Below, in pieces: positions 1-64,000 of a stretch of DNA of 64,000 nucleotides. A program made the position numbers and the translations under genes. Origin of the DNA: Candidatus Bathyarchaeota archaeon. Lineage in GTDB: Archaea; Thermoproteota; Bathyarchaeia; 40CM-2-53-6. The stretch is taken from contig CAWABQ010000010.1 of the NCBI GenBank assembly GCA_963780265.1, forward strand, positions 32,288 through 96,287, written 5' to 3'. How positions within the stretch are numbered: position 1 is the first letter of the stretch; each line of letters opens with the position of its first letter. The notes below the pieces were generated by a model. The model made no database searches. It was given only the letters and a program-made list of their open reading frames with translations, and was not told where the DNA came from.

Positions 1-47
1 TCGAAGACGAATATATGAAAAGAAAGGGGCCGTGCCTTACACCTGTA

Positions 48-548
48 CTAGAAGTGAGTGAGAAGCAGCGGGATTCCTGAACATGCGTAGTAGTTTTGGT
101 TGTACGGAATTGTGCCCTGGACGGAAACGTATCCGGTCGGATAGTTCGTGACCATGTTGCCATACTGGTCGTAGAGGGCGTATGTGAACCCGGTGTTCGT
201 GTTCGTCAAGTAAATGCAGCCGCCAGCCACTTGGCTTGGAGCTAGGTAGCCGTAGATCTGCTGAGTTTGGCCCTGGCCGTAGCATTGGTACTGGTTCGGA
301 TACTGACACTGATAGTTAGGATTCCCAAAGTTGTAATTAGGGTAGAGATTCTGCGTTGAGACAGATGTGCTCACAACCGTCTTAGTCTCAGTAGAGAAAG
401 ATGTTTCCGTCTGCGTCTGCGACACCGTACCAGTAGTCGAAGACGTCACAGTCGAAATTTGAGGATGCCCAACGAAATACACTGTAGTCCCTGAAATACC
501 TGCAAACGCAGCGACAACAGCCACAATGATCACGACAACTGGAAACAA
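48..548 (-). CDS. hypothetical membrane-anchored protein, Thr-rich linker followed by Tyr/Gln/Asn/Gly-rich low-complexity domain
   Basis: ORF track 166 aa. N-terminal hydrophobic helix (MFPVVVIIVAVVAAFAG), then TSSTTGTVSQTQTETSFSTETKT, then YPNYNFGNPNYQCQYPNQYQCYGQGQ. Last gene of a same-strand operon-like run. No recognisable family. Confidence 0.4.
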   Translation of the reverse strand: MFPVVVIIVAVVAAFAGISGTTVYFVGHPQISTVTSSTTGTVSQTQTETSFSTETKTVVSTSVSTQNLYPNYNFGNPNYQCQYPNQYQCYGQGQTQQIYGYLAPSQVAGGCIYLTNTNTGFTYALYDQYGNMVTNYPTGYVSVQGTIPYNQNYYACSGIPLLLTHF

Positions 549-593
549 CCAGTGAGGGTAAACTGTGCGCAGGTTGAGATTCCATTCTTCAAT

Positions 594-755
594 TCACCCC
601 CTCGTCTTCTTGGCTTTGAATTCTCGAAGCCAACTCGAAAACCGAACGCCCACGTAACCTATGGAGAGGAAGGCGCCTAGAACAACAATCACAAGAAGAT
701 TGATGCTCGGGTAACGAATTGCTAAGTAGACCGCAAGCCAGGGGAATAAGACCAT
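594..755 (-). CDS. small hydrophobic protein (about 53 aa, two predicted TM segments), unannotated in ORF track
   Basis: My translation gives MVLFPWLAVYLAIRYPSINLLVIVVLGAFLSIGYVGVRFSSWLREFKAKKTRG. It sits between the ATPase and the Y/Q/N-rich gene on the same strand. Start uncertain (an upstream in-frame extension is possible). Confidence 0.25.
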   Translation of the reverse strand: MVLFPWLAVYLAIRYPSINLLVIVVLGAFLSIGYVGVRFSSWLREFKAKKTRG

Positions 756-850
756 GCCGAGGAGGAGCAGTTTCTCTTTCAGCGGGATTTGCGGGACTTG
801 GCCTACATTTTGCCTTTTCCCGTTACTCGGTTGATTGTCGACTTCGGCTT

Positions 851-1537
851 CTATTTCACGTACTTTCGTTGCGAAGCTAAGTCGAGGAACTTTTGTCGCG
901 CCAACAAAGGTATTCTCCGTGTGACTAGCACCCAGCCTTTCTCACGCTTCGCTTTGGCGACCTTGAGGAGCTCAAGCTCAGAGTCCCCTATCCCGTACTC
1001 GTTTCTGTAGAAATCTCTGTCCCACTTCGCAAGGGGAGCAGACATTAACAAAACTCCCGCATAATTCGTCCTAGTATCCAGAGGAGTCCCCTGGATCCTA
1101 TGAGTTGAGAAAACGATTCCACAGACTCCTTCCCGTAAACCCGTTCTTTCCTTCATAATGTGTCGAATTCTGAAGAAGTCTGCAAGAACCGAGTCAGGGA
1201 TTACAACCTTGGTTGCGTCCTCAATAATGAGGATTTGACAGAATTTCTTTTCCCACTTTGCCTGAAGCATTAACGCGAAGTCATGGGCATTCGCCCTCAT
1301 CACAGCGACGTTCCGTCGACCATAATGTTTCACCGCCTCGTTGACGACAAGCTTAGCCGTATTGCTCTTGCCGCTGGACATGTCACCGTTCACATAGAGT
1401 ATGAATTGTTCGATCGCATTATCATCAAGATCATCTGAAGCTTGGAAGAGTTCAGCTGGGAATAATTGGTTGAAATATTTCTCTAAGTCGACTTCTGGAA
1501 CACGGGGCAGAGCCATACATTCCTCCAAGATGCTCAA
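851..1537 (-). CDS. P-loop NTPase of unknown family
   Basis: Walker A GDMSSGKS and Walker B-like hydrophobic strand ILIIED. Start overlaps the stop of the upstream membrane-protein gene by 4 nt, indicating translational coupling. Confidence 0.5.
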   Translation of the reverse strand: MSILEECMALPRVPEVDLEKYFNQLFPAELFQASDDLDDNAIEQFILYVNGDMSSGKSNTAKLVVNEAVKHYGRRNVAVMRANAHDFALMLQAKWEKKFCQILIIEDATKVVIPDSVLADFFRIRHIMKERTGLREGVCGIVFSTHRIQGTPLDTRTNYAGVLLMSAPLAKWDRDFYRNEYGIGDSELELLKVAKAKREKGWVLVTRRIPLLARQKFLDLASQRKYVK

Positions 1538-1899
1538 CCTTTCTTAAACCCAAGAGCGAACATGAGGGCTGCCGGGCCGCTGAAAGCTGTGATGCTGGCT
1601 AAGATGGGACTCAGAGATCCTAGACTGCTAATGGCCGAAGTCAACAGCGTTTGACCTGAGGCTGAGATTGCGTCCCAATGAATTGTTACCGTGATCCATC
1701 CCTGCCCTTCAGCCCAAGCCGTCGCCGCGATGATGAGCCCGATGAAGAATGCAGTAACGTACATGACTATTTTCGCAACTTTCTTCACAAGCCAGCCGCT
1801 CACAAAACCGACACCGCCCCCGCTAACAATTTGCGGCAGCAACGAAGATAATGATGAAATGTCAAAGGCCATTTTGGAGTTCACCCTCAAATCAGACAA
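1534..1899 (-). CDS. small integral membrane protein (2-3 TM)
   Basis: Hydrophobic segments GGGVGFVSGWLV and YVTAFFIGLIIAATAWA. Coupled to the downstream ATPase gene. Confidence 0.4.
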   Translation of the reverse strand: MSDLRVNSKMAFDISSLSSLLPQIVSGGGVGFVSGWLVKKVAKIVMYVTAFFIGLIIAATAWAEGQGWITVTIHWDAISASGQTLLTSAISSLGSLSPILASITAFSGPAALMFALGFKKG

Positions 1900-1910
1900 T
1901 CTGCGACATG

Positions 1911-2120
1911 CTAGCGTTTGGGATATGGTGTCCCATGTTTGCGGGCGTGTCCTGTCTCGAAATTCATGAGGTCAAGTTGGTTGTTTCCGCTCGCGGTCAC
2001 TAGGTCTCGTATGAGGGCCGCTAGGAGTGACTCGATGCGTTTGGGGTTCTTGCGGTTCCTCTCGGCCAAGCAGAGGACCATACCTACGCCTTCGATCATG
2101 CCTTCAAGGCGATCATTCAT
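1911..2120 (-). CDS. hypothetical small protein (69 aa)
   Basis: ORF in tight same-strand spacing (11 nt to the next gene). No recognisable motif. Confidence 0.25.
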   Translation of the reverse strand: MNDRLEGMIEGVGMVLCLAERNRKNPKRIESLLAALIRDLVTASGNNQLDLMNFETGHARKHGTPYPKR

Positions 2121-2193
2121 TCATTTTCACCTCTCCTTCTCAGCCTTGTCCATGGCTTTGTACATCTCATTCAACCATCCATCTTCACTACTT

Positions 2194-2553
2194 CTACTCG
2201 GCAGCTGAGGCTTGAGCGATTATGCGAGACTGGATCGCCGTCTTCCTGGCCAGGAGCGCTTCAGCGTTCCGCGCGATCATCAGCCGAATCCCTTCACGGA
2301 TAGGATCCCCTAGATCCCTGTAGTTACAGAGGTCCACGATTTCGCCGAGTTGGCTCCATGCGTTGCTGGAAACGATCAGGTCCTTGACGATTAGGTTCTT
2401 CAGGTCCCACTCTTCAGCTGTGGGCGTCGGAGGTTTGTCGCCAGGCTTCTTGATCAGGGTTTGAATGTACTGTTCTACGGTGAGGTCCTTGTACTTCGCC
2501 GTCTTCTCAAGCAGATTATAAGTCTCATTGGTCATCAGAATTTTCTTGCTCAT
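2194..2553 (-). CDS. ribbon-helix-helix (CopG-like) domain protein, about 119 aa
   Basis: Track ORF runs to 2619, but the ATG for MSKKILMTNETYNLLEKTAKYKDLTVEQYIQTLI is preceded by GGAGGTGA at a 7-nt spacer. The beta-strand/helix pattern is typical of RHH N-terminal domains. Confidence 0.4.
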   Translation of the reverse strand: MSKKILMTNETYNLLEKTAKYKDLTVEQYIQTLIKKPGDKPPTPTAEEWDLKNLIVKDLIVSSNAWSQLGEIVDLCNYRDLGDPIREGIRLMIARNAEALLARKTAIQSRIIAQASAAE

Positions 2554-2694
2554 GCATCCGTCACCTCCTCGGTTGCGGTCAAGGGTTTCATTGGGTTGTG
2601 GAACAGTGAGACGTGACACACGTTCACCTGTACCCTGAGAAGGTCTTCTTCACTTGTTTTGGCTAAGTCGAATCGTGCCATGGGTTCTTTCGCC

Positions 2695-2748
2695 GCTTCT
2701 ATAACAGAAGCACAAGCAATATATTAACGTTGCTTCTATAACTGAAGC
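2695..2748. promoter_or_regulatory. two direct copies of a 17-bp palindromic site GCTTCTATAAC(A/T)GAAGC flanking a TATA-like AATATATTA; putative operator/promoter of the 2759 gene
   Basis: Copies at 2695-2711 and 2732-2748 are each GCTTC-N7-GAAGC. The AT-rich box at 2718-2726 is about 35 nt upstream of the ATG at 2759. The region is divergent from the RHH gene. Confidence 0.45.
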
Positions 2749-2758
2749 GGAAAGGAAC

Positions 2759-2959
2759 ATGTTCACTAGGATCCTAACCACGAAGGAACGCCGGCGAATC
2801 CAAGCCTACATCGACGCTGACGGCGAGAGAACATCAGCGATCCGAACGATAGTCACAAGGGCGAACCAGGTGCTACCGTCGATCGAGAAGGACCTGCAGC
2901 TCCTCAAAGAGCTCTTGGAACATTACGAGGCTGCGAAGGCCAAGAAGGGGCGAGGTTGA
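2759..2959 (+). CDS. hypothetical small helical protein (66 aa)
   Basis: ATG immediately downstream of the operator-like repeats. Basic N-terminus (TKERRRIQ). No family recognised. Confidence 0.35.
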   Translation: MFTRILTTKERRRIQAYIDADGERTSAIRTIVTRANQVLPSIEKDLQLLKELLEHYEAAKAKKGRG

Positions 2960-3098
2960 TCGGGGCAGTTTCAAACTCTTAGATGTAAAAGAGGGGGGGC
3001 TGAGGATCCCGACGCAACAAGTATTACATGCGCAGTGGAAAAGGTGGCATGTGGATATCAAGCATGCGAAGCTAGGTTCAACATCCAAGGCTTGAACT

Positions 3099-3410
3099 GT
3101 GGCGTCCCTCTTGAAGTTCTACCATTACACGAAGGAAAGAAGACTTCGCTCCATTCAGAAATACGGACTACTCCCCGGAAAATCTGACAAAGCATTCGTG
3201 TATCTTTGGGACTCGTACGAGTTGGCGCTTGACAATTGCATCATCTTGACAAGGGACAGGAGAAAGCCTGCGAAGGTTGCGATTCTTCAGGTAAATATTC
3301 CTAAGTCTTGGACAGAAGCCGACGATGGTTACTGTGTGGGAGAAACAGGCCACGGGCATTCGTTCCGGCTTAGAAGACGAGTAAGCCCTCGGCGATTGAA
3401 GCTCCTTTAG
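3099..3410 (+). CDS. hypothetical protein (103 aa)
   Basis: ORF only. Basic C-terminus. No recognisable motifs. Confidence 0.25.
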   Translation: MASLLKFYHYTKERRLRSIQKYGLLPGKSDKAFVYLWDSYELALDNCIILTRDRRKPAKVAILQVNIPKSWTEADDGYCVGETGHGHSFRLRRRVSPRRLKLL

Positions 3411-3833
3411 GTAGACTGACCTTGGAGCCTGCTTCAATTACGCTGAGCAGCCTGATGCGCAAAGCATGGGGCTACTTCAGGGGGATCAGAAAGCAATCAC
3501 CGAGACCGAGAGAGGCCTCATTGCCCTTGGCTGCGTCCACTCTGTCCAGTCTGTCCACGGTTCTAGATACCTAAGCTACAACTGCCAAAGGAGATCTTCT
3601 TAGCTTTCGAAACCCGCGGTGATTGAAGCTACACGGTAGGGTTTGCGTGTCACCATTTAACGGGGGATGTCAACAGAGTGAGAGAACTAGGTAGCGAGAC
3701 ACTAGGAGCATTGCTTTGTCTCTAGGTGAGAGCCCTTCCAGCATCACTAGGAATTATTTCTAGTCAATCTTTTCTAGCTAGAGAGCGTAAGGGCCTCTAT
3801 CCCTTGGGCTACAGTAGCCAACTGGTGAAATTC

Positions 3834-4397
3834 ATGCGTAATGGGGCAACAAAAGGCTTAGTAATCACCGTGAGCGGCCCCCATGGAACAGGCAAGTCGA
3901 CTTACGCAAAAGCCCTCGCGGAAGCTTTGGGGTTGCGGTATGTCTCCGCAGGAGAATTGTTCAGGGACCTAGCGAAGGAAAGAAACCTATCCCTGGAGGC
4001 TTTCAGTAACCTTGCCGCCGAGGACCCTACGATAGACAAGATGATTGATGAGAGGACCAAGGCCGAAGCTAGGAGGGGGGGCATCGTAATCGACGCGCAG
4101 CTTGGAGCTTGGATGGTTAAGGACATTGCAGACGTAAAATTACTCATGGTCGCACCCGATGAAGTCCGTTTCAAGCGAATAGCCGATAGAGATGGCGCAT
4201 CGCTCGCTTCCGCGAAGAAGGAAACAATAGCCCGCGAAGACATACAGAAACAGCGTTACAAGAAATATTACGGAATCGAGGTGGATGAGCCAGGCATCTA
4301 TGATCTTAAGATAGACACCAGCCTGTACTCGGTCGAACAAACCAAGTCCCTTGTTATTGCAGAAGTGCGAAAACTTCTCGCCAAGAAAGAAACTTGA
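3834..4397 (+). CDS. cmk: cytidylate (CMP) kinase, archaeal type
   Basis: P-loop VITVSGPHGTGKST begins right after the internal ATG at 3834. Length about 187 aa. Conserved archaeal context cmk-rpl14e-cbf5. Confidence 0.8.
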   Translation: MRNGATKGLVITVSGPHGTGKSTYAKALAEALGLRYVSAGELFRDLAKERNLSLEAFSNLAAEDPTIDKMIDERTKAEARRGGIVIDAQLGAWMVKDIADVKLLMVAPDEVRFKRIADRDGASLASAKKETIAREDIQKQRYKKYYGIEVDEPGIYDLKIDTSLYSVEQTKSLVIAEVRKLLAKKET

Positions 4398-4470
4398 ACA
4401 ACCTTGCGCTGATGGGCACCCTTATTTATTGCCGCGAATCTACTGCGGTGAACAACCCGCGTGAAGCATT

Positions 4471-4767
4471 ATGCCAAGCATGGAAGTTGGCCGAATCTGC
4501 GTTAAACTCTTGGGCCGTGAAACCGGCAGGAAATGTGTGGTCGTTGACGTCGTCGACAAGAACTTCGTTTTGGTCACAGGCCCAAAGTCGGTTACGGGTG
4601 TCAGGCGTAGGCGGACTAATGTTGACCATTTGGAGCCCACAGCTGAAAGCGTTGAGGTGAAGAAAGGTGCTCCGGACGATGAGGTCGAGAAGGCCTTGAC
4701 CAAGGATAAGAAGACGAAATTCATGAAAGAAGAGCTCCTGCCGACAATGAAGCCGGTAGCAAGTTGA
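4471..4767 (+). CDS. rpl14e: 50S ribosomal protein L14e
   Basis: N-terminus MPSMEVGRICVKLLGRETGRKCVVVDVVDKNFVLVTGP is the L14e/KOW signature. Length 98 aa. Confidence 0.8.
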   Translation: MPSMEVGRICVKLLGRETGRKCVVVDVVDKNFVLVTGPKSVTGVRRRRTNVDHLEPTAESVEVKKGAPDDEVEKALTKDKKTKFMKEELLPTMKPVAS

Positions 4768-4826
4768 CCTTCTAAACTTCCAGTTCAAATCGCACTCTGC
4801 CGTACGCCGAACTTGGCGGACGACAG

Positions 4827-5913
4827 ATGTTCTTGGTTTCTGATCGTCGTGTTACTCTACTTAATAGCATCAAAGGCGTAAGAAATCGCGAAGAGGTGAA
4901 CCGTTTGCAGAATCTCATGCCCTGGCAGGTCACTAGAGAACTGGTCGCGAAAGCCGACGATGTGACCGACCCGCGTTATGGCTTCACGCCGGAAGAAAGA
5001 CCAATGCCACTACGAATCAAGTACGGCATCATCAACGTCGATAAGCCTGCTGGGCCGTCGAGCCATGAAATAGTTGCTTGGATCAAGCGCATGATGAAAT
5101 TGTCCCACGCCGGCCACGGTGGAACCCTAGAGACATAACTGTCGGGGTAATCCCAAAGTAACCGGCGTTTTGCCCGTAGGCCTACAAGATGCCACGAAGG
5201 TCATTCAGGGCTTTCTCTACTCGGGCAAGGAATACGTTTGCATAATGCAAATTCACGCCGACATCCCCGAAGCAACTGTTCGCGACGTCCTAAGCCAATT
5301 CGTGGGCGAGATTTACCAGAAACCACCGCTTAGAGCGTCCGTGAAAAGGGAGACGAGGAAACGTTTCATCTACCAACTCAACGTGCACGAAGTAGACGGG
5401 CGGACAGCCCTCTTCACATGCTCATGCCAAGCCGGCACCTACATCCGTAAGCTTTGCTCTGACATCGGTGAAGTGCTCGGTTGTGGTGCCCACATGCGGG
5501 AGCTGAGGAGGACGCGTGCGGGCCCATTAAGCGAGAATGATGGGATTGTGACCTTGCATGAATTGAGTGCGGCGCAATCCGATTTCGAGGCCGATAACGA
5601 AGCGCCCCTGCGGAACATAATCAAGCCCATGGAAGTGGCGCTCTCTGCCCTTCCGCATATTGTAATTCGTGATTCGGCGGTTGACGCGGTTTGCCACGGA
5701 GCCGAATTAGCTTTACCGGGCATAGTGAAATTGGATTCCTTGATTGAGCGTAACAAGTTTGTTGCGGTGTTTACGTTGAAAGGGGAAGGGGTCGCATTAG
5801 GGCGCGCCTTGATGGCGTCTAGGGAGATGCTTGACCAGGAGAAGGGGGTGGCTGTGAAGACTGAACGGGTTCTCATGGAGCGAGGGACGTACCCGGCCCT
5901 CTGGAAGCACTGA
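4827..5913 (+). CDS. cbf5: tRNA/rRNA pseudouridine synthase Cbf5 (TruB family), coding sequence interrupted by a 19-nt insertion at the catalytic Asp codon (candidate mRNA intron)
   Basis: Exon 1 ends GIINVDKPAGPSSHEIVAWIKRMMKLSHAGHGGTL. Exon 2 continues PKVTGVLPVGLQDATKV...PUA domain...YPALWKH. Removing 5132-5150 restores GTLDPKV, the universally conserved TruB motif. Confidence 0.85.
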
Positions 5914-6192
5914 TTTCGCGGGTGCTTCGAGAGCCGGATGTCCATCCTATGTTATACATTGGGGCCTCCGGCACGGACGCAGGCTTGAATGTGCGTTTCA
6001 TTATGTGGTGTAGTTTTCTGGGTACAACATGTTACTCGTCCCGAAGGCCAGTGGAGAAATGACTGTGTATAACATATGCTAGGCATCCTTTCGTTCCATC
6101 CGCTATGCGTTGGTTGATTGTACACTGTTTCGCCTTTGCTTGAGAAGCCCGAACAGGCTTAAATTGGGCTAGGAATTGTGAAACCATTTGGA

Positions 6193-6310
6193 GCCGGGGT
6201 TCCCGAGCCTGGTACGGGGCAGATTCACCTAGCCTAAGCCTGGAATCAACGGAACCGCAAGCCTGTGGTCCTTACGGGCCTCGAGGGTTCAAATCCCTCT
6301 CCCGGCGCCA
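6193..6310 (+). tRNA. tRNA gene, 118 nt with encoded CCA, intron-containing; isotype unresolved (type II features suggest Leu or Ser)
   Basis: Acceptor GCCGGGG pairs with UCCCGGC, then discriminator G and CCA. D-arm CCCG-AGCCUGGUA-CGGG. T-arm GAGGG-UUCAAAU-CCCUC. Candidate variable arm GGUCC-UUAC-GGGCC. There are 64 nt between the D and T arms where about 22-39 are expected, so one or more introns are present. I could not identify the anticodon by eye. Confidence 0.6.
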
Positions 6311-6355
6311 TTCAAAATGTTTCTTTCGGAATGCGCGCATTTTCGTGTCGTTCTA

Positions 6356-6481
6356 ATGGAAGAGGGACAAAACCGAGTAGCAACTTACCGTGATAATCAC
6401 AAGCGACTGTCTGAGATCGAAGGAAAATATGATCCAACGAACCTATTCCGCGTAAACCAAAACATAACGCCTGCTCAGTGA
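6356..6481 (+). pseudogene. C-terminal remnant of an FAD-linked oxidase (BBE / berberine-bridge-enzyme-like domain)
   Basis: Translation ...ATYRDNHKRLSEIEGKYDPTNLFRVNQNITPAQ* matches the conserved BBE C-terminal motif (KYDPxNxFRxNQNIxP). The upstream frame runs into the tRNA, so about 450 aa of the gene are missing. Confidence 0.45.
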
Positions 6482-6484
6482 GTG

Positions 6485-7210
6485 TCACTCTTCCAAAGTG
6501 GCTTCGAAGTTCTCGCCGACCTTAAGCGGGTGCGATCTAGAGTCGAAGCTCACATTTCTCATGCTTCTAATCCGAATCACGCTCCTCGCCTCCTCCGTAG
6601 TCTCATCCAATTTGAAATCGATCACCCCGTCACAAGCCGCTTCAAGGTTCTTGTAGGTCGAATCGCTATGAATGCCTTTGATAATCCCCATTATCCCTGT
6701 GGATCTCCAGAGAGATGCTATGGGAATCATTCTGGTTCTGACAAATTCAACCCAGCTCTTTTCTTCGTTGAATCTCGCAAGACACGAGGCATCATCCAAT
6801 ATTCGCAACCAGTCAGGTGAGGGTTGGGGACGTTGCGCTGCAATTCCATCCTGAGTGCTCATCAAGTATTTTGCGAACAGTACGCTCAAATCAGCGGCCC
6901 TCAAGGAATAGAAGGCGAACTTTTCGTTTGATTTTCGGCCAAGGGTGGCTGTGTACCAGTCAAACACTCTAAATTTATCGTTTGCCTCGAGCTGTCCAAC
7001 ATCAAGCCCAAGTTGTGCAAGCTGTGTACGGATGTTCTCAGGTGGTTGTGTAGCAACATGATAACTAACAACTCCTCCACCCCTCAACCATTCCGCAGTG
7101 ATGCTGAGAGAGGCTTGGTACCATGATGACGTCGGGTCGTACTCGACTAGGAGCGATGACCCAGACGGTAGTGGCGCCTTGAGCAAGTTTTCGATGAGGG
7201 CAACACGCAT
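6485..7210 (-). CDS. RecA/KaiC-superfamily domain protein with degenerate P-loop
   Basis: N-terminus LIENLLKAPLPSGSSLLVEYDPTSS resembles KaiC/RadA-like proteins ([26 protein letters not shown]) but lacks GKT. Confidence 0.35.
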   Translation of the reverse strand: MRVALIENLLKAPLPSGSSLLVEYDPTSSWYQASLSITAEWLRGGGVVSYHVATQPPENIRTQLAQLGLDVGQLEANDKFRVFDWYTATLGRKSNEKFAFYSLRAADLSVLFAKYLMSTQDGIAAQRPQPSPDWLRILDDASCLARFNEEKSWVEFVRTRMIPIASLWRSTGIMGIIKGIHSDSTYKNLEAACDGVIDFKLDETTEEARSVIRIRSMRNVSFDSRSHPLKVGENFEATLEE

Positions 7211-7322
7211 TAATTCAAGACCTCAAAACTCTACGGCGATGCAAGCACGACTTGTTGACGTGAGGGTTACACCAAAACATAAATTTGTCGTATCATATAG
7301 AGCAGGGCCAGGGTCAGAAAGA

Positions 7323-7574
7323 ATGCCGCTCTATATGGACATACATTACAAGATTCACGGGTTGACGGCTGAAGCGATCATGGCTGCTCATGCAAAAGAT
7401 CTTCAAGTTCAGGACAAATACGGAGTGAAATATCTGAAATACTGGTTCGACGAGTCAACGGGAAAAGCGTTCTGCATGATAGACGCCCCAAGCAAGGAAG
7501 CCGCCACGGCAGTACACAAAGAGGCCCACGGCCTAGTCGCGGACGAGATTGTTGAGGTTAAGGAAGGTTCCTAA
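7323..7574 (+). CDS. DUF4242 (SCO4226-like nickel-binding) family protein
   Basis: MPLYMDIHYKIHGLTAEAIMAAHAKDLQVQDKYGVKYLKYWFDESTGKAFCMIDAPSKEAATAVHKEAHGLVADEIVEVKE matches the DUF4242 pattern. Start chosen at the internal ATG. Confidence 0.5.
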   Translation: MPLYMDIHYKIHGLTAEAIMAAHAKDLQVQDKYGVKYLKYWFDESTGKAFCMIDAPSKEAATAVHKEAHGLVADEIVEVKEGS

Positions 7575-7733
7575 TTTCTGCGGGTCAACCGTTCTTTATC
7601 CTCTTTTCAGGGAACGATTCATGGCCAATACTCTGTAACTGAGCCAAGTATTTGTCAGTTCGTGAATCCTACAGGGAAAGCAAGAGATGGCATTCCACCG
7701 CTCGCCCGATTGGACACCGCACATGAATGATGT

Positions 7734-8660
7734 GTGTGCTCGAAATATCTTCCATATGTCTCCATCACCGAGTGCGGCGCGACGTGTTTGAAATCAGACC
7801 TGCATCTCCCGCTATTTGTCGCAGTGATACTGATATGTTTTGCAGCTAACAGCGTGATTACTCGGTATTTGGTTCTTGTAAGCCGAGTCTCACCTTTCCT
7901 AGTCACCGTGATTCGATTTCTTAGCGGGCTTATGATGATACTGATAGTAAGCCGGATCTGGCCGACAACTCTTCGTCACGCCAAACCAAACGCATCTTAC
8001 TTGCTTGGGGCATTGTTTCTTGGAGCGTACGCGTTTTCGATATCGTACGGGTACTTGTTCATTCCTGTTGCCGCTGGAACACTCGTCTTCTACACATTTG
8101 TAGTGATCACGATGGTATCCTACTCCATAATCAAGGACAAGGAGAGATTGACCCTTCGTTTAGGGTTAGGGCAGTTGTTCGGTTTGCTAGGAGTGCTGGT
8201 CATTACGTTCGGCAGAATAAGCTCAGTTACACTACTTGGTGTTCTCCTAATGGTCGCTACCGGAATATCATGGGGTCTGTATTCCGCATACGGGAAGAGG
8301 TTCGAGATTGCGTTCAGCTATACTTACAACAGCTTTCTGATTCTAGGAGGAATTGCTGCTGTTACTTCATTAGTGCTCGCGTTTTGGGGTCAACTCACCT
8401 TCACAAATATTTCTCTTCAGGATCTCGGATTAGCTCTCTACATGGGCATGGTGAGTACGGCTCTCAGCTATTTGCTTTGGAATCAAACAATGAAGAAAAT
8501 TCCCGCATCTCTGGGAGGACTAGTCCAACTTGCTGTCCCTATTCTCGCCCCAGCCATGGGAATAATTTTCCTGGGTGAGCAACTCACCACCTCGCTCGTG
8601 ATTGGTGGCGGGCTGGTTTTGGTTGGCATCTATCTAGTCGGACGCAGACCCGCGTCATAA
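7734..8660 (+). CDS. EamA/DMT-superfamily transporter (10 TM)
   Basis: Two EamA-like halves of hydrophobic helices. C-terminal LSYLLWNQTMKKIPASLGGLVQLAVPILAPAMGIIFLGEQLT is a typical EamA helix. Confidence 0.6.
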   Translation: MCSKYLPYVSITECGATCLKSDLHLPLFVAVILICFAANSVITRYLVLVSRVSPFLVTVIRFLSGLMMILIVSRIWPTTLRHAKPNASYLLGALFLGAYAFSISYGYLFIPVAAGTLVFYTFVVITMVSYSIIKDKERLTLRLGLGQLFGLLGVLVITFGRISSVTLLGVLLMVATGISWGLYSAYGKRFEIAFSYTYNSFLILGGIAAVTSLVLAFWGQLTFTNISLQDLGLALYMGMVSTALSYLLWNQTMKKIPASLGGLVQLAVPILAPAMGIIFLGEQLTTSLVIGGGLVLVGIYLVGRRPAS

Positions 8661-8828
8661 GTGGCCGCGTGGAGCAACAGAATTTGAACAGCCGCTCAAA
8701 TTCCTCTACCGGCGCCACATCCGGCTGGAATATGAAGGCAGAAATTGGACGAGTGCAACATATGCACAAGAAGTCGATTGCCCAGTCCCATGAGAGATAC
8801 TTCTCGAAGTACGGCACGGCACCGAGAT

Positions 8829-10274
8829 ATGCCTCCAGACCTTTTCAGAAAATACAGCCATCAGACGGCCGATTGGATTGCTGATTATCTGGAGAACATG
8901 GATAACTATCCGGTATTGGCACGCACAAAGCCTGGCGACATTAAATCAAGCATACCAAAATCCCCACCTGAGAAGCCGGAGCCCTTCGAGAATGTATTGA
9001 GCGATTTTAGAAAGGTCATTTTGCCGGGAATCACTCATTGGAACCATCCTCGATTCTTCGCCTATTTCTCCATCACAGGCTCCTATCCTGGAATTATCGG
9101 AGAAATGTTGACGAGTGCGTTGAATGTGAATGCCATGCTATGGAAGACTTCTCCATCAGCCACCGAACTTGAGGGGGTGGTGTTGGATTGGTTACGGCAG
9201 ATGGTTGGTCTTCCTCAGCAGTTTGAGGGTGTGATAAATGATACAGCTTCGGTCGGCAGCTTGTGCGCGATGGCCGCAGCACGAGAGGCCGTCAACCTGC
9301 AGGTTCGCGAGAAAGGTTTGGCGGGCAGGAGTGAGCTTCCTCAACTGCGGGTATACAGCTCAGAGGAAGCGCATTCATCCATCGAGAAAGCGGCTATTGT
9401 ACTAGGCCTCGGCCAAGAGGGTATCCGAAAGATTCCGACCGACGAAGCCTTCCGAATGGACGTTCATGCATTGGAAGAGGCTGTCAACTCAGACCTCGAT
9501 GCGGGCATAAAGCCAGTTTGTGTCATTGCAACAATCGGAACCACTTCAACCACAAGCGTCGACCCAGTCAAAGAAATTGCTGAGCTCTGCAAGAAACACC
9601 AGATCTGGCTTCACGTTGACGCCGCTTATGCAGGTGCCGCAGCAATCTTACCCGAGATGCGCACGCAATTTGCTGGCTGGGAAAATGCTGATTCAATAAT
9701 CATTAACCCTCACAAGTGGCTCTTCACGCCGATCGATTGCAGTATCCTCTATTGCAGGCGCCCCGAACTCCTCAAGCAAGCTTTCAGCTTGACTCCGGAG
9801 TACCTCCGCACCCCGGAAACGGGGGAAGCGAAGAATCTGATGGATTATGGAATAAGCTTAGGCCGCCGCTTCCGAGCGCTCAAACTGTGGATGGTCATCC
9901 GCTCCCTTGGATGCGAGGGAATCGCCGCCGCCATAAGAGAACACATTGCCTATGCCCGTCGACTAGCGGACATGATCCACGGCCATCCAGACTTTCAGCT
10001 CTTGGCGCCTGCTCCATTCAGCACTCTGGTTTTTCGATTCTGCCCCAGCAACCTGCCGAGCAATAGGACTCAGTCAGACCAGGAAATTAACGACCTCAAC
10101 GAAGAGCTGTTGGAAGCAGTCAACAAAACAGGACAAGTATTTCTCTCGCACACAAAGCTCAGGGGAAAATTCGGAATTCGATTGGCGGTCGGCAATCTAA
10201 AGACTTCATGGGAAGATTTGTCGCTGGCTTGGGATGTGATTCAGCAGAAGGCTGCAGAACTCCTGCAGCCATAA
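8829..10274 (+). CDS. pyridoxal-phosphate-dependent decarboxylase, group II (aromatic-L-amino-acid / DDC-like)
   Basis: N-terminus MPPDLFRKYSHQTADWIADYLENM, substrate loop HWNHPRFFAYFS, and PLP-lysine motif NPHKWLFTPIDCS. Start at internal ATG 8829, about 481 aa. Confidence 0.7.
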   Translation: MPPDLFRKYSHQTADWIADYLENMDNYPVLARTKPGDIKSSIPKSPPEKPEPFENVLSDFRKVILPGITHWNHPRFFAYFSITGSYPGIIGEMLTSALNVNAMLWKTSPSATELEGVVLDWLRQMVGLPQQFEGVINDTASVGSLCAMAAAREAVNLQVREKGLAGRSELPQLRVYSSEEAHSSIEKAAIVLGLGQEGIRKIPTDEAFRMDVHALEEAVNSDLDAGIKPVCVIATIGTTSTTSVDPVKEIAELCKKHQIWLHVDAAYAGAAAILPEMRTQFAGWENADSIIINPHKWLFTPIDCSILYCRRPELLKQAFSLTPEYLRTPETGEAKNLMDYGISLGRRFRALKLWMVIRSLGCEGIAAAIREHIAYARRLADMIHGHPDFQLLAPAPFSTLVFRFCPSNLPSNRTQSDQEINDLNEELLEAVNKTGQVFLSHTKLRGKFGIRLAVGNLKTSWEDLSLAWDVIQQKAAELLQP

Positions 10275-10562
10275 CCTGTCCAAGACGATCAGTTCTTTGC
10301 GATGGGCACTCGGGATTCGACGCTCGCCGTAAACCGTCCTTGCTACTATGAAATTTAAGAACATGGACCTCAAGACTAGAGCCAAATTTCACACCGCTTA
10401 ACCTTCAGTTGAATGTTCTCTCCCCACGCCAAACTCTCATTCAGTGCTCTCTTGCCCACCAGAGAGCGGCAGGGTCAGTTTTCGTCGTATTATCTTCTAG
10501 TTGTTGAGGTGAAAAAGAAAAGGGGGAAAGAAGGATGTGCCTTCTCTCTCAGTTGATTCTGT

Positions 10563-12494
10563 TTATGGACAGGCGTTGGAACCTGTGGTGACGACACCAG
10601 TAGTGGTAGCGCCGGAGTCTGTTGAACTTTGACAATTGGCACCGGTGAAGTTGGCGTTTGTGAGGTTGGCGTTGTTCATGTTCGCTCCCTGTAAGTTGGC
10701 TCCCTGTAGGTTGGCTCCTGAGAGGTTAGCACCTGACAAATTGACGTGTTGGAGGTTGGAACCTTGTAGGTTGGCTCCTGAGAGGTTAGCGCTTTGCAAG
10801 TTGGCTCCCTGGAGGTTCGAACCCTGTATCTTTGCTCCTTGCAAATTGGCATTCTGTAAGTTGGCATTTTGGAGGTTTGATCCCTGCACATTAGCGCCTT
10901 GGAGGTTGAGTCCTTGGAGGTTGGCTTTCTGTAGGTTCTTTCCTGCTAAGTTGAGGTTCGGGAATAGGACGCCTGGTATGAAACTGGCTACGTCGGGTGT
11001 TCCCCAACCGGTGGTTAGGTCGTATCCTGTGCCTGCGGTGAATCCATCATATGATGCGATTCCGGCCGTGGCGCTGTTGTTGCCTTGCACTATGTCGTGG
11101 AATGCTCTACTGTAGAGTGAGCTTTGGGCTAGGTTGTAGATTGCTGGGGTGATGAAGCCGACGGGGCCGCCGTTCACTTGGTTCATGAGGGCGATTTCTG
11201 CAGCCAACGCTGGTGAGCTAGCGCTTGTTCCACCGAAGACTGCCCACGCGCCAAGGAATCCAAGATAGGCAAGTACGCCGCCTGAGACGGCGGAGTTGAA
11301 TGAAATGTCTGGAACCAATCTCGCGTTTGCTGCGGAGGCAGTACTGCCTAGTAGAGTGGGGAATGAGTTGGGTAGAGTTGCCTGATAGGTTGGCCTGCTG
11401 TAGAGTGTGCTGATTCCACCACCGGTGGAAGTTGGAGCGCCTTCCCAGTTCCACTCGTTCCAAGCTCCTTCGCCGCCATAAGCGGTTGGGAAGCAACTTG
11501 AGGGTTCACCTGGCCTGGTCGCTGTTCCGCATCCGTTTGCGCCGCCGTTGATTATTACTAGACCTGTGTTGCATGTTGCTCCTGCTGCGCAGCTGAATGT
11601 GTTGCCACTTCCAGGTGGAAATCCATATTGTCCTCCGAATGGGTAGCCCTGTGTACCGCCAGCTGATATGACGAGAGGGCTCGTTGATGGCCATGATGGA
11701 ATTAGGGTCGTTGATGGGAAGTCTGTTTCCGCGCCGAAGTCAGCGGACGAGGCTAGAAGGGTCCATTTGTTGTTCGTTGCTGTCTGATACATTGCGTCTG
11801 CCTGTGCTTGGAATCCTGCCGGATCGCCAAGGAGCGCGTCTTCTCCTTGTCCGAAGCTCTGTGACATTATGCTGCCTTTGAGGGTTTTTTGCGATACTAC
11901 GGCTTGTTGTGCTGCGAGGATGCTGGTGTCGAAGCAGTCAGCAGCGACCACTAGGACTATTTTGGCTCCAGGTGCAAGTGCATGGGACTGTGTGATGTCG
12001 AGGGTGGTTTCTTCTGCCCAACCTACTGCACCGCATAGTGCAGCGTTCGGGGCTGTGCTAAGGTCCGATATTGTTTTCACGGGACAGACATCAGTTGGAG
12101 CTCCCGTCCATGTTGGAGGGCAGAGTACCGTCACCGTCGTAGCTGGGAGGCTGAAGGTTGTGTCATATGTGTTCAGGTCGGACTGGGCAGTTGGGCTGCC
12201 AAACGCGTCTACTATGACGATCGTTGAGCCGGTTCCATTAAGTCCATCCGGAAAGTCGTAGGCCGTCTTGAGGAAGTTAGGAGGGTAGCACATGATGTTC
12301 CCGCGGGAACCGCTGAAACAGAACGGAACTCCACCCACGGGTGCGGTTGGATTGAACGATGGACCAAGTAGAGCCATCGGTGGGCTGACAGTAAAGATTC
12401 CGGCACGATTGTTTGGAGTTGAGTATGCTAGAGTTGAGCTGGTCACTAAGAGAAGTAGTGTTGCTGTTGTTGCTATCGTTAGAAATTTTCTCAT
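10563..12494 (-). CDS. secreted sedolisin-like (S53/S8 clan) serine peptidase fused to a C-terminal pentapeptide-repeat domain
   Basis: Signal peptide MRKFLTIATTATLLLLVTSSTLA. GGTSASSPALAAE (Ser nucleophile motif) and GYDLTTGWGTPDV (sedolisin C-terminal motif). About 25 ANLxG-type repeats at residues about 505-620. Confidence 0.6.
   Translation of the reverse strand: MRKFLTIATTATLLLLVTSSTLAYSTPNNRAGIFTVSPPMALLGPSFNPTAPVGGVPFCFSGSRGNIMCYPPNFLKTAYDFPDGLNGTGSTIVIVDAFGSPTAQSDLNTYDTTFSLPATTVTVLCPPTWTGAPTDVCPVKTISDLSTAPNAALCGAVGWAEETTLDITQSHALAPGAKIVLVVAADCFDTSILAAQQAVVSQKTLKGSIMSQSFGQGEDALLGDPAGFQAQADAMYQTATNNKWTLLASSADFGAETDFPSTTLIPSWPSTSPLVISAGGTQGYPFGGQYGFPPGSGNTFSCAAGATCNTGLVIINGGANGCGTATRPGEPSSCFPTAYGGEGAWNEWNWEGAPTSTGGGISTLYSRPTYQATLPNSFPTLLGSTASAANARLVPDISFNSAVSGGVLAYLGFLGAWAVFGGTSASSPALAAEIALMNQVNGGPVGFITPAIYNLAQSSLYSRAFHDIVQGNNSATAGIASYDGFTAGTGYDLTTGWGTPDVASFIPGVLFPNLNLAGKNLQKANLQGLNLQGANVQGSNLQNANLQNANLQGAKIQGSNLQGANLQSANLSGANLQGSNLQHVNLSGANLSGANLQGANLQGANMNNANLTNANFTGANCQSSTDSGATTTGVVTTGSNACP
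10637..10982. repeat. 15-nt-periodic coding repeats (pentapeptide repeat array) inside the peptidase gene
   Basis: Reiterated GGCTCC/TTGCAAGTTGG-type units on the + strand. The antisense ORF 10636..11115 is an artefact of this array. Confidence 0.6.
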
Positions 12495-12906
12495 GCAGTC
12501 AAGTAAGTCAATGACGGTATATTAATGTTCCGTGGATGGAACAGCACGGTTCCATATGAAAAATGACGAATAATGAAGAAATTACTCATTCTCGCTCCAT
12601 GAAAATTCATGCTAGTTTATGTGCTCGTCGAAAACTGAGATGACGTGGAACTAAGGAGCATTATGGGTTTGCAGTTACCCGGCATCCCAAAGAATTCAGA
12701 GCGCACACCTCAGGCGGATCTCGTTATTGCTTTAGCGGTTGGAAGCGATAAGGGCAACTATTGTTTTGGCCCTCGTTTTGCTGTTCAGCAAGTATGAAAG
12801 AAAAAAGGTCATCAGAAATGGCCATTCGTAGTTGTACGAGGGCCTAATCCGGCAAGGTTTAATACAATTCCCTCTTTCGCTACTTCTCATTCGGTGTAAG
12901 CAGCAG

Positions 12907-13421
12907 ATGTCTAGAGAGTTCAGGCAACTCCTGCGTGTCGCAGGCACTAGCGTTGACGGGACAAAGAAGTTGACTTACGGTATCCTGCGTATCAAGGGCG
13001 TAGGGCCAAGCTATGCGGTTGCAATAGTTAGGGCTGCGGAACTTCGGCCCGAGTCGAGATTGGGCGATCTTTCTGAGGGTGAAGTTCAGAAACTGGAGGA
13101 TGTAATGCGCAACCCGCGAAGTATGGGCTACCGTCCCGCCTCTACAATCGAAGAAAGGGGATTGAAAATGGCCGCGACGCACATTTGATCGGCGCGGATC
13201 TGGCGTTGAGCATTAAGAATGATGTTGATTTCATGACGGACATTCGATCCTGGAAGGGAGTTCGACACTCCTTAGGCTTGAAGGTTCGCGGACAACGAAC
13301 CCGCACCACAGGCCGTAAAGGCAGGGCGGTCGGTGTGGCAAAGAAGGTTGTTATGGAGGCTGCGAGGGCAGCCATGGCCGCGGAGAAGAAAGGCGAGGAA
13401 CCTAAGGAAGAGAAAAAGTAA
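12907..13421 (+). CDS. rps13: 30S ribosomal protein S13 (uS13), frameshifted in this assembly
   Basis: MSREFRQLLRVAGTSVDGTKKLTYGILRIKGVGPSYAVAIV... then a -1 shift near 13110 (C-run). Frame 0 continues KYGLPSRLYNRRKGIENGRDAHLIGADL...RGQRTRTTGRKGRAVGV. Confidence 0.8.
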
Positions 13422-13433
13422 GGCTGATAACAA

Positions 13434-14000
13434 ATGGGCGATCCAAAAAGACAGCGAAAGACCTACGAGACCCCTAGGCACCCTTGGCGTAGGGACCAAC
13501 TCGAGCTCGAACTTCGCTTAATGGGCGAATACGGCCTTCGCAACAAACGCGAACTCTGGCGCTACAAAACAATCCTCTCCCAGGTGAGGGGCATCGCTAG
13601 GTCACTGCTAGGTTCCACGGGTGAAACGCGCGAACGCCTAGAACGTGAGTACCTTTCGAAGTTAAGCCGAGACGGCGTCCTATCCGAATCGGCTAACATT
13701 GATGAAGTTCTGGACTTGGAGATTCGCGACCTACTGGACCGCAGGTTACAGACCATGGTCTTCAAAAGGGGACTTGCAAAAACGCCCTTTCAAGCGCGGC
13801 AACTGGTCTCGCATGGGCACATCTCGGTTGCGGGAAAAGTTGTGTCAGTGCCCGGCTACATGGTGAAACGCGACGAGGAAGAGAAACTGAAGTTTTTCTC
13901 CCATAGCCCACTATCGAAGGCCGACCATCCTGTGAGAAAGGTCATCGCAGCGACCGCCGCGAGCCAAGCTGTGAGCGAACTGTCCCCGAAGGCTTCCTAG
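13434..14000 (+). CDS. rps4: 30S ribosomal protein S4 (uS4)
   Basis: [42 protein letters not shown], with S4 domain. Confidence 0.85.
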
Positions 14001-14014
14001 CCGCAACTTCTACG

Positions 14015-14683
14015 CTAGGGACGTCTCCTCAGGAGTAAGAGGAAGACGAGCCCGGCGATTGTTAGGACTGTGGCCAATACGATGAGGGCGACGGAATAGG
14101 GTCCGCTTCCGAGGATTATTGGAATCGGCCCGATCAAAATGATCGTTCCCCCGCTCCCCCCACCCAAGTTCGATGCAGAACCGAAAGCTATCAACAACAT
14201 GCCGACGAAGATTACAGCGGAAGCTATGAAAAACAACCACGTCGCCGATGAAAATCTTGGCCAAGTCGAATACATTTGAGGCGCGGCAAGCCTCGGCTTG
14301 GTTCGGCATTCAGAACACGACCAACTGACTGGGTCGATGCAGTTGCTGCAGACCCCGTTCCCGCAACCCTGGCATACGTGAGTCGCAGGCTGCATTCCAC
14401 AAATTGCGCACAGAGGGACCGCCATGTGGTTCACCCGATTAGGCGAAGGGATGCAATGAGAACGGCGGCTATGAGAATTATGGCTAGTATCACGAGAATC
14501 TTGACTGATTGGCGATCTGTTCCGAATATTATTGGAATGGGGCCTATGAGCAGAATACCCCCTCCGAGTTTTCGTCCCGGCGTTCGCCGACCTAGTCGCA
14601 ATCACGATTACTGCGACAAATGCAAGGACAAATCCAATGATCACGAGTGCGAACCCAACCGTGGCAATGGAGACCTCGCTCAA
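14015..14683 (-). CDS. membrane protein with cytoplasmic/extracellular zinc-ribbon (4 CxxC pairs)
   Basis: CAICG...CQGCGNGVCSNC...CSEC flanked by several TM helices. Antisense to the ribosomal cluster, at the position usually occupied by rps11. Confidence 0.4.
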   Translation of the reverse strand: MSEVSIATVGFALVIIGFVLAFVAVIVIATRSANAGTKTRRGYSAHRPHSNNIRNRSPISQDSRDTSHNSHSRRSHCIPSPNRVNHMAVPLCAICGMQPATHVCQGCGNGVCSNCIDPVSWSCSECRTKPRLAAPQMYSTWPRFSSATWLFFIASAVIFVGMLLIAFGSASNLGGGSGGTIILIGPIPIILGSGPYSVALIVLATVLTIAGLVFLLLLRRRP

Positions 14684-14923
14684 CGTTTTACAGGCCTAAC
14701 ACGATTCGAGATCACTCGCGAACTTTAACTCTTCGAGAATATTCGCGATTTGCAACGTTCGAAAAGTCGTAATAGTTTATAAGCCCCGCAGAGGCTACCA
14801 CCGAAAGCTCCTTACAAAGAAGTGAAAAATAACGTGCACCTTGGACCCGAACGACAAGATTCAGGTCGTAACAGCCAAATTGGCCCACGAGACGCGCCGT
14901 TCTCCCTGAGGGGTCCGTAGGTC

Positions 14924-15750
14924 TTGGACGTAACGATTCTGGAAGAGAAAGATAACACACTCCGGTTCCTGTTGAAAGGAACGGGGCATGCTTACGCCAA
15001 CGCTCTCCGCCGCGCCATGATGGCGGAGGTTCCAGTGATGGCTATTGAAGACGTTATCATAATCGAGAACACCTCCGTCCTGTATGATGAAGTGATAGCC
15101 CACAGGCTTGGGCTAGTGCCAATTAAAACCGACTTGGATGCTTACGTTTTGCCCGAGGAATGCGACTGCAAGAGTGAACTGGGGTGCAGCAAATGCAGGG
15201 CCTCTTTCACACTTGAAGCAGAAGCAGTGGACGAACCAGTTATGGTATATTCTTCTGCCTTGAAAGCAGAAAGCGATGCAGCACCTGTGAGTGGCAGCAT
15301 ACCGATCGTTAAGCTCGGCCCCATGCAGAAGTTGAAGCTTGAGGTTTATGCTAGGTTAGGGCGGGGGTTGGAGCACGCCAAATGGCAGCCAGTTTCCGCG
15401 TGCGCCTACAAGTACCTACCAAAGGTAACTCTAACCGCCGACAACTTAGCTAATCCCGACGAGGTCATCCAGGTTTGCCCGACCGATGTCTACGCCCGTG
15501 ACCCCGAAAGCAAAATCGCCGTACGCGACGAGCTTGCTTGCACGCTGTGCATGGACTGTGTGGAGAAGGCTGTCCCGGTGGATTCCAAGAAAACTTTTCC
15601 CGTTAAGATCGAGGGCGACGAGATCTCATTCCTGTTCTACGTAGAGTCGACTGGGGCGATACCGCCGAGAAGGCTCCGGAGGAGGCGGCAAAGGTTCTCG
15701 AGAAGAAGGCAACAGCGCTTACCGACTTGGCTAAGAAGGGCTTCGAATAG
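14924..15750 (+). CDS. rpoD: DNA-directed RNA polymerase subunit D (Rpo3), frameshifted near C-terminus in this assembly
   Basis: TTG start. RFLLKGTGHAYANALRRAMMAEVPVMAIEDV and an Fe-S-type Cys cluster. After VESTGA the correct C-terminus DTAEKAPEEAAKVLEKKATALTDLAKKGFE is in the -1 frame (G4 run at about 15660). Confidence 0.8.
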
Positions 15751-15762
15751 GAGAATTGCTCT

Positions 15763-16122
15763 ATGCGCCGTGTAATCACAAACCCCGAACTGCTCGATAC
15801 GATCAGGTTTCTTAAGGTACAGGCAAGAGAAAACAAAGCCAAGATCTGGGCGGTGACAGCGGAGTGCCTCTCCGGCCCTAGAACAAACAGGGCGGTTCTA
15901 GATCTGAACCATATATCACGGGCATCGAAACGTGACGCGTTCGTACTTGTGCCAGGCAAAGTCCTAGCAGCCGGCTACATTAAGCACCCCGTCACCGTGG
16001 GAGCCTTCCAGTTCTCCCAAGCCGCAAAGATGAAGATTGAGCGAGCCGGCGGCAAATGTATTGCAATCAAAGACTTCGTCAGCAAAAACCCAAAGGGATC
16101 AAACGTTCTAATTTTGAGATGA
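15763..16122 (+). CDS. rpl18e: 50S ribosomal protein L18e
   Basis: MRRVITNPELLDTIRFLKVQARENKAKIWAVTAECLSGPRTNRAVLDLNHISR is the typical L18e sequence. Confidence 0.8.
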   Translation: MRRVITNPELLDTIRFLKVQARENKAKIWAVTAECLSGPRTNRAVLDLNHISRASKRDAFVLVPGKVLAAGYIKHPVTVGAFQFSQAAKMKIERAGGKCIAIKDFVSKNPKGSNVLILR

Positions 16123-16127
16123 GTGCC

Positions 16128-16558
16128 ATGTCGAAAGAACCTGTGCTACTGGACCGAAAAATCAAATCCTTGGTCGGCTGGCGAGCTACGTTGCGAAACA
16201 CGCCCTAAGCGGCAACAGCATCATAGTGCTTAACGCTGAAAAGGCCGTAATCTCCGGGAGGCGAAAGAACATTGTGGAAGAGGCAAAACGACGGCTCGAA
16301 ACAAGAACACTTGCAAATCAGACAACTGCCCCAGTTCACCAACGCCGACCGGACCTATACTTTAGGCGAGTAGTTCGAGGCATGCTTCCTTGGGAGAAGG
16401 CTAAAGGAAAAGCCGCCTTCCACAGGGTGATAGTGTTCATGGGCGTTCCGGAAGAGTACTCAAGCAAGACAGCAGTGAAGGTGCCCGGCGCAGATGCTTC
16501 AAAGCTCGCTTCACCCTACATAACCTTGGAAGACCTCGCGACGGAGATTGGAGGTTAA
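16128..16558 (+). CDS. rpl13: 50S ribosomal protein L13 (uL13), frameshifted in this assembly
   Basis: MSKEPVLLD then an A5 run. The correct continuation KNQILGRLASYVAKHALSGNSIIVLNAEKAVISGRRKNIVEE is in the +2 frame, consistent with one missing A. Confidence 0.8.
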
Positions 16559-16564
16559 GTTTGA

Positions 16565-17029
16565 ATGAGTGAGACACTCGAAAAGTTGGAAAAACCCGAG
16601 AAGGCTGAAAAACCCGAGAAAGCCGAGAAGAAGAGGCTCATACTCGTCACGGGAAAAAGGAAGACCGCTATCGCCCGCGCCGTAATCAAGACCGGTTCAG
16701 GAAATATCTTCGTAAACGGAATCCCGCTTTCAACATTCACGCCTGAGATTGCTAAGATCAAGATAACCGAACCCTTGGCGCTGTCGGGAGAGAGGGGAAA
16801 AGGAGTGGACATTAGTGTGAAGGTCAGCGGTGGAGGATTCATGGGGCAAGCTGAAGCAGCTCGTATGGCTGTGGCAAAGGGTTTGGTTCAATGGTCGCGC
16901 AGCTCCGAACTTAGAAAAACGTTGACTAATTACGACCGAACCATGCTTGCGGGGGACCCGCGGAGAAAGGAACCCAAGAAGTTCGGTGGGCCAGGAGCTA
17001 GACGCCGGGAACAAAAATCCTACAGGTAG
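16565..17029 (+). CDS. rps9: 30S ribosomal protein S9 (uS9) with short KPEKAE repeat at N-terminus
   Basis: LVTGKRKTAIARAVIKTGSGNIFVNG...GGGFMGQAEAARMAVAKGLV...REQKSYR. Confidence 0.85.
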   Translation: MSETLEKLEKPEKAEKPEKAEKKRLILVTGKRKTAIARAVIKTGSGNIFVNGIPLSTFTPEIAKIKITEPLALSGERGKGVDISVKVSGGGFMGQAEAARMAVAKGLVQWSRSSELRKTLTNYDRTMLAGDPRRKEPKKFGGPGARRREQKSYR

Positions 17030-17037
17030 GACAAAAC

Positions 17038-17262
17038 TTGATCATACCAGTACGTTGTTTCACTTGCGGAAAGCTCGTCGCCGACCGCTGGGAAGAGTTC
17101 GCACGGCGCGTCAAAACAGGGGAGAAGCCGAAGAAGGTTTTGGACGACATTGGAATGACAAGGTATTGCTGCCGCCGGATGTTCATATCCCAAGTGGATG
17201 TCTTGGACAATCTGTTGCGCTACTCACAGGTCACCGCTAAGAGACGCGCACAATTCGAATAG
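17038..17262 (+). CDS. rpoN: DNA-directed RNA polymerase subunit N (Rpo10)
   Basis: (TTG)IIPVRCFTCGKLVADRWEEFARRV...TRYCCRRM is the zinc-binding RpoN signature. Confidence 0.85.
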   Translation: MIIPVRCFTCGKLVADRWEEFARRVKTGEKPKKVLDDIGMTRYCCRRMFISQVDVLDNLLRYSQVTAKRRAQFE

Positions 17263-17279
17263 CCATAGAGAGTGCCTAC

Positions 17280-17945
17280 ATGTCTGAGATTGAAGAAAAA
17301 GAGGGAATGCCGAAGTCGGAGGACCTACTCCTCCCGCTCGAAGAGCTACTTGCCGCAGGACTACACATAGGCACCCGGATTAAGACTGGCGACATGGAAC
17401 CTTACATCTATCGCGTTAGGCCCGATGGGCTATTCATACTAAACATCGGGAAGACTGATGAAAAGATTCGTGTGGCAGCCCGCTTTATCGCACGCTTCGA
17501 GGAGGGCCGTGTACTTATTGTTTCCTCGAGGCTCTATGGGAAAACTCCCGTCGAGAAGTTCTGTGAAATAACGAAGACCGTCCCCATCATTGGTCGTTTC
17601 ATGCCGGGTCTCATCTCAAACCCACTACAACCGTACCATGCAGACCCGCAAGTTATCATGGTAACCGACCCGAGAGCAGATTGGCAGGCGATTAAGGAAG
17701 CGACCAGCGCGGGCGTTCCCGTGATAGCCCTCGGCGACACAGACAACGTTTTCAGCGGAGTCGATCTCGCAATTCCCGTGAACAACAAAGGGCGACGCAC
17801 GTTGGCAATGGTTTACTGGTTGCTGGCACGTCAGGTCCTGCGTGAAAGAGGAGAACTCGCCCAAGATGGTACAATAACTGCTACCGTGGATGATTTCGAG
17901 ACAAAGTTGGCAGCTATCGCCCCGAGAGCGGGCGGCGAGCTTTGA
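17280..17945 (+). CDS. rps2: 30S ribosomal protein S2 (uS2)
   Basis: LLAAGLHIGTRIKTGDMEPYIYRVRPDGLFILNIGKT...VIALGDTDN. Confidence 0.85.
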   Translation: MSEIEEKEGMPKSEDLLLPLEELLAAGLHIGTRIKTGDMEPYIYRVRPDGLFILNIGKTDEKIRVAARFIARFEEGRVLIVSSRLYGKTPVEKFCEITKTVPIIGRFMPGLISNPLQPYHADPQVIMVTDPRADWQAIKEATSAGVPVIALGDTDNVFSGVDLAIPVNNKGRRTLAMVYWLLARQVLRERGELAQDGTITATVDDFETKLAAIAPRAGGEL

Positions 17946-18796
17946 AAATTCGGAAGCCCTATGTGGCGAACGCATTCTACGCCGGAACGAAAACTGAACT
18001 AACCAAACAGATAGTCAGTTGCTTCACCCACCGCTTTGGTCCGGGACAAGTTCCGAAGGTCGTCGAGCGTGGGGGTCCTAGGAAAATCCTTGGCCTAGTG
18101 TCTCCGCACGCAGGGTATATGTATTCAGGACCAGTGGCGGCGAATGGCTATCGCCACCTTGCGGCTGACGGGATACCGGAAGTATTTGTAATCCTCGGCC
18201 CCAACCACACAGGCTACGGAAGCGGGGTCTCTATTCTAACCGATGGCGCTTGGGAGACTCCCGTCGGCATCACCTCAGTGGATAGCGGCCTAGCGAAACA
18301 AATCCAGAAAGCGAGCAACATTTTGGATATCGATGAAGCCTCGCATTCCTCTGAGCATTCCATCGAAGTCCAGCTGCCTTTCATTCAATTCCTCTTCAAG
18401 GATGGCCCGAAGTTCATACCAATCTGCATGATGATGCAAGACCTGCAGACGAGTCGAGATATGGCGAAGAGTATCGTTGAACAGTGCAAAGGTAAGAATT
18501 TCATTATAATCGCATCGAGCGATTTTACGCATTACGAAACCCACGAGAGTGCGGTCAGGAAGGACAAGATGGCCATCGACGCGATCACGAACCTCGATGA
18601 CGCCACCCTTAACGCGCTCGGGGACACCAACCGAGTAACCATGTGTGGTTACGGCCCAATTACAACGCTCATAGCGGCCGCAAAGATGTTGGGCGGCATT
18701 AAGGCGGAATTGCTAGCTTACAAAACCAGCGGCGACATAACAGGGGACAAGAGTTCCGTGGTGGGGTACTCCTCAATCCTCTTCACGCGTGAGTAA
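17942..18796 (+). CDS. MEMO1-family protein (AmmeMemoRadiSam system protein B homolog)
   Basis: ILGLVSPHAGYMYSGPVAANGY...FVILGPNHTG...SSDFTHYE. Conserved archaeal position between rps2 and mvk. Confidence 0.75.
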   Translation: MKIRKPYVANAFYAGTKTELTKQIVSCFTHRFGPGQVPKVVERGGPRKILGLVSPHAGYMYSGPVAANGYRHLAADGIPEVFVILGPNHTGYGSGVSILTDGAWETPVGITSVDSGLAKQIQKASNILDIDEASHSSEHSIEVQLPFIQFLFKDGPKFIPICMMMQDLQTSRDMAKSIVEQCKGKNFIIIASSDFTHYETHESAVRKDKMAIDAITNLDDATLNALGDTNRVTMCGYGPITTLIAAAKMLGGIKAELLAYKTSGDITGDKSSVVGYSSILFTRE

Positions 18797-18816
18797 CGCT
18801 AGGCAATCGGGGCCGA

Positions 18817-19809
18817 ATGTTGAAGGCTGTCGCAGTATCGCCTGCAAAGGTAATTCTATTTGGGGAACACTTCGTTGTGGGAGGCAACACCGCAATATCA
18901 ATGACGATTGATTTGCCCACCGTTGTAACGGCCGAACCCTTCGACGGTGACCATATTCAAATCCGGTCGGAAGACCTAGGGGTCGAAGCCGTTTTTTCCC
19001 CCGGTGGACAGCTCAGTTACAGCTCGGGCGCCAATGCCGAGGCCACGCTACGCCCAATCTTCGAAGCTGCAAGCTTCATTCTCAGGAAAATCGAGCGTTC
19101 TGGCCGAGGGTTGAAACTCGCCGTGAAGTCGCAAGTCCCCATAGGCATGGGCCTAGGTTCATCAGCAGCGACCGCTGTCGGGACTGTCTCGGCAATAACG
19201 ACTTTGCTGGGCTCGCCGCTTTCTAAAGAGGAAGTTTTCGCCTCCGCGTACTCACTTGAGAAAATGGTGCACGGACAGCCGTCAGGTGTCGACCAAGCCA
19301 CCCTCACATATGGTGGGCTCATTAGCTATACGAAAGGTAAAGTGGACTCTACGCTTCAAGAAATCGAGCCCCCGTTGCTTATAATTGGCAATACGGGGAA
19401 GCGCAGGTCTACCGGCGAGTTTGTTGGAAGAGTCACGAAGCTCAGGGAAACTCAACCGGAGAAGTATGGCAGAATTGCTTCAGAGGCTCAGAAGATATCG
19501 GATAGTGCTATGGCCGCGTTGATAAACGGAGAGGTTGAAGCCCTGGGCGCATTGATGAATGAGAATCAGCGATTGCTTGAGTTAGTTGGCGTTTCATCTC
19601 CTGAACTTGAGCGACTGATTTCCGCTGCCAAGTCAGCTGGGGCGTTCGGCGCGAAACTCACTGGAGGTGGTGGCGGCGGATGCATGATAGCAGTCGTGGG
19701 GGAAGCAACACACGCAGGGGTTTCGCGTTCTATACAACAGGCGGGTGGCCAGGTGCTCCCAAGTCAGTTCGTCCCGCATGGAGTTCAAACCTCACTTCAA
19801 AAGGACTGA
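18817..19809 (+). CDS. mvk: mevalonate kinase (GHMP kinase)
   Basis: KVILFGEHFVVGGNTAI and PIGMGLGSSAATAV (GHMP ATP-binding motif). Position after the memo gene. Confidence 0.8.
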   Translation: MLKAVAVSPAKVILFGEHFVVGGNTAISMTIDLPTVVTAEPFDGDHIQIRSEDLGVEAVFSPGGQLSYSSGANAEATLRPIFEAASFILRKIERSGRGLKLAVKSQVPIGMGLGSSAATAVGTVSAITTLLGSPLSKEEVFASAYSLEKMVHGQPSGVDQATLTYGGLISYTKGKVDSTLQEIEPPLLIIGNTGKRRSTGEFVGRVTKLRETQPEKYGRIASEAQKISDSAMAALINGEVEALGALMNENQRLLELVGVSSPELERLISAAKSAGAFGAKLTGGGGGGCMIAVVGEATHAGVSRSIQQAGGQVLPSQFVPHGVQTSLQKD

Positions 19810-19866
19810 CCTGCCAAATCCCCAAACTTCAAAGGTGATGATTTGCTCTCAGTAAAGTGATTCCAA

Positions 19867-21112
19867 ATGTCGAGGAGTTCGGAACTGTCCGGGTTCTACA
19901 AGCTTCCTGTGGCGGATAGGGTGCGACTGCTGAAGGATTTCGCCCGATTAACCGAAGAGGAAGCTGGTTTGCTCCAGAAGCCTGGGGCGCTCGGCTTTGA
20001 CGTTGCGAACCGCATGGTCGAAAATTTGGTGGGCGTTATGCCAGTGCCGCTGGGTGTGGCGATGAATTTTCTAATCAACGGAAGAGACGTGGTCGTACCG
20101 ATGGCTATTGAAGAACCATCGGTAATCGCGGCTGCCAGCAATGCCGCCAAAATGAGCCGGCTGAAGGGTGGTTTCCACGCAACTTCCACGGACCCAATTA
20201 TGATTGGGCAAATACAAATTGTGGGCGTTCAGGATGCGCATAGGGCTCGGTTCGAAATACTCGCAGATAAAGCTGAGATTTTGAAACACGCCAACGAACA
20301 GGATCCGGTCCTTGTATCCCTAGGTGGGAGCCCGCGATTTAGAAGTACGAATCATCGACACTTTCCTCGGACGGATGGTCATCGCTGAGCTACTGGTTGA
20401 CTGTCGAGACGCGATGGGTGCGAACGCGGTGAACACTATGGTGGAGGCAGTTGCTCCCATCGTTGAGCGGATTTCGGGTGGGCGAGTTTGCTTGCGCATA
20501 ATTTCCAATTTGGCCGTGAAACGCCTTGCCCGCGCCAAAGCAACCTTCACCAAAGAGGCGCTGGGCGGAGAAAATGTTGTTGACGGGATCGTGAATGCAT
20601 ACGCATTCGCTGCAGCAGACCCATACCGATGCGCGACCCATAACAAAGGAATCATGAACGGCGTATCCGCTGTCGTACTGGCCACGGGCAACGACACCAG
20701 AGCGATTGAAGCTGGGGCCCACGCATATGCCGCTCGTTCGGGCCATTATACCTCGCTGACAACTTGGGAGAAGGACAGCAATGGTGACTTAGTGGGGACC
20801 CTTGAAATGCCCATGGCGGTTGGGATAGTTGGAGGGGCCACAGCTTCGAATCCGGTAGCAAAATTAGCTGTCAAAATTCTCGGCGTCAAGACGGCGAAAG
20901 AATTGGGTGAAGTGATCGTCTCAGTCGGACTAGCGCAGAACCTTGCGGCGCTTAGAGCCCTAGCGACTGAGGGAATTCAACGCGGCCACATGAACCTGCA
21001 CGCCCGCAACATCGCAATTAGCGCAGGCGCGACGGACGACCTTATCGACAAAATCAGCGAACAAATGGTGGCTGAAAAAAGATTCGAGTTGATCGGGCCA
21101 AGGAGTTGCTAG
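19867..21112 (+). CDS. hmgA: 3-hydroxy-3-methylglutaryl-CoA reductase, frameshifted in this assembly
   Basis: [17 protein letters not shown]...[18 protein letters not shown] then a shift near 20335 (G-run). Continues [12 protein letters not shown]...[11 protein letters not shown]...[14 protein letters not shown]...HMNLHARN. Confidence 0.75.
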
Positions 21113-21121
21113 AAAAATACT

Positions 21122-21472
21122 CTAAGCGCTAGTTGTTGGCGTTTCTATTTCAACGACCGCTTCCATGCGGCGAACCTTTGGTATGGCGTCTTTCTCCATC
21201 CACTCCGAGATCGTATCATAGACTTTCCTGTAATACTTCTTTGTTGCGTGCTTAACGATTCCAAGCCGCTCCATTCTTCTGATGTACCGCCATTTCATAC
21301 TTCGTGAAATTTTGTCGCCCAATAGCCGGTCGACGTCAACTTTCTTGAAGACTTTGGGGAGGTGGGCGAATGTTCCAACAATTTCCTTCGGAAAAGCCGT
21401 CAGAGACTCTTTGGAAAGTTTCCGCTTGCCGCGCGAATCAAGCCCGCGCAACCGGCTGCCATTAACTCTCAA
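21122..21472 (-). CDS. hypothetical basic protein, possible winged-helix DNA-binding
   Basis: ORF 116 aa, KWRYIRRMERLGIVKH. Low-information assignment. Confidence 0.3.
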   Translation of the reverse strand: MRVNGSRLRGLDSRGKRKLSKESLTAFPKEIVGTFAHLPKVFKKVDVDRLLGDKISRSMKWRYIRRMERLGIVKHATKKYYRKVYDTISEWMEKDAIPKVRRMEAVVEIETPTTSA

Positions 21473-21561
21473 AACAATGCCTTCTGGGAGGACGGGTACG
21501 GTTCTGATATCATAAAAATGTTATGAGCCACGCTCTCACAGACAAATACCCGTAGATTCCG

Positions 21562-22450
21562 TCAAATCGTCCCGATTAGGAAGGCCAACAGGCCGAACGT
21601 CATCCAGACGAGCACGTAGTTCTTGTTCCTTTTCGCATTTCTAGGACTTGAATTTGTAACCAGGGAATAAGCGGTTAGCAGAAACCCGATGTCACAGATA
21701 GCAACCAAAGGAATGTAGTAGTAGGAGACGATTCCCAAGATGAGGGGTAGGCCACTGAGGGCTACTGCAGCAACAAATAGAAACGCGCCATACTTCGCGG
21801 CCTTGGTGCTTCCTTTCGTCGCAGCCACCGACTTGACTCCCTTAGCAGTGTCGCCGGAGACATCAACAATTCCCTTAACAATTTCCCGTCCCATGCTCGA
21901 GAGGAAAGCAAGGAAAGAGAAAATTCCTAGCGACCAAGTGAGGCTTGCCACAACGAACCCACCGTAAACGAAAGGAATTGCGACATTCGCACTTACGAGC
22001 GATGTTGCCCAAGAGGCCGGTCTTCTTGAGCCGCGCATTATACAAGACCATGACAATCACGCTCATGATAGCAATCATGAGTGTCGCCAAGCCGGAATTC
22101 GATGCGGACCAAAAACCGATTGCTCCTAGGATTAATGAGAATGAAAGTGCTTCGGGGGGCTTGACTACTCCAGCCGGTAGGGGTCGTCCCGGTTCGTTGA
22201 TTGCATCAATTTCCCGGTCGAAGTAGTCGTTCGAAACCATCGAAGCGGCTAAGAGAAGAAAAGCCGTCATGAACCCATAGAATGCTGCTCTCACTGGGAC
22301 AGTAGCTGAAGCTATCAACTCACCGACAATAACCGCAAAACCAATCATGACACAGTTAGGTAGGCGCATCATAGAAAGTAGGCCGGCGATTTTTCGAATA
22401 GGGGAAACATAAGATTGCAATAAGCCCCGCCCTTCGGCCTTGAAGTTCAA
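21562..22450 (-). CDS. UbiA-family prenyltransferase, likely digeranylgeranylglyceryl phosphate synthase; frameshifted in this assembly
   Basis: Two overlapping ORFs (191 and 164 aa) together give about 296 aa. NDYFDREIDAINEPGRPLPAG (first Asp-rich motif) and IVDVSGD (second). Divergent from the GGGP synthase gene. Confidence 0.65.
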
Positions 22451-23113
22451 CCTTCAAACGCAACCAGTCTTAATAGTATTGCAGGCCCGCTTCAACTCTT
22501 AGAGCCCGTCCCTTGATGAGATGAGTGTGAATCAAGACTTGGGATACCGTCAAAGCATCTTCCGCGGCGGTCACTGAAACTGGAATGGACAATGCCTGAC
22601 CGACCTCATTTGCCGTAACGTAAGCTGTTACAGTAACGGCAGATATTCGCGCATTAGAAGGCCGCATCGCTGGCACCTTATGAGTCTCAGTAGCCTTCCC
22701 TTTTCGTCAAAGTCCTGGCTGATTTCACGCACTCGACCGTGCTGGCATACGTTCGCCGAAACGGTCTCCATGTCTGATGGCACAGTCGTTGCATAGACAA
22801 TTTGGTCTGCGTCTCTATTCTCCTTCTAGGCTGCATTTTGCCTGTGCTGGCAGCAAGCAGTAAATGGCACTTAACGCTTGGTGAGCGTGTGGCAATCCTT
22901 ACACGCGGCAGATAATTCCACTAAGTGGAACTAGTTTCTTATCAAGGTGGGATGACAGAAATGTATACGCAAGAAAGCCTGGGCATCAAATGCGTTGGCT
23001 CAAGTTAGGAGTCACTCTTGTAACTGTTGACGAGCGCCAAGACCTGCGTGCGAGAGCATCAATCTCCGAAGTTATACTGTCTTCCGACGGGATTGAAACG
23101 CTCCAGTCTAATT

Positions 23114-23356
23114 CTATCTCCCCCGTGTCAGGGGCGTAGTGGAACATGGATTCGGCTCGCAGCATTCCAGCTTTGTCCAGGAGGGCCTTGGGACTGCGAG
23201 TAGCAACCGCAGCTGCTTGCTGCCAGTCGCGGACACGTCGACCGTCGTGCTTGTTCTTAGGTTGGGCAAAGTGAAGAAGCCTAGTGCACTTCCCAGTAGA
23301 ACACCCAGCCCTTTCTTCAGGAAACCCCTACGATTAGACAAGGATGCGAAACCCAA
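23114..23356 (-). CDS. small ORF with twin-arginine (Tat) signal peptide; possibly a fragment of a longer gene
   Basis: SNRRGFLKKGLGVLLGSALGFFTL matches S/T-R-R-x-F-L-K plus h-region. No recognisable mature domain. Surrounding 850 nt lack ORFs. Confidence 0.25.
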   Translation of the reverse strand: MGFASLSNRRGFLKKGLGVLLGSALGFFTLPNLRTSTTVDVSATGSKQLRLLLAVPRPSWTKLECCEPNPCSTTPLTRGR

Positions 23357-23532
23357 GCAAATGCCTCGCTCCTACGGTTATATCACTTGCGCCCATCAAT
23401 ATGGCGCTCAGAGGGAAGCGGGCGCGAACGAACTGGCAACTGACGCCAAACCCGACGCTTTTAATAGTATCGCACTCAGTTTCTGAGAACACTCCACTCC
23501 CTTCGCTAGCATAAGTCGGTGGGCCGCATCCT

Positions 23533-24282
23533 TTGGGCGATATCAGAATTGGTAATGTAGAAAATCACCTGCAGAATGTGATTAGGAAACAAGGAGCCGC
23601 CCATCTCACCTTATTTGACCCGGAAAAACTCACCCCCATAGCCGCAAGGAACTTGGCGTTGGAAGTTAAGAAGGCCGGCACCGCTGCCGCAATGGTTGGC
23701 GGTTCAACTGCGACCTCGGTTTATGAGCTTGACGCAATTGTAAAGGCGATCAAGTCCGCAGGGCTCTACGTGATTTTGTTTCCAAACGATGTTGCGGGCC
23801 TGAGCCAGAACGCTGACGCTGTTTTCTTCATGTCCCTGCTGAATTCAATCAACCCGTATTACCTATCGGGCGCGCAAGCACTTGGGGCGCCTTTAGTGAA
23901 ACGCTACGGGCTTGAGCCGATTCCCCTCGCATACCTGATTGTTGGAGAACATGGCGGTGCGGCCGGGTTTGTGGGAAACGCCAACCCCATTCCCTACGAC
24001 AAGCCCGAGCTGGCAGCAATTTACGCACTTGCGGCCGAATATCTCGGGATGCGCTTCGTCTACCTTGAAGCAGGCTCCGGGGCGAGGAAAGCAGTATCGC
24101 CTGGGATGGTGCGGGCGGTCAACCAAACATGCCATATGAACATAATCGCCGGCGGCGGCATCAGAACTCCATCTCAGGCTAAGGAGTTGGTTGACGCGGG
24201 AGCGAGCCTGATTGTCACGGGTACCATAGCTGAAAAGGCGTCTGTAGCAAGGTTGCGAGCCATAATTCGAGCCATTCACTGA
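23533..24282 (+). CDS. geranylgeranylglyceryl phosphate synthase (PcrB/GGGPS family)
   Basis: TIM-barrel phosphate-binding motifs GGSTAT...YLEAGSGA...IIAGGGIRT. About 249 aa. Confidence 0.75.
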   Translation: MGDIRIGNVENHLQNVIRKQGAAHLTLFDPEKLTPIAARNLALEVKKAGTAAAMVGGSTATSVYELDAIVKAIKSAGLYVILFPNDVAGLSQNADAVFFMSLLNSINPYYLSGAQALGAPLVKRYGLEPIPLAYLIVGEHGGAAGFVGNANPIPYDKPELAAIYALAAEYLGMRFVYLEAGSGARKAVSPGMVRAVNQTCHMNIIAGGGIRTPSQAKELVDAGASLIVTGTIAEKASVARLRAIIRAIH

Positions 24283-24302
24283 ATTCTGGCTGCGGAAGCT
24301 TC

Positions 24303-26113
24303 TTGGCTCGTTCCTTTTCCAAACGCATCAGTGGGACAACTCCTTACTACAACCTGATCCGGCGTGTGGCCTTCCCGTCGACCAGGACTATCATTATCGT
24401 CTCGCTAGTTCTCACAACCGTCGGAATCGGCCTGTCTTTCTCGTTCGCTGAGCGGACGATGGCATTCTTTGTATTTGGAGCGGCATGGGGGATTATTGCC
24501 TTAATCCTACCATCCTTTGTATCTGACATCCTGCTGTATTTCACGATAATGAAACAAGACCCGTTGTTCTATTTTAGAAGGTGCCTCTCACTGTCGCTCT
24601 TTACCATAATTACTTGGGTGGTGATCTTCTTGATCAGCTCAGTCATAGCGATCTTGGACCAGAGGTTCATTTTTCCTGATTTCGCCATTATACTGGGGCT
24701 CTTCGCGTGATCCCTCCGCGTGCACTCGCAATATTTTCCTTGTCCAGAACTAGCTTCTCCAAGAGAGCCACCTTCACGCTCATGGAGCCAAGCCTAACCG
24801 TACTCTTAGCGATCATCGTGTTCGGTGCACCGTTAGCGCGAATGATAAATGGGTTGGTTCTGTCCTCGATTGTGGGGCTAAGTTTCGCTTTCGCCGTAAT
24901 CGTCCTCGTTGAAGTTTACGGCCGCAGAGCCATCGGCTTCTCGCCCATCCGAATGTTCAGAGCCTTCCTGTCAGACTGGCTTGAGTGTGAAAACCAGGAA
25001 CTTGAATCCTATCTCAATGAGCTTGGGGTCGAAACCGAAATAGATGCCACAGCTCTTGCATTCCGCAAGAAAGGCTCCGATACTATCAAGGGCGTTATGT
25101 TCGTCTCCAACTTTCACCCTGGGCCTTTCTTGAACATCGGTAGCAGCGTACTCCCTTATCTCATGTATTCCGTAATGAGCAGAAGGTTCAATGCGGTGAC
25201 CCTCGTACCACACGGCGTTTCAGGGCACGAATTGAATTTGGTTTCCCAAGAGCAGAACGCCAGAATTATTCGGTGGGTACTTACAGGGTTGGAGCATGCG
25301 CATTACGATGGCAACGCCAGTCGGGTTACGAGAATGAGTAACGAAATTGCCACCGCAACGTCCCAAGTCTTCAACGGATGCGCCCTCGTAACGATGACCA
25401 CCTCGCCCTCTGACATGGAAGACGTCCCGTCCGAAGTAGCCAACAGGTTGTCAGGCCTCACTCATGGAAGGTTCCGCCACTTGGCGTTGGTCGACGCCCA
25501 TAATTGCCTCACGGGTCCTGCGACCATGACCTCTCAAAAAGTAGGAGCCTTGGAGGAAGCGGCTTTATCCAGTCTGCAAGTAACCGCCGAAGAGGCGGTA
25601 AGCTCATTCAAGGTCGGTGTGGCCCACAAAATGCCAGGATTTACTTTAAAGGATGGATTTGGCCCCGGAGGGATTTGTGTAATGGGAATCGAAGTTTCCG
25701 GGCAACGCTTCGCGTATGTGAACGTTGATGGGAACAACATGGCCAGTGGCCTAAGAGAGGAAATCATGAAGGCGATCAAGAACGTTGGATTTGATGATGG
25801 GGAAGTCATGACCTCTGATACGCATATGGTGAATGGAATCGTCTCTGCCCGCTTAGGCTACTACACGGTAGGTGAGGCGGTGCCTTGGACTCGGGTGCTC
25901 GGCGAGGTTACTGAAGCTTGCCGCGAGGCATTGGCCAACTTGGAGACATGTGAGGTCGGGGCAGTTTCAGGCCAAGTCCCCGTGACCACCCTCGGATCGA
26001 AGTCGCTTCGCCGCGTCATGGGCGTTGTTTACAGAACCTCAAAACTAACCACGATAACTCTCTTCCCGATTGGTGTCGCAATCACCGTACTGTCGTTACT
26101 CTTCTTGGTGTAA
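24303..26113 (+). CDS. DUF2070-family membrane protein (N-terminal TM domain plus large soluble domain); probably one gene split by a frameshift at 24707
   Basis: ORFs of 135 aa (all TM) and 468 aa overlap by GTGA. The second begins with further TM helices, then FHPGPFLN and HGVSGHELNL motifs. The sum of about 600 aa matches DUF2070 size. Confidence 0.45.
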
Positions 26114-26183
26114 ACCTTGATCCAGGCCATTTCTCGCGATTCGCATTACATGCAACTTCCAAGGGAAGTGTTAATCGGGAAAG

Positions 26184-27188
26184 ATGTCTGCGACTTCGGT
26201 TGGTGAAACACTCACCCGCCTTGGATTTCGCGGACCTGCACTAGTCGTCACCGGCCACAAAGTGGTATCGATTGCCGGTGGAACTGTGCTAGAATCCCTG
26301 CAGCGCGCCGGTTTCAAATCGTCAACAATACTTGTCGATAATGCAACAACCGACCAAGTCACACTGGTGGAAAATGAAATTCGAAGCAAGAAGCCTGACA
26401 TAGTTGTTGGAGTCGGTGGCGGGAAGGACATTGACATAGCTAAATTGAGCAGCATGAAAGCCTCAACTAGCTTCCTAAGCGTCCCAACGGCAGCATCCCA
26501 TGACGGCATAGCTAGCCCGCTAGTATCCATGAAGGGATTGGACCGACCCTACTCATACGCCGCCCATTCACCCATCGCAATAGTCGCCGACATATCGATA
26601 ATCGCCAAATCCCCGTATCCCCTCATCGCGAGCGGATGCGGCGACGTCGTCGCGAAGTACACAGCGGTTCGAGACTGGAAGCTTGCCCATAGAATCAAGA
26701 ATGAGTATTACGGCGATTATGCCGCTGAGCTTGCGCTTATGAGCGTGCGCCTAGTAATGAAGAACGCAAACAGCATACGAGCGATGTCAGACTCGGGAGT
26801 ACGCACACTGGTTGAGGCATTGATTAGCTGCGGAGTTGCAATGAGCATCGCCGGAACCAGCCGACCCTGCAGCGGTGCAGAGCACTTGTTCAGCCACGCA
26901 TTGGCAATGGTTGCCCCCAAACCGGCGCTGCATGGCGAGCAGTGTGGGGTCGGGACGATAATGTGCGCCTACCTACATGGGGCACATTGGCAACTGATCA
27001 AAGACGTCCTCCACACCATAGGGGCCCCCACAACTGCGAAGGAACTTGGAATCGAACCCGAATATATCGTGAAGGCGCTGACCATGGCCCATTCCATCAG
27101 GCCTGAACGTTACACGATCCTAGGGGAGAGCGGCCTCACTAAGGAGGCCGCGGAACGGGTTGCAACGCTCACAGGCGTAATCGACTAA
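26184..27188 (+). CDS. egsA: sn-glycerol-1-phosphate dehydrogenase (iron-ADH fold)
   Basis: VVGVGGGKDIDIAK (GGGxxxD nucleotide motif), HDG, and an archaeal lipid-gene context. Confidence 0.7.
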   Translation: MSATSVGETLTRLGFRGPALVVTGHKVVSIAGGTVLESLQRAGFKSSTILVDNATTDQVTLVENEIRSKKPDIVVGVGGGKDIDIAKLSSMKASTSFLSVPTAASHDGIASPLVSMKGLDRPYSYAAHSPIAIVADISIIAKSPYPLIASGCGDVVAKYTAVRDWKLAHRIKNEYYGDYAAELALMSVRLVMKNANSIRAMSDSGVRTLVEALISCGVAMSIAGTSRPCSGAEHLFSHALAMVAPKPALHGEQCGVGTIMCAYLHGAHWQLIKDVLHTIGAPTTAKELGIEPEYIVKALTMAHSIRPERYTILGESGLTKEAAERVATLTGVID

Positions 27189-27206
27189 TCGACACATGGT
27201 TGGCTG

Positions 27207-28184
27207 TTGACCTTGCCCAAAGCAACCGCAATAGCACACGCGATTCAAGGGCTCGTAAAATATCATGGGCTAAAGGACAGCAAACGAAGAATGCCGTACC
27301 ATGACAGTATATCCGTCTGCGTTGAAGAGCTGACCACAAAGGCTACTATCGAATTTGACCGCGAATATTCGCAGGACATCATAGAAATAAACGGTAAACC
27401 AGCGGGCAGCATAGAAGCTGCCCGAGTGCTCGCTGTTGTCTCACCGCTAAGGTCACTTGCGAAAACGAGGAGGCACTTCAAACTCTCGAGCAAGAACAAC
27501 CTTCCTCAAGGCAAAGGCCTCGGATTCTCAGCGTCGGCTTTCGCATCGATCGCTCAAGCTTCAAGCTCAGCTTTGAGCGTGAGGATGCAGCCGGAACGCC
27601 TAAGTGAATTTGCTCGACTCGGGGCAGGGTCTGCGAGCCGAAGCCTCGTGGGTGGCTTTTCAATTTGGTACGCCAACAAATACGGAAGCTCATATGCAGA
27701 ACAGCTCCCTACAAGTAGGAATCTGAACCTGGCCATGGCAATTGTTCCCATACCATCACAAGTTAGAACTGACATGGCGCATGAAGAGTCAGTTACATCG
27801 CCTTTCTTCTCTGCCAGGCTGAAGGAGGTGGGAAAGATCTTGCGGAGAATGCAGCGAGCGGTCAAATCGGGGGACGTCGACGAGATCGGTCGGCTTGCAG
27901 AAGCTGAATCGCTGAGCCTACATGCCGTAACGATGACCGGCAAGAGCGGGCTTGTTCTCATGGCTCAGGAAACAATTGGTGTAATACAGGGAATCGTGTC
28001 CCTGAGAGAAACCAACCACATACCAGTTTGGTATTCACTTGACACAGGCCCATCGGTCTACATCAACACCCACGCGGAATCCATCGATACTGTTTGCAGC
28101 GAAATTCGCAAGTACACGAACTTTCCAGTCCTCAAGAGCAAAGTCGGAGGACCCGCTCGCACAATCGAAGACCATCTCTTCTAG
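27207..28184 (+). CDS. mevalonate-(di/mono)phosphate decarboxylase family protein (GHMP fold)
   Basis: LPQGKGLGFSASAFASIAQA and GAGSASRSLVGG motifs typical of MVD/PMD enzymes. Confidence 0.6.
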   Translation: MTLPKATAIAHAIQGLVKYHGLKDSKRRMPYHDSISVCVEELTTKATIEFDREYSQDIIEINGKPAGSIEAARVLAVVSPLRSLAKTRRHFKLSSKNNLPQGKGLGFSASAFASIAQASSSALSVRMQPERLSEFARLGAGSASRSLVGGFSIWYANKYGSSYAEQLPTSRNLNLAMAIVPIPSQVRTDMAHEESVTSPFFSARLKEVGKILRRMQRAVKSGDVDEIGRLAEAESLSLHAVTMTGKSGLVLMAQETIGVIQGIVSLRETNHIPVWYSLDTGPSVYINTHAESIDTVCSEIRKYTNFPVLKSKVGGPARTIEDHLF

Positions 28185-28211
28185 AAGCGGAACCGAACCC
28201 ACACAAGGGCC

Positions 28212-29951
28212 TTGCAAATGTCAAACGAGCTAACCGAAAAGATGCGGAAGGCGGCGATACTCAACGCGATTAAGCATAATGGCAAAGCCGACCCCGGAGC
28301 TGTTCTGGGGAACTTGCTCGGGGAAAATGCCGACCTAAAGACAAAGGCAAGGGAACTCACACCATTAGTGAGACAAGTCGTTGACGAAGTCAACTCCATG
28401 CCAATGGAAAAACTCACAGCCACTGCATCGGAAAAATGGCCAGAGGAGGTCGCCAAGGAACGGCCTGAAGAGAAAAAGAAGCTACCGCCCCTCCCGAACG
28501 CCGACAAGTACTCCCTCATAGTAACCCGAATCGCACCGAACCCCGACTTCGTTCTTCACATAGGCAATGCCCGGGCAGTGATCCTAAGCCATGACTACGC
28601 GAGGATGTACAAGGGAAAATTCATTGTTCGGTTCGAAGACACTGACCCACGCCTCAAGAAGGCACAACTAAGATACTACGACATCATCCGCGAGGACTTG
28701 AAGTGGCTAGGCTGCAACTGGGATGAAGAGTACATTCAGAGCGACCGAATCCCCCTCTACTATGAGATGGCTCAAACTCTTCTCGCGAAAGGGGCCGCGT
28801 ACGTTTGTGAATGCAAACCAGAACGATTTCGAGAATTGGTCAACAGCAATTCCGCTTGCCCCGACCGCGAACTGAATGTGGAAACCCAATCGAAACGTTG
28901 GAAGAAGATGCTCGACGGAGGGTACAAAGAGGGCGAAGCTGTTGTCCGCGTGAAGACAGACCTATCGCACCCTAACCCAGCCGTAAGGGACTGGCCGGCC
29001 TTCCGAATCATAGACACCACCAAGAACCCGCACCCCCGTGTGGGATCAAAATTCCGTGTTTGGCCCCTCTACAACATGGCATCTGGCGTGGACGACCACA
29101 CACTTGGCATAACGCACGTGATCAGGGGAAAGGAACACCTCACAAACATGGCACGCCAGGTCTACATGTACAAGCACTTGGGCTGGAAATATCCAGACGC
29201 GGTTCATTACGGGCGGCTCAAGGTTGAGGGTATGGAGCTCAGCAAGTCCAAACTCATGAAAGGCCTTGAATCAGGCGAATACAAAGACGTGGATGATCCC
29301 AGGCTGGGAACACTAGCGGCCCTAAGAAGACGGGGCTACAGCCCAGAGACAATAAGGCAACTCATATGGGACGTCGGTCCCAAACCCGTGGACGTGACGA
29401 TAAGCTGGGACAATATCAACGCCCTAAACCGAAAAATAATCGACCCAACTTCCCACCGATACTATTTCGCCCCAGACCCTATTAGGACGAGGGTCAGTGG
29501 CGTGGAAAAAACCTTTGAAGTGCACGCCGCGCTTCATCCGCAACACCCAGAAATAGGAACCCGAACCCTGAAACTTCAGCCACAGAACGGCGTAGCTTCA
29601 ATCTTCCTCGCAGGGAGCGACAAACCAATCCTCGACTCAGGCAAAGTGGTGCGCTTGATGGGATTGTTCAACCTCAAACCCCTCGCCTTCTCTGATGGTG
29701 AATTGAAAGCCCAGTTTCTTGGCGAAGCCATCAGCAGCGCCGAAAAGGCTCCAATCTTACAGTGGGTTCCAGGGGAGCAAAACCTTCCAGTGGACGTCGT
29801 TATGCCCGATGCAACCATAAAGAACGGGTTCGCTGAGAACGGCTTAAGCTCTGAGCCTGTTGGCTCCGTAATTCAATTTGTGAGGTTTGGTTTCGGTAGA
29901 GTAGACAAAATCACGCCTAACCGGATTACGGTGTACTTTGCGCATCAGTAG
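28212..29951 (+). CDS. gltX: glutamyl-tRNA synthetase, archaeal/eukaryotic type
   Basis: HIGNARA (HIGH) and ELSKSK (KMSKS). Length 579 aa. Confidence 0.85.
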   Translation: MQMSNELTEKMRKAAILNAIKHNGKADPGAVLGNLLGENADLKTKARELTPLVRQVVDEVNSMPMEKLTATASEKWPEEVAKERPEEKKKLPPLPNADKYSLIVTRIAPNPDFVLHIGNARAVILSHDYARMYKGKFIVRFEDTDPRLKKAQLRYYDIIREDLKWLGCNWDEEYIQSDRIPLYYEMAQTLLAKGAAYVCECKPERFRELVNSNSACPDRELNVETQSKRWKKMLDGGYKEGEAVVRVKTDLSHPNPAVRDWPAFRIIDTTKNPHPRVGSKFRVWPLYNMASGVDDHTLGITHVIRGKEHLTNMARQVYMYKHLGWKYPDAVHYGRLKVEGMELSKSKLMKGLESGEYKDVDDPRLGTLAALRRRGYSPETIRQLIWDVGPKPVDVTISWDNINALNRKIIDPTSHRYYFAPDPIRTRVSGVEKTFEVHAALHPQHPEIGTRTLKLQPQNGVASIFLAGSDKPILDSGKVVRLMGLFNLKPLAFSDGELKAQFLGEAISSAEKAPILQWVPGEQNLPVDVVMPDATIKNGFAENGLSSEPVGSVIQFVRFGFGRVDKITPNRITVYFAHQ

Positions 29952-30221
29952 CACGTCTCGCTTTGCCTTCAAGCAAGATGAGGTCAATCCTTTTTCTTCG
30001 GCCAACCTCACTTTACTTCCATCCCAAGATGGGTCAACGACTAATACGCAACCAGAATAGATTCGGATGGTCGGCATCGTTTTGATGCGATACCCATGTG
30101 AGTTCAACGCTTTCAATTTAATAAACCCGGACAAGGAGGGCGGGCCGCTGGATGAGTTGAACCCGATCGGGAATAGAAACCCTTATCCAAGCAGCTTGAT
30201 GATTCTACGAACCGAAAGGTT

Positions 30222-30632
30222 TTGTCGGCTCAAGCGAAACAAGACATTAAGATTAAACCTAGTTTTGTGCCGTTCGCTTGGAAAGGTTTTGTCATAATAT
30301 TATTGGGTATCGTGGTTTACGGTGTGAGCTTTCTCTTCAAGTCACTCTCTCTCCTCATGTATGTGGCGTTGGGACTGGTTGGCTTAGGGGTTTTGGGTAT
30401 GTTGATTGGTGTTGTTCGTAGGAACGCGTTCACGTATCTGATTACTGACTCTGATGTTGTTGTGAAGAAGCAGTTGTTGCGTCGTAGTGTTCGACACATT
30501 CCGTTCTCGTCTATTAGTGATGTGCAGGTCTCGCAGAGTATTGTGGGTCGATTGGCAAAGTATGGGGATGTTGTTCCTGTGACAAAGAGTGGCTACGGCT
30601 TAGTTCGCGGACGGAGCCTGGTGAAAACATAG
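30222..30632 (+). CDS. membrane protein with bacterial-PH (bPH_2/DUF304-like) domain
   Basis: Two N-terminal TM helices, then FTYLITDSDVVVKKQLLRRSVRHIPFSSISDVQV. Confidence 0.4.
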   Translation: MSAQAKQDIKIKPSFVPFAWKGFVIILLGIVVYGVSFLFKSLSLLMYVALGLVGLGVLGMLIGVVRRNAFTYLITDSDVVVKKQLLRRSVRHIPFSSISDVQVSQSIVGRLAKYGDVVPVTKSGYGLVRGRSLVKT

Positions 30633-30851
30633 TCGCAGAAATGGCCGATGTCCCGAACCCGGACAAGGTAGCTGATTTGATCCTGTCCAGATTGCGCGCC
30701 AGCACGGTTACTTAGCACCCGCGACCTTTCCCCTGCCGATAATCCGGGCCTTAGCACGCTGACTTACTGGGCCATTGATATTGCGTCCACAATAATTCTT
30801 TTCGTTTCCCGGGTCCGGGTTTGCGGTCTTCCGTGTTTCAGGATAGGGTGG

Positions 30852-32510
30852 TTACATCATGCCTGGTGGCATTCCGCCAGGCATTCCTCCCGGCATCCCG
30901 CCGGGGCCTCCTGGAGGACCGCCTTCCTTCGTGCCTTTTGAGGAGAGGATGTCATCTATCCGCAGGAGCATGCAGGCGGCTTCTGTGGCGGATTTGACGG
31001 CTTGCTGTTTCACCCTGAGCGGTTCGACTATGTTATCCGTGAGCATGTCAGCGATCTTGCCGGTTTTGACTTGGACGCCAAACCATTTGTTTTCTGGGTT
31101 TGCGTGTTTTGATCTTAGTTCGACCATTATGTCGATTGGGTCGAGTCCGCTGTTTTCAGCTATTGTGAGGGGGATGGCTTCCAGTGCTTCGGCGTAGGCT
31201 TCGATGGCGAGTTGTTCGCGGCCTCCCACTTTTAGAGCGTAGTCGCGAAGTTGCTTGGCTGTTTCAGCTTCGGGGGCTCCTCCGCCAGCAACAATCTTGC
31301 CATCCTCGACGGCGTTTCTGACTACGCAGAGGGCGTCGTGGAATGATCGTTCAGCTTCGTCGACAACATGGTCGGAGCCGCCCCTGATCATCACGGTGAC
31401 CGAGTGAGGGTCTTTGCAGTCGCGAACGTAAACGAGTTTGTCGTCTCCAATCTTCACTTCTTCGACGAGTTTTGCTTCACCGAGTCCTTCTGATGGTATG
31501 TCTTTGGTGCTGGCTTGTATGGTTCCGCCGGTGGCTTTGGCGAGTTTCTCCATGTCGCCGCTGCTCACGTTCTTGACGGCCATTATGTTCTTCTTGGCGA
31601 GGAAGTGCAAGGCCATGTCGTCGATGCCTTTCTCGCAGAAGATTACATTGGCCCCGCTCTTCGCTACCTTCTCGGTCATTTCGCGGAGCATTGATTCTTC
31701 TTCGTCGAGGAAGCCTTTCATTTGGTCTGGTGAATTGATGTTAATTTTGGCGTCGAACTCGGTCTTCTCAATCTCGAGTTTCGCGTTGAGTAGGGCGATC
31801 TTCGCGTTTCTTACTTGTTTTGGCATTTGGGGGTGTGCGATCTCTTTGTCGACAACGATGCCTTTGACGAGTTCGCTTTGCTCCATGCTCTCGCCCTTTT
31901 TCTTCAAAACCTTGATTCGGTCTATGTCGGCGGTAATCTTGCCATCTCTCTCTTCCATGACCTGACGGATGGCTTTCGTGGCTAGTGTTCCGAGGTGTTC
32001 GCTCGTTCCTACGGTTGCCTTTGTGCTCATCGAGGTCATTGCAATGAGTTTAAGCATCTTTTCGTCGTCAGGTTGTATGTCGATTGATAGGTTTTGGAGA
32101 ATCTCCAAGGCTTTGTCGGAGGCCTTCTTGTAGCCTTCAACGATTACGGTTGGGTGGACTTCCTGGTCGAGAAGCTTCTCTGCCCTCGTCAAGAGTTCGC
32201 CGGCGAGAACAACGACGGTGGTCGTACCATCCCCCACTTCACTGTCTTGGCTCTTCGCTACCTCAACAAGCATCTTGGCGGCGGGATGTTGAACATCCAG
32301 TTCCTTCATTATGGTGGCTCCGTCGTTTGTTATGACTACGTCACCCATACCCGAGACCAGCATTTTGTCCATCCCTTGCGGGCCGAGCGTGGTCTTGATG
32401 GTTTCAGTGATAACTTTCGCGGCGAGTATGTTGTTCCGTTGCGCATCCTTTCCCGTAGTACGCTGAGAACCTTCTCTCAGAATCATAACTTGCATTCCTT
32501 GTGTGGACAT
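30852..32510 (-). CDS. thermosome subunit (group II chaperonin), paralog 1
   Basis: [33 protein letters not shown]...GDGTTT...[14 protein letters not shown] and C-terminal [16 protein letters not shown] tail. Confidence 0.9.
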
Positions 32511-34024
32511 ATTGGATCATCAAATTGTAACTTCGATTCGTGAGGTAACGACCTTGACCTAGAATCAGAGGCCTGGTCTTAGAGAGCCTCGAGATTGTGT
32601 GGCCTGCGCCACATGGTTTTCGGCTGTTACCTCTGGTAACTTATATGTCGTCCGTGCTATATTAACTACACAATAAGCTCTCTCTTCCGAGCCCCAATCC
32701 GACAACCACACCCTTTCCTGTTTCTGAGAATACGTACGATTTCAAATCTGAAAAGACAACTTCACCGCTTGAGCAAGTCAAAATCGATGCTCCACGCACC
32801 GCTCACACAAGGATTGAGCGTTACGTCAGAATAAACTGCAAGACCATGACCCGCAACGGTCACAGTAGCCCTCGACCACCATAGGAGCCCTCCTTCTACC
32901 GGGATTAGTCCTTCCGATTTGTCGTGTGGCAGCGCTCGAAGCAACCCTCAGTTCTAGTCGTGAGTCCTCGTCGTTTTCCTTCTCTTTCTTCTTCTCGACT
33001 TATCCTCTTGATCTTGAGGCAATCATGTCACGCAACTAGGAATTTGGAATTCTTTTTCGTAATTCCTTTTTGTCATAAGATTTACTGACCCTCGTTCTGT
33101 TCTCTTCTTGTTTCCGTTCCTTTCTCCTCTCTTCCTTTCTGCGGCTGGTTATTCTCATTCTTCTGACTCTACGTCTCTCCTTTCCTTTCACAGCCGATCC
33201 CCCAATAACTACTGCTGAGAGCCCCTCTTGTCAAATCGAGGTCTTACTGAATTGAAGTAGGCGCACGAATAGAACTTTTCCTATTTATTTCCAGGAGTAT
33301 AAGTGGTCAGGGGTTCGGGGCACGTCGCGGGTGTATGAAGGATTCACGACATTGGTCTGAGCAGAATGCGTACCCCTCGTGTAGAACAGGTTTGTCGATT
33401 TTCTTACCGCAGTTTGAACAATACGTCACGTGAGTCTCGTTCGCCTCTGCGGTCAACTCTCTCTACACCGTTTTCGATTTCTGGCTCCCTTACCTCTATG
33501 TCAGGCGTCGTCTACAAACGTTTGGGATTAGGGTGGCCATTGTTTCCGTCTTCGACTCTCGATAATGCCTTAAGGCTGATCTTTGAGTTTAATTGTCGAT
33601 GGCGAGAATTATCCCCGAGGGCATGACGGAAGCAGAATCCTGGCTTTGCAATTCGAGGCCAAAGGATAGCAGGAAAGGTTCTTCTGTTCGCATGTTACTG
33701 AATCTGATGGAAGAGTCCTGATTTGACGAGACCTGAATGGCAGAAGAAACTAAAGAAAATGGCCAGTAGAGCGGGTCAAGGGACTGGCGGGGCGCTGTAG
33801 ACTTTGGCGCAAGTTGGGAAGGGCCTTAAAGACCGATTATGCCCCAGTTGCCATCAATCAACCTACGCCCTGTGTGGAACCTGCGGGAAGTGCAACAAGT
33901 GCTGCAATTGTAGCTCAAACACTAACCGCTCGGACACCGAGCCAGGTTAATTCACAATCTACCGGCGTTCGCATCAGGACGAATCCACTCTCCGCACTGG
34001 ACGCTCCCAGCATCTTCCGGCGAG

Positions 34025-34336
34025 ATGTTGAGTATGCTAAGAGCATTTGAAGCGCACCCACAAGACATGCGGCTGATCCTAGTCCAGAACATAAGCCCGA
34101 AATACCTATCCCGCAAGTATGCTGACCAAAAGTTGAAAGTTCAAGATGGCATTGTGAGCAGGCTGATTGAGCAAGGGGAAAGGTTGAAGGGCTATGAGAA
34201 CTGCCCGAAATGCGGCTATTACAGTCTGGAACTCAAGGTTCTACTTGACGAAATTGACAAACTGTCCAGACTGCAAAACAATGACTCCACAGAGCGCATA
34301 CAGCGTATGAGAGAGTCCGACAAAGCACGCGCTTGA
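34025..34336 (+). CDS. hypothetical coiled-coil protein with CxxC pair
   Basis: ORF 103 aa, NCPKCGYYSLELK. No family recognised. Confidence 0.25.
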   Translation: MLSMLRAFEAHPQDMRLILVQNISPKYLSRKYADQKLKVQDGIVSRLIEQGERLKGYENCPKCGYYSLELKVLLDEIDKLSRLQNNDSTERIQRMRESDKARA

Positions 34337-34417
34337 TGAGGGTCATTAGCTATTTACGGAAAGCGGATATGGAAAAAGAGGTAGACTGGGAGCGGATCCT
34401 CCCAGGTTACTAGAGAT

Positions 34418-34942
34418 TTACGCCTTAATGTAAGGCTGGTATGCGAATAGAGTCTCGCTTCTCCAGATGCCCTCAGTTTGGGCGATCTGCTCGACGCTCG
34501 TCTTCATGAGATCCTCATAGTTCGCAGTCTTGTAACTCATGATGATGTCGAACTGACCTGGAACACTCCATGCGTCGTGTAGGGCCGGCATCTTCTTCAA
34601 CTTCTGTAATACTTCTGGTAGTGGTCTGTTGATTGATAGAAGGCTGAATCCCCACACTCCTTTGGCTTCAAGTTTCTGGCCGTTGATGAATCCATCGTTT
34701 GCCGTGAAAGTATTGGTGGCGTTTACGCCGTGAATAGTGCGTATCTTGTTGACTAGGTTGTAGATTTGTTCTGGATTGTTGGTCTTTAGTCGCATGACTA
34801 TATCGTATCGACCGGTAACTTGTGAGGTGAACTCTATTTCGCTGAACTTCCGTAATTCCTCAACCACATGGTTCACTTTGTCACGTTGGACCTTGGCGAA
34901 CACGTAAGTCGGGAAAATTTTGTTTGCTTGCATTATATTCAC
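34418..34942 (-). CDS. tandem Lrp/AsnC-type C-terminal (RAM) ligand-binding domain protein lacking HTH
   Basis: Two about 80-aa halves with a beta-alpha-beta-beta-alpha-beta pattern (VFAKVQRD...VTGRYDIVMRL and WGFSLLSI...VPGQFDIIMSYK). Confidence 0.35.
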   Translation of the reverse strand: MNIMQANKIFPTYVFAKVQRDKVNHVVEELRKFSEIEFTSQVTGRYDIVMRLKTNNPEQIYNLVNKIRTIHGVNATNTFTANDGFINGQKLEAKGVWGFSLLSINRPLPEVLQKLKKMPALHDAWSVPGQFDIIMSYKTANYEDLMKTSVEQIAQTEGIWRSETLFAYQPYIKA

Positions 34943-35049
34943 CTACTAACTCCAAGTATTATTAGTGCTAGTTATACATGTATCATGCTTATAACACTTG
35001 TTACCCAAAGATATATTTGTAACATTGACCATTTTACGCTCGAACCGCT

Positions 35050-35724
35050 ATGACTTCAAGACCCACAATATCCGAAGTCGTAATCGACATCATAAGTCGA
35101 AATCATCCGGTTTACGAACACCTCCGGATGGGGCTGATCAATTACCACGCACTAGCTGAGAAAATTAAGCCGATGGTGGATCGGGTTACTGGTAGGGATG
35201 TGAATGTTAACACTATGGTTGTGGTTATCAAGAGATTTTCCGATTCACAGTCGAAGCTTGGGCTACCACCCACAATGTCCGTACTTAGAAATTCGAAGAT
35301 GACGTTGAGTAGCGGAGTGGTCGACGTAACAATTACACCTAAGAGAGAAGCCTTCATCAACGAATTGAAGAGGCTAGTTGAACTATCCACTGAGCTGAAC
35401 GAACGCCCTCACATCTTCCCGCTTGTAAGCTCTATCAAGATCATAGCCGACGCAAACGATTATGGAAAACTGAAAACGGCACTGAAGAGTCGATACCCCC
35501 TAAAACCCCGACTGAACGCGGCGAAGATTACAATACATCTATCCGAGGAAGCTGAGAGGTCACCTGGAATCGCAGCGTACATAACTGACCTACTTTACCG
35601 CAACGGAATAAACATCGTAGACGCATTCCTAGGATACGAAGATATCATTCTGGTACTCAATGAATCCGACGGACCACGAGCATACACAATACTGGAAGAA
35701 GCAACCAGAGAGGGTCGCAAATAA
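35050..35724 (+). CDS. HTH plus ACT-like domain protein (COG1707-like), function unknown
   Basis: N-terminal helical segment and C-terminal IAAYITDLLYRNGINIVDAFLGYEDIILVL (ACT-like). Confidence 0.3.
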   Translation: MTSRPTISEVVIDIISRNHPVYEHLRMGLINYHALAEKIKPMVDRVTGRDVNVNTMVVVIKRFSDSQSKLGLPPTMSVLRNSKMTLSSGVVDVTITPKREAFINELKRLVELSTELNERPHIFPLVSSIKIIADANDYGKLKTALKSRYPLKPRLNAAKITIHLSEEAERSPGIAAYITDLLYRNGINIVDAFLGYEDIILVLNESDGPRAYTILEEATREGRK

Positions 35725-35748
35725 GCTGGGTAATTTAGGAGAATCGTC

Positions 35749-37518
35749 ATGACCCACAAGCCCCAGGACAATGGAATTGAGCGGCCTTTACTGGAATGGG
35801 TAAATGCTGTTGCTAAGACAACTAAACCGGATGGCATCGTCTGGTGTGACGGGTCTGATGAAGAATTTCACTCTCTTATCAAACTGATGACCGCAGATGG
35901 GACACTGATTGAACTCAACCAAAATAAATATCCAAACTGCTATCTCCACAGAAGCAACCCGAACGACGTCGCCAGAACCGAAGAAGCGACCTTCATCTGC
36001 ACAAAGAACATAGAGGATGTGGGTCCCACAAATAATTGGATGCCTTCTGATGAAGGCAAGGCAAAGTTACTGAGGCTTTTTGACGGCTGCATGAAAGGGC
36101 GAACAATGTATGTTATCTCATACCTGCTAGGACCTGCAGGTTCGCCTTATTCTCAGGTTGGAGTTGAGCTCACTGATAGCCCCTACGTCGTTGCAAATAT
36201 GGAAATTATGACGAAAGTCGGCAAGGTTGCGTTGGAGCATATGAAGGACGGCGAATTTGTGAAGGGCATACATTCGACCGGCCAGTTGGATCCCGATAGA
36301 AGGTACATCTGCCATTTTCCTGAGGAGAATCTCATAATGAGTTTGAACTCGAATTACGGTGGAAACGCCCTCCTGAGCAAGAAATGCCACTCCCTGAGGC
36401 TGGCGAGCGTGATGGCGAGAGATGAAGGATGGCTGGCCGAACACATGCTAATCATAGGAATAGAAGACCCGGACGGCACAGTAACTTACGTGACCGGGGC
36501 GTTTCCAAGCGCCAGCGGTAAAACTAACGTCGCCATGCTCAAGCCGCCAGAATACATGAAGGACTGGAAGGTCTGGGCGGTCAGCGACGACATAGCTTGG
36601 ATACACCTAGATTCCGAAGGCAGGTTGAGAGCAATCAACCCCGAGAGTGGATTCTTCGGGGTGGCGCCTAACACCAACGACAGAACGAACCCGAAAATAA
36701 TGGAAACGATAAGGAAGAACACAATATTCACGAATGTCGCCTTGGCGATGGACGGAACTCCATGGTGGGAAGGCATGGGCGACCACCCCAGAAAACTTTG
36801 GGATTGGCAAGGGAAAGTATGGTCAGCCGGCAAGAGGAGCGCCGCTCATCCAAACTCAAGGTTCACAACTTCAATCAATCAATACCGATTCCTATCTCCG
36901 GAGTACACAAATCCGAATGGCGTTCCAATCACCGCCATAATTTTCGGAGGAAGAAGATCCGATCTTGTTCCGTTAGTTTACGAATCATTCAGCTGGGAAC
37001 ACGGCGTCCTAATGGGCGCCATGCTTAGAGTTGAAACCACGGCCGCCGCTGCAGGGGAGGTTGGAGTTCTAAGATACGACCCCATGGCGATGAAACCATT
37101 CTGCGGATACCACATCGCCGACTACTTCAAACATTGGCTTTCGTTTCGATCAAAAAGCGAAAACCTCCCGAAAATATTCCAGATAAATGCATTCAGAATG
37201 GGACGAGATGGAAGATTCCTCTGGCCCGGGTATGGTCACAACCTCGTCGCTCTCAAGTGGATAGTCGACCGGTGTAGAGGTAGAGCTGATGCGGTTGAAA
37301 CGCCAATAGGCTACGTTCCGACCCCTGAATCGCTCAACCTAAACGAGATGAATCTTCCAGGAAGCACAATCGAAGAGTTGCTACAGGTCAATAAGACAGC
37401 GTGGATGGACGAGCTAGAATCCTCTTCGATGTTCTTCAAAACTCTCGGAGAACAATTTCCTGACATATTGTGGCAGGAGCTTTCGAAATTAACAGATAGA
37501 CTACAAAATCCGGCCTAG
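35749..37518 (+). CDS. pckG: phosphoenolpyruvate carboxykinase (GTP)
   Basis: NSNYGGNALLSKKCHSLRLAS (kinase-1a/P-loop), GAFPSASGKTN, and overall 589-aa collinearity with PEPCK-GTP. Confidence 0.85.
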   Translation: MTHKPQDNGIERPLLEWVNAVAKTTKPDGIVWCDGSDEEFHSLIKLMTADGTLIELNQNKYPNCYLHRSNPNDVARTEEATFICTKNIEDVGPTNNWMPSDEGKAKLLRLFDGCMKGRTMYVISYLLGPAGSPYSQVGVELTDSPYVVANMEIMTKVGKVALEHMKDGEFVKGIHSTGQLDPDRRYICHFPEENLIMSLNSNYGGNALLSKKCHSLRLASVMARDEGWLAEHMLIIGIEDPDGTVTYVTGAFPSASGKTNVAMLKPPEYMKDWKVWAVSDDIAWIHLDSEGRLRAINPESGFFGVAPNTNDRTNPKIMETIRKNTIFTNVALAMDGTPWWEGMGDHPRKLWDWQGKVWSAGKRSAAHPNSRFTTSINQYRFLSPEYTNPNGVPITAIIFGGRRSDLVPLVYESFSWEHGVLMGAMLRVETTAAAAGEVGVLRYDPMAMKPFCGYHIADYFKHWLSFRSKSENLPKIFQINAFRMGRDGRFLWPGYGHNLVALKWIVDRCRGRADAVETPIGYVPTPESLNLNEMNLPGSTIEELLQVNKTAWMDELESSSMFFKTLGEQFPDILWQELSKLTDRLQNPA

Positions 37519-37633
37519 CAAATCATCACTAAACCGTGTCCCTAGGGCTTATATGGTCTACGTACTGAATTTGCAGGATTCCATTGTCAAGTAACGAAAG
37601 AGTACAGAGCGGGAACGGTTCTTCGGTTTTATC

Positions 37634-38050
37634 GTGGGTCTGGTGGTGATTCTTGTTCTTGTCTTCGCTGTGTTACCCGTTCCCGTGAATAGTTATGTTA
37701 TGCTGGGCATCGTCGTGGTTTGGGTTGCGGCCATTGTCTGGTTGTATCGAGTCAAAGGTAGAGCGCGGAATGTACGCTCGCATTCGTTGATTGATACCGT
37801 ATCCCTCATTTTTGCGGTCGTTACAGAAATTTCGAGTGCCTATATCCTATACCTTGCAGGTTATCTAAAGGGAAGCTACGATATTCTAGCTCCCCTAATC
37901 AAAATTATGAACATCCCATTTTCTACTGACTTACATGTGGTCTATATTGGAATAGCTATTTCTTCACTCGGAATAACAACAGGTACCATTACTATAGCGT
38001 TCGTTATGTTTCATCGCAGACTGATGCGCGGTAAGAAAGCCCACTCTTAA
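37634..38050 (+). CDS. small integral membrane protein (4 TM)
   Basis: Hydropathy only. Confidence 0.3.
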   Translation: MGLVVILVLVFAVLPVPVNSYVMLGIVVVWVAAIVWLYRVKGRARNVRSHSLIDTVSLIFAVVTEISSAYILYLAGYLKGSYDILAPLIKIMNIPFSTDLHVVYIGIAISSLGITTGTITIAFVMFHRRLMRGKKAHS

Positions 38051-38130
38051 CTGGCCTTCAAATCTGCCACAAATACGTGCGCCCCATATGGGACTAAACG
38101 GTTGATAGGGCACTGTCAGGAGATTGACCA

Positions 38131-38508
38131 TTGACCATAACTGAAAAGAGGGGTGCAGGTGACGTAGAGGTACCGTTACCCCAATCGGAAGGTTTCTTAA
38201 GCTACAATGCTCACCTAAAATCCAGACTTAAGTTGCCGATCTCTAGGAACGAATTTGAGAAACTAAAAGCAATTGGGCCAACTTTAGAAGTAGAAGTCCT
38301 CGCATTCCTCAGCAAGAATCATCAATCGGCCTACACTTCTAATGAGATTGTTCACAATCTTATTCCGTTGACCGTAGTTGATCCAATGAATGACCCTAAT
38401 GTAGAGCGAGTAAACGTAGCATTAGAGAACTTGCTAACAAGAAAGGCGGTTTTGGGCAAAGAACGAGAGACATCTACTGGTTCGCAATATTATTTCACGG
38501 TCGCATAA
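38131..38508 (+). CDS. hypothetical protein, possible winged-helix
   Basis: EVLAFLSKNHQSAYTSNEIVHNL helix-turn-helix-like segment. Confidence 0.25.
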   Translation: MTITEKRGAGDVEVPLPQSEGFLSYNAHLKSRLKLPISRNEFEKLKAIGPTLEVEVLAFLSKNHQSAYTSNEIVHNLIPLTVVDPMNDPNVERVNVALENLLTRKAVLGKERETSTGSQYYFTVA

Positions 38509-38709
38509 AAGCAACAAGATAGAGACACCAAACGGTTTGCCGCGCCCTCTCATATCAAGCGACAATGGCGCGTTACCTAAAACTGGTCGGTAGGTGACGG
38601 TCTTTTCCGAGAGGGGTGACGAGAAAGTATCGCTACCCTGTATCCCGCTCATCAACCGAAAAGTAACAGCCAAAGACCCTAACCAGACCGAAAACGGTCA
38701 AACTTGGCA

Positions 38710-38844
38710 ATGAACAAGATAATGGTAGCCATGTCAGACGACATGGTAAAAGCACTAGAACAAGAACGGAAAGCCCGAAAACTCGAATCCATACCAGAAG
38801 CCGTAAGAGCTGTACTAGGAGAATACTTCAAAACGAAGGCTTGA
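38710..38844 (+). CDS. ribbon-helix-helix (CopG/antitoxin-like) small protein, 44 aa, not in ORF track
   Basis: MNKIMVAMSDDMVKALEQERKARKLESIPEAVRAVLGEYFKTKA shows the RHH pattern (beta-strand VAMSDDMV, helix-turn-helix). Confidence 0.4.
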   Translation: MNKIMVAMSDDMVKALEQERKARKLESIPEAVRAVLGEYFKTKA

Positions 38845-38845
38845 G

Positions 38846-39676
38846 TCATTTCGACTTACGCTTCCGTTTCGCGAGCAAATCGGTCATATCTGGGAGTTTA
38901 TCCGACCATTCAAAAGGTGGGTCGTGATGTTCAGCCCATCTCTTAACATAGTGTCGCCAAGGCCACCAATAACCTGAACCTGACCGAATTCTGCCCCAAA
39001 TCTCAAACATCATGTCAAAGTCGAGGGTGTAAGCCGTCATAGTTGACCAGTTCAGAATACAACGCTTACTCGTCATACGCTTGGAAACTAAGGGCAAGTA
39101 GAAAAACCGTGACTGAACATGTTTTAACCGAGGGTCAAGAGGTCTCTTAACGGCAGGCCCAATAGCTAAGAGGTCGTCTCGTCCCGGAGATTTCGATACA
39201 AATTTGTAACCGCGTTTTTCAGCCCATTTCTTGGGATAGTCAGGATCATTCGGGGCTTCGTCTAATTCCCTATAACAGAGTTCAGGATGCCTTTCGACGA
39301 GTCTCCATGAGTATGAATTAGGAGCCATAGGATAGGCAACATACGGACTTCGCTTACCGTTAACGATAACACTATGGCGATAGCCTCCTTTGTGGTGTTC
39401 CGAAGGCGAATTCAATTCAGGTGGAGCGTTTAGCGGGAAGAATAGATAGGCGGCTAATCCCGCAATAGAAGTTTGTCGAATGCTCAACCCTATTGAGATA
39501 CCAAGAACCGTTACAAAGGCTAAGGCAAGCGAAAGTACACTCAAGGGATTCCAAAACGGAAGCAATTGAGCCACACCTGTTGAAGCTAATGAAAACACGA
39601 AGGAATACACCGCCCATAGAACCCACGTAAAGAAGCTGTCCCACAGCTTTCCTCTAATGTCATAATCAAAAACCAA
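38846..39676 (-). CDS. membrane-anchored hypothetical protein (3 N-terminal TM plus soluble Trp/Arg-rich domain)
   Basis: ORF 276 aa. No confident family. Confidence 0.3.
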   Translation of the reverse strand: MVFDYDIRGKLWDSFFTWVLWAVYSFVFSLASTGVAQLLPFWNPLSVLSLALAFVTVLGISIGLSIRQTSIAGLAAYLFFPLNAPPELNSPSEHHKGGYRHSVIVNGKRSPYVAYPMAPNSYSWRLVERHPELCYRELDEAPNDPDYPKKWAEKRGYKFVSKSPGRDDLLAIGPAVKRPLDPRLKHVQSRFFYLPLVSKRMTSKRCILNWSTMTAYTLDFDMMFEIWGRIRSGSGYWWPWRHYVKRWAEHHDPPFEWSDKLPDMTDLLAKRKRKSK

Positions 39677-40089
39677 GATTCTTCAACACTCTCTCTCACA
39701 CCTTGTCGAGATATAATGCCTCTGAGCCATGTCCCGCCTTGCAAACCCCTTTCCAGCGGGTTTTTGCCGTGTCCCACGAACGCAAAAGAACCTTCTCAGA
39801 GGTTCTGTTACACCCTAGGGACACGGGAAAAAGTGTTACAAACGGGACATGAGGTGACATGGAACGGGCTTTCTAGGGGTACTGAACGGGAATGGGTAGG
39901 ATGAACGAACAAGAAGTTTCTCATTTTCATTCTTCTGCTCAGTGTTCTTGGATATTTCGCATCCTCCACGAATGCGGAAAGAAGCGCGACAGCCTTTCTG
40001 ATTTTCAGCATTCTAGTGGCTATTCCTTTCATAGTTCTTACTGGTCAGTTGAACCACTAACTTAATCCACTTAGCCCTATTACCCAGAA

Positions 40090-40758
40090 ATGGGCTCTCT
40101 GTCCGGTGTCAATGTTGCGTTGGTAGCGTTCTTCGAGGTTATCACATTTTTCGGCGTCGCGGCATTCTTTGCATGGTTAGAATTTCTGGCTCTTCTTAAT
40201 GATATGGTTTCGCACGTTATTCCTTCTCAGCGGAAACAGGCGAGGCAAATTCTTGTTGGAATTAGTGACTTTTTCTTGATGTCGTTCGTATCATTTGCAA
40301 CCGCCATCATTGCCGATTATCTCTATCATAATGGATTCTACATTGGGTCCTACTTCTTCGGAGCTCTGTACCACTTTCCTTTGGTCTATTTCATGGTCGT
40401 GTGGTTTTTCCCCATCGGAATCGTGGCCTTCTGTATACCGACATTGTATATCCGTGCGATCTTGAGAGGTGAAAGAGCTTTGGTAACGCCTACGCAGAAC
40501 GTGTTTCGTATAATGGGTGCGTTGTTCAATACGGCACTCATGTTTTTCACGGCTTGGTTGGGATACACGCTTATCCCGTTTCTATACAGTAACATTGTGT
40601 GGGCTGCGGCTTTTTCATCAACCATTTTAGGTCTACTGTTAACGGTCAAGAAGATGCGATTTCGAGATATTCTTCTTTTTGCCCCACTTTGGTTGTTTAT
40701 GATGCTACTCATCTCCATAGTAGTGGACCAGTTTTTCTTACGTCTACCTAGACTTTGA
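40090..40758 (+). CDS. integral membrane protein (6 TM)
   Basis: Hydropathy only. Confidence 0.3.
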   Translation: MGSLSGVNVALVAFFEVITFFGVAAFFAWLEFLALLNDMVSHVIPSQRKQARQILVGISDFFLMSFVSFATAIIADYLYHNGFYIGSYFFGALYHFPLVYFMVVWFFPIGIVAFCIPTLYIRAILRGERALVTPTQNVFRIMGALFNTALMFFTAWLGYTLIPFLYSNIVWAAAFSSTILGLLLTVKKMRFRDILLFAPLWLFMMLLISIVVDQFFLRLPRL

Positions 40759-40800
40759 GGTCTTACCGTCTTCTACTTTCTACCTGAAACAATTTCTTGA

Positions 40801-40991
40801 GTAAAGAAATCTGACAGTCCTCTTCTGACTGGGTATCAGATTTACCACAATTATGTTCGTCCACACATGGCACTAGACGGAGTAACACCTGCCGAGAAAG
40901 CGGGAATACAGGTTAAGGGTAGAGACAAGTGGCTAACCTTAATACAAAACGCTACGAGAAAACCGTCGAATCCTAATGTCAGCATCCAGTG
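40801..40991 (+). pseudogene. C-terminal remnant of an rve (integrase-core) DDE transposase
   Basis: LTGYQIYHNYVRPHMALDGVTPAEKAGIQVKGRDKWLTLI carries the hallmark YNxxRPHxxLxGxTPxE end of IS3/IS481-type transposases. No upstream DDE core is present. Confidence 0.45.
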
Positions 40992-41464
40992 AATGCCCTA
41001 ACTGTAAACACTCTCTCCCTCCACACCACTCAGGTCCATGTCCAAATTGTGGTAGTAATGTAATCCTCAAGAAAGACCAAGAGGCTGGAATAGGGATAGA
41101 TGCGAGCGCTAGCTTAGAGGCGACAACCCGCGACCTTACCGACGAAGAGTTCGAAAGTGTTCTCAGGGACGCGTTGAAGGAACATTTGCAAGAACAACTC
41201 GGAGCCATGAAGATAACCAAGCTGGATGTGGCCACTGGCATTAAGGCCGTGAAACTAAAGGTGTCGAAATTTATTCGTGAACCTGCGAATGCTTCGGTTG
41301 CCACTGCTTATCTTTCTCTCAGGTCACAGGAACAACAGACAGACTTGAACCTCAAACTACAGAGGCTTATTTTGTACGTCGCAATCGGAACCCTCGTTAC
41401 TGGCCTCGTTACTGCGTTCTTATCCGTTATCTCCGTTATCTTGCCATACCTTTACCCACATTAA
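40976..41464 (+). CDS. zinc-ribbon (CPNC...CPNC) protein with C-terminal TM anchor
   Basis: MSASSECPNCKHSLPPHHSGPCPNCGSNV and a C-terminal hydrophobic helix. Confidence 0.3.
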   Translation: MSASSECPNCKHSLPPHHSGPCPNCGSNVILKKDQEAGIGIDASASLEATTRDLTDEEFESVLRDALKEHLQEQLGAMKITKLDVATGIKAVKLKVSKFIREPANASVATAYLSLRSQEQQTDLNLKLQRLILYVAIGTLVTGLVTAFLSVISVILPYLYPH

Positions 41465-41572
41465 GTCCCGACATGTAACACCAAAAACCAAGTCCCAGAG
41501 ACGTAACAGGGCCTTCTCAGAAATCTTATATATCGGATTTTTTACCTGTAGTAACAAAATTGGTGAAGTGTG

Positions 41573-43217
41573 ATGTCTACACAAGGTGTACCTGTTATAA
41601 TCCTAAAGGAAGGAACTCAACGAACAACGGGCAAGGACGCCCAGCGAAACAACATACTCGCAGCCAAAGTCGTAGCTGACACGGTCAGAACGACACTTGG
41701 GCCACGGCGGAATGGACAAGATGCTCGTCAGCACCATCGGCGACGTCATCATCACAAATGACGGCGCGACAATCATGAAAGAACTTGACATACAGCATCC
41801 TGCGGCTAAAATGCTCGTAGAAGTTGCCAAGACGCAGGACAACGAGGTGGGAGACGGAACCACCACTGTCGTAGTTCTAACCGGCGAATTACTAGAGAAT
41901 GCTGAGAAACTCCTCGACAAGGACATACACCCCACCGTCGTGGTCGAGGGCTACAAGAAGGCGTCAGAGAAGGCTAGAGAAATACTCGACGGCCTCAGCG
42001 AAAAGATCGACACGAACGATGCGGAAACCCTCAGAAGGATCGCAATGACCGCCATGGGCACCAAGGGTGTGACCGGCGCCAAAGATTACCTGGCGAAGAT
42101 AGCTGTGGATGCGGCCCTCCAAGTCAAAGAAACTAGAGACGGTAAGACGAGGGTTGACGTCGACCTTGTCAAGGTATTGAAGAAACACGGCAAGAGCCTC
42201 GAAGAAACAGAACTTGTCCGTGGCATCGTGATCGACAAGGAAGTTGCTCACCCACAGATGCTGAAGCGAACCGAGAACGCAAAGATCGCCCTACTCAACG
42301 CCAAGCTCGAAATCGAGAAGACCGAGTTCGACGCGAAAATCAACATAGACAGCCCGGACCAAATGAAGCTCTTCCTTGACGAAGAAGAACGCATGCTGAA
42401 GGAAATGGTTGACAACGTCGCTAGGAGTGGCGCCAACTTCGTATTCTGCGAGAAATCCATCGACGATGTAGCGCTACATTTCCTCGCCAAGAAGGGAGTC
42501 GCGGCGATAAAGAACGTGAGCAGTGGGGACATGGAGAAACTTTCCAAGGCCACTCGCGCCAAAATCGTAGCAACCGTCAAAGACCTAGCAAAAGAATCCC
42601 TCGGTGAGGCAAAACTCGTCGAAGAAGTGAAGATCGGAGACGACAAACTGACCTACGTCAGGGACGCCAAGAACCCGATGGCGGTGACAGTCGTAGTTCG
42701 AGGAGGAGCTGAACATGTTGTGGATGAGGCTGAACGGTCTCTGCACGATGCCTTATGCGTCGTTAGGGACGCAATTGAGGATGGCAAGATTGTTGCTGGT
42801 GGAGGCGCAGCCGAAGCGGAGACAGCAAAGCAACTACGCGAGTACGCCGTCAAGGTCGGTGGTCGTGAGCAGCTGGCTATCGAGGCCTTCGCAGACTCCA
42901 TCGAAAGCGTACCCTTAGCCCTAGCCGAAAACGCCGGCCTAGACCCCATCGACATCATGGTCGAATTACGGTCCAAGCATGAGAACCCGGAAAACCGCTG
43001 GTACGGCGTCGATGTCTTCTCCGGTGAAGTTAGAGACATGCGCAGCTTGAACGTCATAGAGCCGCTCCGCGTGAAACTCCAAGTTGTCAAATCCGCCACT
43101 GAATGCGCTTCAATGATCCTTCGCATTGACGATGTCGTGGCTTCCAAGGGAGGCGGGCCACCCATGCCCCCAGGTGGAGGCATGCCCGGTGGAATGCCAG
43201 GCGGAGACGACTACTAA
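41573..43217 (+). CDS. thermosome subunit (group II chaperonin), paralog 2; frameshifted by 1 nt near 41705 in this assembly
   Basis: [45 protein letters not shown] then a shift. Continues [27 protein letters not shown]...[13 protein letters not shown]. Deleting one nucleotide of CCACGGCGGAATGG restores TLGPRGMDKML. Confidence 0.8.
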
Positions 43218-43300
43218 AACGGCCTTCACTCTTCCTTTTTTCTTCCGCTTCTTTTCGTTAGAACCTAAGTAGGACGAACACAACTCTTTCCTTTCCCTGT

Positions 43301-44437
43301 TTGGGGAAAGGCCACTTGTCCCAAATGCCGGAACCGGTGATAATCGTAGCTTCAGCCGAGTTCACGCTGAAGAGCTCCCCAGTCAGACGCACTTTGGAGC
43401 AACGGCTAATTGATGACCTGAGGTTCGCGCTTACCCGCGCTGGTTTCAGTGGTTTCCGGGTTGAGAAACACGCCGCCAGGCTAGTGGTACACGGCCTCAA
43501 AGATGCCAGAGAAGCGAAGCTTGGCGCTCAGTCCTGCAGAGGAGTCTTCGGCGTAGCTTACGCGGTACCCGCGAACCTGCTGCCAGCCTCTATGGAAGCT
43601 GTAGTGCAATCCATTGTGAACCTCGCGAACGAGCAACTGCGATCAGGCCAATCGTTTGCAATTCGTGCTCACCGTTCAACGTCAGGTTCTTTGTCTCGGC
43701 GTGATGTTGAGCTCAAGGGTGGCTCTGAAGTTCTCCATGCCTTGAAGGACAGAGGTGTCACAGTCGACCTTGGGGCTCCCGATGTTACGATTCATGTTGA
43801 CCTGGTAGACGAAGATGCCTACGTTTATGGTGAGAGATTGCAGGGCCCTGGCGGGCTGCCTCTGTCTTCTCAATGGAAAATGCTGGCGGTGCTGGATTCG
43901 GGGCCCCTCACGCTTCTCGCAGCCTATGCAATGATGAGAAGAGGATGCCTAGTGGAATTATTCATTCCACTATCCAACATCAGCTCGGCTTTCGCGACGG
44001 AGAATCAACTGAATCTCGCCCGAAACCTACGGCGGTTAATAACTCGTCCAAGCTACAAAGTCTACACTGTCGACTACGAACGGCTCATAGGAGAGAAGGT
44101 CAAAGACCAACCCAACCCTTCAACCACCTCGAAGCTCTTGGTGAGGTTGGCGGCCGCCAAGTTTGCCAAAGAAAAGAGGTTCAAGGGAATAATTTTCGCA
44201 GATGTTGCCGGCGAAATTGCCTTAGCCGAGGCGCTCAGGGCCGTAGCCCCAGAGGTTGCGGTTTTCACGCCGCTAATAGGGTTGACGAGAGATGACCTGT
44301 CGGAGATGGCTAGGGTGGTAGGTGTCGTCGGGACAGAGTCGTTACCTCAGGAGGGTTTCCAACATGAGATAGAGCTCTCGACGGTGGAGGTATCAAAGCA
44401 TCTTGACCAGGTTGAGGTGGAGCAACTATCTCTCTAG
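43301..44437 (+). CDS. THUMP-domain ThiI-like (tRNA 4-thiouridine synthase family) protein with non-canonical PP-loop
   Basis: N-terminal VIIVASAEFTLKSSPVRR (THUMP). The expected SGGxDS PP-loop is replaced by LAVLDSGPLTLLAAY. Confidence 0.4.
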   Translation: MGKGHLSQMPEPVIIVASAEFTLKSSPVRRTLEQRLIDDLRFALTRAGFSGFRVEKHAARLVVHGLKDAREAKLGAQSCRGVFGVAYAVPANLLPASMEAVVQSIVNLANEQLRSGQSFAIRAHRSTSGSLSRRDVELKGGSEVLHALKDRGVTVDLGAPDVTIHVDLVDEDAYVYGERLQGPGGLPLSSQWKMLAVLDSGPLTLLAAYAMMRRGCLVELFIPLSNISSAFATENQLNLARNLRRLITRPSYKVYTVDYERLIGEKVKDQPNPSTTSKLLVRLAAAKFAKEKRFKGIIFADVAGEIALAEALRAVAPEVAVFTPLIGLTRDDLSEMARVVGVVGTESLPQEGFQHEIELSTVEVSKHLDQVEVEQLSL

Positions 44438-44506
44438 GAATGGCTCGCCAAAGCTTCAACGATATCGCAGGCCGTTGCAACTGCGTCCATTGATGCGGTT
44501 TCCTTG

Positions 44507-45649
44507 CTAATTCGCGCGGCGTTCGTCAGGTATTCGGGATTCCAGAACTCTTTCGACTTTAGACTTGAGAGTGTCATGGTTCAACATGTTTTGGTCAATC
44601 ATTTCGGCTACATGAAGGGACGTTGCGCGGAATGCGTTGCCGTATTGCTCTGTATGATCAGGGATTGGCACAAGTACCATGGGCTTCCCATAGACGAGGG
44701 ATTTCATGATCGTTCCGTGGCCCGCCCTGGCGACGACCAAGTCGCTGGCCTTGATGAAATCCTCCTGATTCTCAATCCAATCGTAAACCCTCACCCCGCC
44801 CACGGAATGCATTGCTCTTTCTCCTTCAGGATTGCCTCGGGAGAGTGCGATTTGATAATTCTTCGAGAACCCTTGGAAAGCGTCAAGGAGTTTTCGAGCT
44901 AATATTTCGCGTTCAACCTTCGGCCCGCTGACAGCAGCGTAGATGAAGGGTAGTTTAGTTTCAAGGCCTATTTCGCGCCGAATATGCTCGCTCGACTTGC
45001 TGTGGTGCTCCTCAACAATGGGGCCGATGAACTTCACCTTTTCTTGGTAGCGTCTGGGAATCGCGAGGTTTCCCAGCGAAATCGTGTATGGCGGCGGTAA
45101 GTCAGGGATGAGTATGACCTGGCTTCGCCCCCACACCAGTTGGATGGCTGTTCGAACGAAAAGCCATCCTACGTTGGCGATGAAGAAGAATAGCCGGTCG
45201 TGCAGTGTCAACGAGCGGCCTGATGGGCGTCTGATTATTTCAACTCGGAACTGGTTGAGCATTAGGGCGGCTGGAATTCTAAGCAGCCAGGCTGCTACAA
45301 GTGAAGAGGCCCGAGAGTCCGATAGAACAGCGTCCGGCCTGAACTGCTTCAAGAATTGAATTTCGCGGACTACTTGCTGGAGGAATGTTCTGATGCCCAG
45401 CGAAAAGCCGCTAGTGGCGGCCGTCTTTTTGAAATCTATTGCACCGTCGTTTGTTACTTTGAAGTTGATTGGCACGGCCTCATAGGTCGGCAAGAGGTTG
45501 CGTCTCGCATAATTGAGTCCGTCAAGGTAGGTGGAAAATACGGTTTCGACTTCCCGGCGTTTCAACTCATTAGCGATTGGGTGAACTCGTGTTATGTGGC
45601 CTAACCCTATACCGCAAGGCGCCAAGTAAACACGCAATCTCATCTTCAC
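44507..45649 (-). CDS. glycosyltransferase family 1 (MGT/UDP-glycosyltransferase-like)
   Basis: C-terminal nucleotide-sugar motif ARAGHGTIMKSLVYGKPMVLVPIPDHTEQYGNAFRA. Confidence 0.55.
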   Translation of the reverse strand: MKMRLRVYLAPCGIGLGHITRVHPIANELKRREVETVFSTYLDGLNYARRNLLPTYEAVPINFKVTNDGAIDFKKTAATSGFSLGIRTFLQQVVREIQFLKQFRPDAVLSDSRASSLVAAWLLRIPAALMLNQFRVEIIRRPSGRSLTLHDRLFFFIANVGWLFVRTAIQLVWGRSQVILIPDLPPPYTISLGNLAIPRRYQEKVKFIGPIVEEHHSKSSEHIRREIGLETKLPFIYAAVSGPKVEREILARKLLDAFQGFSKNYQIALSRGNPEGERAMHSVGGVRVYDWIENQEDFIKASDLVVARAGHGTIMKSLVYGKPMVLVPIPDHTEQYGNAFRATSLHVAEMIDQNMLNHDTLKSKVERVLESRIPDERRAN

Positions 45650-46292
45650 CGACGCTCTTTCTCCTAACCTCGCCAGCAGGCTTCACTTCCTCGAAAATCT
45701 CTCCCTCAAAGATTTTGACTTCAACCCCGTCAAGAAGCCACGAGTCGGGAGGCAGCCCTGCTTTCAGGCAACAATTCATCAGAAACTCCGATGAGTCCCA
45801 TTTCCACTCAGTCGCCACTTGCGGCAGGAGCAGGCCTGAATTGCCTCCACGGGCGACGATGAGGCCATGCCGGCCGACTTGAATTAGCTCTGGAAGCGAT
45901 TTCCGATCATGTACTTTCAAGGCCTGCGGTTCAGTGAGGGCGGTGAGTTCCACAACAATAGAGCCCTCGAATTCTTCCAAGGAGATTGGGGGAAATCTTG
46001 GGTCGTCTGTAGCCGCATAGATTGCGGCCTTGATGGTAGCGTTCAGTAGGGGTTCTTCCGGGTATGGAAACCCGATGCAGCCTCGCAATTCGTTGGCGGG
46101 TTTCGTAGCGTTTAGCGTTATGAAAACGCCGGATTTCCTAAGCAGCCTTTCAGGCGCGTCTTGGGGCGGTTTGATTATCTCATTGCTTTTTAGGTACCTG
46201 GTGGTGGCCAAGCGTGCGATTTGTACTAGCGTTTTACCTTCTTCAAGGGTGAGCCTGTTCTGTGCTAGCTGTGCTGTTTCTCTTCGCGTCAA
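45570..46292 (-). CDS. AMMECR1-domain protein
   Basis: LRGCIGFPYPEEPL is the AMMECR1 signature with conserved Cys. Confidence 0.7.
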   Translation of the reverse strand: MTRRETAQLAQNRLTLEEGKTLVQIARLATTRYLKSNEIIKPPQDAPERLLRKSGVFITLNATKPANELRGCIGFPYPEEPLLNATIKAAIYAATDDPRFPPISLEEFEGSIVVELTALTEPQALKVHDRKSLPELIQVGRHGLIVARGGNSGLLLPQVATEWKWDSSEFLMNCCLKAGLPPDSWLLDGVEVKIFEGEIFEEVKPAGEVRRKSVGEDEIACLLGALRYRVRPHNTSSPNR

Positions 46293-46762
46293 GAATTTTC
46301 CTCGCGCTTTCCAGTGTTTGTTCTATCTTTTTCCAGTGGCTTCCTTGCCAGTACACTTTGGCGCACTTGGGATTGGTGCAAAGCCAAAAACTCTGGTATA
46401 CTTTAAACGTTGTTGGAGGAACCGAGGCTTCCACTTCATCCTTTGAAGCTTCTCTTATCGGAAACCCGCACAACGGGCATTTTGAAATTGCCGTGTCGAT
46501 TTCGAGCCTAAGGTTATAGTGTTCTGCGAGGCTTGCCAATCGCTCTGGCTCTGTGCGTCCCTGCACTAGCGAGGTCTGGATGCCCTTCATGGCTGCGGTC
46601 CTGTAGAGTTCTTCGATCCGAAGTCAGCAGGATGAGGGAATCACGTTTGGCGATTGAAAGCAGGTCTCGGTCGGAACTGTCGTTCAGGTAGACCGATTCG
46701 TACCCGAGCATCCGAAGCCACCTCGCCAACTTTCCCAGCATTCCATCTAGGAGGAAGCGCAT
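46243..46762 (-). CDS. Mut7-C (DUF82) PIN-like RNase domain protein with C-terminal zinc ribbon; frameshifted in this assembly
   Basis: N-part [26 protein letters not shown]...ILLTSDRR. C-part CPLCG...FWLCTNPKCAKVYWQGSHW. The two overlapping ORFs are joined. Confidence 0.6.
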
Positions 46763-48014
46763 GCCCTATCGCTCTTGGTGACTCTTCCCACAGCAGGTCC
46801 CACGATCCTTCCCCTCTCAGCAACCAATGTCCCATTCACAATCGTGTAAGCCGCCATTCCAACGCATCGGTATCCCTTGAACGGCGAGTATTTCGCCTTA
46901 CTCTGAAAGCTCTCTGGTGTAATTCGTGTCTTGGCCTTCGGGTCAACGAGCACGATATCTGCATCGTAACCTTCCTTGAGTTCGCCCTTTCTTGACAAGC
47001 GAAAGAGTCTAGCCGGAAGCGTGGCCGTAGCGTCGACGAGCCTTCGCAACGAGAGTTTTCCCAGTGAGACCTGCGTGAACATTACTGGGAGGGATGTTTC
47101 CAGGCCAGGTACTCCTGAGGCTGCGTCCCAGGCGTTATCCTTCGTCTTCTCTTCCAGCGTGTGCGGGGCGTGGTCACTAGCGAGTATGTCCACCTGCCCT
47201 TTCGCGAACAACTTCCATAGGCCATTCCTGTTTGCTTCGCTTCTAATCGGGGGGACACAAATCGCTAGAGTCTTCTGCTTTCGGAAGACTGTTTGATTTA
47301 GGAGTAGGTGGTGGGCGGAGGCTTCGCATGTTGCGTTCGGTGCCTTTCGGACGAGGTTCACGGCTTCCGGAACGGTGATGTGGCAGATATGAAGTCGCAG
47401 TCCCAGCTTGCTGCCGAGGCCTAGAATCTTGCGGACTGCATATACTTCGATTTCTGGTGCATGTGCTCTGAGAAAGTCTCGGATAGATGTCTTCCCTCGG
47501 CGCTAGGCTCTCCTGCTGAGACTTCCTGATGCGGTCTCCGTCTTCTGCGTGGACGGTGACGATAGCCTCAGCCTGTTTCGCAGCTTGAAGCGCATTCATC
47601 AAATCGGTTTGGTCGCTCGAGTCAAACGTTACGAGTGCCTTGTTTAGGTATAATTTGAAAGCGATTGCGCCCTGCTCAACCATTCCTTTCATTTCGTTCG
47701 GGTCTTCAACTAGCGATCCCTGAAAGGCCACGTTTGAGTACAGCCTGCCCTTCCGCCTTTGCCATCTTATCAGCCAAATTGGGGCTGCTGACTGTCGGGG
47801 GGCGGGAATTCGGCATATCGAATACAGTAGTGAATCCGCCGACTGCCGCTGCGCGAGTCCCTGTCTCAAAAGTCTCCTTGTAGGACAAGTCGAAGTCGCG
47901 AAGGTGAACGTGCGCATCGATTAGTCCGGGCAGGGCAATTAGGTGGCTGCCGTCTATTTTCAGAGTCGGCCGTCGAAGTGGGTCGAAGTCTTCGGAATGC
48001 TCTTGATGCGCCAT
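46747..48014 (-). CDS. pyrC: dihydroorotase, split into three ORFs by two or more frameshifts in this assembly
   Basis: N: [40 protein letters not shown]. Middle: [10 protein letters not shown]: ASDHAPH...[10 protein letters not shown]. Confidence 0.7.
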
Positions 48015-48290
48015 CTTCCAAAAAAATGTGAGCGGTTGTCAACTCGTTGTTGACGAGAATCTGGTAGATTCGATTAGTATTGATGGCATGACTAGTTGCA
48101 CCGCCTGCTGGATCTTCACTTGGGTCAGGGTTAAGGCCGTTGGTTATCTTCTTCAGGTACTTCGAATCAGCTGCGCAGTCGTCGCATACGAACTGGCCGT
48201 CATGCGAGGTTTCAACTCATCAGCCCACGAGCCACACGTGTCGCAGTATCCTGACAGTGGCGCGGTTTCCTTTATCTCTCTGTACGGGCG

Positions 48291-48680
48291 CTATCTTTGA
48301 TTTCTCTTGCCATGACGTCGATGAGGGCTGGCGTTATGTCCACGATATCGTTGCTTGTTATGATTCCTTTCACGCTTACCACCTTGAAGAACGACGAGTC
48401 TCCTGATTTTCTGCTCGCGCATTTTTTTGGCAGCGTCAGTTACATTTGTCGACGCTTCGACGGTTACGGGCGGTTTGGTCATGGATTTTCCAGCTTTAAC
48501 TTTGCTAGGCAGTAAATCCAATGCGGCAACTCTTCTTACAATGTCGCGTTCTGTGATGAGGCCCATTGCTTTTCCAGTTTTATCAACAACCACAACGCAT
48601 CCGATTTCTTGTTTCCTCATGAGTTTGGTGGCTGTTAGAACTGAGTCGGTGTCTTTGATGGTGGTTACTGGACTTGACAT
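48291..48680 (-). CDS. CBS-domain pair protein (C-terminal part probably frameshifted)
   Basis: MSSPVTTIKDTDSVLTATKLMRKQEIGCVVVVD...GLITERDIVRRV. The C-terminal Arg/His-rich tail looks out of frame. Confidence 0.5.
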   Translation of the reverse strand: MSSPVTTIKDTDSVLTATKLMRKQEIGCVVVVDKTGKAMGLITERDIVRRVAALDLLPSKVKAGKSMTKPPVTVEASTNVTDAAKKMREQKIRRLVVLQGGKRERNHNKQRYRGHNASPHRRHGKRNQR

Positions 48681-49596
48681 TACGTCTTCGACTTTGACGT
48701 CGGGAGTGCCCTCGGGACCGACATTTGTCTTCAGTTTTGAATCTTTTTTAGGCTTTAAGGATTTTGCGGGAGGTTACGTGTGGGGGTCGGGTGCAGTAGG
48801 GAAGGTATTATCTATCGACTCGGGCTATGTTGCCCGAATTTAGAGTTGGTCCGTGGGATTTAGTTGAGCATGGTAATCAACAAGTTCAAGGAAGCCAAGG
48901 GAGGAATTAAGCCGATCATCGATCGTTTATTGGCTTACGAGTCGCTCTTAGCCGTGGTGGCTGGCGTTGCCAACCATTCTCTGCGCATGAAGTAAGCGAC
49001 ATCGGGGAATTTGCGATTTACATTGGGATCGGATTGGGCATTGTCGTTCTATTTGTTGTCGGTTCTGATTGTGCGTAATGATTTCACTATGGAGAGGTTG
49101 AGCTGAAAGGAAAGAACCGCTACTTAACCCTGGGTGGTGGCACTTTCATAGTTCTGTGGATTATGGTTACAGTTTTATCGAATACCGTCTAGCTGTAGAC
49201 TAGTTTCTTATTTCGCTTTTTTGCGTTCAGCTGGTTCAGCGGGGATTTCTGAGCGTTCGAGTTTCCTCAAGAGACCTCCACGAGCTTGAAAGTATCCTCT
49301 ATCATAGTCAGCATGTAGCCCATTCGTGCCGTGGCTGAGCAAACTCTTTCTCATCGTCTTGAGTTTGTAGGCGTCATTTCAATTTTCGACAGGTACAGGT
49401 ATTTGTCGTCAGTTAGATTTCGCGGTCAGCAGTAGCCCTTCAAGGGCTTTCAAGTAGCCTTTAGCCGATTCAGTTGCTCGGAATTATGTTCGTATTGCTG
49501 TCTAGTTCTTTTTCTGCGTCGCGAATTTCTTCTCTGTATGATTGCTTGAAAGAATTTCTCTGCTAGTGTTGGTGTTTGGGTTTGGGCTGTGGTTTC

Positions 49597-50865
49597 TTAT
49601 CTTCGCCGTTTGACTTCGTCTTCTTCGGTGATATCTTTGACACCTTCCTCAGTTATCTTGAATATGCGTTCCCCTTCGGGTAGGTATGGACTGGAGATGA
49701 GCTTACATATTCTAACTGGGCCACTGGCTGTGCGCCTCAGGAATATCCTGGTATGGGTAGTGTGCGACACTATATGTCCTCCGACTGGTTCCACAGCCAT
49801 TGCGAAGAACTGCGTCAGGCCTTGACATCACTTGATTCGTGACGACTGCGCATGCATTAAAGGCACGGGAAAGCCTAACGAGCCGATGCAGGTGGCTGTT
49901 GAGTTTCTGCTGCCGCTCAGCAAGCATCTCACGGCCAAGATATTCGCTTCGAAAATGGGCTGTCAAGGAGTCAACGATTATCAGCTTCACATTGTTTTCC
50001 TGAATGACCTTATCCGCTTTCTCAAGTACAAGTATCTGATGATCCGAATTAAAGGCTTCTGAGTAGATGATCTTCTTCGCTGTCTCCGTCGGATCTAATC
50101 CAATTGCGCGTTGCCATGCGAACTATCCATTCAGGGCGGAACGTGTTCTCCGTGTCAATATACAGGGCTGCGCCGTTGAGGCCGCCTTTCTCTTCAGGTA
50201 GTTGGACATTGACTGCAAGTTGATGGCATGAGAATGCTCTTGCCGACTCCATATTCTCCGTAGAATTCGGTTATTGTTTGAGTTTCGAGGCCTCCACCTA
50301 ACAGTTCATCAACCTGTTTGCTTGCAGTGGTGAGTCGCCTCACGTTCTGTCTCATCTTAATGAGCTCGTCAGCTCGAATGAAACTAAGGGCGATGCTGTC
50401 CCGGGCTTCCGCAATTACTTTGCCGGCCTGTTTTTCGCCAACCCCGGCTGCGGTTAGTTCCTTAATTGTGGCCGTGGCGAGGGATTCGACTGTGTGGTAA
50501 CCCATTTCTCTGAGTTTTTCAGCTGTCGCGGGGCCGACGCCTGGAATATCTTCTATTAACTCGTACTTCTTCTGTTTCTCAACTTTTGCCTCGGGTTTTT
50601 CTTCCTCTGAGTCTTCCTCTGTTTCTTGAGCTTTCTTCTTCTGCTTCTCAGTTTTTGCCTCGGATTTTTCTTCTTCCTCCGAGTCTTCCTCGGTTTCTTC
50701 AGCTTTCTCTTCCAAGACTTGGGCCGATGCCAACAATAACACCCTGCTTATTTCAACATTGGCTAGCCCTTTTACTGCCCTGGTTCGATATAACGGAGAG
50801 AGTAGGATGAAAGTACGGAAAAAACACTTGAAGCAACTTATCGTTAGTAGCGTGGGAGTTTGCAA
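49597..50865 (-). CDS. radA: DNA repair and recombination protein RadA, split into four ORFs by three or more frameshifts in this assembly; N-terminal acidic tandem-repeat extension
   Basis: Hh[16 protein letters not shown]. Walker [57 protein letters not shown]-terminal [19 protein letters not shown]. Confidence 0.75.
50583..50712. repeat. tandem duplication of about 66 nt encoding acidic Glu/Lys-rich repeats at the radA 5' end
   Basis: Two near-identical copies (TTTTGCCTCGG(G/A)TTTTTCTTC...GAGTCTTCCTC...GTTTCTT(G/C)AGCTTTCT...). Protein [23 protein letters not shown] / [22 protein letters not shown]. Confidence 0.5.
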
Positions 50866-51635
50866 ATGGGTCTTTCAGTGAAGGTTGATCCTCCGATATC
50901 TGAAGCGGCGGAAATTCTTGAGAAGGCATTCAGGGCGAGAAGTTTGCGCTCATAATAGGTAACTGTAGGGTCGACTACGAGGGGCGCGCTTCGTCAACGT
51001 TGGAATGGGGCGAGAGAATAGCGATGGTAAAACAAGATGGTTCGGTGCTGGTTCACAGGCCTACGGGTTACGAGCCCGTCAATTGGCGACCACCAAAATG
51101 CGTCGTCAAAGTCAAACTTAACGACGCTGGACTCGTGGTCAGTGCTTCACGCTCCCAACCTAGAGAGAATGTTTCCATAGAATTCAAGGAAATTCGCCTG
51201 ACGGCAACTGGAACACTCGCTGATTCTGGGGAATTCGCGCTGCACGTGACTGAGGAGCAGATGAAGCAGGCGATCCTCACCGCGCCTGACCTCGTAGAAA
51301 ATGGCCTAAAACCACTTCAGCAGGAGAAGAGTTTGGGCGAAGCTGGCTTCACGGATATTTTCGCAGAAGACAGGAATGGTAGGCTCGTTGTTGTGGAAAT
51401 CAAACGGAATGCAGCGTCAAAGGATGCGGTTTTGCAACTTGAAAGGTACCTCGAGACGCTCAGAAAAAAGGTCAACAGGCCTCTAAGGGGCATCGTAGTG
51501 GCTCCTGAGCTTCGCAAGAGCGCGCAACCGCTCCTAGATAGCCTGAAGCTAGAGTATGTGAGGCTCGCGCCAGAGAAATGCTTCGGCGTGCTGAAGAGCC
51601 GCAGAGACATGAAACTAAGCCACTTCATGACCTAA
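50866..51635 (+). CDS. nucS: endonuclease NucS/EndoMS, frameshifted by one missing A near 50940 in this assembly
   Basis: MGLSVKVDPPISEAAEILEKAFRAR (frame 1), then KFALIIGNCRVDYEGRASSTLEWGERIAMVKQDGSVLVH...EPVNW...LVVVEIKR (frame 0). Collinear with NucS. Confidence 0.75.
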
Positions 51636-51723
51636 GGGTGGGGGTTGTTCTGCCCAAAGCTTAGGGTTGGGGCAACCTTATTTAGAGTAAAAGAGAAGCT
51701 TGCGCACCAATTCAGTGATGCAT

Positions 51724-51969
51724 ATGGAGCCTTCTAGGAAACCTCTCAACTTACTCGTGAAGAAAATCAACGGCGAAGTCAACATTAGGCTAAAGAACGA
51801 TGTGGAATACCACGGCAAAATGATAGACGCTGACGCCCACATGAACATTATTCTGGAAGGCGCGACAGAGTACCGAGGCAACTCTCCGACAGCCAATTAT
51901 GGGAATGTAATACTTCGCGGAAGCAACATCCTCTACATTTGCGTAGACGCCCCCACGAAACAGGCGTAA
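51724..51969 (+). CDS. Sm-like archaeal protein (SmAP/LSm)
   Basis: PLNLLVKKINGEVNIRLKNDVEYHGKMIDADAHMNIILEGATEY...NVILRGSNILYI shows Sm1/Sm2 motifs. Confidence 0.7.
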   Translation: MEPSRKPLNLLVKKINGEVNIRLKNDVEYHGKMIDADAHMNIILEGATEYRGNSPTANYGNVILRGSNILYICVDAPTKQA

Positions 51970-52034
51970 GGCCACACGGGGCCTTTCTGCTTTGAATGAG
52001 CGCCCTACGCATTTTCGCGGAGGTTAATTAGAGC

Positions 52035-53634
52035 ATGGGCGCCCAGCATGCCTCACCACTCGAAGCCTCGCTCCTATCTGAATTGGCTTCGCGCATAATT
52101 GAAGTCGGAGCAACCGACCCTGATAGCCTCAATAGGGTAAAGTTGGAGTTCTGCAAGAGGCACGAACTCAGTTGGATGCCCCGCAACTCTGACATTCTCA
52201 GCGCCTTGCCGCCGCACATGAAGCAAAAGTTCGGGCCGACTCTGCGGCTGAAGAAAGTGCGCAGCATTTCGGGGGTGAACGTTATTGGAGTCATGAGTTC
52301 ACCGCGCGGCTGCCCGCACGGCCGCTGCGTATTCTGTCCCATGGAGAAAGGGTTCCCTATGAGTTACACCTCAGGTGAACCTGCAGCCATGAGGGGCTTC
52401 CAGTCTGGATACGATCCGTTTCTCCAGATCAGCAGTCGACTTGAGCAGCTCAAAGCCATCGGCCATGTACCTTCGAAGGTCGAGCTTGTCATTCAGGGCG
52501 GCACCTTTTTGGCAGCACCTTTCGACTACCAAGAGCACTTTGTAACCCGATGCCTAGACGCAATTAACGGCGTGAACTCATCGACACTCGAGGAAGCAAA
52601 GTCCCGAGCCGAGGTCAGTGAAGTTCGCAATGTAGGCTTAACCATCGAGACGAAACCTGACTGGTGTAAGCAGCCGCACGTCGACCAAATGCTAAGGTTT
52701 GGGGGCACGCGCGTTGAAATTGGCGTGCAAGTAATCGATGATTACATCTATGCACTTACTAATCGGGGTCACACGGTGGCAGACGTGGCCGAAGCTTTTC
52801 AAATAGCCAAAGACGCGGGCTTCAAGATTGTTGCACACATGATGCCAGGTCTGCCGGGCTCTGACTTTCAGAAGGACCTTGAATCATTCAGGACGCTTTT
52901 CGAGAACCCGCGGTTTCGTCCCGATATGATCAAAATCTATCCTTGCCTCGTCATGGAAGGCACGGAACTGTATGAGTGGTGGAAACGCTGGCCTCTACCA
53001 GCCATACGATGCAGAGCAAGCCGCTGAACTCATCGCCAAGGTAAAGGAGTTCGTTCCGCCCTGGGTCCGGATAATGCGGGTCCAAAGAGAGTTCCCTGTT
53101 CAACTCATTCAATCGGGTGTAATGAAGGGCAACCTTCGTGAACTCGTCGTAAGGCGGTTGAGGGAGAGGGGAAAAAGATGCATGTGCATCCGGTGCCGCG
53201 AGGTAGGCCACAGGATGCTCAAGGAGAAGGTGACCGTTCAACCCGACCGAATTCGCCTTCTAATGCAGGAATACGAAGCGTCTGGGGGAAAAGAGCTGTT
53301 CATCTCCTTTGAAGAACCCGAAGCAGGGGTCCTGATAGGATACTTGCGTCTGAGAATGCCCTCTGAAAAAGCGCACAGGCCCGAGGTTGATGCGGCCAGC
53401 GCAATCATCCGAGAGTTGCACGTATACGGCCCTGAGGTTCCTGTTGGCCTAAGAGATGGGGGTGCTTGGCAGCACACCGGTTTAGGCCGTAAACTGCTAG
53501 CGGAAGCTGAGACAGTGGCAAGGGAACGCGGGGCGAGCAGAATTCTCGTCCTGAGTGCGCTTGGGACGAAGGGCTACTACAAGCGCGCTGGCTACGACTA
53601 TGTCGGCCCCTACATGGGAAAGATGCTGAACTGA
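52035..53634 (+). CDS. elp3: ELP3-family tRNA uridine(34) acetyltransferase (radical SAM plus GNAT), frameshifted near 52980 in this assembly
   Basis: CPHGRCVFCP (Cx4CxxC radical-SAM cluster), GTELYEWWKR, and a C-terminal GNAT domain (QHTGLGRKLLAEAE). Confidence 0.75.
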
Positions 53635-53701
53635 CCCTAGAGAAATAGCATAGCTAACGTCTTAAGGGTCTCAGCTTTCCTTTTCCAAAGATTGGACTGA
53701 G

Positions 53702-55061
53702 ATGGCTTTGTCCCACGAGGAATTGTACGGTTATTCCGGCGTCTCACGCGATGTACTGGCAAAGGCAGGCGCACAGATTGGGGATAGACTCAGACTCGAA
53801 GTGAAACGTACTGGCGGTCAGGAGGTTGTGGAAGGGCTTCTCATGCCGCGATACCATTCCGGCCTGGAGGAGAATTATGTCGTCGTGAAGTTAAGGACTG
53901 GATATAATGTGGGCGTCCGAGTTGACGTTGCCACAAAGGTTAGCGTTCTAGGTAAGGGAGAAGCGCCCCATTTCACTCGCCCCGCCCTCCCACAACAGAA
54001 AGCAGGCCTACCGAAGGTATCTATTATCAGCACAGGAGGCACAATCGCCAGTAAAGTCGATTATAGAACTGGGGCCGTGAAACCCGCCCTTGATTCAGAA
54101 GACTTGTACAGTGTAGTCCCTGAGTTGGCAGATCTGGCCACCATTGACGCCAAAGTTTTGCTTAGCGTCTTCAGCGAAAACATAGGGCCACAACAATGGC
54201 CCAAGATCGCAGAGTCGGTCGCAGAGCAAGTTCGCGCGGGGGCGGATGGTGTGGTGATAGCGCATGGAACTGATACTCTCGGTTACACAGCTGCTGCTCT
54301 CAGTTTTGCTTTGCAGGGCATACCGGTGCCCGTTGTATTGGTCGGTTCACAACGTTCGTCCGATCGACCCAGCTCCGACGCGGCGACCAACCTGCTAGCG
54401 GCGACGGCAGTTGCTGGCCAGGCTCCTTTCGCTGAAGTTGTGGTCGCTATGCATGATTGGGTTTCGGATGAGAGGGTCGCCGTCCATAGAGGAACAAAGG
54501 TACGCAAGTGCCACACCAGTAGAAGAGACGCCTTCAGGAGCGTTAACGCTCGTCCCATCGCATATTACGACCTCCTAAATCGAGCCCTCCAACTTAACGG
54601 CCAGAAATACGGAAAGACACAAACGTTCAGATTGGGAAGTTCGCTCCAAGTTCGACCCGAACGTTGCGCTCATAAAATTCCACCCGGGGCTTTCAGTGGG
54701 TATGATTGATTGGGCGACGGCCACGGGCTACAAGGGCATCGTCCTTGAAGGGACAGGACTAGGCCACGTTAGCGACACCTTGTTCCCGGCGCTTGAGAGG
54801 GCGGTAAAGGATGGAATCGTGGTGGGCATGTGCTCTCAATGCATCTGGGGACGGGTGCACATGAACGTCTACTCTACCGGACGGGATTTGCTAAAGATCG
54901 GAGTACTACCGCTAGGTGACATGCTCCCGGAGACAGCACTGGTGAAAATGATGTGGGCTTTCGGCCAAGAAAAGGACCCCGAGAAAGTCAAGAAGATAAT
55001 GATCAAGAGCATTGCAAACGAAATCTCAGACAGACGCACCTTAGAGGCTGCCGTAGAATGA
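53702..55061 (+). CDS. gatD: glutamyl-tRNA(Gln) amidotransferase subunit D, frameshifted near 54690 in this assembly
   Basis: Asparaginase-type motifs ISTGGTIAS, HGTDTLGYTAAALSF, GYKGIVLEGTGLGHV. Stop overlaps the gatE start (ATGA). Confidence 0.8.
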
Positions 55062-56964
55062 GCGTTGATTCAAAGGCTCAGCCTAGAATCAAGGTCGGGC
55101 TGGAAATTCACAGGCAACTTGACACGGAGCACAAACTGTTCTGTGCCTGCCCAACCGATTTTGCTGAGTCGGATCCTGAAAAAAAGTTCATGCGCAGGTT
55201 GAGGCCGACGCAAAGTGAGTTGGGCCAAGTCGACCAGGCGGCGCTGTTCGAATTCCACCGCGGAAGAAGTGTAATCTATGAAGAAGACGATGAGACCTCA
55301 TGCCTAGTCGAAATGGATGAGGAGCCACCGGGAAAACTCAACGGAGAAGCTGTTGAGGTATGTTTGACTGCAGCCCTGTTGATGAATGCCAAACCCGTCG
55401 ATGAAATTCATGTGATGCGCAAGGTCGTGATCGATGGCTCTAACACCACAGGGTTCCAACGGACGTGCGTGGTCGCCCTAGACGGAGCGCTAGAGGTTGA
55501 CGGAAAGGAAATTCCAATTCAACAGATTTCATTAGAAGAAGACGCGGCGCGCAAGACCGGTCAATCAAGCGAAACAGTTGGGTATAGGATAGACCGGCTC
55601 GGCGTCCCCTTGATAGAAGTGACAACTGCGCCGGTGATGGATTCCGCGGGCGAAGTCGAGAAGGTTGCATACGCAATAGGCACTATCCTGAGGGCGACGA
55701 GAACAGTGAAGAGGGGTTTGGGAAGCATTCGGCAAGACTTGAACATTTCAACCCCAGGCGGCGCCCTCATGGAAATCAAGGGCGTCCAGGAACTCGATAT
55801 CCTGAGTAAAGTCGTCGAAACAGAAGTCAACCGGCAGCAAACACTGCTTGAAATACGGGATGAACTGGGGCGACCGGCGTGAGTCCAAGTTTACTCGAAA
55901 GGAAATATGGCGATGTCACCGAGGTTTTTGCTGGCTCCAAAGCTCGAATAATGAAGGAAGCAATCTCGAAAGGCGGCGTCGTGGTGGCCGCTAAGCTTCC
56001 CAAATTCAGGGGGCTATTAGGGAAGGAGCTTGCGCCAGGGTTGAGGCTTGGGACGGAACTGTCCAACCGTGCCTCGTTCTGGGCAGGTGTCGGTGGCATA
56101 TTTCACTCCGACGAGCTTCCGGGTTATGGTGTTACGGAAGAGGAAGTCCACCATGTGAAGGACCGGTTGAATGTTGCAGGCGATGATGCTTTTGTCCTGG
56201 TCGCTGACGAGAAGGCTAAAGCAAAAGATGCTTTAGATGCTGTCGTCGACCGAGCCATCGAAGCCATCTCTGGCGTCCCTGAAGAAACGCGCACCGCGAT
56301 GCCTGACGGGACGACGAGATACATGCGGCCTAGGCCGGGCGCCGCTCGGATGTACCCCGAAACCGACGTCCCGCAAACACCCGTCACACAAGAATTAGTC
56401 ACGAAGTTGAAGGCACACCTTCCGGAAACCCCTGAAAGCCTGACCAAACGACTGGTTGATCAATACTCGCTAAACCAAAAACTGTCAAAACAGCTGGTCG
56501 ACTCAGATTACCTTACCCTCTTCGAACAAATAACAGCAACCAGCAAAGTGCCGCCCACATTCATCGCCACCGTGTTGACTGAAAGCTGCAAAAGCCTTGA
56601 ACGTGAAGGTGTACCCGTCCACTCTATCCCAGACAGTAAGATCCAGGGTATCTTCGGATTAGTAGATGAAGGAACGGTCGCCAAAGAAGCTGTTATAGAC
56701 CTGTTGAAGTGGCAAGCGGCGAATCTAACCTCAGATCCGGCTGACGGAATCAAGAAACTGGGGCTAAGAATGTTGACTCAGCGCAAACTTGAGGAGATCA
56801 TCGACCGACACATAGAGAAGAACAGAAAGCTCGTCGACGAAAAGGGGGAAGCGGCTTTCTCATCTCTTATGGGGTCGGTAATGTCCGAGGTCAGGGGATC
56901 TATTGAACCTAAGTTAGTTACCGAGACGTTGAAGAAGAGATTATCCAAAGCGGGTCGAAAATAG
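55058..56964 (+). CDS. gatE: glutamyl-tRNA(Gln) amidotransferase subunit E, frameshifted near 55875 in this assembly
   Basis: MSVDSKAQPRIKVGLEIHRQLDTEHKLFCACPT, and GatB/YqeY-like C-terminal part in the second ORF. Confidence 0.8.
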
Positions 56965-56971
56965 GGGTCAA

Positions 56972-58027
56972 TCATTCTAGGAATTGAACGTCATCAATCA
57001 GCCCATCACTGTTCACATCTAATCCGCTGACCACTCGAGCAACCACACTTTGATTCATAGAATTTCCTTTTGCGATTTCGTCAGTGTATTTGATGAATGC
57101 GAGTACTGCCGCTCTCGTGCCCTGATATGTGTTCCCGGCAATGACTATCGTGCGGCATTCCTGATTCATGGGGTTGACGATTGATTGAATTGCTCCTTCA
57201 TCTTCTCCCGCGTAGCTTCTGCCTGAGATTCGCGAGATCATCATATTGTGCCCCGTCAGCTCGTAGGTTATTGGCAAAGATTCATTCACGGCCATTGTGA
57301 CGGTGTTCACCTTTGGCCCGCCGACTAGGATGAGGTTCTGGAGCATTTCCTGTTGCGATATCTCCGTGTCCAGACGCACAATGTTTTCCCGGGTAAGCGG
57401 CAGCAATGAACCCAAGAACAAAGCAAGGTCCGTGGCTCTATCACCGCAACGAGCGCGGCTTCTGAAAACTCCATGAGCATCCGGACTGCCCAGGACAATG
57501 TGGCCGTTCAAGTGGCCGAGGGAAATGAACGGGTCAAGAAGTTTGGACGATGCTTCTGTGAGGGTTTGCTCAGGCGGAGTTTCCTTGAACTTCGTTGCCG
57601 TTCCGAGTTTGGGAATGATCGCTATTGCCTTCTGCTCCGCTCTGTAGTACTTGGCCATCGCTCCCCTTTTCTTGACGGTTCTTTGTAGGTGCACGAATCC
57701 GGTTCGCTCAAGCTCCCTCAGGTGGTAACAGACGACCTGTTCGCTTGTGTTGAAGGCCTCTGCGAGGTCTTTTGCACATTTTTCGTTCGCCGCTAGTTCA
57801 CTTAGTATCCTCCAACGCGTAGGCTGAAGGACGGATTGGGCTATTTTCGGGTCAGAGAAGACACGTGCAGGTACGAGTTGGTCGGAATGCCTTTCCTTTA
57901 GGATCAGGTATGACATGGCTGCAGGGTCATTTGATTCCACGATTAATAAAGCCACGTTTTGACCATTAAGGCAATTTTTGCCTATTCGGGACACGTTCTC
58001 AGCGTGGGACGAGTCAACCGTCCTCAA
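56972..58027 (-). CDS. ArsR-type winged-HTH transcriptional regulator with large uncharacterised C-terminal domain
   Basis: RWRILSELAANEKCAKDLAEAFNTSEQVVCYHLRELERTGFV is an ArsR/SmtB HTH. C-terminal 200 aa unassigned. The true start may be the internal Met of MSYLIL. Confidence 0.45.
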   Translation of the reverse strand: MRTVDSSHAENVSRIGKNCLNGQNVALLIVESNDPAAMSYLILKERHSDQLVPARVFSDPKIAQSVLQPTRWRILSELAANEKCAKDLAEAFNTSEQVVCYHLRELERTGFVHLQRTVKKRGAMAKYYRAEQKAIAIIPKLGTATKFKETPPEQTLTEASSKLLDPFISLGHLNGHIVLGSPDAHGVFRSRARCGDRATDLALFLGSLLPLTRENIVRLDTEISQQEMLQNLILVGGPKVNTVTMAVNESLPITYELTGHNMMISRISGRSYAGEDEGAIQSIVNPMNQECRTIVIAGNTYQGTRAAVLAFIKYTDEIAKGNSMNQSVVARVVSGLDVNSDGLIDDVQFLE

Positions 58028-58103
58028 TTCATCAAATCCAAAGCACAGGAATGCTTATCACGCAACTCTCGAGAACTCGGCGAATTCTTCGCAAGTGACG
58101 GGC

Positions 58104-59927
58104 ATGTGCGGAATAGCAGCGTGCGTTTTGAAAAACGGCAACGTCGGGCCTGTTCTCTACGATTCCTTGAAGCGGTTAGAGTACCGAGGCTACGACTCGG
58201 TCGGTGAAGCTGCCATCATCGGCGGAAAAATCGTTGTCAAGAAAGACAAGGGAAAGATCGACGAGGTGGAAAAAACACTCCACCTTAGTGATTTGACGGG
58301 CGTCGTAGGGATAGGGCACACACGCTGGGCAACACACGGAAGGCCCGCCCAGGAAAACGCCCACCCCCACACTGACTGCAAAGGTCAGGTAGCCGTCGTG
58401 CACAACGGTATTATCGAAAACTACATGCCGTTAAGGCAAGAACTGGAAGCAGCCGGCCACCAATTCAAATCCAGAACCGATACGGAAGTTGCGGCACACC
58501 TCGTCGAAGAGAACCTCAAATCGGGAGTAGGCTTTGTCGAGGCTGTTAGGTTAGCTGTCAATAAGCTGACGGGCGCGTACGCTCTAGCATTCATATGCTC
58601 ACTCGAGCCTGACAAAGTTGTCTGTGTGAGAAGAGAAAGCCCTCTGGTGATAGGTGCCGGAACCGACGGGAACTATTGTGCTTCAGATATTCCCGCCTTC
58701 CTCTCAAGAACTAAGCTAGCAATCCACCTTGAGGAGGATGAAATGGCCGTCTTGACAGCGGACCACGTGAAATTGTACAAGGTTGACACTGGAGAGGAAT
58801 TATTCAGAGAGCCCTTCAAAGTGGATTGGAGTGTGGAAACAGCCCTCAAAACTGGCTACCCACATTTCATGCTTAAGGAAATTCACGAACAACCGATCAG
58901 CGTGCGTAACGCTCTCAGCACACACCCTATCTATCTCGACCTGATGGCTTCCACGATCAACCGCGCGAAGAAAGTCTTCTTGCTGGCCTGTGGCACCTCC
59001 TTCCATGCATGCCTCGCCGCAGCCTACGCTTTTTCAAATCTCGCCAAGGTCGGGGTAACACCGGTGGTTGCTTCGGAATTCATAGACGGCTACGGCGCCC
59101 TAGTTGACTCGGATACTGTCGTGGTGGCAGTAAGTCAATCCGGCGAAACTTCAGACACACTCACCGCGGTCAGAAGTGCCAAGGACAGAGGCGCAACGAT
59201 CCTCGGAATTAGCAATGTAATGGGCTCTACGCTGACCAGGCTTTCGGACGTTTACATAGGCCAAAATTCAGGACCAGAAATGGGCGTGGCAGCCACAAAG
59301 ACCTTCACAGCACAGGTTTCAATTCTCGTAAAACTCGCACTTGCCCTAGCTAAGAAACGAGAAGTGGTTCAAAAGAGCGAGCTAGAGTTATTGGAAAATG
59401 GTTTCAACCAATTGCCGGAATGGATCTCTACATTCCTATCTACTCAACAGGCTCATGTGAAAAACATCGCAGAGAAATATTCGGACAGGAGAAGTTTTTG
59501 TTTTCTTGGAAGAGGAATGAGTGTTGCAACAGCACTCGAGGGACGCCTGAAACTCCTTGAACTCTCCTACCTTCCCGCAATCGCCTACCCTGCAGGGGAA
59601 TCGAAGCACGGTTTCATCTCAGTCGTAGAAGAAGGTTACCCTGTCATCTTCATTGCCCCGAAAGATGAAGTCTATTCGAAGGTTATCGGCAACGTCATGG
59701 AGATGAAAGCGCGGGGAGCGCAGATTATCGGAGTGGTCGAGGAACAGGACGGGGACATAACGAGTCTCTCCGACGAAAAAATCATTCTCCCAGCCGGAAT
59801 TCCCTCGCTCCTCACGCCAATCGTCTACATCTTGCCACTTCAACTGTTCGCGTACTACATGGCAGTGGGAAAAGGTTACGACCCGGACTTTCCAAGAAAT
59901 CTAGCGAAATCCGTTACGGTGCACTAA
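58104..59927 (+). CDS. glmS: glutamine--fructose-6-phosphate aminotransferase (isomerizing)
   Basis: MCGIAACV (N-terminal catalytic Cys), two SIS domains, and C-terminal ...YDPDFPRNLAKSVTVH. Start moved to ATG 58104. Confidence 0.85.
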   Translation: MCGIAACVLKNGNVGPVLYDSLKRLEYRGYDSVGEAAIIGGKIVVKKDKGKIDEVEKTLHLSDLTGVVGIGHTRWATHGRPAQENAHPHTDCKGQVAVVHNGIIENYMPLRQELEAAGHQFKSRTDTEVAAHLVEENLKSGVGFVEAVRLAVNKLTGAYALAFICSLEPDKVVCVRRESPLVIGAGTDGNYCASDIPAFLSRTKLAIHLEEDEMAVLTADHVKLYKVDTGEELFREPFKVDWSVETALKTGYPHFMLKEIHEQPISVRNALSTHPIYLDLMASTINRAKKVFLLACGTSFHACLAAAYAFSNLAKVGVTPVVASEFIDGYGALVDSDTVVVAVSQSGETSDTLTAVRSAKDRGATILGISNVMGSTLTRLSDVYIGQNSGPEMGVAATKTFTAQVSILVKLALALAKKREVVQKSELELLENGFNQLPEWISTFLSTQQAHVKNIAEKYSDRRSFCFLGRGMSVATALEGRLKLLELSYLPAIAYPAGESKHGFISVVEEGYPVIFIAPKDEVYSKVIGNVMEMKARGAQIIGVVEEQDGDITSLSDEKIILPAGIPSLLTPIVYILPLQLFAYYMAVGKGYDPDFPRNLAKSVTVH

Positions 59928-60043
59928 TCCCTCGGGAACAACCTAACTGTGGCAGCCGAGAACATTTCAAAGGGTTGGAAGGCCCGTCCACAAAGTAATG
60001 AACAGAAGCAAAGTTAGTTCCGTCGACGTTCCAAATCGGCCTA

Positions 60044-60907
60044 TCAGTCTCGAAGGAATTCTCTGAGTGTTTTCAGGTAGTTTTCCTTCTCATCCCACAT
60101 TGTAAGGTGTCCGCTTTTCTCAAAGACTACGAGCGAGGAGCCAGTGATTCCCTTGTGGATGGTTTCCGCGACTTTTGGAGTGACTTCGTCGTACCTGCCC
60201 ACCGTCACCAACGTTGGGACCTTAATCTCCCGCAGCCTTGCGGTTATATCCCAGTCTTTCAGGTTTCCAACGATCGTGAATTCGTTAGGTCCATTCATCG
60301 TCCAGTAAACTGGTATGCTCATATCATTGAATGCACGGGTGACTTCGTCAGGCCATTCTGGTAATCTGCAGACGAAGTTTCTGTAGAAAACCTCAACAGC
60401 CTTGAGGTATTCAGGGTGCAGAAAGGCGTAACGCGCCTCATACTTAGCGAGCGTATCTCGAACATCTTTAGGCAGTGTCGCTTTGAGCCGGTTCATTTCC
60501 GCAACGGTCTCTGGAATACTCGCCATGCCGCCTGCGATAATGAGTTTCTTTATGTTAGTTTGATACTTCAACGCGTACTGTAGTGCTAGCCCCCCACCGT
60601 AAGAACTGCCGAAGAGGTTGACTTTGCCGAGGTTCATAGCCTTCCGGAAACCTTCGACCTCTTCGGCGCCATACTCGATCGTGAAGAGGGATGTGTCCTT
60701 TGGTTTCTCCGACGCCCCGACGCCTAACTGGTCATACATGACCACTTTGAGCTTGTCGTCTCCGAGTTCACCGAGGGACAAAAGATATTGGTGGGTTGCT
60801 CCTGGGCCGCCATGCAAGCAAAGCAGAATTTCCTCTCCAGTTCCGAAGGTTTTGTAGAACAACCTGAATCCCTTTACTTCGACAAACCCGCTTTGTGGAG
60901 AAGTCAT
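60044..60907 (-). CDS. alpha/beta-hydrolase, proline iminopeptidase (S33) family
   Basis: LCLHGGPGATHQY and GSSYGGGLA (GxSxG). Confidence 0.65.
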   Translation of the reverse strand: MTSPQSGFVEVKGFRLFYKTFGTGEEILLCLHGGPGATHQYLLSLGELGDDKLKVVMYDQLGVGASEKPKDTSLFTIEYGAEEVEGFRKAMNLGKVNLFGSSYGGGLALQYALKYQTNIKKLIIAGGMASIPETVAEMNRLKATLPKDVRDTLAKYEARYAFLHPEYLKAVEVFYRNFVCRLPEWPDEVTRAFNDMSIPVYWTMNGPNEFTIVGNLKDWDITARLREIKVPTLVTVGRYDEVTPKVAETIHKGITGSSLVVFEKSGHLTMWDEKENYLKTLREFLRD

Positions 60908-61062
60908 GGCCGGATCCTCCGATTACTTAGTACCCTCTCTGGACGGGTCTTAGAATAGCTTTTGTCCCTTCGTCCTTTGAAGTCGCGCGTCATCAATATT
61001 AGCGTGGAATTCTATACCTAAATATTGTGATCTGAATCAAGTGCAGTTGCGGGAGGGCCAGT

Positions 61063-61944
61063 GTGATGGTAAGAAACACTAGGAAGGAGAGACTTGAGAG
61101 GCGTCGGGGAAAGGTGCATTGGTTGGATGTTATCGGATATGGCGCTATTCTCGTTTTCATAATTATTGTAGGGTACTTGGTGGCCCCCACATTTCAGTTC
61201 GGTTTACAGAATCAAACAAGCACTTCAGTTTCTCAGGTTACACGCGCCGCCATAATTGACCAGTTGAGCAGTGTACAGTCCGGTAGCAGCCTGATTTCTT
61301 GGACCGTTGGGACGCTGCAGCAACGGGGAATAGCTGTTGACGTTTTTCTGCCGGGCGATGTGACCGTAGCATTCTACGCCAGCCTAGCCGCCCGCGGATA
61401 CCAATTGATCATATTGCGGGTTCACACGGGCTTAGGCAATGCCGCTAGCCCGATCGGGCTATTCACGAGTGAAACTTACGATCCTAACCGCTATGTGTTG
61501 GAGCAGGCCAATGGTCTGGTGGGGAGCGCTCAAACAGGACCTGGAGCACCAATACTCTTCGCGGTGACGCCCAAATTCATACGTGAAAGCATGCGGGGCA
61601 ACTTCAACGGAGCCATCCTCATCCTAGGCGGATGTTACGGCCTTCAAGGCGGGGACCTCGCGCAAGCCTTCGTCGGCAAGGGCGCGGGAGTCGTAATCGG
61701 TTGGACTGGGCTGGTTGACTTGTCGCATACTGACGTTGCGCTGAAGCAGTTGCTGCAAGATTTTATCGTAAACGGGAAGAACATTCGTGACTCCGTGCAG
61801 GACACCATGGGAGTAGTCGGGCCGGATCCCACCTACAGCAGCGTACTCAACTACTACCCATCAGACCAAGGCAGCGTCAAACTAGCCATGGCGCCGGCGT
61901 GGACTATGAGTCTAGCGTTGCGAGGGCGCAAATCTGAACTCTGA
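61063..61944 (+). CDS. membrane-anchored hypothetical protein with possible caspase-fold (clan CD-like) His/Cys dyad
   Basis: N-terminal TM anchor. IILRVHTGLG and GAILILGGCYGLQGG: His-Gly and Cys each follow a hydrophobic beta-strand, as in clan CD peptidases. Confidence 0.3.
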   Translation: MMVRNTRKERLERRRGKVHWLDVIGYGAILVFIIIVGYLVAPTFQFGLQNQTSTSVSQVTRAAIIDQLSSVQSGSSLISWTVGTLQQRGIAVDVFLPGDVTVAFYASLAARGYQLIILRVHTGLGNAASPIGLFTSETYDPNRYVLEQANGLVGSAQTGPGAPILFAVTPKFIRESMRGNFNGAILILGGCYGLQGGDLAQAFVGKGAGVVIGWTGLVDLSHTDVALKQLLQDFIVNGKNIRDSVQDTMGVVGPDPTYSSVLNYYPSDQGSVKLAMAPAWTMSLALRGRKSEL

Positions 61945-62092
61945 TTTTGTAGACCTTCTGGAATCCGCGTAGACTCTTTTTCTTTTTCTCTGGGGCGGTC
62001 CTCGATGAGCCCTTGTCCCTTCTCAATTTTGCCTACTCGTAAACTGGTAGAAACTCTATTATAAGTAGGTTCGAATTGTCGCTCGAAGAAGC

Positions 62093-62776
62093 TTGGCTGA
62101 TCGCACGTCCGTACAGAAATTGACTGTCACCCTTGCAGGAGCGGGAGTGTTCGCAGCACTCGCAGCAATCTTAACCCTTGCAAAGGCTGCTGTGCCGTTT
62201 CCGCTTATTCCCTACCTTCAAATAGACTTCTCTGAAGTCCCTATTCTAATAGCATTCTTTCTGTTCGGCCCCACAGCCGGCGCGATTGCGGCAGTGATTC
62301 AATGGATATTTTTGAACGTCACCGGCAGCGATGCACCACTAGGTCCAGCGATTAAGTTTGTTGCCGTGATCTCAACGCTCGGAGGTTTGTGGCTGGGGAG
62401 CGAACTATATCGCCGGGTCAAGGGAAACAAGGCTCGCCCGTCCCTAGCGGTATCTATGATCCTCGGGAGCGGTATTCTCTGGCGGGTGGTTGCAATGACC
62501 GTAGTGAATTATGCGGTCCTAGTCTATATTGCGCCTGTTTTCTTTGGCGCAGACTACTTGGGCTTCGCCAAGTTCACGCTGGGGAAGTCGACTGGGTGGC
62601 AATTCGGCACCGAAACAATGGTTCTGACTTACACGCTGCTATTTACCGCGGTGTATAATGTTGTGAACCTTCTCGTCGCCGCCATCCCTGCTGGGTTGAT
62701 CGTTTCACCTATCACGAATTCGTTCAAACACATAACTTCCGTTGACGCTTGGCTCGCTCGAAAGACGCACTCCTAA
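62093..62776 (+). CDS. ECF-transporter S-component-like membrane protein (RibU-like)
   Basis: Six hydrophobic helices. Resembles substrate-capture S components. Confidence 0.4.
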   Translation: MADRTSVQKLTVTLAGAGVFAALAAILTLAKAAVPFPLIPYLQIDFSEVPILIAFFLFGPTAGAIAAVIQWIFLNVTGSDAPLGPAIKFVAVISTLGGLWLGSELYRRVKGNKARPSLAVSMILGSGILWRVVAMTVVNYAVLVYIAPVFFGADYLGFAKFTLGKSTGWQFGTETMVLTYTLLFTAVYNVVNLLVAAIPAGLIVSPITNSFKHITSVDAWLARKTHS

Positions 62777-62815
62777 GCGTCGTAGTCCAGTTTCCAGAAC
62801 TCTCTCTGGTCCACC

Positions 62816-64000
62816 TCAGAGTATTACGATGTTTTCGCGTTGGGGGCCCACTGACACGTACTGGATTGGCACCTTCGTAAGTTCCTCGATACGCCTTAGA
62901 TATGCCTGCGCTCCCTTTGGCAGGTCATCCCACTTTCGGGCGCCCGTTGTTGGTTTCTTCCAGCCCGCCCATTCCTCGTAGATAGGTTGCACTCTTCCCA
63001 AGTCAAAGGTGTCCGGCATTTCCGTAACTTCCTTTCCATCGAGGCGATAAGCTATGCAAACCTTCACCTTCTCCAAGGAGTCTAGCACGTCAAGTTTCGT
63101 GACTGCAAAGCCTGTGAAACCATTCAATGACACCGCATGACGGACGACCACAACATCTAACCAACCGCACCGTCGCGGCCGCTTAGTTGTCGCCCCATAT
63201 TCCTCACCGATTTCGCGTAGACGCTCTCCGTCCTTGTCGAAGAGCTCAGTGGGAAATGGGCCGCCACCAACTGCGGTCGTATATGCCTTCACAACCCCGA
63301 CTATCTTGTCAATCGAACGGGGCGATACGCCAGCTCCAGCACAGGCACCGCCAGCAGTGGGCGACGACGCGGTGCTGTAGGGGTAGATTCCCCAATCAAG
63401 GTCCCGCATTGCACCCAATTGCCCTTCGAGCAAAACTTTCTGCCCTTTTCCCAGCGCTTCCCGGAGGATTGGAAGCGAATCAACAATCCTCGCTCTCAGT
63501 TTATCGCCCCAATCCCTGGCTTGTTGCATGAGGTCTTCAAGTCGAAGGGGCGCCAAGCCATGGTAAGCCAACTCGTGGTTCTTGAGAGGAAGAACCGCCT
63601 TCAACCTCGTTTCCAGGAACTCGGGGTGAAGCAGGTCCCCAACTCGAACGCCTCTGTACGCCGCTTTGTCGCCGTAGACTGGTCCTATGCCGCGGCGCGT
63701 TGTTCCAAGGCCGCCTTTCTGTTCTCCCGCCCCGTCAAGGAGTCGGTGGTAAGGCCAAACAATATGTGCCCTTCTGTCGATCCAGAGGTTGTCGGTCTTA
63801 ATTCCGGCCTTCTCTAACGTTGCGATTTCATCGAGCAGGGAGGGCGGGTCGATTACTGTTCCTGCCCCGTCGATGCAGACGACTCGAGGGTAGAAGATAC
63901 CGGAGGGAATCAGGTGAAGCCTGAATGTGCCAAAATCATTCACGACCGTATGCCCTGCATTATTGCCTCCCTGAAACCTCACAACAAAATCGGCTTGGGC
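62816..64000 (-). CDS. purA: adenylosuccinate synthetase (partial; N-terminus beyond window end)
   Basis: GGNNAGHTVV, TTRRGIGPVYGDKAAYRGVRVGDL, GTTKRP. The ORF continues in-frame past 64000. Confidence 0.85.
   Translation of the reverse strand, partial: AQADFVVRFQGGNNAGHTVVNDFGTFRLHLIPSGIFYPRVVCIDGAGTVIDPPSLLDEIATLEKAGIKTDNLWIDRRAHIVWPYHRLLDGAGEQKGGLGTTRRGIGPVYGDKAAYRGVRVGDLLHPEFLETRLKAVLPLKNHELAYHGLAPLRLEDLMQQARDWGDKLRARIVDSLPILREALGKGQKVLLEGQLGAMRDLDWGIYPYSTASSPTAGGACAGAGVSPRSIDKIVGVVKAYTTAVGGGPFPTELFDKDGERLREIGEEYGATTKRPRRCGWLDVVVVRHAVSLNGFTGFAVTKLDVLDSLEKVKVCIAYRLDGKEVTEMPDTFDLGRVQPIYEEWAGWKKPTTGARKWDDLPKGAQAYLRRIEELTKVPIQYVSVGPQRENIVIL

What the first reader, a model, noticed from the sequence alone, without database searches (positions are those of the whole stretch)
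48..2619. Compact minus-strand operon of ATPase, small membrane proteins and a Thr/Tyr/Gln/Asn-rich anchored protein, headed by an RHH protein; uncharacterised, possibly element-derived
Six tightly spaced or overlapping genes read in order: RHH protein (SD-like GGAGGTGA), 69-aa ORF, 121-aa membrane protein, P-loop NTPase (GDMSSGKS; 4-nt overlap with the membrane gene, indicating translational coupling), 53-aa hydrophobic ORF, then a 166-aa protein with TM anchor plus Thr-rich linker plus Y/Q/N/G-rich low-complexity tail. This architecture (small NTPase embedded among small membrane proteins plus an unusual surface/structural protein, under an RHH regulator) resembles archaeal provirus/plasmid modules or a dedicated secretion/assembly system more than housekeeping genes. 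It sits upstream of the conserved cmk-rpl14e-cbf5 block, and the window cuts it at position 1.
Basis: partly seen in the sequence, partly recalled or inferred. Interest (0 to 1): 0.6.

Follow-up and report, generated by a model that had tools for sequence, protein, structure and literature searches.

The report
Decaying edge of archaeal mobile element
The block is the cut-off end of an undescribed kind of mobile genetic element sitting in a Bathyarchaeia chromosome, built around a membrane-anchored ATPase paired with a small FUN14 membrane protein, and two of its genes are already broken by frameshifts.

Summary
The minus-strand gene block is real, but it holds five genes, not six. The "228-aa ATPase" and the "53-aa hydrophobic ORF" are one gene split by a single-G deletion near 917/918. 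Restoring the G gives a 307-aa ATPase with a C-terminal two-helix membrane anchor, as in its relatives. The Thr/Tyr/Gln/Asn-rich gene has also lost its original ATG (585) through a 1-nt insertion.

The block is not housekeeping. Close Bathyarchaeia relatives have rpl15-secY-adk-DUF106-rpl34e-cmk-rpl14e-cbf5. In the window, homology to them starts exactly at the cmk start, and none of 80 related loci carries any of the block's genes.

The same genes recur, shuffled, on peat and sediment metagenome contigs. There they sit with tyrosine integrases, a TFIIB-like/ParB pair, TnpB, AbiTii, a membrane-anchored M10-like peptidase and several Thr-rich anchored surface proteins.

The ATPase belongs to an unannotated family: 181 clusters among 1.84 billion representatives, and no Pfam, PHROG, PADLOC or NCBIfam hit for the window protein. 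Its confident model is closest to viral A32-type packaging ATPases (STIV2 B204), but only moderately. A FUN14 gene lies next to it in 9 of about 15 informative contexts.

Best reading: a decaying remnant of a cryptic integrated element whose core is a membrane translocation or assembly module. Whether it is virus-like or conjugation-like is open.

The parts
2194..2553 (-). Gene A: a 119-aa small regulator with two strand-helix-helix (RHH-like) units. It is the first gene of the operon.
   Evidence: ATG 2553 lies behind GGAGGTGA and matches database protein P0152. It has six homologues at 67-79% identity. Two of these lack the N-terminal unit. The only profile hit is a weak NikA-like match in 2 of 7 homologues. 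In L112, L113 and L117 its homologue sits at an element edge next to a wHTH gene.
2695..2748 (.). Operator-like site. Two copies of the 17-nt palindrome GCTTCTATAACAGAAGC (2695-2711 and 2732-2748) flank an AT-rich TATA-like box, between gene A and the divergent gene G.
   Evidence: repeat-finder results. The position in the divergent intergenic region was read. Function is inferred, not tested.
1911..2120 (-). Gene B: a 69-aa soluble protein of unknown function.
   Evidence: ORF with a GGAGAGGTGA motif upstream. It is 64-65% identical to the ORFs at the same position in L001, L110 and L111. No family hit.
1534..1872 (-). Gene C: a 112-aa FUN14-family membrane protein with about three TM segments. 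It is the conserved partner of the ATPase.
   Evidence: Pfam PF04930, E=2.7e-7, above the gathering score. ATG 1872 lies behind GAGGGTGA. A FUN14-like gene is adjacent to the ATPase gene in the window, L001, L082, L086, L092, L093, L096, L103, L110/111 and L116.
594..1516 (-). Gene D/E: one gene for a P-loop ATPase with a C-terminal TM hairpin. A 1-nt deletion at about 917/918 splits it into a 221-aa ATPase ORF (851-1516) and a 53-aa TM ORF (594-755).
   Evidence: Alignments to P0002, L001 and L111. Restoring one G gives a 307-aa ORF. The AlphaFold2 model has pLDDT 90.2. Nearest folds are STIV2 B204 and A32-like ATPases. The family has 181 representatives.
48..585 (-). Gene F: an N-terminally anchored protein with a Thr/Ser-rich linker, a Tyr/Gln/Asn/Gly-rich stretch and a small Cys-containing beta-rich C-terminal domain. 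A 1-nt insertion near 570 separates the original ATG (585) from the rest.
   Evidence: Homologues follow the ATPase gene in L001, L110/111 and L116. The structure model is unusable, with pLDDT 44.8.
2759..2959 (+). Gene G: a 66-aa helical, basic protein transcribed divergently from A across the palindromes. It may be the second half of a regulatory switch. Its membership in the element is inferred.
   Evidence: ORF. Only sub-threshold HTH-like hits. No homologue in the related elements.
3099..3410 (+). Gene H: a 103-aa ORF in the non-syntenic stretch, function unknown.
   Evidence: ORF. Weak, sub-threshold resemblance to the RNA 2'-phosphotransferase (Tpt1/KptA) family in two libraries. Absent from relatives.
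3411..3833 (.). Non-coding junction. Homology to related Bathyarchaeia genomes resumes at the cmk start (ATG 3834). In those genomes rpl34e ends 3 nt before cmk.
   Evidence: blastn and tblastx breakpoints fall at 3824-3860. rpl34e, DUF106, adk and secY are absent from the whole window.

Best explanation
Window 1 to about 3833 is one end of a cryptic integrated mobile genetic element in a Bathyarchaeia chromosome, lying at a break in the otherwise conserved rpl34e|cmk junction. The window cuts off the rest.

The element belongs to an undescribed family found in peat and sediment metagenomes. Fuller copies of this family carry:
- a tyrosine integrase;
- a TFIIB-like/ParB pair;
- a small regulator (RHH-like, AbrB/MazE-like or wHTH);
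- a conserved membrane module, made of a small protein B, a FUN14-family membrane protein, a P-loop ATPase held in the membrane by a C-terminal TM hairpin, and an N-terminally anchored Thr-rich and Tyr/Gln/Asn-rich surface protein;
- often also a membrane-anchored M10-like zinc peptidase and a surface protein of 430-480 aa.

Proposed mechanism (inferred, not shown). The RHH-like protein A binds the paired palindromes and controls the operon. The ATPase oligomerises at the inner face of the membrane with its FUN14 partner. Like its nearest structural neighbours, the A32/FtsK-HerA-type packaging ATPases of membrane-containing viruses, it then drives translocation of the element's DNA, or assembly, across or into a membrane. 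That membrane would belong either to a membrane-bound particle or to a recipient cell. The anchored glycoprotein-like proteins would provide the surface contact.

In this genome the ATPase gene and gene F each carry a frameshift, so this copy is probably inactive and decaying.
For: Shown:
1. Synteny breaks at the cmk start. The canonical upstream genes are present in relatives with 87-89% identical Cbf5 but absent from the window.
2. None of genes A-H occurs in 80 related loci.
3. The module recurs, colinear, in L001 and L116: FUN14, ATPase-TM, F, M10-like peptidase, surface protein, then TFIIB-like and ParB.
4. L110 adds an integrase (E=8e-14) and TnpB. L112 has an integrase (E=1e-8).
5. The relationships are mosaic. 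Window 409-896 is 81% identical in DNA to L110/111, while the ATPase domain is only 40% identical in protein.
6. FUN14-ATPase adjacency holds across ATPases only 35-45% identical.
7. About one third of the 150 best family members have a C-terminal TM segment, and these include most of the closest ones.
8. The ATPase model is confident (pLDDT 90.2). Its best PDB match is the STIV2 B204 packaging NTPase (TMq 0.50). Its best BFVD matches are an uncultured archaeal virus protein (TMq 0.61-0.66), a Nitrosopumilus spindle-shaped virus protein and many A32-like ATPases.
9. Some homologues carry inteins.
10. Both frameshifts are verified against two independent relatives. About 5.5 kb of syntenic housekeeping coding sequence nearby aligns without any frame break.

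From the literature: TFIIB coupled to ParB was described as typical of thaumarchaeal integrative-conjugative elements. Most thaumarchaeal integrated elements are 'cryptic' and lack hallmark genes (PMC6563490).
Against: - No integrase, att site or second junction is visible in the window, because it is cut at position 1. A rearrangement breakpoint that carries old element DNA would look the same.
- G+C content is not distinct from the flanks.
- No capsid, portal, terminase, VirB4 or VirD4 gene was found in any sampled relative.
- No relative of the ATPase, F or the surface protein was found in IMG/VR, and none of the ATPase or the FUN14 protein in the phage or plasmid collections.
- Sequence-profile comparison does not link the ATPase to STIV2 B204 (probability 4%) or to pleolipovirus VP8 (29%, P-loop only).
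- The fold match is moderate, and generic AAA+ proteins also score.
- The DNA-translocation role is therefore inference from fold neighbours and context only.
- The frameshifts could be assembly errors.
Confidence: 0.6

Rival explanations
1. It is a provirus remnant of an undescribed membrane-bound (pleomorphic, spindle-like or vesicle-type) archaeal virus. The FUN14 protein and the anchored glycoprotein-like proteins would be virion membrane and spike proteins, and the tail-anchored ATPase would be the packaging or morphogenesis NTPase.
For: - The best structural neighbours of the ATPase are viral: STIV2 B204, A32-like ATPases, and proteins of an uncultured archaeal virus and a Nitrosopumilus spindle-shaped virus. 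The last three are about 305 aa, like the full-length protein here.
- An ATPase is reported as a core gene of all spindle-shaped viruses (PMC10866085).
- The L083-L085 contigs (20-58 kb) consist only of ORFans, with nine or more TM-anchored Thr-rich ectodomain proteins around the ATPase gene.
- The gene logic resembles HRPV-1: small membrane protein, spike, then ATPase.
Against: - No capsid protein was recognised, and there are no PHROG hits.
- No IMG/VR relatives.
- hhalign to pleolipovirus VP8 and to STIV2 B204 is not significant.
- The small membrane protein is a bona fide member of the cellular FUN14 family, not a known capsid protein.
- A TFIIB-ParB pair is more typical of plasmid-like or ICE-like elements.
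Confidence: 0.25
2. It is part of an integrative conjugative-type element or plasmid. The membrane ATPase, the FUN14 protein and the surface proteins would form a minimal DNA-export or mating apparatus.
For: - A tyrosine integrase and an adjacent TFIIB-like/ParB pair are present, the pairing described for thaumarchaeal ICEs.
- There are many surface-exposed anchored proteins and a membrane peptidase.
- The ATPase fold lies in the FtsK/HerA neighbourhood, which also includes conjugation ATPases.
Against: - No VirB4/TrbE, VirD4/TraG, VirB6, pilin or prepilin-peptidase homologue was seen in any sampled 6-21 kb stretch.
- The ATPase domain is only about 220 aa, far smaller than conjugation motors.
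- No hit in 72,556 plasmids.
Confidence: 0.2
3. The ATPase, FUN14 and anchored-protein module is cargo: a defence or abortive-infection system, or a surface-remodelling system, carried by the element. It would not be the element's own propagation machinery.
For: - In L001 the module lies near AbiTii, and in L087-L090 the ATPase lies next to a type I restriction-modification system.
- 20 of 60 family members weakly match the nSTAND3 NTPase profile.
- Pairs of an ATPase with a membrane protein are common in defence islands (general knowledge).
Against: - No PADLOC match for any window protein, and only P-loop-level hits for one relative.
- The module is the most constant part of these otherwise shuffled elements, and it is colinear in L001, L116 and L110. 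That is unusual for cargo.
- Inteins occur in some ATPase copies.
Confidence: 0.1
4. It is an ordinary lineage-specific chromosomal operon for a membrane function, placed next to cmk by a rearrangement.
For: - FUN14 is a widespread cellular family.
- G+C content matches the host.
- No integrase is visible in the window.
Against: - It is absent from all close relatives at this locus and from the pattern scan of 185,579 species genomes.
- Its homologues sit with integrases, ParB and TnpB on other contigs.
- Its relationships are mosaic.
- Two of its five genes are frameshifted.
Confidence: 0.05

Closest known systems
Cryptic integrated elements and integrative-conjugative elements of Thaumarchaeota (Krupovic et al. 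2019, PMC6563490)
   Same: - Integrated in an archaeal chromosome of the same broad lineage (Thermoproteota).
- A tyrosine integrase in fuller copies.
- A TFIIB-like gene immediately upstream of ParB.
- Most genes are ORFans.
- No viral hallmark genes.
   Different: - No VirB4/VirD4/VirB6 or pilin set.
- The constant core here is a FUN14 protein plus a small tail-anchored ATPase plus anchored surface proteins, which that survey does not describe.
- The host is Bathyarchaeia.
- The window copy is truncated and frameshifted.
A32-like (FtsK-HerA superfamily) genome-packaging ATPases of membrane-containing viruses, e.g. STIV2 B204 (PDB 4KFT) and PRD1 P9
   Same: - Size of about 200-220 aa.
- Walker A and Walker B motifs.
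- A similar segment after strand 4 (STHR here, STQR in B204).
- The best PDB fold match.
- It works at a membrane. In PRD1 the ATPase sits at a vertex with small membrane proteins (own knowledge, not tested).
   Different: - TM-score is only about 0.5.
- The profile comparison is not significant (probability 4%).
- No double jelly-roll capsid gene is nearby.
- This ATPase carries its own C-terminal TM hairpin.
Inovirus pI / Zot morphogenesis ATPases
   Same: The architecture matches: an N-terminal P-loop domain followed by a membrane anchor, encoded among small hydrophobic proteins and an anchored adsorption-like protein with low-complexity linkers. This is architecture only, and the comparison rests on own knowledge.
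   Different: - No Zot (PF05707) hit among the 25 most-matched Pfam families listed for 60 family members.
- No inovirus protein among the top 50 BFVD matches.
- No rolling-circle Rep gene was seen.
Pleolipovirus conserved core (HRPV-1 VP3, VP4, VP8)
   Same: The same kind of gene set: a small multi-TM protein, an anchored surface protein and a putative ATPase of about 340 aa, under small regulators.
   Different: - hhalign to VP8 matches only around the P-loop (probability 29%).
- No sequence similarity of C or F to anything in the phage/archaeal-virus collection.
FUN14 family (PF04930; FUNDC1-like membrane proteins)
   Same: Gene C passes the Pfam gathering score over 88 of 92 profile positions.
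   Different: No function is known for prokaryotic FUN14 proteins. A conserved pairing with a tail-anchored ATPase on mobile elements did not turn up in the one literature search run.

Membership tests
FUN14 (PF04930) | Score above Pfam's gathering cut-off over most of the profile | tested here: met
   31.3 bits against a cut-off of 22.5, E=2.7e-7, profile positions 1-88 of 92. Homologues in L082, L110, L111 and L087 are also annotated FUN14.
P-loop NTPase (ASCE division) | Walker A GxxxxGK[ST], Walker B hhhh[DE], and a five-stranded core fold | tested here: met
   G56, K57 and D107 are invariant or nearly so across the family. The AlphaFold2 model, pLDDT 90.2, has a beta-alpha core.
A32-like / FtsK-HerA viral packaging ATPase | Significant sequence or profile similarity to A32, P9 or B204 | tested here: not met
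   hhalign of the family profile against STIV2 B204 gives probability 4%. Pfam Pox_A32 hits 1 of 60 members, and FtsK_SpoIIIE hits 5 of 60 weakly. The profile search of PDB sequences gives nothing below E=0.02.
A32-like / FtsK-HerA viral packaging ATPase | Closest fold neighbour | tested here: inconclusive
A32-like / FtsK-HerA viral packaging ATPase | Encoded next to a jelly-roll major capsid protein gene | tested here: inconclusive
   No neighbour has a Pfam or PHROG capsid hit. Structure-based capsid detection of the neighbours could not be run.
Ribbon-helix-helix regulators (CopG/Arc/MetJ, PF01402 and relatives) | Match to an RHH profile or to the RHH fold | tested here: inconclusive
   No Pfam hit for protein A even at E<=1. 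No PDB sequence hit. NikA-like (an RHH family) hits 2 of 7 homologues at E=0.008. Two strand-helix-helix patterns are visible in the alignment. No structure model was made.
Integrated mobile element with tyrosine recombinase | Integrase gene and flanking att repeats | tested here: inconclusive
   No integrase or att site is seen in window 1-3833, and the element is cut at position 1. Related elements L110 and L112 have Phage_integrase above the cut-off. The only direct repeat near the junction, 21 nt at 3383 and 3610, is unproven.
Integrated mobile element | Interrupts conserved synteny, with patchy presence among relatives | tested here: met
Archaeal integrative-conjugative element | [quoted passage not shown] | tested here: not met
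   None is present in any sampled stretch of related elements. Only the TFIIB-like/ParB pair is shared.
Pleolipoviridae core | Homology to VP8 NTPase, VP3 and VP4 | tested here: not met
   hhalign to HRPV-1 VP8 gives probability 29%, around the P-loop only. tblastn of the ATPase and of FUN14 against the phage/archaeal-virus collection gives no match.
Known anti-phage defence systems (PADLOC) | Match to a PADLOC model | tested here: not met
   No hit for any window protein.

The most novel reading that the evidence does not exclude
The FUN14 protein, the tail-anchored ATPase and the set of anchored Thr-rich surface proteins are the morphogenetic core of an undescribed group of capsid-less, membrane-bound transfer particles of Bathyarchaeia. 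These could be pleomorphic viruses or plasmid vesicles. The ATPase would load the element's DNA into a budding membrane through, or alongside, the FUN14 protein. That would give a cellular-type FUN14 protein its first prokaryotic function and would define a new lineage of viral or vesicle ATPases.
Probability: 0.2. Interest if true: 0.75.

Novelty: new variant of a known kind. Interest (0 to 1): 0.45.

Why it matters
Bathyarchaeia are abundant and uncultured, and their mobile elements are barely known. One survey reports 56 virus genomes in four proposed families (PMC10848311).

This block points to a recurring element family with three notable properties:
- None of the annotation libraries tried (Pfam, PHROGs, PADLOC, NCBIfam), nor IMG/VR or the phage and plasmid collections, recognises its core.
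- It has a clear and conserved two-gene core: a FUN14 protein and a membrane-anchored ATPase from a family of about 180 sequence clusters.
- It shares the TFIIB-like/ParB pair with thaumarchaeal conjugative elements.

It offers a concrete marker pair for mining such elements. It also offers a testable idea for how they leave the cell.

The window copy itself is only a broken remnant. Its main practical value is as a pointer to the family, and as a correction to the gene calls: one frameshifted ATPase gene rather than two genes.

Tried and rejected
Searches that found nothing for the window proteins:
- Pfam, PHROGs, PADLOC and NCBIfam scans of all window proteins gave only the FUN14 hit.
- phmmer of the ATPase and of protein A against PDB sequences, and a family-profile search against PDB, gave nothing beyond the P-loop.
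- tblastn of the ATPase and the FUN14 protein against 50,697 phage or archaeal-virus records and 72,556 plasmids gave no match.
- IMG/VR scans with the ATPase (single sequence and alignment), F and the 430-aa surface protein found no relative.
- A scan of 185,579 species genomes for close relatives of the ATPase found none.

Attempts to see beyond position 1 failed:
- Exact look-ups of P0001 and of the window's Rpl14e were not on record.
- The cluster look-up gave no accession.

Structure work:
- The model of F was too poor (pLDDT 44.8) to search with.

Other negatives:
- hhalign to HRPV-1 VP8 and to STIV2 B204 was not significant.
- PHROG scans of ten L083 proteins gave nothing.
- Rfam found no RNA in the block or the junction.
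- The sigma-70-type promoter and terminator scan is uninformative for an archaeon.
- I could not retrieve the Nitrosopumilus spindle-shaped virus record to compare its ATPase directly.

Readings rejected: a housekeeping operon (synteny), a known defence system (PADLOC), and a Zot or VirB4 assignment (no profile support).

Full report
**What is in the sequence**

Reading the DNA and comparing with relatives changes the gene model in four places.

- Gene A most likely starts at ATG 2553, behind GGAGGTGA. That gives 119 aa, identical to database protein P0152.
- Gene B is 1911-2120.
- Gene C most likely starts at ATG 1872, behind GAGGGTGA, giving 112 aa.
- The ATPase most likely starts at ATG 1516, behind GGAGG. 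That gives 221 aa (P0001), 17 nt after the stop of C.

Relatives have 4-17 nt spacers.

**Two frameshifts**

The closest relative of the ATPase is P0002 (76% identity, 311 aa). It continues past the window's stop codon through a linker into a two-helix hydrophobic tail. That tail is the homologue of the window's "53-aa ORF", and most close family members have the same tail.

DNA alignment with L001 and L111 shows no gap downstream of about 915, and the window's other frame reads the homologous linker. The break is one missing G (CGGGAG to CGGAG) at about 917/918. Restoring it gives a 307-aa ORF. The 53-aa ORF has no Shine-Dalgarno motif.

Gene F's homologues start MESQPRTVYP.WLFP. The window still has that ATG (585) behind a conserved AGGGGGTGA, but it carries one extra base near 570 relative to L111.

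About 5.5 kb of neighbouring syntenic housekeeping coding sequence aligns to relatives without any frame break. The two indels are therefore more likely real decay than general assembly error, but read-level evidence is needed.

**Host and position**

Cbf5 is 87-89% identical to that of Bathyarchaeia genomes from peat and Danish soils. Those relatives have rpl15-secY-adk-DUF106-rpl34e-cmk-rpl14e-cbf5, with rpl34e ending 3 nt before cmk.

In the window, homology begins at 3824-3860, which is the cmk start at 3834. rpl34e, DUF106, adk and secY are nowhere in the 64 kb. None of genes A-H is found in any of the 80 related loci.

So 1-3833 is non-syntenic DNA abutting a broken, normally tight operon junction. 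G+C content is not distinctive.

**The proteins**

- *C* is a FUN14-family membrane protein, above Pfam's threshold.
- *The ATPase* has no Pfam, PHROG, PADLOC, NCBIfam or PDB-sequence match.
  - An exhaustive HMMER search of 1.84 billion representatives finds a family: 181 representatives at E<=1e-3 and 77 at E<=1e-10.
  - Invariant or near-invariant positions include the Walker A G56 and K57, the Walker B D107, R125, H146 and R156.
  - Members weakly touch generic AAA, nSTAND3, HerA and FtsK profiles. A few carry inteins or zinc ribbons.
  - The AlphaFold2 model is confident, with pLDDT 90.2.
  - Foldseek puts the STIV2 packaging NTPase B204 first in the PDB (TMq 0.50), ahead of RFC, DnaA and Vps4-type AAA+ proteins.
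  - In BFVD the best matches are two proteins of about 305 aa, one from an uncultured archaeal virus (TMq 0.61-0.66). A Nitrosopumilus spindle-shaped virus protein and dozens of A32-like packaging ATPases follow.
  - Profile comparison with B204 and with pleolipovirus VP8 is not significant.
  - I therefore describe it as an ASCE P-loop ATPase whose nearest neighbours are A32-type viral ATPases. I do not file it in that family.
- *F* is 14.5% Thr, 10.8% Tyr and 9.6% Gln. It has an N-terminal TM helix, a Thr/Ser linker, a Tyr/Gln/Asn/Gly stretch and a small Cys-containing beta-rich end. Its model is unusable.
- *A* shows two strand-helix-helix units, and two homologues lack the first. The only profile support is a weak NikA-like hit in 2 of 7 homologues.
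- *Regulatory region.* Between A and the divergent gene G lie two copies of the 17-nt palindrome GCTTCTATAACAGAAGC around an AT-rich box. This is a plausible operator-promoter arrangement, but it is inferred.

**The same genes elsewhere**

| Locus | Content |
|---|---|
| L001 (12 kb, JGI) | B, FUN14, ATPase-TM, F, M10-like membrane peptidase, 445-aa surface protein, RHH-like protein, GIY-YIG, AbiTii, TFIIB-like zinc-ribbon protein overlapping ParB |
| L116 | Colinear with L001 |
| L110/L111 | MazE-like regulator, B, FUN14, ATPase-TM, F, plus the peptidase, the surface protein, TnpB, a tyrosine integrase (E=8e-14) and TFIIB-like/ParB |
| L112/L113 | wHTH, an A homologue, FUN14, the peptidase, the surface protein, an integrase (E=1e-8), and a different TM-anchored P-loop protein whose N-terminus resembles that of family member P0013 |
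| L083-L085 (contigs of 20-58 kb) | The ATPase gene behind a small RHH gene, among nine or more TM-anchored Thr-rich ectodomain proteins; no Pfam or PHROG hits at all |
| L087-L090 | The ATPase inside a 1-Mb contig next to ParB, a type I restriction system, TBP and a Dam methylase |
| L117 | An A homologue with a wHTH gene lying directly beside aIF5B, NDK, S28e and L7Ae; this looks like another element edge at a different chromosomal site |

The relationships are mosaic. Window 409-896 is 81% identical in DNA to L110/111, while the ATPase domain is only 40% identical in protein.

A FUN14-like gene is adjacent to the ATPase gene in 9 of roughly 15 contexts with enough flank to judge.

**Interpretation**

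Four things mark the block as part of a mobile element rather than a housekeeping operon: the synteny break, the patchy and mosaic distribution, the company of integrase, ParB, TnpB and Abi genes, and the frameshifts.

The survey of thaumarchaeal integrated elements reports that TFIIB is coupled to ParB in their conjugative elements. It also reports that most integrated elements are "cryptic", lack hallmark genes, and may be new viruses or plasmids (PMC6563490). The present family fits that description.

It differs in one respect: it has a recognisable constant core of a FUN14 protein, a tail-anchored ATPase and anchored surface proteins.

By analogy with its structural neighbours, I propose that the ATPase works at the membrane with its FUN14 partner to move the element's DNA, or to assemble a membrane-bound particle, with the anchored proteins on the outside. 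That step is inference.

- *For a virus-like reading:* the viral fold neighbours and the envelope-protein-like gene set.
- *For a conjugation-like reading:* the TFIIB-ParB pair, the integrase, the absence of any capsid gene, and the absence from IMG/VR.
- *Against a defence-cargo reading:* no PADLOC match, and the module is the most constant part of the elements.

**Verdict**

The thing itself is a truncated and probably inactive remnant. The family it reveals is undescribed as far as the libraries and literature searched here show.

Interest is moderate. It is a new variant within the known category of archaeal cryptic integrated elements, with a useful marker gene pair and an open mechanism.

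Noticed in passing
window 5132-5150 (boundaries +/-2 nt), inside cbf5 (4827-5913): cbf5 is read in two frames. Removing a 19-nt insert (GACATAACTGTCGGGGTAA) restores the universal GTLDPKVTGVLPV motif. The insert and the frame change are conserved in all close Bathyarchaeia relatives. It therefore looks like the short mRNA intron known in crenarchaeal cbf5 genes (own knowledge), not an error.
   Followed up: partly
window 3099-3410 (+): This 103-aa ORF in the non-syntenic stretch (starts MASLLKFYHYTKERRLRSIQKYGLLPG) has weak, sub-threshold similarity to RNA 2'-phosphotransferase (Tpt1/KptA) in both PHROGs and NCBIfam. It may be a small ADP-ribosyltransferase-fold protein.
   Followed up: no
window 3383-3403 and 3610-3630: A 21-nt direct repeat, 86% identical and 227 nt apart, straddles the end of ORF H and the non-coding stretch before cmk. 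It could be chance or a trace of an attachment site.
   Followed up: no
L092 610-2772 and L101 1669-3284: Two homologues of the ATPase carry an insertion of about 345 aa just after the P-loop region. One family member hits the Pfam intein splicing domain. These appear to be inteins in this ATPase family.
   Followed up: partly
window 409-896 versus L110 9698-10176 / L111 2284-2762: This stretch is 81% identical in DNA across the ATPase tail and the start of F. The ATPase domain just upstream is only 40% identical in protein. That implies a recombination breakpoint at the boundary between the ATPase domain and its linker.
   Followed up: partly
L112 3-1286: This is a different P-loop protein, not matched by the family HMM. 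It has the same kind of C-terminal TM anchor, and its N-terminal domain resembles that of family member P0013. It looks like a replacement of the ATPase domain within the same architecture.
   Followed up: no
window 6100-6320: This non-coding stretch is conserved at about 75-80% in relatives. It has a small Rfam hit to the 3' end of tmRNA/tRNA-like structure at 6282-6299, yet ARAGORN finds no tRNA in the whole window. It may be an unusual or intron-containing tRNA.
   Followed up: no
window 10563-12494 (-): This gene encodes a 643-aa secreted protein with a long pentapeptide-repeat tail (ANLQG repeats). It fills a gap of about 2.5 kb that is absent from close relatives L002, L004 and L005. It is a second variable spot in the window.
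   Followed up: no
L117 680-1513: A full-length homologue of gene A, with a wHTH neighbour, lies directly beside aIF5B, NDK, rpS28e and rpL7Ae, without the membrane module. This suggests a second remnant of such an element, again next to translation genes.
   Followed up: no

Follow-up and report, generated by a model that had tools for sequence, protein, structure and literature searches.

The interrupted cbf5 gene and its surroundings

The window, by which we mean the whole 64,000-nt stretch of DNA analysed here, carries a cbf5 gene divided between two open reading frames. As read from the sequence and recomputed, ORF1 covers 4827..5138 (+) and ends in ...HAGHGGTLET* with the stop codon TAA 5136-5138, and from 5152 the reading continues in a different frame with PKVTGVLPV... 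through TGA 5911-5913. Lined up with Cbf5, the two ORFs (frames 0 and 1) show exact collinearity. The initial annotation had described the gene as broken by a 19-nt insert in the codon of the catalytic Asp, and this was confirmed when the region was re-read and recomputed. Removal of 19 nt brings back the motif GTLDPKV. Excision of 5132-5150, as first proposed, reproduced the sequence CTA GAT CCC (L-D-P) in a single open frame of 1068 nt, and excision of 5131-5149 gives the same result; cutting out 5130-5148 gives L-N-P and cutting out 5133-5151 gives L-E-P.

The assignment of the host gene to cbf5 also held. The predicted spliced product contains the Pfam domains DKCLD, TruB_N, TruB_C_2 and PUA, reaches 433 and 426 bits against the NCBIfam Cbf5 equivalogs (cutoffs 242 and 238), and can be aligned over its whole length with solved Cbf5 structures, the match to the Cbf5 chain 2aus_C being gap-free over the junction (E = 1.5e-111). 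It covers positions 2-319 of the NCBIfam Cbf5 profile, of which ORF1 covers 2-67 and ORF2 74-319. The frame of exon 1 is open from ATG 4827 and its start codon is uncertain, ATG 4917 being another option. We placed the start at TTG 4905 because the exon-1 ORFs of relatives mostly begin with MQTVMPW, which aligns with this codon, and because a GAGGTGA motif lies 5 nt 5' of it, at 4893-4899. Both exons are under purifying selection: dN/dS is 0.08-0.17 in the comparisons with the two nearest relatives and, where the estimate is finite, 0.02-0.16 with more distant ones. Among 10 relatives checked, neither exon frame breaks nor nonsense changes were seen. In public annotations cbf5 is split, one part being named "Cbf5" without the catalytic Asp, and the other being a short ORF that is unnamed in the source, bears a generic label (H/ACA subunit or TruB) or is called 'hypothetical protein'. 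The exact junction lets annotators mend the gene.

The window comes from an assembly with many frame errors; the cbf5 insert is nonetheless reproduced in many independent assemblies. The broken genes for HMG-CoA reductase, UbiA and Elp3 were considered as further introns and ruled out, since they are collinear with their Pfam profiles without inserted residues and correspond to single-base frame breaks. The other defects of the window had been set apart from the insert as homopolymer indels; they are indeed a separate phenomenon in the three cases examined, but homopolymer runs were not seen there. A generic scan of the whole window for the hBHBh' motif, combined with an ORF-joining test, returned 257 raw matches on the + strand; block-shuffled sequence gave about 235, and the raw count is therefore uninformative. 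Apart from the one in cbf5, the matches that would lengthen an ORF were rejected as introns: they do no more than connect neighbouring ORFs or, in HMG-CoA reductase, would take out about 100 nt of coding sequence. Scans of the 64,000-nt window for tRNAs and for Rfam families (the latter at gathering thresholds) found nothing, so that there are no local tRNA introns for comparison. Group I and group II introns and inteins were discarded for the cbf5 insert, which is 19 nt long, out of frame and accompanied by no Rfam match in the window.

Table 1. Coordinates of the cbf5 exons, the candidate intron and the pairing elements around it.
Feature	Position	Strand	Remarks
cbf5 exon 1	4905..5130	+	DKCLD domain and start of TruB_N; last letter is the G of the catalytic Asp codon
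19-nt BHB intron (predicted), AGACAUAACUGUCGGGGUA	5131..5149	+	equivalently 5132-5150, same spliced product; strict BHB geometry
cbf5 exon 2	5150..5913	+	AT of the Asp codon, PKVTGV..., rest of TruB_N, TruB_C_2, PUA, TGA 5911-5913
Distal exon-exon stem, 5' strand ACGCCGG	5107..5113	+	pairs with 5162-5168; MFE and centroid
Outer exonic helix h, 5' strand UGGAA	5120..5124	+	pairs with 5151-5155
Central 4-bp helix, exonic strand CCCU (Thr/Leu codons)	5125..5128	+	pairs with 5144-5147
5' bulge A-G^A	5129..5131	+	predicted cut 5130/5131; rule from PMC2738675
Intronic hairpin h', GACA / UAAC loop / UGUC	5132..5143	+	4 bp; includes in-frame TAA 5136-5138
Central 4-bp helix, intronic strand GGGG	5144..5147	+	pairs with 5125-5128
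3' bulge U-A^A	5148..5150	+	predicted cut 5149/5150
Outer exonic helix h, 3' strand UCCCA	5151..5155	+	pairs with 5120-5124
Distal exon-exon stem, 3' strand CCGGCGU	5162..5168	+	pairs with 5107-5113

Fold at the junction and proposed splicing

A bulge-helix-bulge (BHB) shape had been expected across the insert, and folding of a 66-nt segment gives one (z = -2.74), in both the MFE and the centroid structures, with predicted cuts that leave an in-frame GAT. Two 3-nt bulges lie on opposite strands with a 4-bp helix between them, the arrangement that defines a BHB substrate. On the intron side, where the h' element calls for at least two Watson-Crick pairs closing the bulge, there are four, formed by the hairpin GACA-taac-TGTC already seen in the initial annotation (GACA 5132-5135, TGTC 5140-5143, loop TAAC). 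On the exon side, for which the motif likewise asks for two or more such pairs, helix h consists of one pair, a mismatch and then three pairs (A5124-U5151, A5123.C5152 adjoining this closing pair, G5122-C5153, G5121-C5154, and U5120-A5155) and is slightly relaxed in the window. The distal exon-exon stem, together with the pairs 5116-5117/5158-5159, lengthens the BHB platform. The description of the structure as a "relaxed" BHB was right as to the fold, with two 3-nt bulges 4 bp apart, but the motif is near canonical and not markedly relaxed. Likewise, the flanking sequences do form a helix, but the one that matters is CCCU/GGGG, the ACCC/GGGT pairing first put forward being the alternative register of the MFE structure. 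Nearest-neighbour energies favour that register, which has a 5-bp central helix and a bulge of 4 nt, the strict one being 2.6 kcal/mol less stable.

The strict BHB geometry moves the intron boundaries one base to the left of those first given, to 5131-5149, and the cut sites to 5130/5131 and 5149/5150 instead of 5131/5132 and 5150/5151, with an identical mature mRNA in either case. Cutting each bulge after its second residue would yield GAU (Asp) and the open 1068-nt frame. The predicted spliced junction joins ...GGTGGAACCCTAG to ATCCCAAAGTAACC... and makes the mRNA 19 nt shorter than the DNA. The intron thus placed splits the catalytic Asp codon between its letters 1 and 2 (CTA G, 19 nt, AT CCC).

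We propose that 5131-5149 is very probably an archaeal BHB intron of the cbf5 pre-mRNA, located at the site that the known cbf5 intron occupies in Desulfurococcales and Sulfolobales. The cbf5 transcript would fold with the exonic ACC-CUA-G (CCCU) against the intronic GGGG, the two 3-nt bulges flanking this helix; the tRNA-splicing endonuclease EndA would cut each bulge between residues 2 and 3; an RtcB-type ligase would join the exons, restoring GAU for the catalytic Asp with exon 2 in frame, and the 19-mer would be set free, probably as a circle. The fold comes from the sequence, and the EndA and RtcB steps are drawn from the known mechanism. On an unspliced mRNA, translation would stop after about 80-100 aa and leave nothing but an N-terminal peptide with GTLET* at its end. 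As active Cbf5 would be impossible without splicing, the intron is a potential gate on Cbf5 output. The 66-nt RNA, which holds the whole substrate, could serve as a compact system for studying the dependence of an mRNA on the tRNA-splicing machinery.

A cbf5 pre-mRNA intron was reportedly described by Watanabe et al. in 2002, and the intron of Desulfurococcales and Sulfolobales was treated again by Yokobori et al. in 2009 (PMC2738675). The statement of the initial annotation that cbf5 introns of such kind are known in Crenarchaeota was borne out, both position and cleavage rule agreeing with the published ones (PMC2738675). The crenarchaeal intron sits between letters 1 and 2 of the codon of an Asp that this paper names as the catalytic residue, is 16-44 bp long and is cut between bulge residues 2 and 3; its EndA-dependent splicing has been demonstrated, and unpublished partial cDNA sequences of another five species were reported as consistent (PMC2738675). 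The window intron, with its 19 nt and no internal ORF, falls inside this range and shares with the Desulfurococcales/Sulfolobales intron the gene, the codon position, the cleavage rule, the size range and the lack of an ORF. The hosts differ, those being hyperthermophilic crenarchaea and the host of the window a mesophilic soil/peat Bathyarchaeia, and so do the hairpins (GCCC/GGGC in the crenarchaeal intron and GACA/UGUC in the window). The window motif is near canonical, and fully canonical in relatives with GGGA, whereas the crenarchaeal cbf5 introns were mostly called unconventional BHB, requiring a heterotetrameric EndA (PMC2738675). In addition, splicing of crenarchaeal cbf5 has been demonstrated by experiment, and that of the window intron is predicted from the sequence.

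The hBHBh' motif of archaeal tRNA and rRNA introns reportedly comes from Marck and Grosjean in 2003. Its definition is quoted in PMC7714728. Archaeal tRNA and rRNA BHB introns have the same 3-4-3 geometry, flanking helices and presumed processing by EndA and an RtcB-type ligase, and the size of the window intron is typical of short tRNA introns. Unlike these, the window intron lies in coding sequence, with codons making up one side of both the central and the outer helix, and its excision must be nucleotide-exact for both the frame and the catalytic residue. BHB introns in archaeal protein-coding sequences are extremely rare, and in a paper of 2020 the cbf5 of Crenarchaeota was still the sole example listed (PMC7714728). 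The HVO_1309 mRNA of Haloferax volcanii has a BHB intron in its 5' UTR (PMC7714728). In this case too the splicing endonuclease acts on an mRNA, and removal of the intron appears important for expression, but this intron leaves the coding sequence uninterrupted and belongs to another gene and another phylum.

Conservation and covariation of the insert

The initial annotation had also pointed to the cbf5 loci of relatives, and these agreed with its reading: the same interruption and the same architecture are present in 46 independent related loci besides the window, from many projects. An insert at the catalytic Asp codon was found in 47 of 81 cbf5 loci. Its length varies between 11 and 35 nt, but the 3-4-3 BHB geometry is invariant, and the predicted cuts yield GAT or GAC in all 47 loci. 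The central helix is fully paired (4/4) in every one of these loci through 9 exon/intron combinations, compensatory ones including CCUU/GAGG, CUCU/GGAG, CACU/AGUG, and CCUU/AAGG; all 188 cells are paired, compared with 36-68% in slid registers. A formal count gave 86.4% of pairs formed against 29-47% when slid, with a covariation score reached by none of 500 shuffles, and in this count the central helix was 100% paired with two compensatory pairs.

The other elements of the motif are conserved to different degrees. The 5' bulge reads AG^A in 44 of the 47 loci. At the first two nucleotides of the 3' bulge, 13 dinucleotides occur among metagenome sequences, and U5148 is therefore not a conserved pairing partner. 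In the hairpin, pair 29-38 has undergone 7 double changes, and 62 of the 63 different inner 12-mers seen in metagenomes are closed by a stem of 3 bp or more, compared with 6% of shuffles. Helix h averages 3.6 pairs in intron-bearing genes and 1.8 in intron-less ones, and its mismatch position is a G-C pair in 5 of 19 relatives, in which the helix is continuous over 5 bp. The distal exon-exon stem is mostly conserved, with one compensatory pair (CG/UA), although it is weaker evidence because it is made of conserved codons. The exon codons are bent to fit the BHB motif: the Leu codon is NTA in all 47 intron-bearing genes but in only 5 of the 34 intron-less ones.

The intron-bearing junction is present in at least 120 JGI metagenome contigs, and the intron-less junction with the flanks of this lineage was found in none of the metagenome contigs scanned. 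The cbf5 intron is fixed in the lineage of the window. A DNA scan of metagenome contigs for the spliced junction gave 0 matches, and in a collection of 5.8 billion proteins none that spans the junction reached 70% identity. With a junction-centred protein query, close relatives gave only exon-1 fragments (46-52% query coverage) and the read-through hits were 38-68% identical; with the full-length query, close relatives gave only C-terminal fragments. We consider the missing spliced forms as weak counter-evidence, because poor metatranscriptome coverage is expected for such a gene.

Alternative explanations and possible history of the insert

The single-base frame shifts that break the collinear HMG-CoA reductase, UbiA and Elp3 genes could suggest that the 19 nt are themselves a spurious insertion of an error-prone long-read assembly. 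This possibility is practically negligible: those breaks are of 1 nt and add no residues, whereas the cbf5 insert is structured and recurs at the same codon in the 46 related loci and the JGI contigs; no intron-less junction with the flanks of the lineage turned up, and the diversity of the inner 12-mers excludes one contaminated source. A frame broken in the DNA and a disrupted catalytic codon are also what a decaying pseudogene, inactivated by the insertion, would display. We regard this as extremely improbable in view of the intact exons (dN/dS 0.02-0.17, with synonymous sites of the relatives near or at saturation), of the pairing kept in the insert through compensatory changes and of the adaptation of exon codons to the motif.

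Gene callers output exactly these two ORFs in all relatives, and ORF2 by itself scores above the Cbf5 model cutoff, as if two polypeptides (N-terminal, about 80-100 aa, and C-terminal, about 247 aa) assembled into Cbf5 with no RNA splicing. The catalytic Asp is essential in all pseudouridine synthases. Since the Asp codon is divided, neither polypeptide would have this residue; moreover, the first in-frame start of ORF2, TTG 5170, is located 3' of the PKVTGV codons, conserved nonetheless, and a split gene leaves the BHB covariation and the NTA constraint on the Leu codon unexplained, which makes it very unlikely. Translational recoding of the unspliced mRNA, either a frameshift or a ribosome bypass over the 19 nt as in T4 gene 60, could draw on the stable hairpin and the nearby stop TAA 5136-5138, features also found at bypass sites. 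However, the take-off and landing codons mismatch, and no hop can put an Asp codon together from the nucleotides G...AU. Nor is the in-frame stop conserved (relatives read GTLETS... or GTLEAS...); the insert varies in length around an invariant 3-4-3 geometry, and in Crenarchaeota EndA takes the homologous insert out of the RNA (PMC2738675). Recoding is thus exceedingly improbable, and a BHB intron remains our preferred reading, the intron interpretation of the initial annotation being supported in its essentials.

Inserts at the identical codon were found in other Bathyarchaeia and in MAGs of Jordarchaeia/Freyarchaeota (Asgard), and three Sulfolobales loci (L078-L080) have the exon context CCCU-AG^A ... 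GGGG-NA^A, as in the window. In a literature search mostly confined to journals open without subscription, no report of a cbf5 intron in Bathyarchaeia or Asgard was found. In the accepted history, the intron was gained by the ancestor that Desulfurococcales and Sulfolobales share (PMC2738675). With the same intron in a widespread mesophilic soil/peat lineage of Bathyarchaeia, and at the identical codon in the Jordarchaeia/Freyarchaeota MAGs, the distribution becomes broader than published and the accepted time of gain is called into question and needs re-examination; the published tie of intron retention or loss to growth at extreme temperature may need revisiting as well.

A true EndA-type intron inserted independently at a preferred site, not homologous to the crenarchaeal one, would be in line with the absence of the intron from Thermoproteales, Cenarchaeum, Nitrosopumilus and Korarchaeum in the published survey (PMC2738675), with the many intron-less Cbf5 of Bathyarchaeia (49 full-length matches read GTLDP) and with the patchy distribution on a quick NJ tree. 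We nevertheless consider such convergence rather unlikely. The lineages share the codon phase, the CCCU exonic half (ACC-CUA), the near-invariant AG^A bulge and the overall design, which favours common descent with losses, or transfer with the gene. The splicing mechanism would be the same under a convergent or a shared origin. A more specific scenario, possible but somewhat doubtful, is that of a single ancient insertion predating the divergence of Bathyarchaeia from Sulfolobales/Desulfurococcales, which either preceded the split of Jordarchaeia or moved with cbf5, and was followed by many precise losses; such long retention at the catalytic codon, with exon codons adapted to the motif, would then imply a selected function. 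If so, this function would be a splicing-dependent gate coupling Cbf5 synthesis to EndA/RtcB activity. One MAG contains both an intron-bearing and an intron-less cbf5 (L030/L033); the latter was rejected as a retro-processed copy, since the two genes are only 69% identical and therefore come from two organisms in one bin.

Reconstruction of cbf5 across the insert

The initial annotation described cbf5 as interrupted by a 19-nt insert at the codon of the catalytic Asp, and our analysis confirmed this. At the break the DNA reads directly ...GGT GGA ACC CTA GAG ACA TAA..., and the two cbf5 frames on either side (ORF1 and ORF2) differ (see the table). Removal of 19 nt, either 5132-5150 or 5131-5149, restored CTA GAT CCC (L-D-P) within a single open frame of 1068 nt, and adjacent 19-nt deletions gave Asn or Glu in place of Asp. 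The predicted spliced product is a complete Cbf5, with the Pfam domains DKCLD, TruB_N, TruB_C_2 and PUA and a score of 433 bits against the NCBIfam Cbf5 equivalog NF003280 (cutoff 242, profile positions 2-319). ORF1 alone covered positions 2-67 of this profile and the called ORF2 positions 74-319, the pieces being thus exactly collinear; ORF2 alone passed the cutoff (318 vs 242 bits) and ORF1 scored 76 bits. Residues 2-323 of the spliced product aligned with the solved Cbf5 chain 2aus_C (E = 1.5e-111), without gap at the junction (AGHGGTLDPKVTGVLPV vs AGHGGTLDPKVSGVLPV). Where exon 1 starts is uncertain; TTG at 4905 is favoured because relatives align there and GAGGTGA lies 5 nt upstream.

On the same strand, cbf5 is immediately preceded by a cytidylate-kinase-like gene (3726-4397, +; Pfam Cytidylate_kin2) and then by a 98-aa ORF (4471-4767, +), by eye similar to ribosomal protein L14e but without a Pfam match at E <= 1e-5.

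Features of the cbf5 junction and of three other frame-broken genes (slash in bulges, cut)
Feature	Position	Strand	Description
ORF1	4827..5138		C-terminus HAGHGGTLET*
Second cbf5 frame (ORF2)	open from 5152; stop TGA 5911-5913		begins PKVTGVLPVGLQDATK...; frame differs from ORF1
Exonic helix h	5120-5124 / 5151-5155		U-A, G-C, G-C, A.C mismatch, A-U
Central helix	5125-5128 / 5144-5147		CCCU / GGGG
5' bulge	5129-5131		A-G/A
Intronic hairpin h'	5132-5135 / 5140-5143		GACA / UGUC, loop UAAC
3' bulge	5148-5150		U-A/A
Distal exon-exon stem	5107-5113 / 5162-5168		lengthens platform
HMG-CoA reductase	19861-21112	+	two frames; Pfam profile 2-135/137-368
UbiA prenyltransferase	21562-22453	-	two frames; Pfam profile 4-118/114-244
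Elp3-like radical-SAM/GNAT gene	52032-53634	+	two frames; Radical_SAM_C 1-25/23-84

A conserved bulge-helix-bulge fold at the catalytic codon

The folding check proposed in the initial annotation, run on 5105-5170, yielded MFE and centroid structures that were both bulge-helix-bulge (BHB) shaped, the substrate shape of the archaeal tRNA-splicing endonuclease EndA (-26.4 kcal/mol, z = -2.74 against dinucleotide shuffles). In the strict register, a 4-bp central helix between two 3-nt bulges, cuts between bulge residues 2 and 3 excise 5131-5149 and join G5130 to A5150, restoring GAU and the reading frame exactly. The boundaries first suggested (excision of 5132-5150, cleavage at 5131/5132 and 5150/5151) were one base off, although the predicted mRNA is identical. 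The GACA/UGUC hairpin with its TAAC loop was found in the fold; the ACCC/GGGT complementarity is present but belongs to the alternative register. The nearest-neighbour model favours an alternative by 2.6 kcal/mol, with an A5124-U5148 pair, a 5-bp helix and a 4-nt bulge, but this pair is not conserved, the first two 3'-bulge nucleotides spanning 13 dinucleotides in relatives.

Comparison with relatives' cbf5 loci, also proposed at the outset, showed that the fold is maintained in evolution. We scanned one genome per species, obtaining 80 loci and, with the window, 81 junctions; 47 were interrupted precisely within the Asp codon, by 11-35 nt, and 34 read an uninterrupted GTLDP. The central helix was fully paired in all 47 (188/188 cells) in the strict register, and pairing fell to 36-68% when the 3' strand was slid by 1-3 nt. 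It occurred in nine exon/intron combinations, including CCCU/GGGG, CCUU/GAGG, CCUU/AAGG, CUCU/GGAG and CACU/AGUG; synonymous Thr/Leu codon changes are therefore matched by intron changes. The 5' bulge was AG/A in 44 of the 47 loci. The Leu codon was CTA or TTA in every intron-bearing gene (47/47) vs 5/34 intron-less ones, and the exonic helix formed 3.6 of 5 pairs vs 1.8. Pairs were also counted formally across 19 sequences whose introns measure 19 nt, aligned without gaps: 86.4% of cells were paired vs 29-47% in slid registers, the central helix was 100% paired with two compensatory pairs, and the hairpin pair 29-38 had seven double changes; none of 500 shuffles reached the observed covariation score. 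For an unbiased test of the hairpin, the junction pattern with its 12 inner bases left free was searched in metagenome contigs: at least 120 matched, and 62 of 63 distinct inner 12-mers closed into a stem of 3 bp or more, vs 6% of shuffles.

Exon-exon pairing also continues past the BHB (distal stem and 5116-5117 / 5158-5159), the stem reaching about 60 nt. One distal pair (columns 4 and 63 of the alignment of relatives) changes from C-G to U-A in 4 of 19 relatives, and at several positions distal pairing is commoner in intron-bearing than in intron-less genes; this evidence is weak because the paired positions are conserved codons.

An artefact of an error-prone long-read assembly might be suspected, since several genes of the window are indeed frame-broken, but the cbf5 insert does not belong with these defects, as the initial annotation had stated. 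HMG-CoA reductase, UbiA and Elp3 each follow their Pfam profiles collinearly, without extra residues, and therefore represent single-base breaks, most likely long-read assembly errors; lacking inserted residues, they were rejected as intron-bearing. Moreover, the cbf5 insert recurs in many independent assemblies, and the intron-less junction with the lineage's flanks had no match in the metagenome contigs searched for the intron-bearing pattern. Decay into a pseudogene is contradicted by purifying selection on both exons, with dN/dS of 0.08-0.17 against the two closest relatives and finite estimates of 0.02-0.16 against more distant ones (dS being elsewhere saturated).

If Cbf5 were made as two polypeptides, neither would hold the catalytic Asp, because its codon is divided between the pieces; no active enzyme can be translated from unspliced mRNA. 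Bypassing by the ribosome could not build the codon out of G...AU, and conservation of the in-frame stop does not extend across relatives. We conclude that the feature is real and that its initial interpretation as an archaeal mRNA intron is correct. By analogy with the homologous system, EndA would cut the pre-mRNA and RtcB-type ligation would join the exons, releasing a 19-nt, probably circular, intron. More speculatively, the intron may make Cbf5 output dependent on the tRNA-splicing machinery. A generic BHB scan of the window gave no other convincing case.

Distribution of the cbf5 intron

The cbf5 BHB intron is a phenomenon twenty years old, not a new one. It is known in Desulfurococcales and Sulfolobales, where it measures 16 to 44 bp and is cut between the second and third bulge residues, and is absent from Thermoproteales, Cenarchaeum, Nitrosopumilus and Korarchaeum (PMC2738675). 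Its EndA-dependent cleavage was shown earlier (Watanabe 2002, reference 2 of Yokobori), and partial cDNA from five further species was reported to be consistent (unpublished results; PMC2738675). A 2020 paper gave cbf5 in Crenarchaeota as the only other archaeal BHB intron reported besides its own 5' UTR case (PMC7714728). The window insert matches the known intron by every sequence-level criterion, and the Sulfolobales loci that we fetched share its exon context.

By the labels given in the records, the insert was present in nearly all sampled Bathyarchaeia loci (only L033 and L076 lacked it), in Sulfolobales and L077, labelled Desulfurococcales (L077-L080), and in Jordarchaeia/Freyarchaeota with the unlabelled or Thermoproteota-labelled contigs clustering with them. 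It was absent from all sampled loci of Hadesarchaea, Methanomethylicia, Helarchaeota and Hodarchaeaceae, and from the single loci L046 (labelled Desulfurococcales) and L031 (uncultured archaeon). The nearest loci (87-89% amino-acid identity) were soil and peat MAGs labelled Candidatus Bathyarchaeia. GTLDP was also uninterrupted in 49 full-length Cbf5 matches (56-61% identity), those with a source name being labelled Bathyarchaeota; within the class, the intron therefore has a patchy distribution. One MAG, CAYGAE01, holds both an intron-bearing (L030) and an intron-less cbf5 (L033); a recent retro-copy was rejected, the 69% protein identity pointing to two organisms in one bin.

No report of a cbf5 intron in Bathyarchaeia or Asgard archaea, nor in Jordarchaeia/Freyarchaeota in particular, was found in the literature searched. 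That the intron is fixed in a mesophilic Bathyarchaeia lineage and also occurs at the same codon in an Asgard class widens its published distribution and raises again the question of when, and how often, it was gained.

The Jordarchaeia/Freyarchaeota cluster comprises eight MAG contigs (L024-L027, L032, L035, L040, L041) with a 27-35-nt intron at the identical position, just upstream of locus position 2501 (1194 in L041). The labels of six name Jordarchaeia, Jordarchaeales or Freyarchaeota (Asgard); L024 ("uncultured archaeon") and L040 ("Thermoproteota") group with these six. In most of the contigs the motif is a textbook hBHBh' whose central helix is CACU/AGUG or CACU/GGUG and whose inner stem measures 7-10 bp; in L032 the inner stem does not form in the strict register. 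L039, labelled Nitrososphaerota, carries a minimal 11-nt insert (GGGCTGGGGAA) at the same codon, just upstream of 2501, in which the central helix and the two bulges are retained. Since an inner helix would not fit, this variant is bulge-helix-loop-like.

Split records and other genes of the window

Close protein relatives (76-98% identity) were all called as C-terminal fragments of 222-278 aa, and close N-terminal relatives were short ORFs of 66-115 aa ending GTLE... In public records (P0001-P0120, P0150-P0240; loci L006, L014) cbf5 of this lineage is split in two, one part, without the catalytic Asp, being named "Cbf5" or "H/ACA subunit 4" and the other being a short ORF with no name, a generic label or the name "hypothetical protein". 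Several such contigs lie in bins with bacterial labels (Acidiferrales/Acidoferrales, Methylomirabilota, Saccharimonadales, Terriglobales), an indication of mis-binning.

Elsewhere in the window, three or four ORFs in differing frames overlap in succession on one strand at 45570-48216 (-) and at 53666-56964 (+), probably marking further frame-shifted genes. C-terminal GGMPGGMP-type repeats occur in two ORFs longer than 500 aa (30852-32516, -; 41676-43217, +), which appear thermosome-like by eye.
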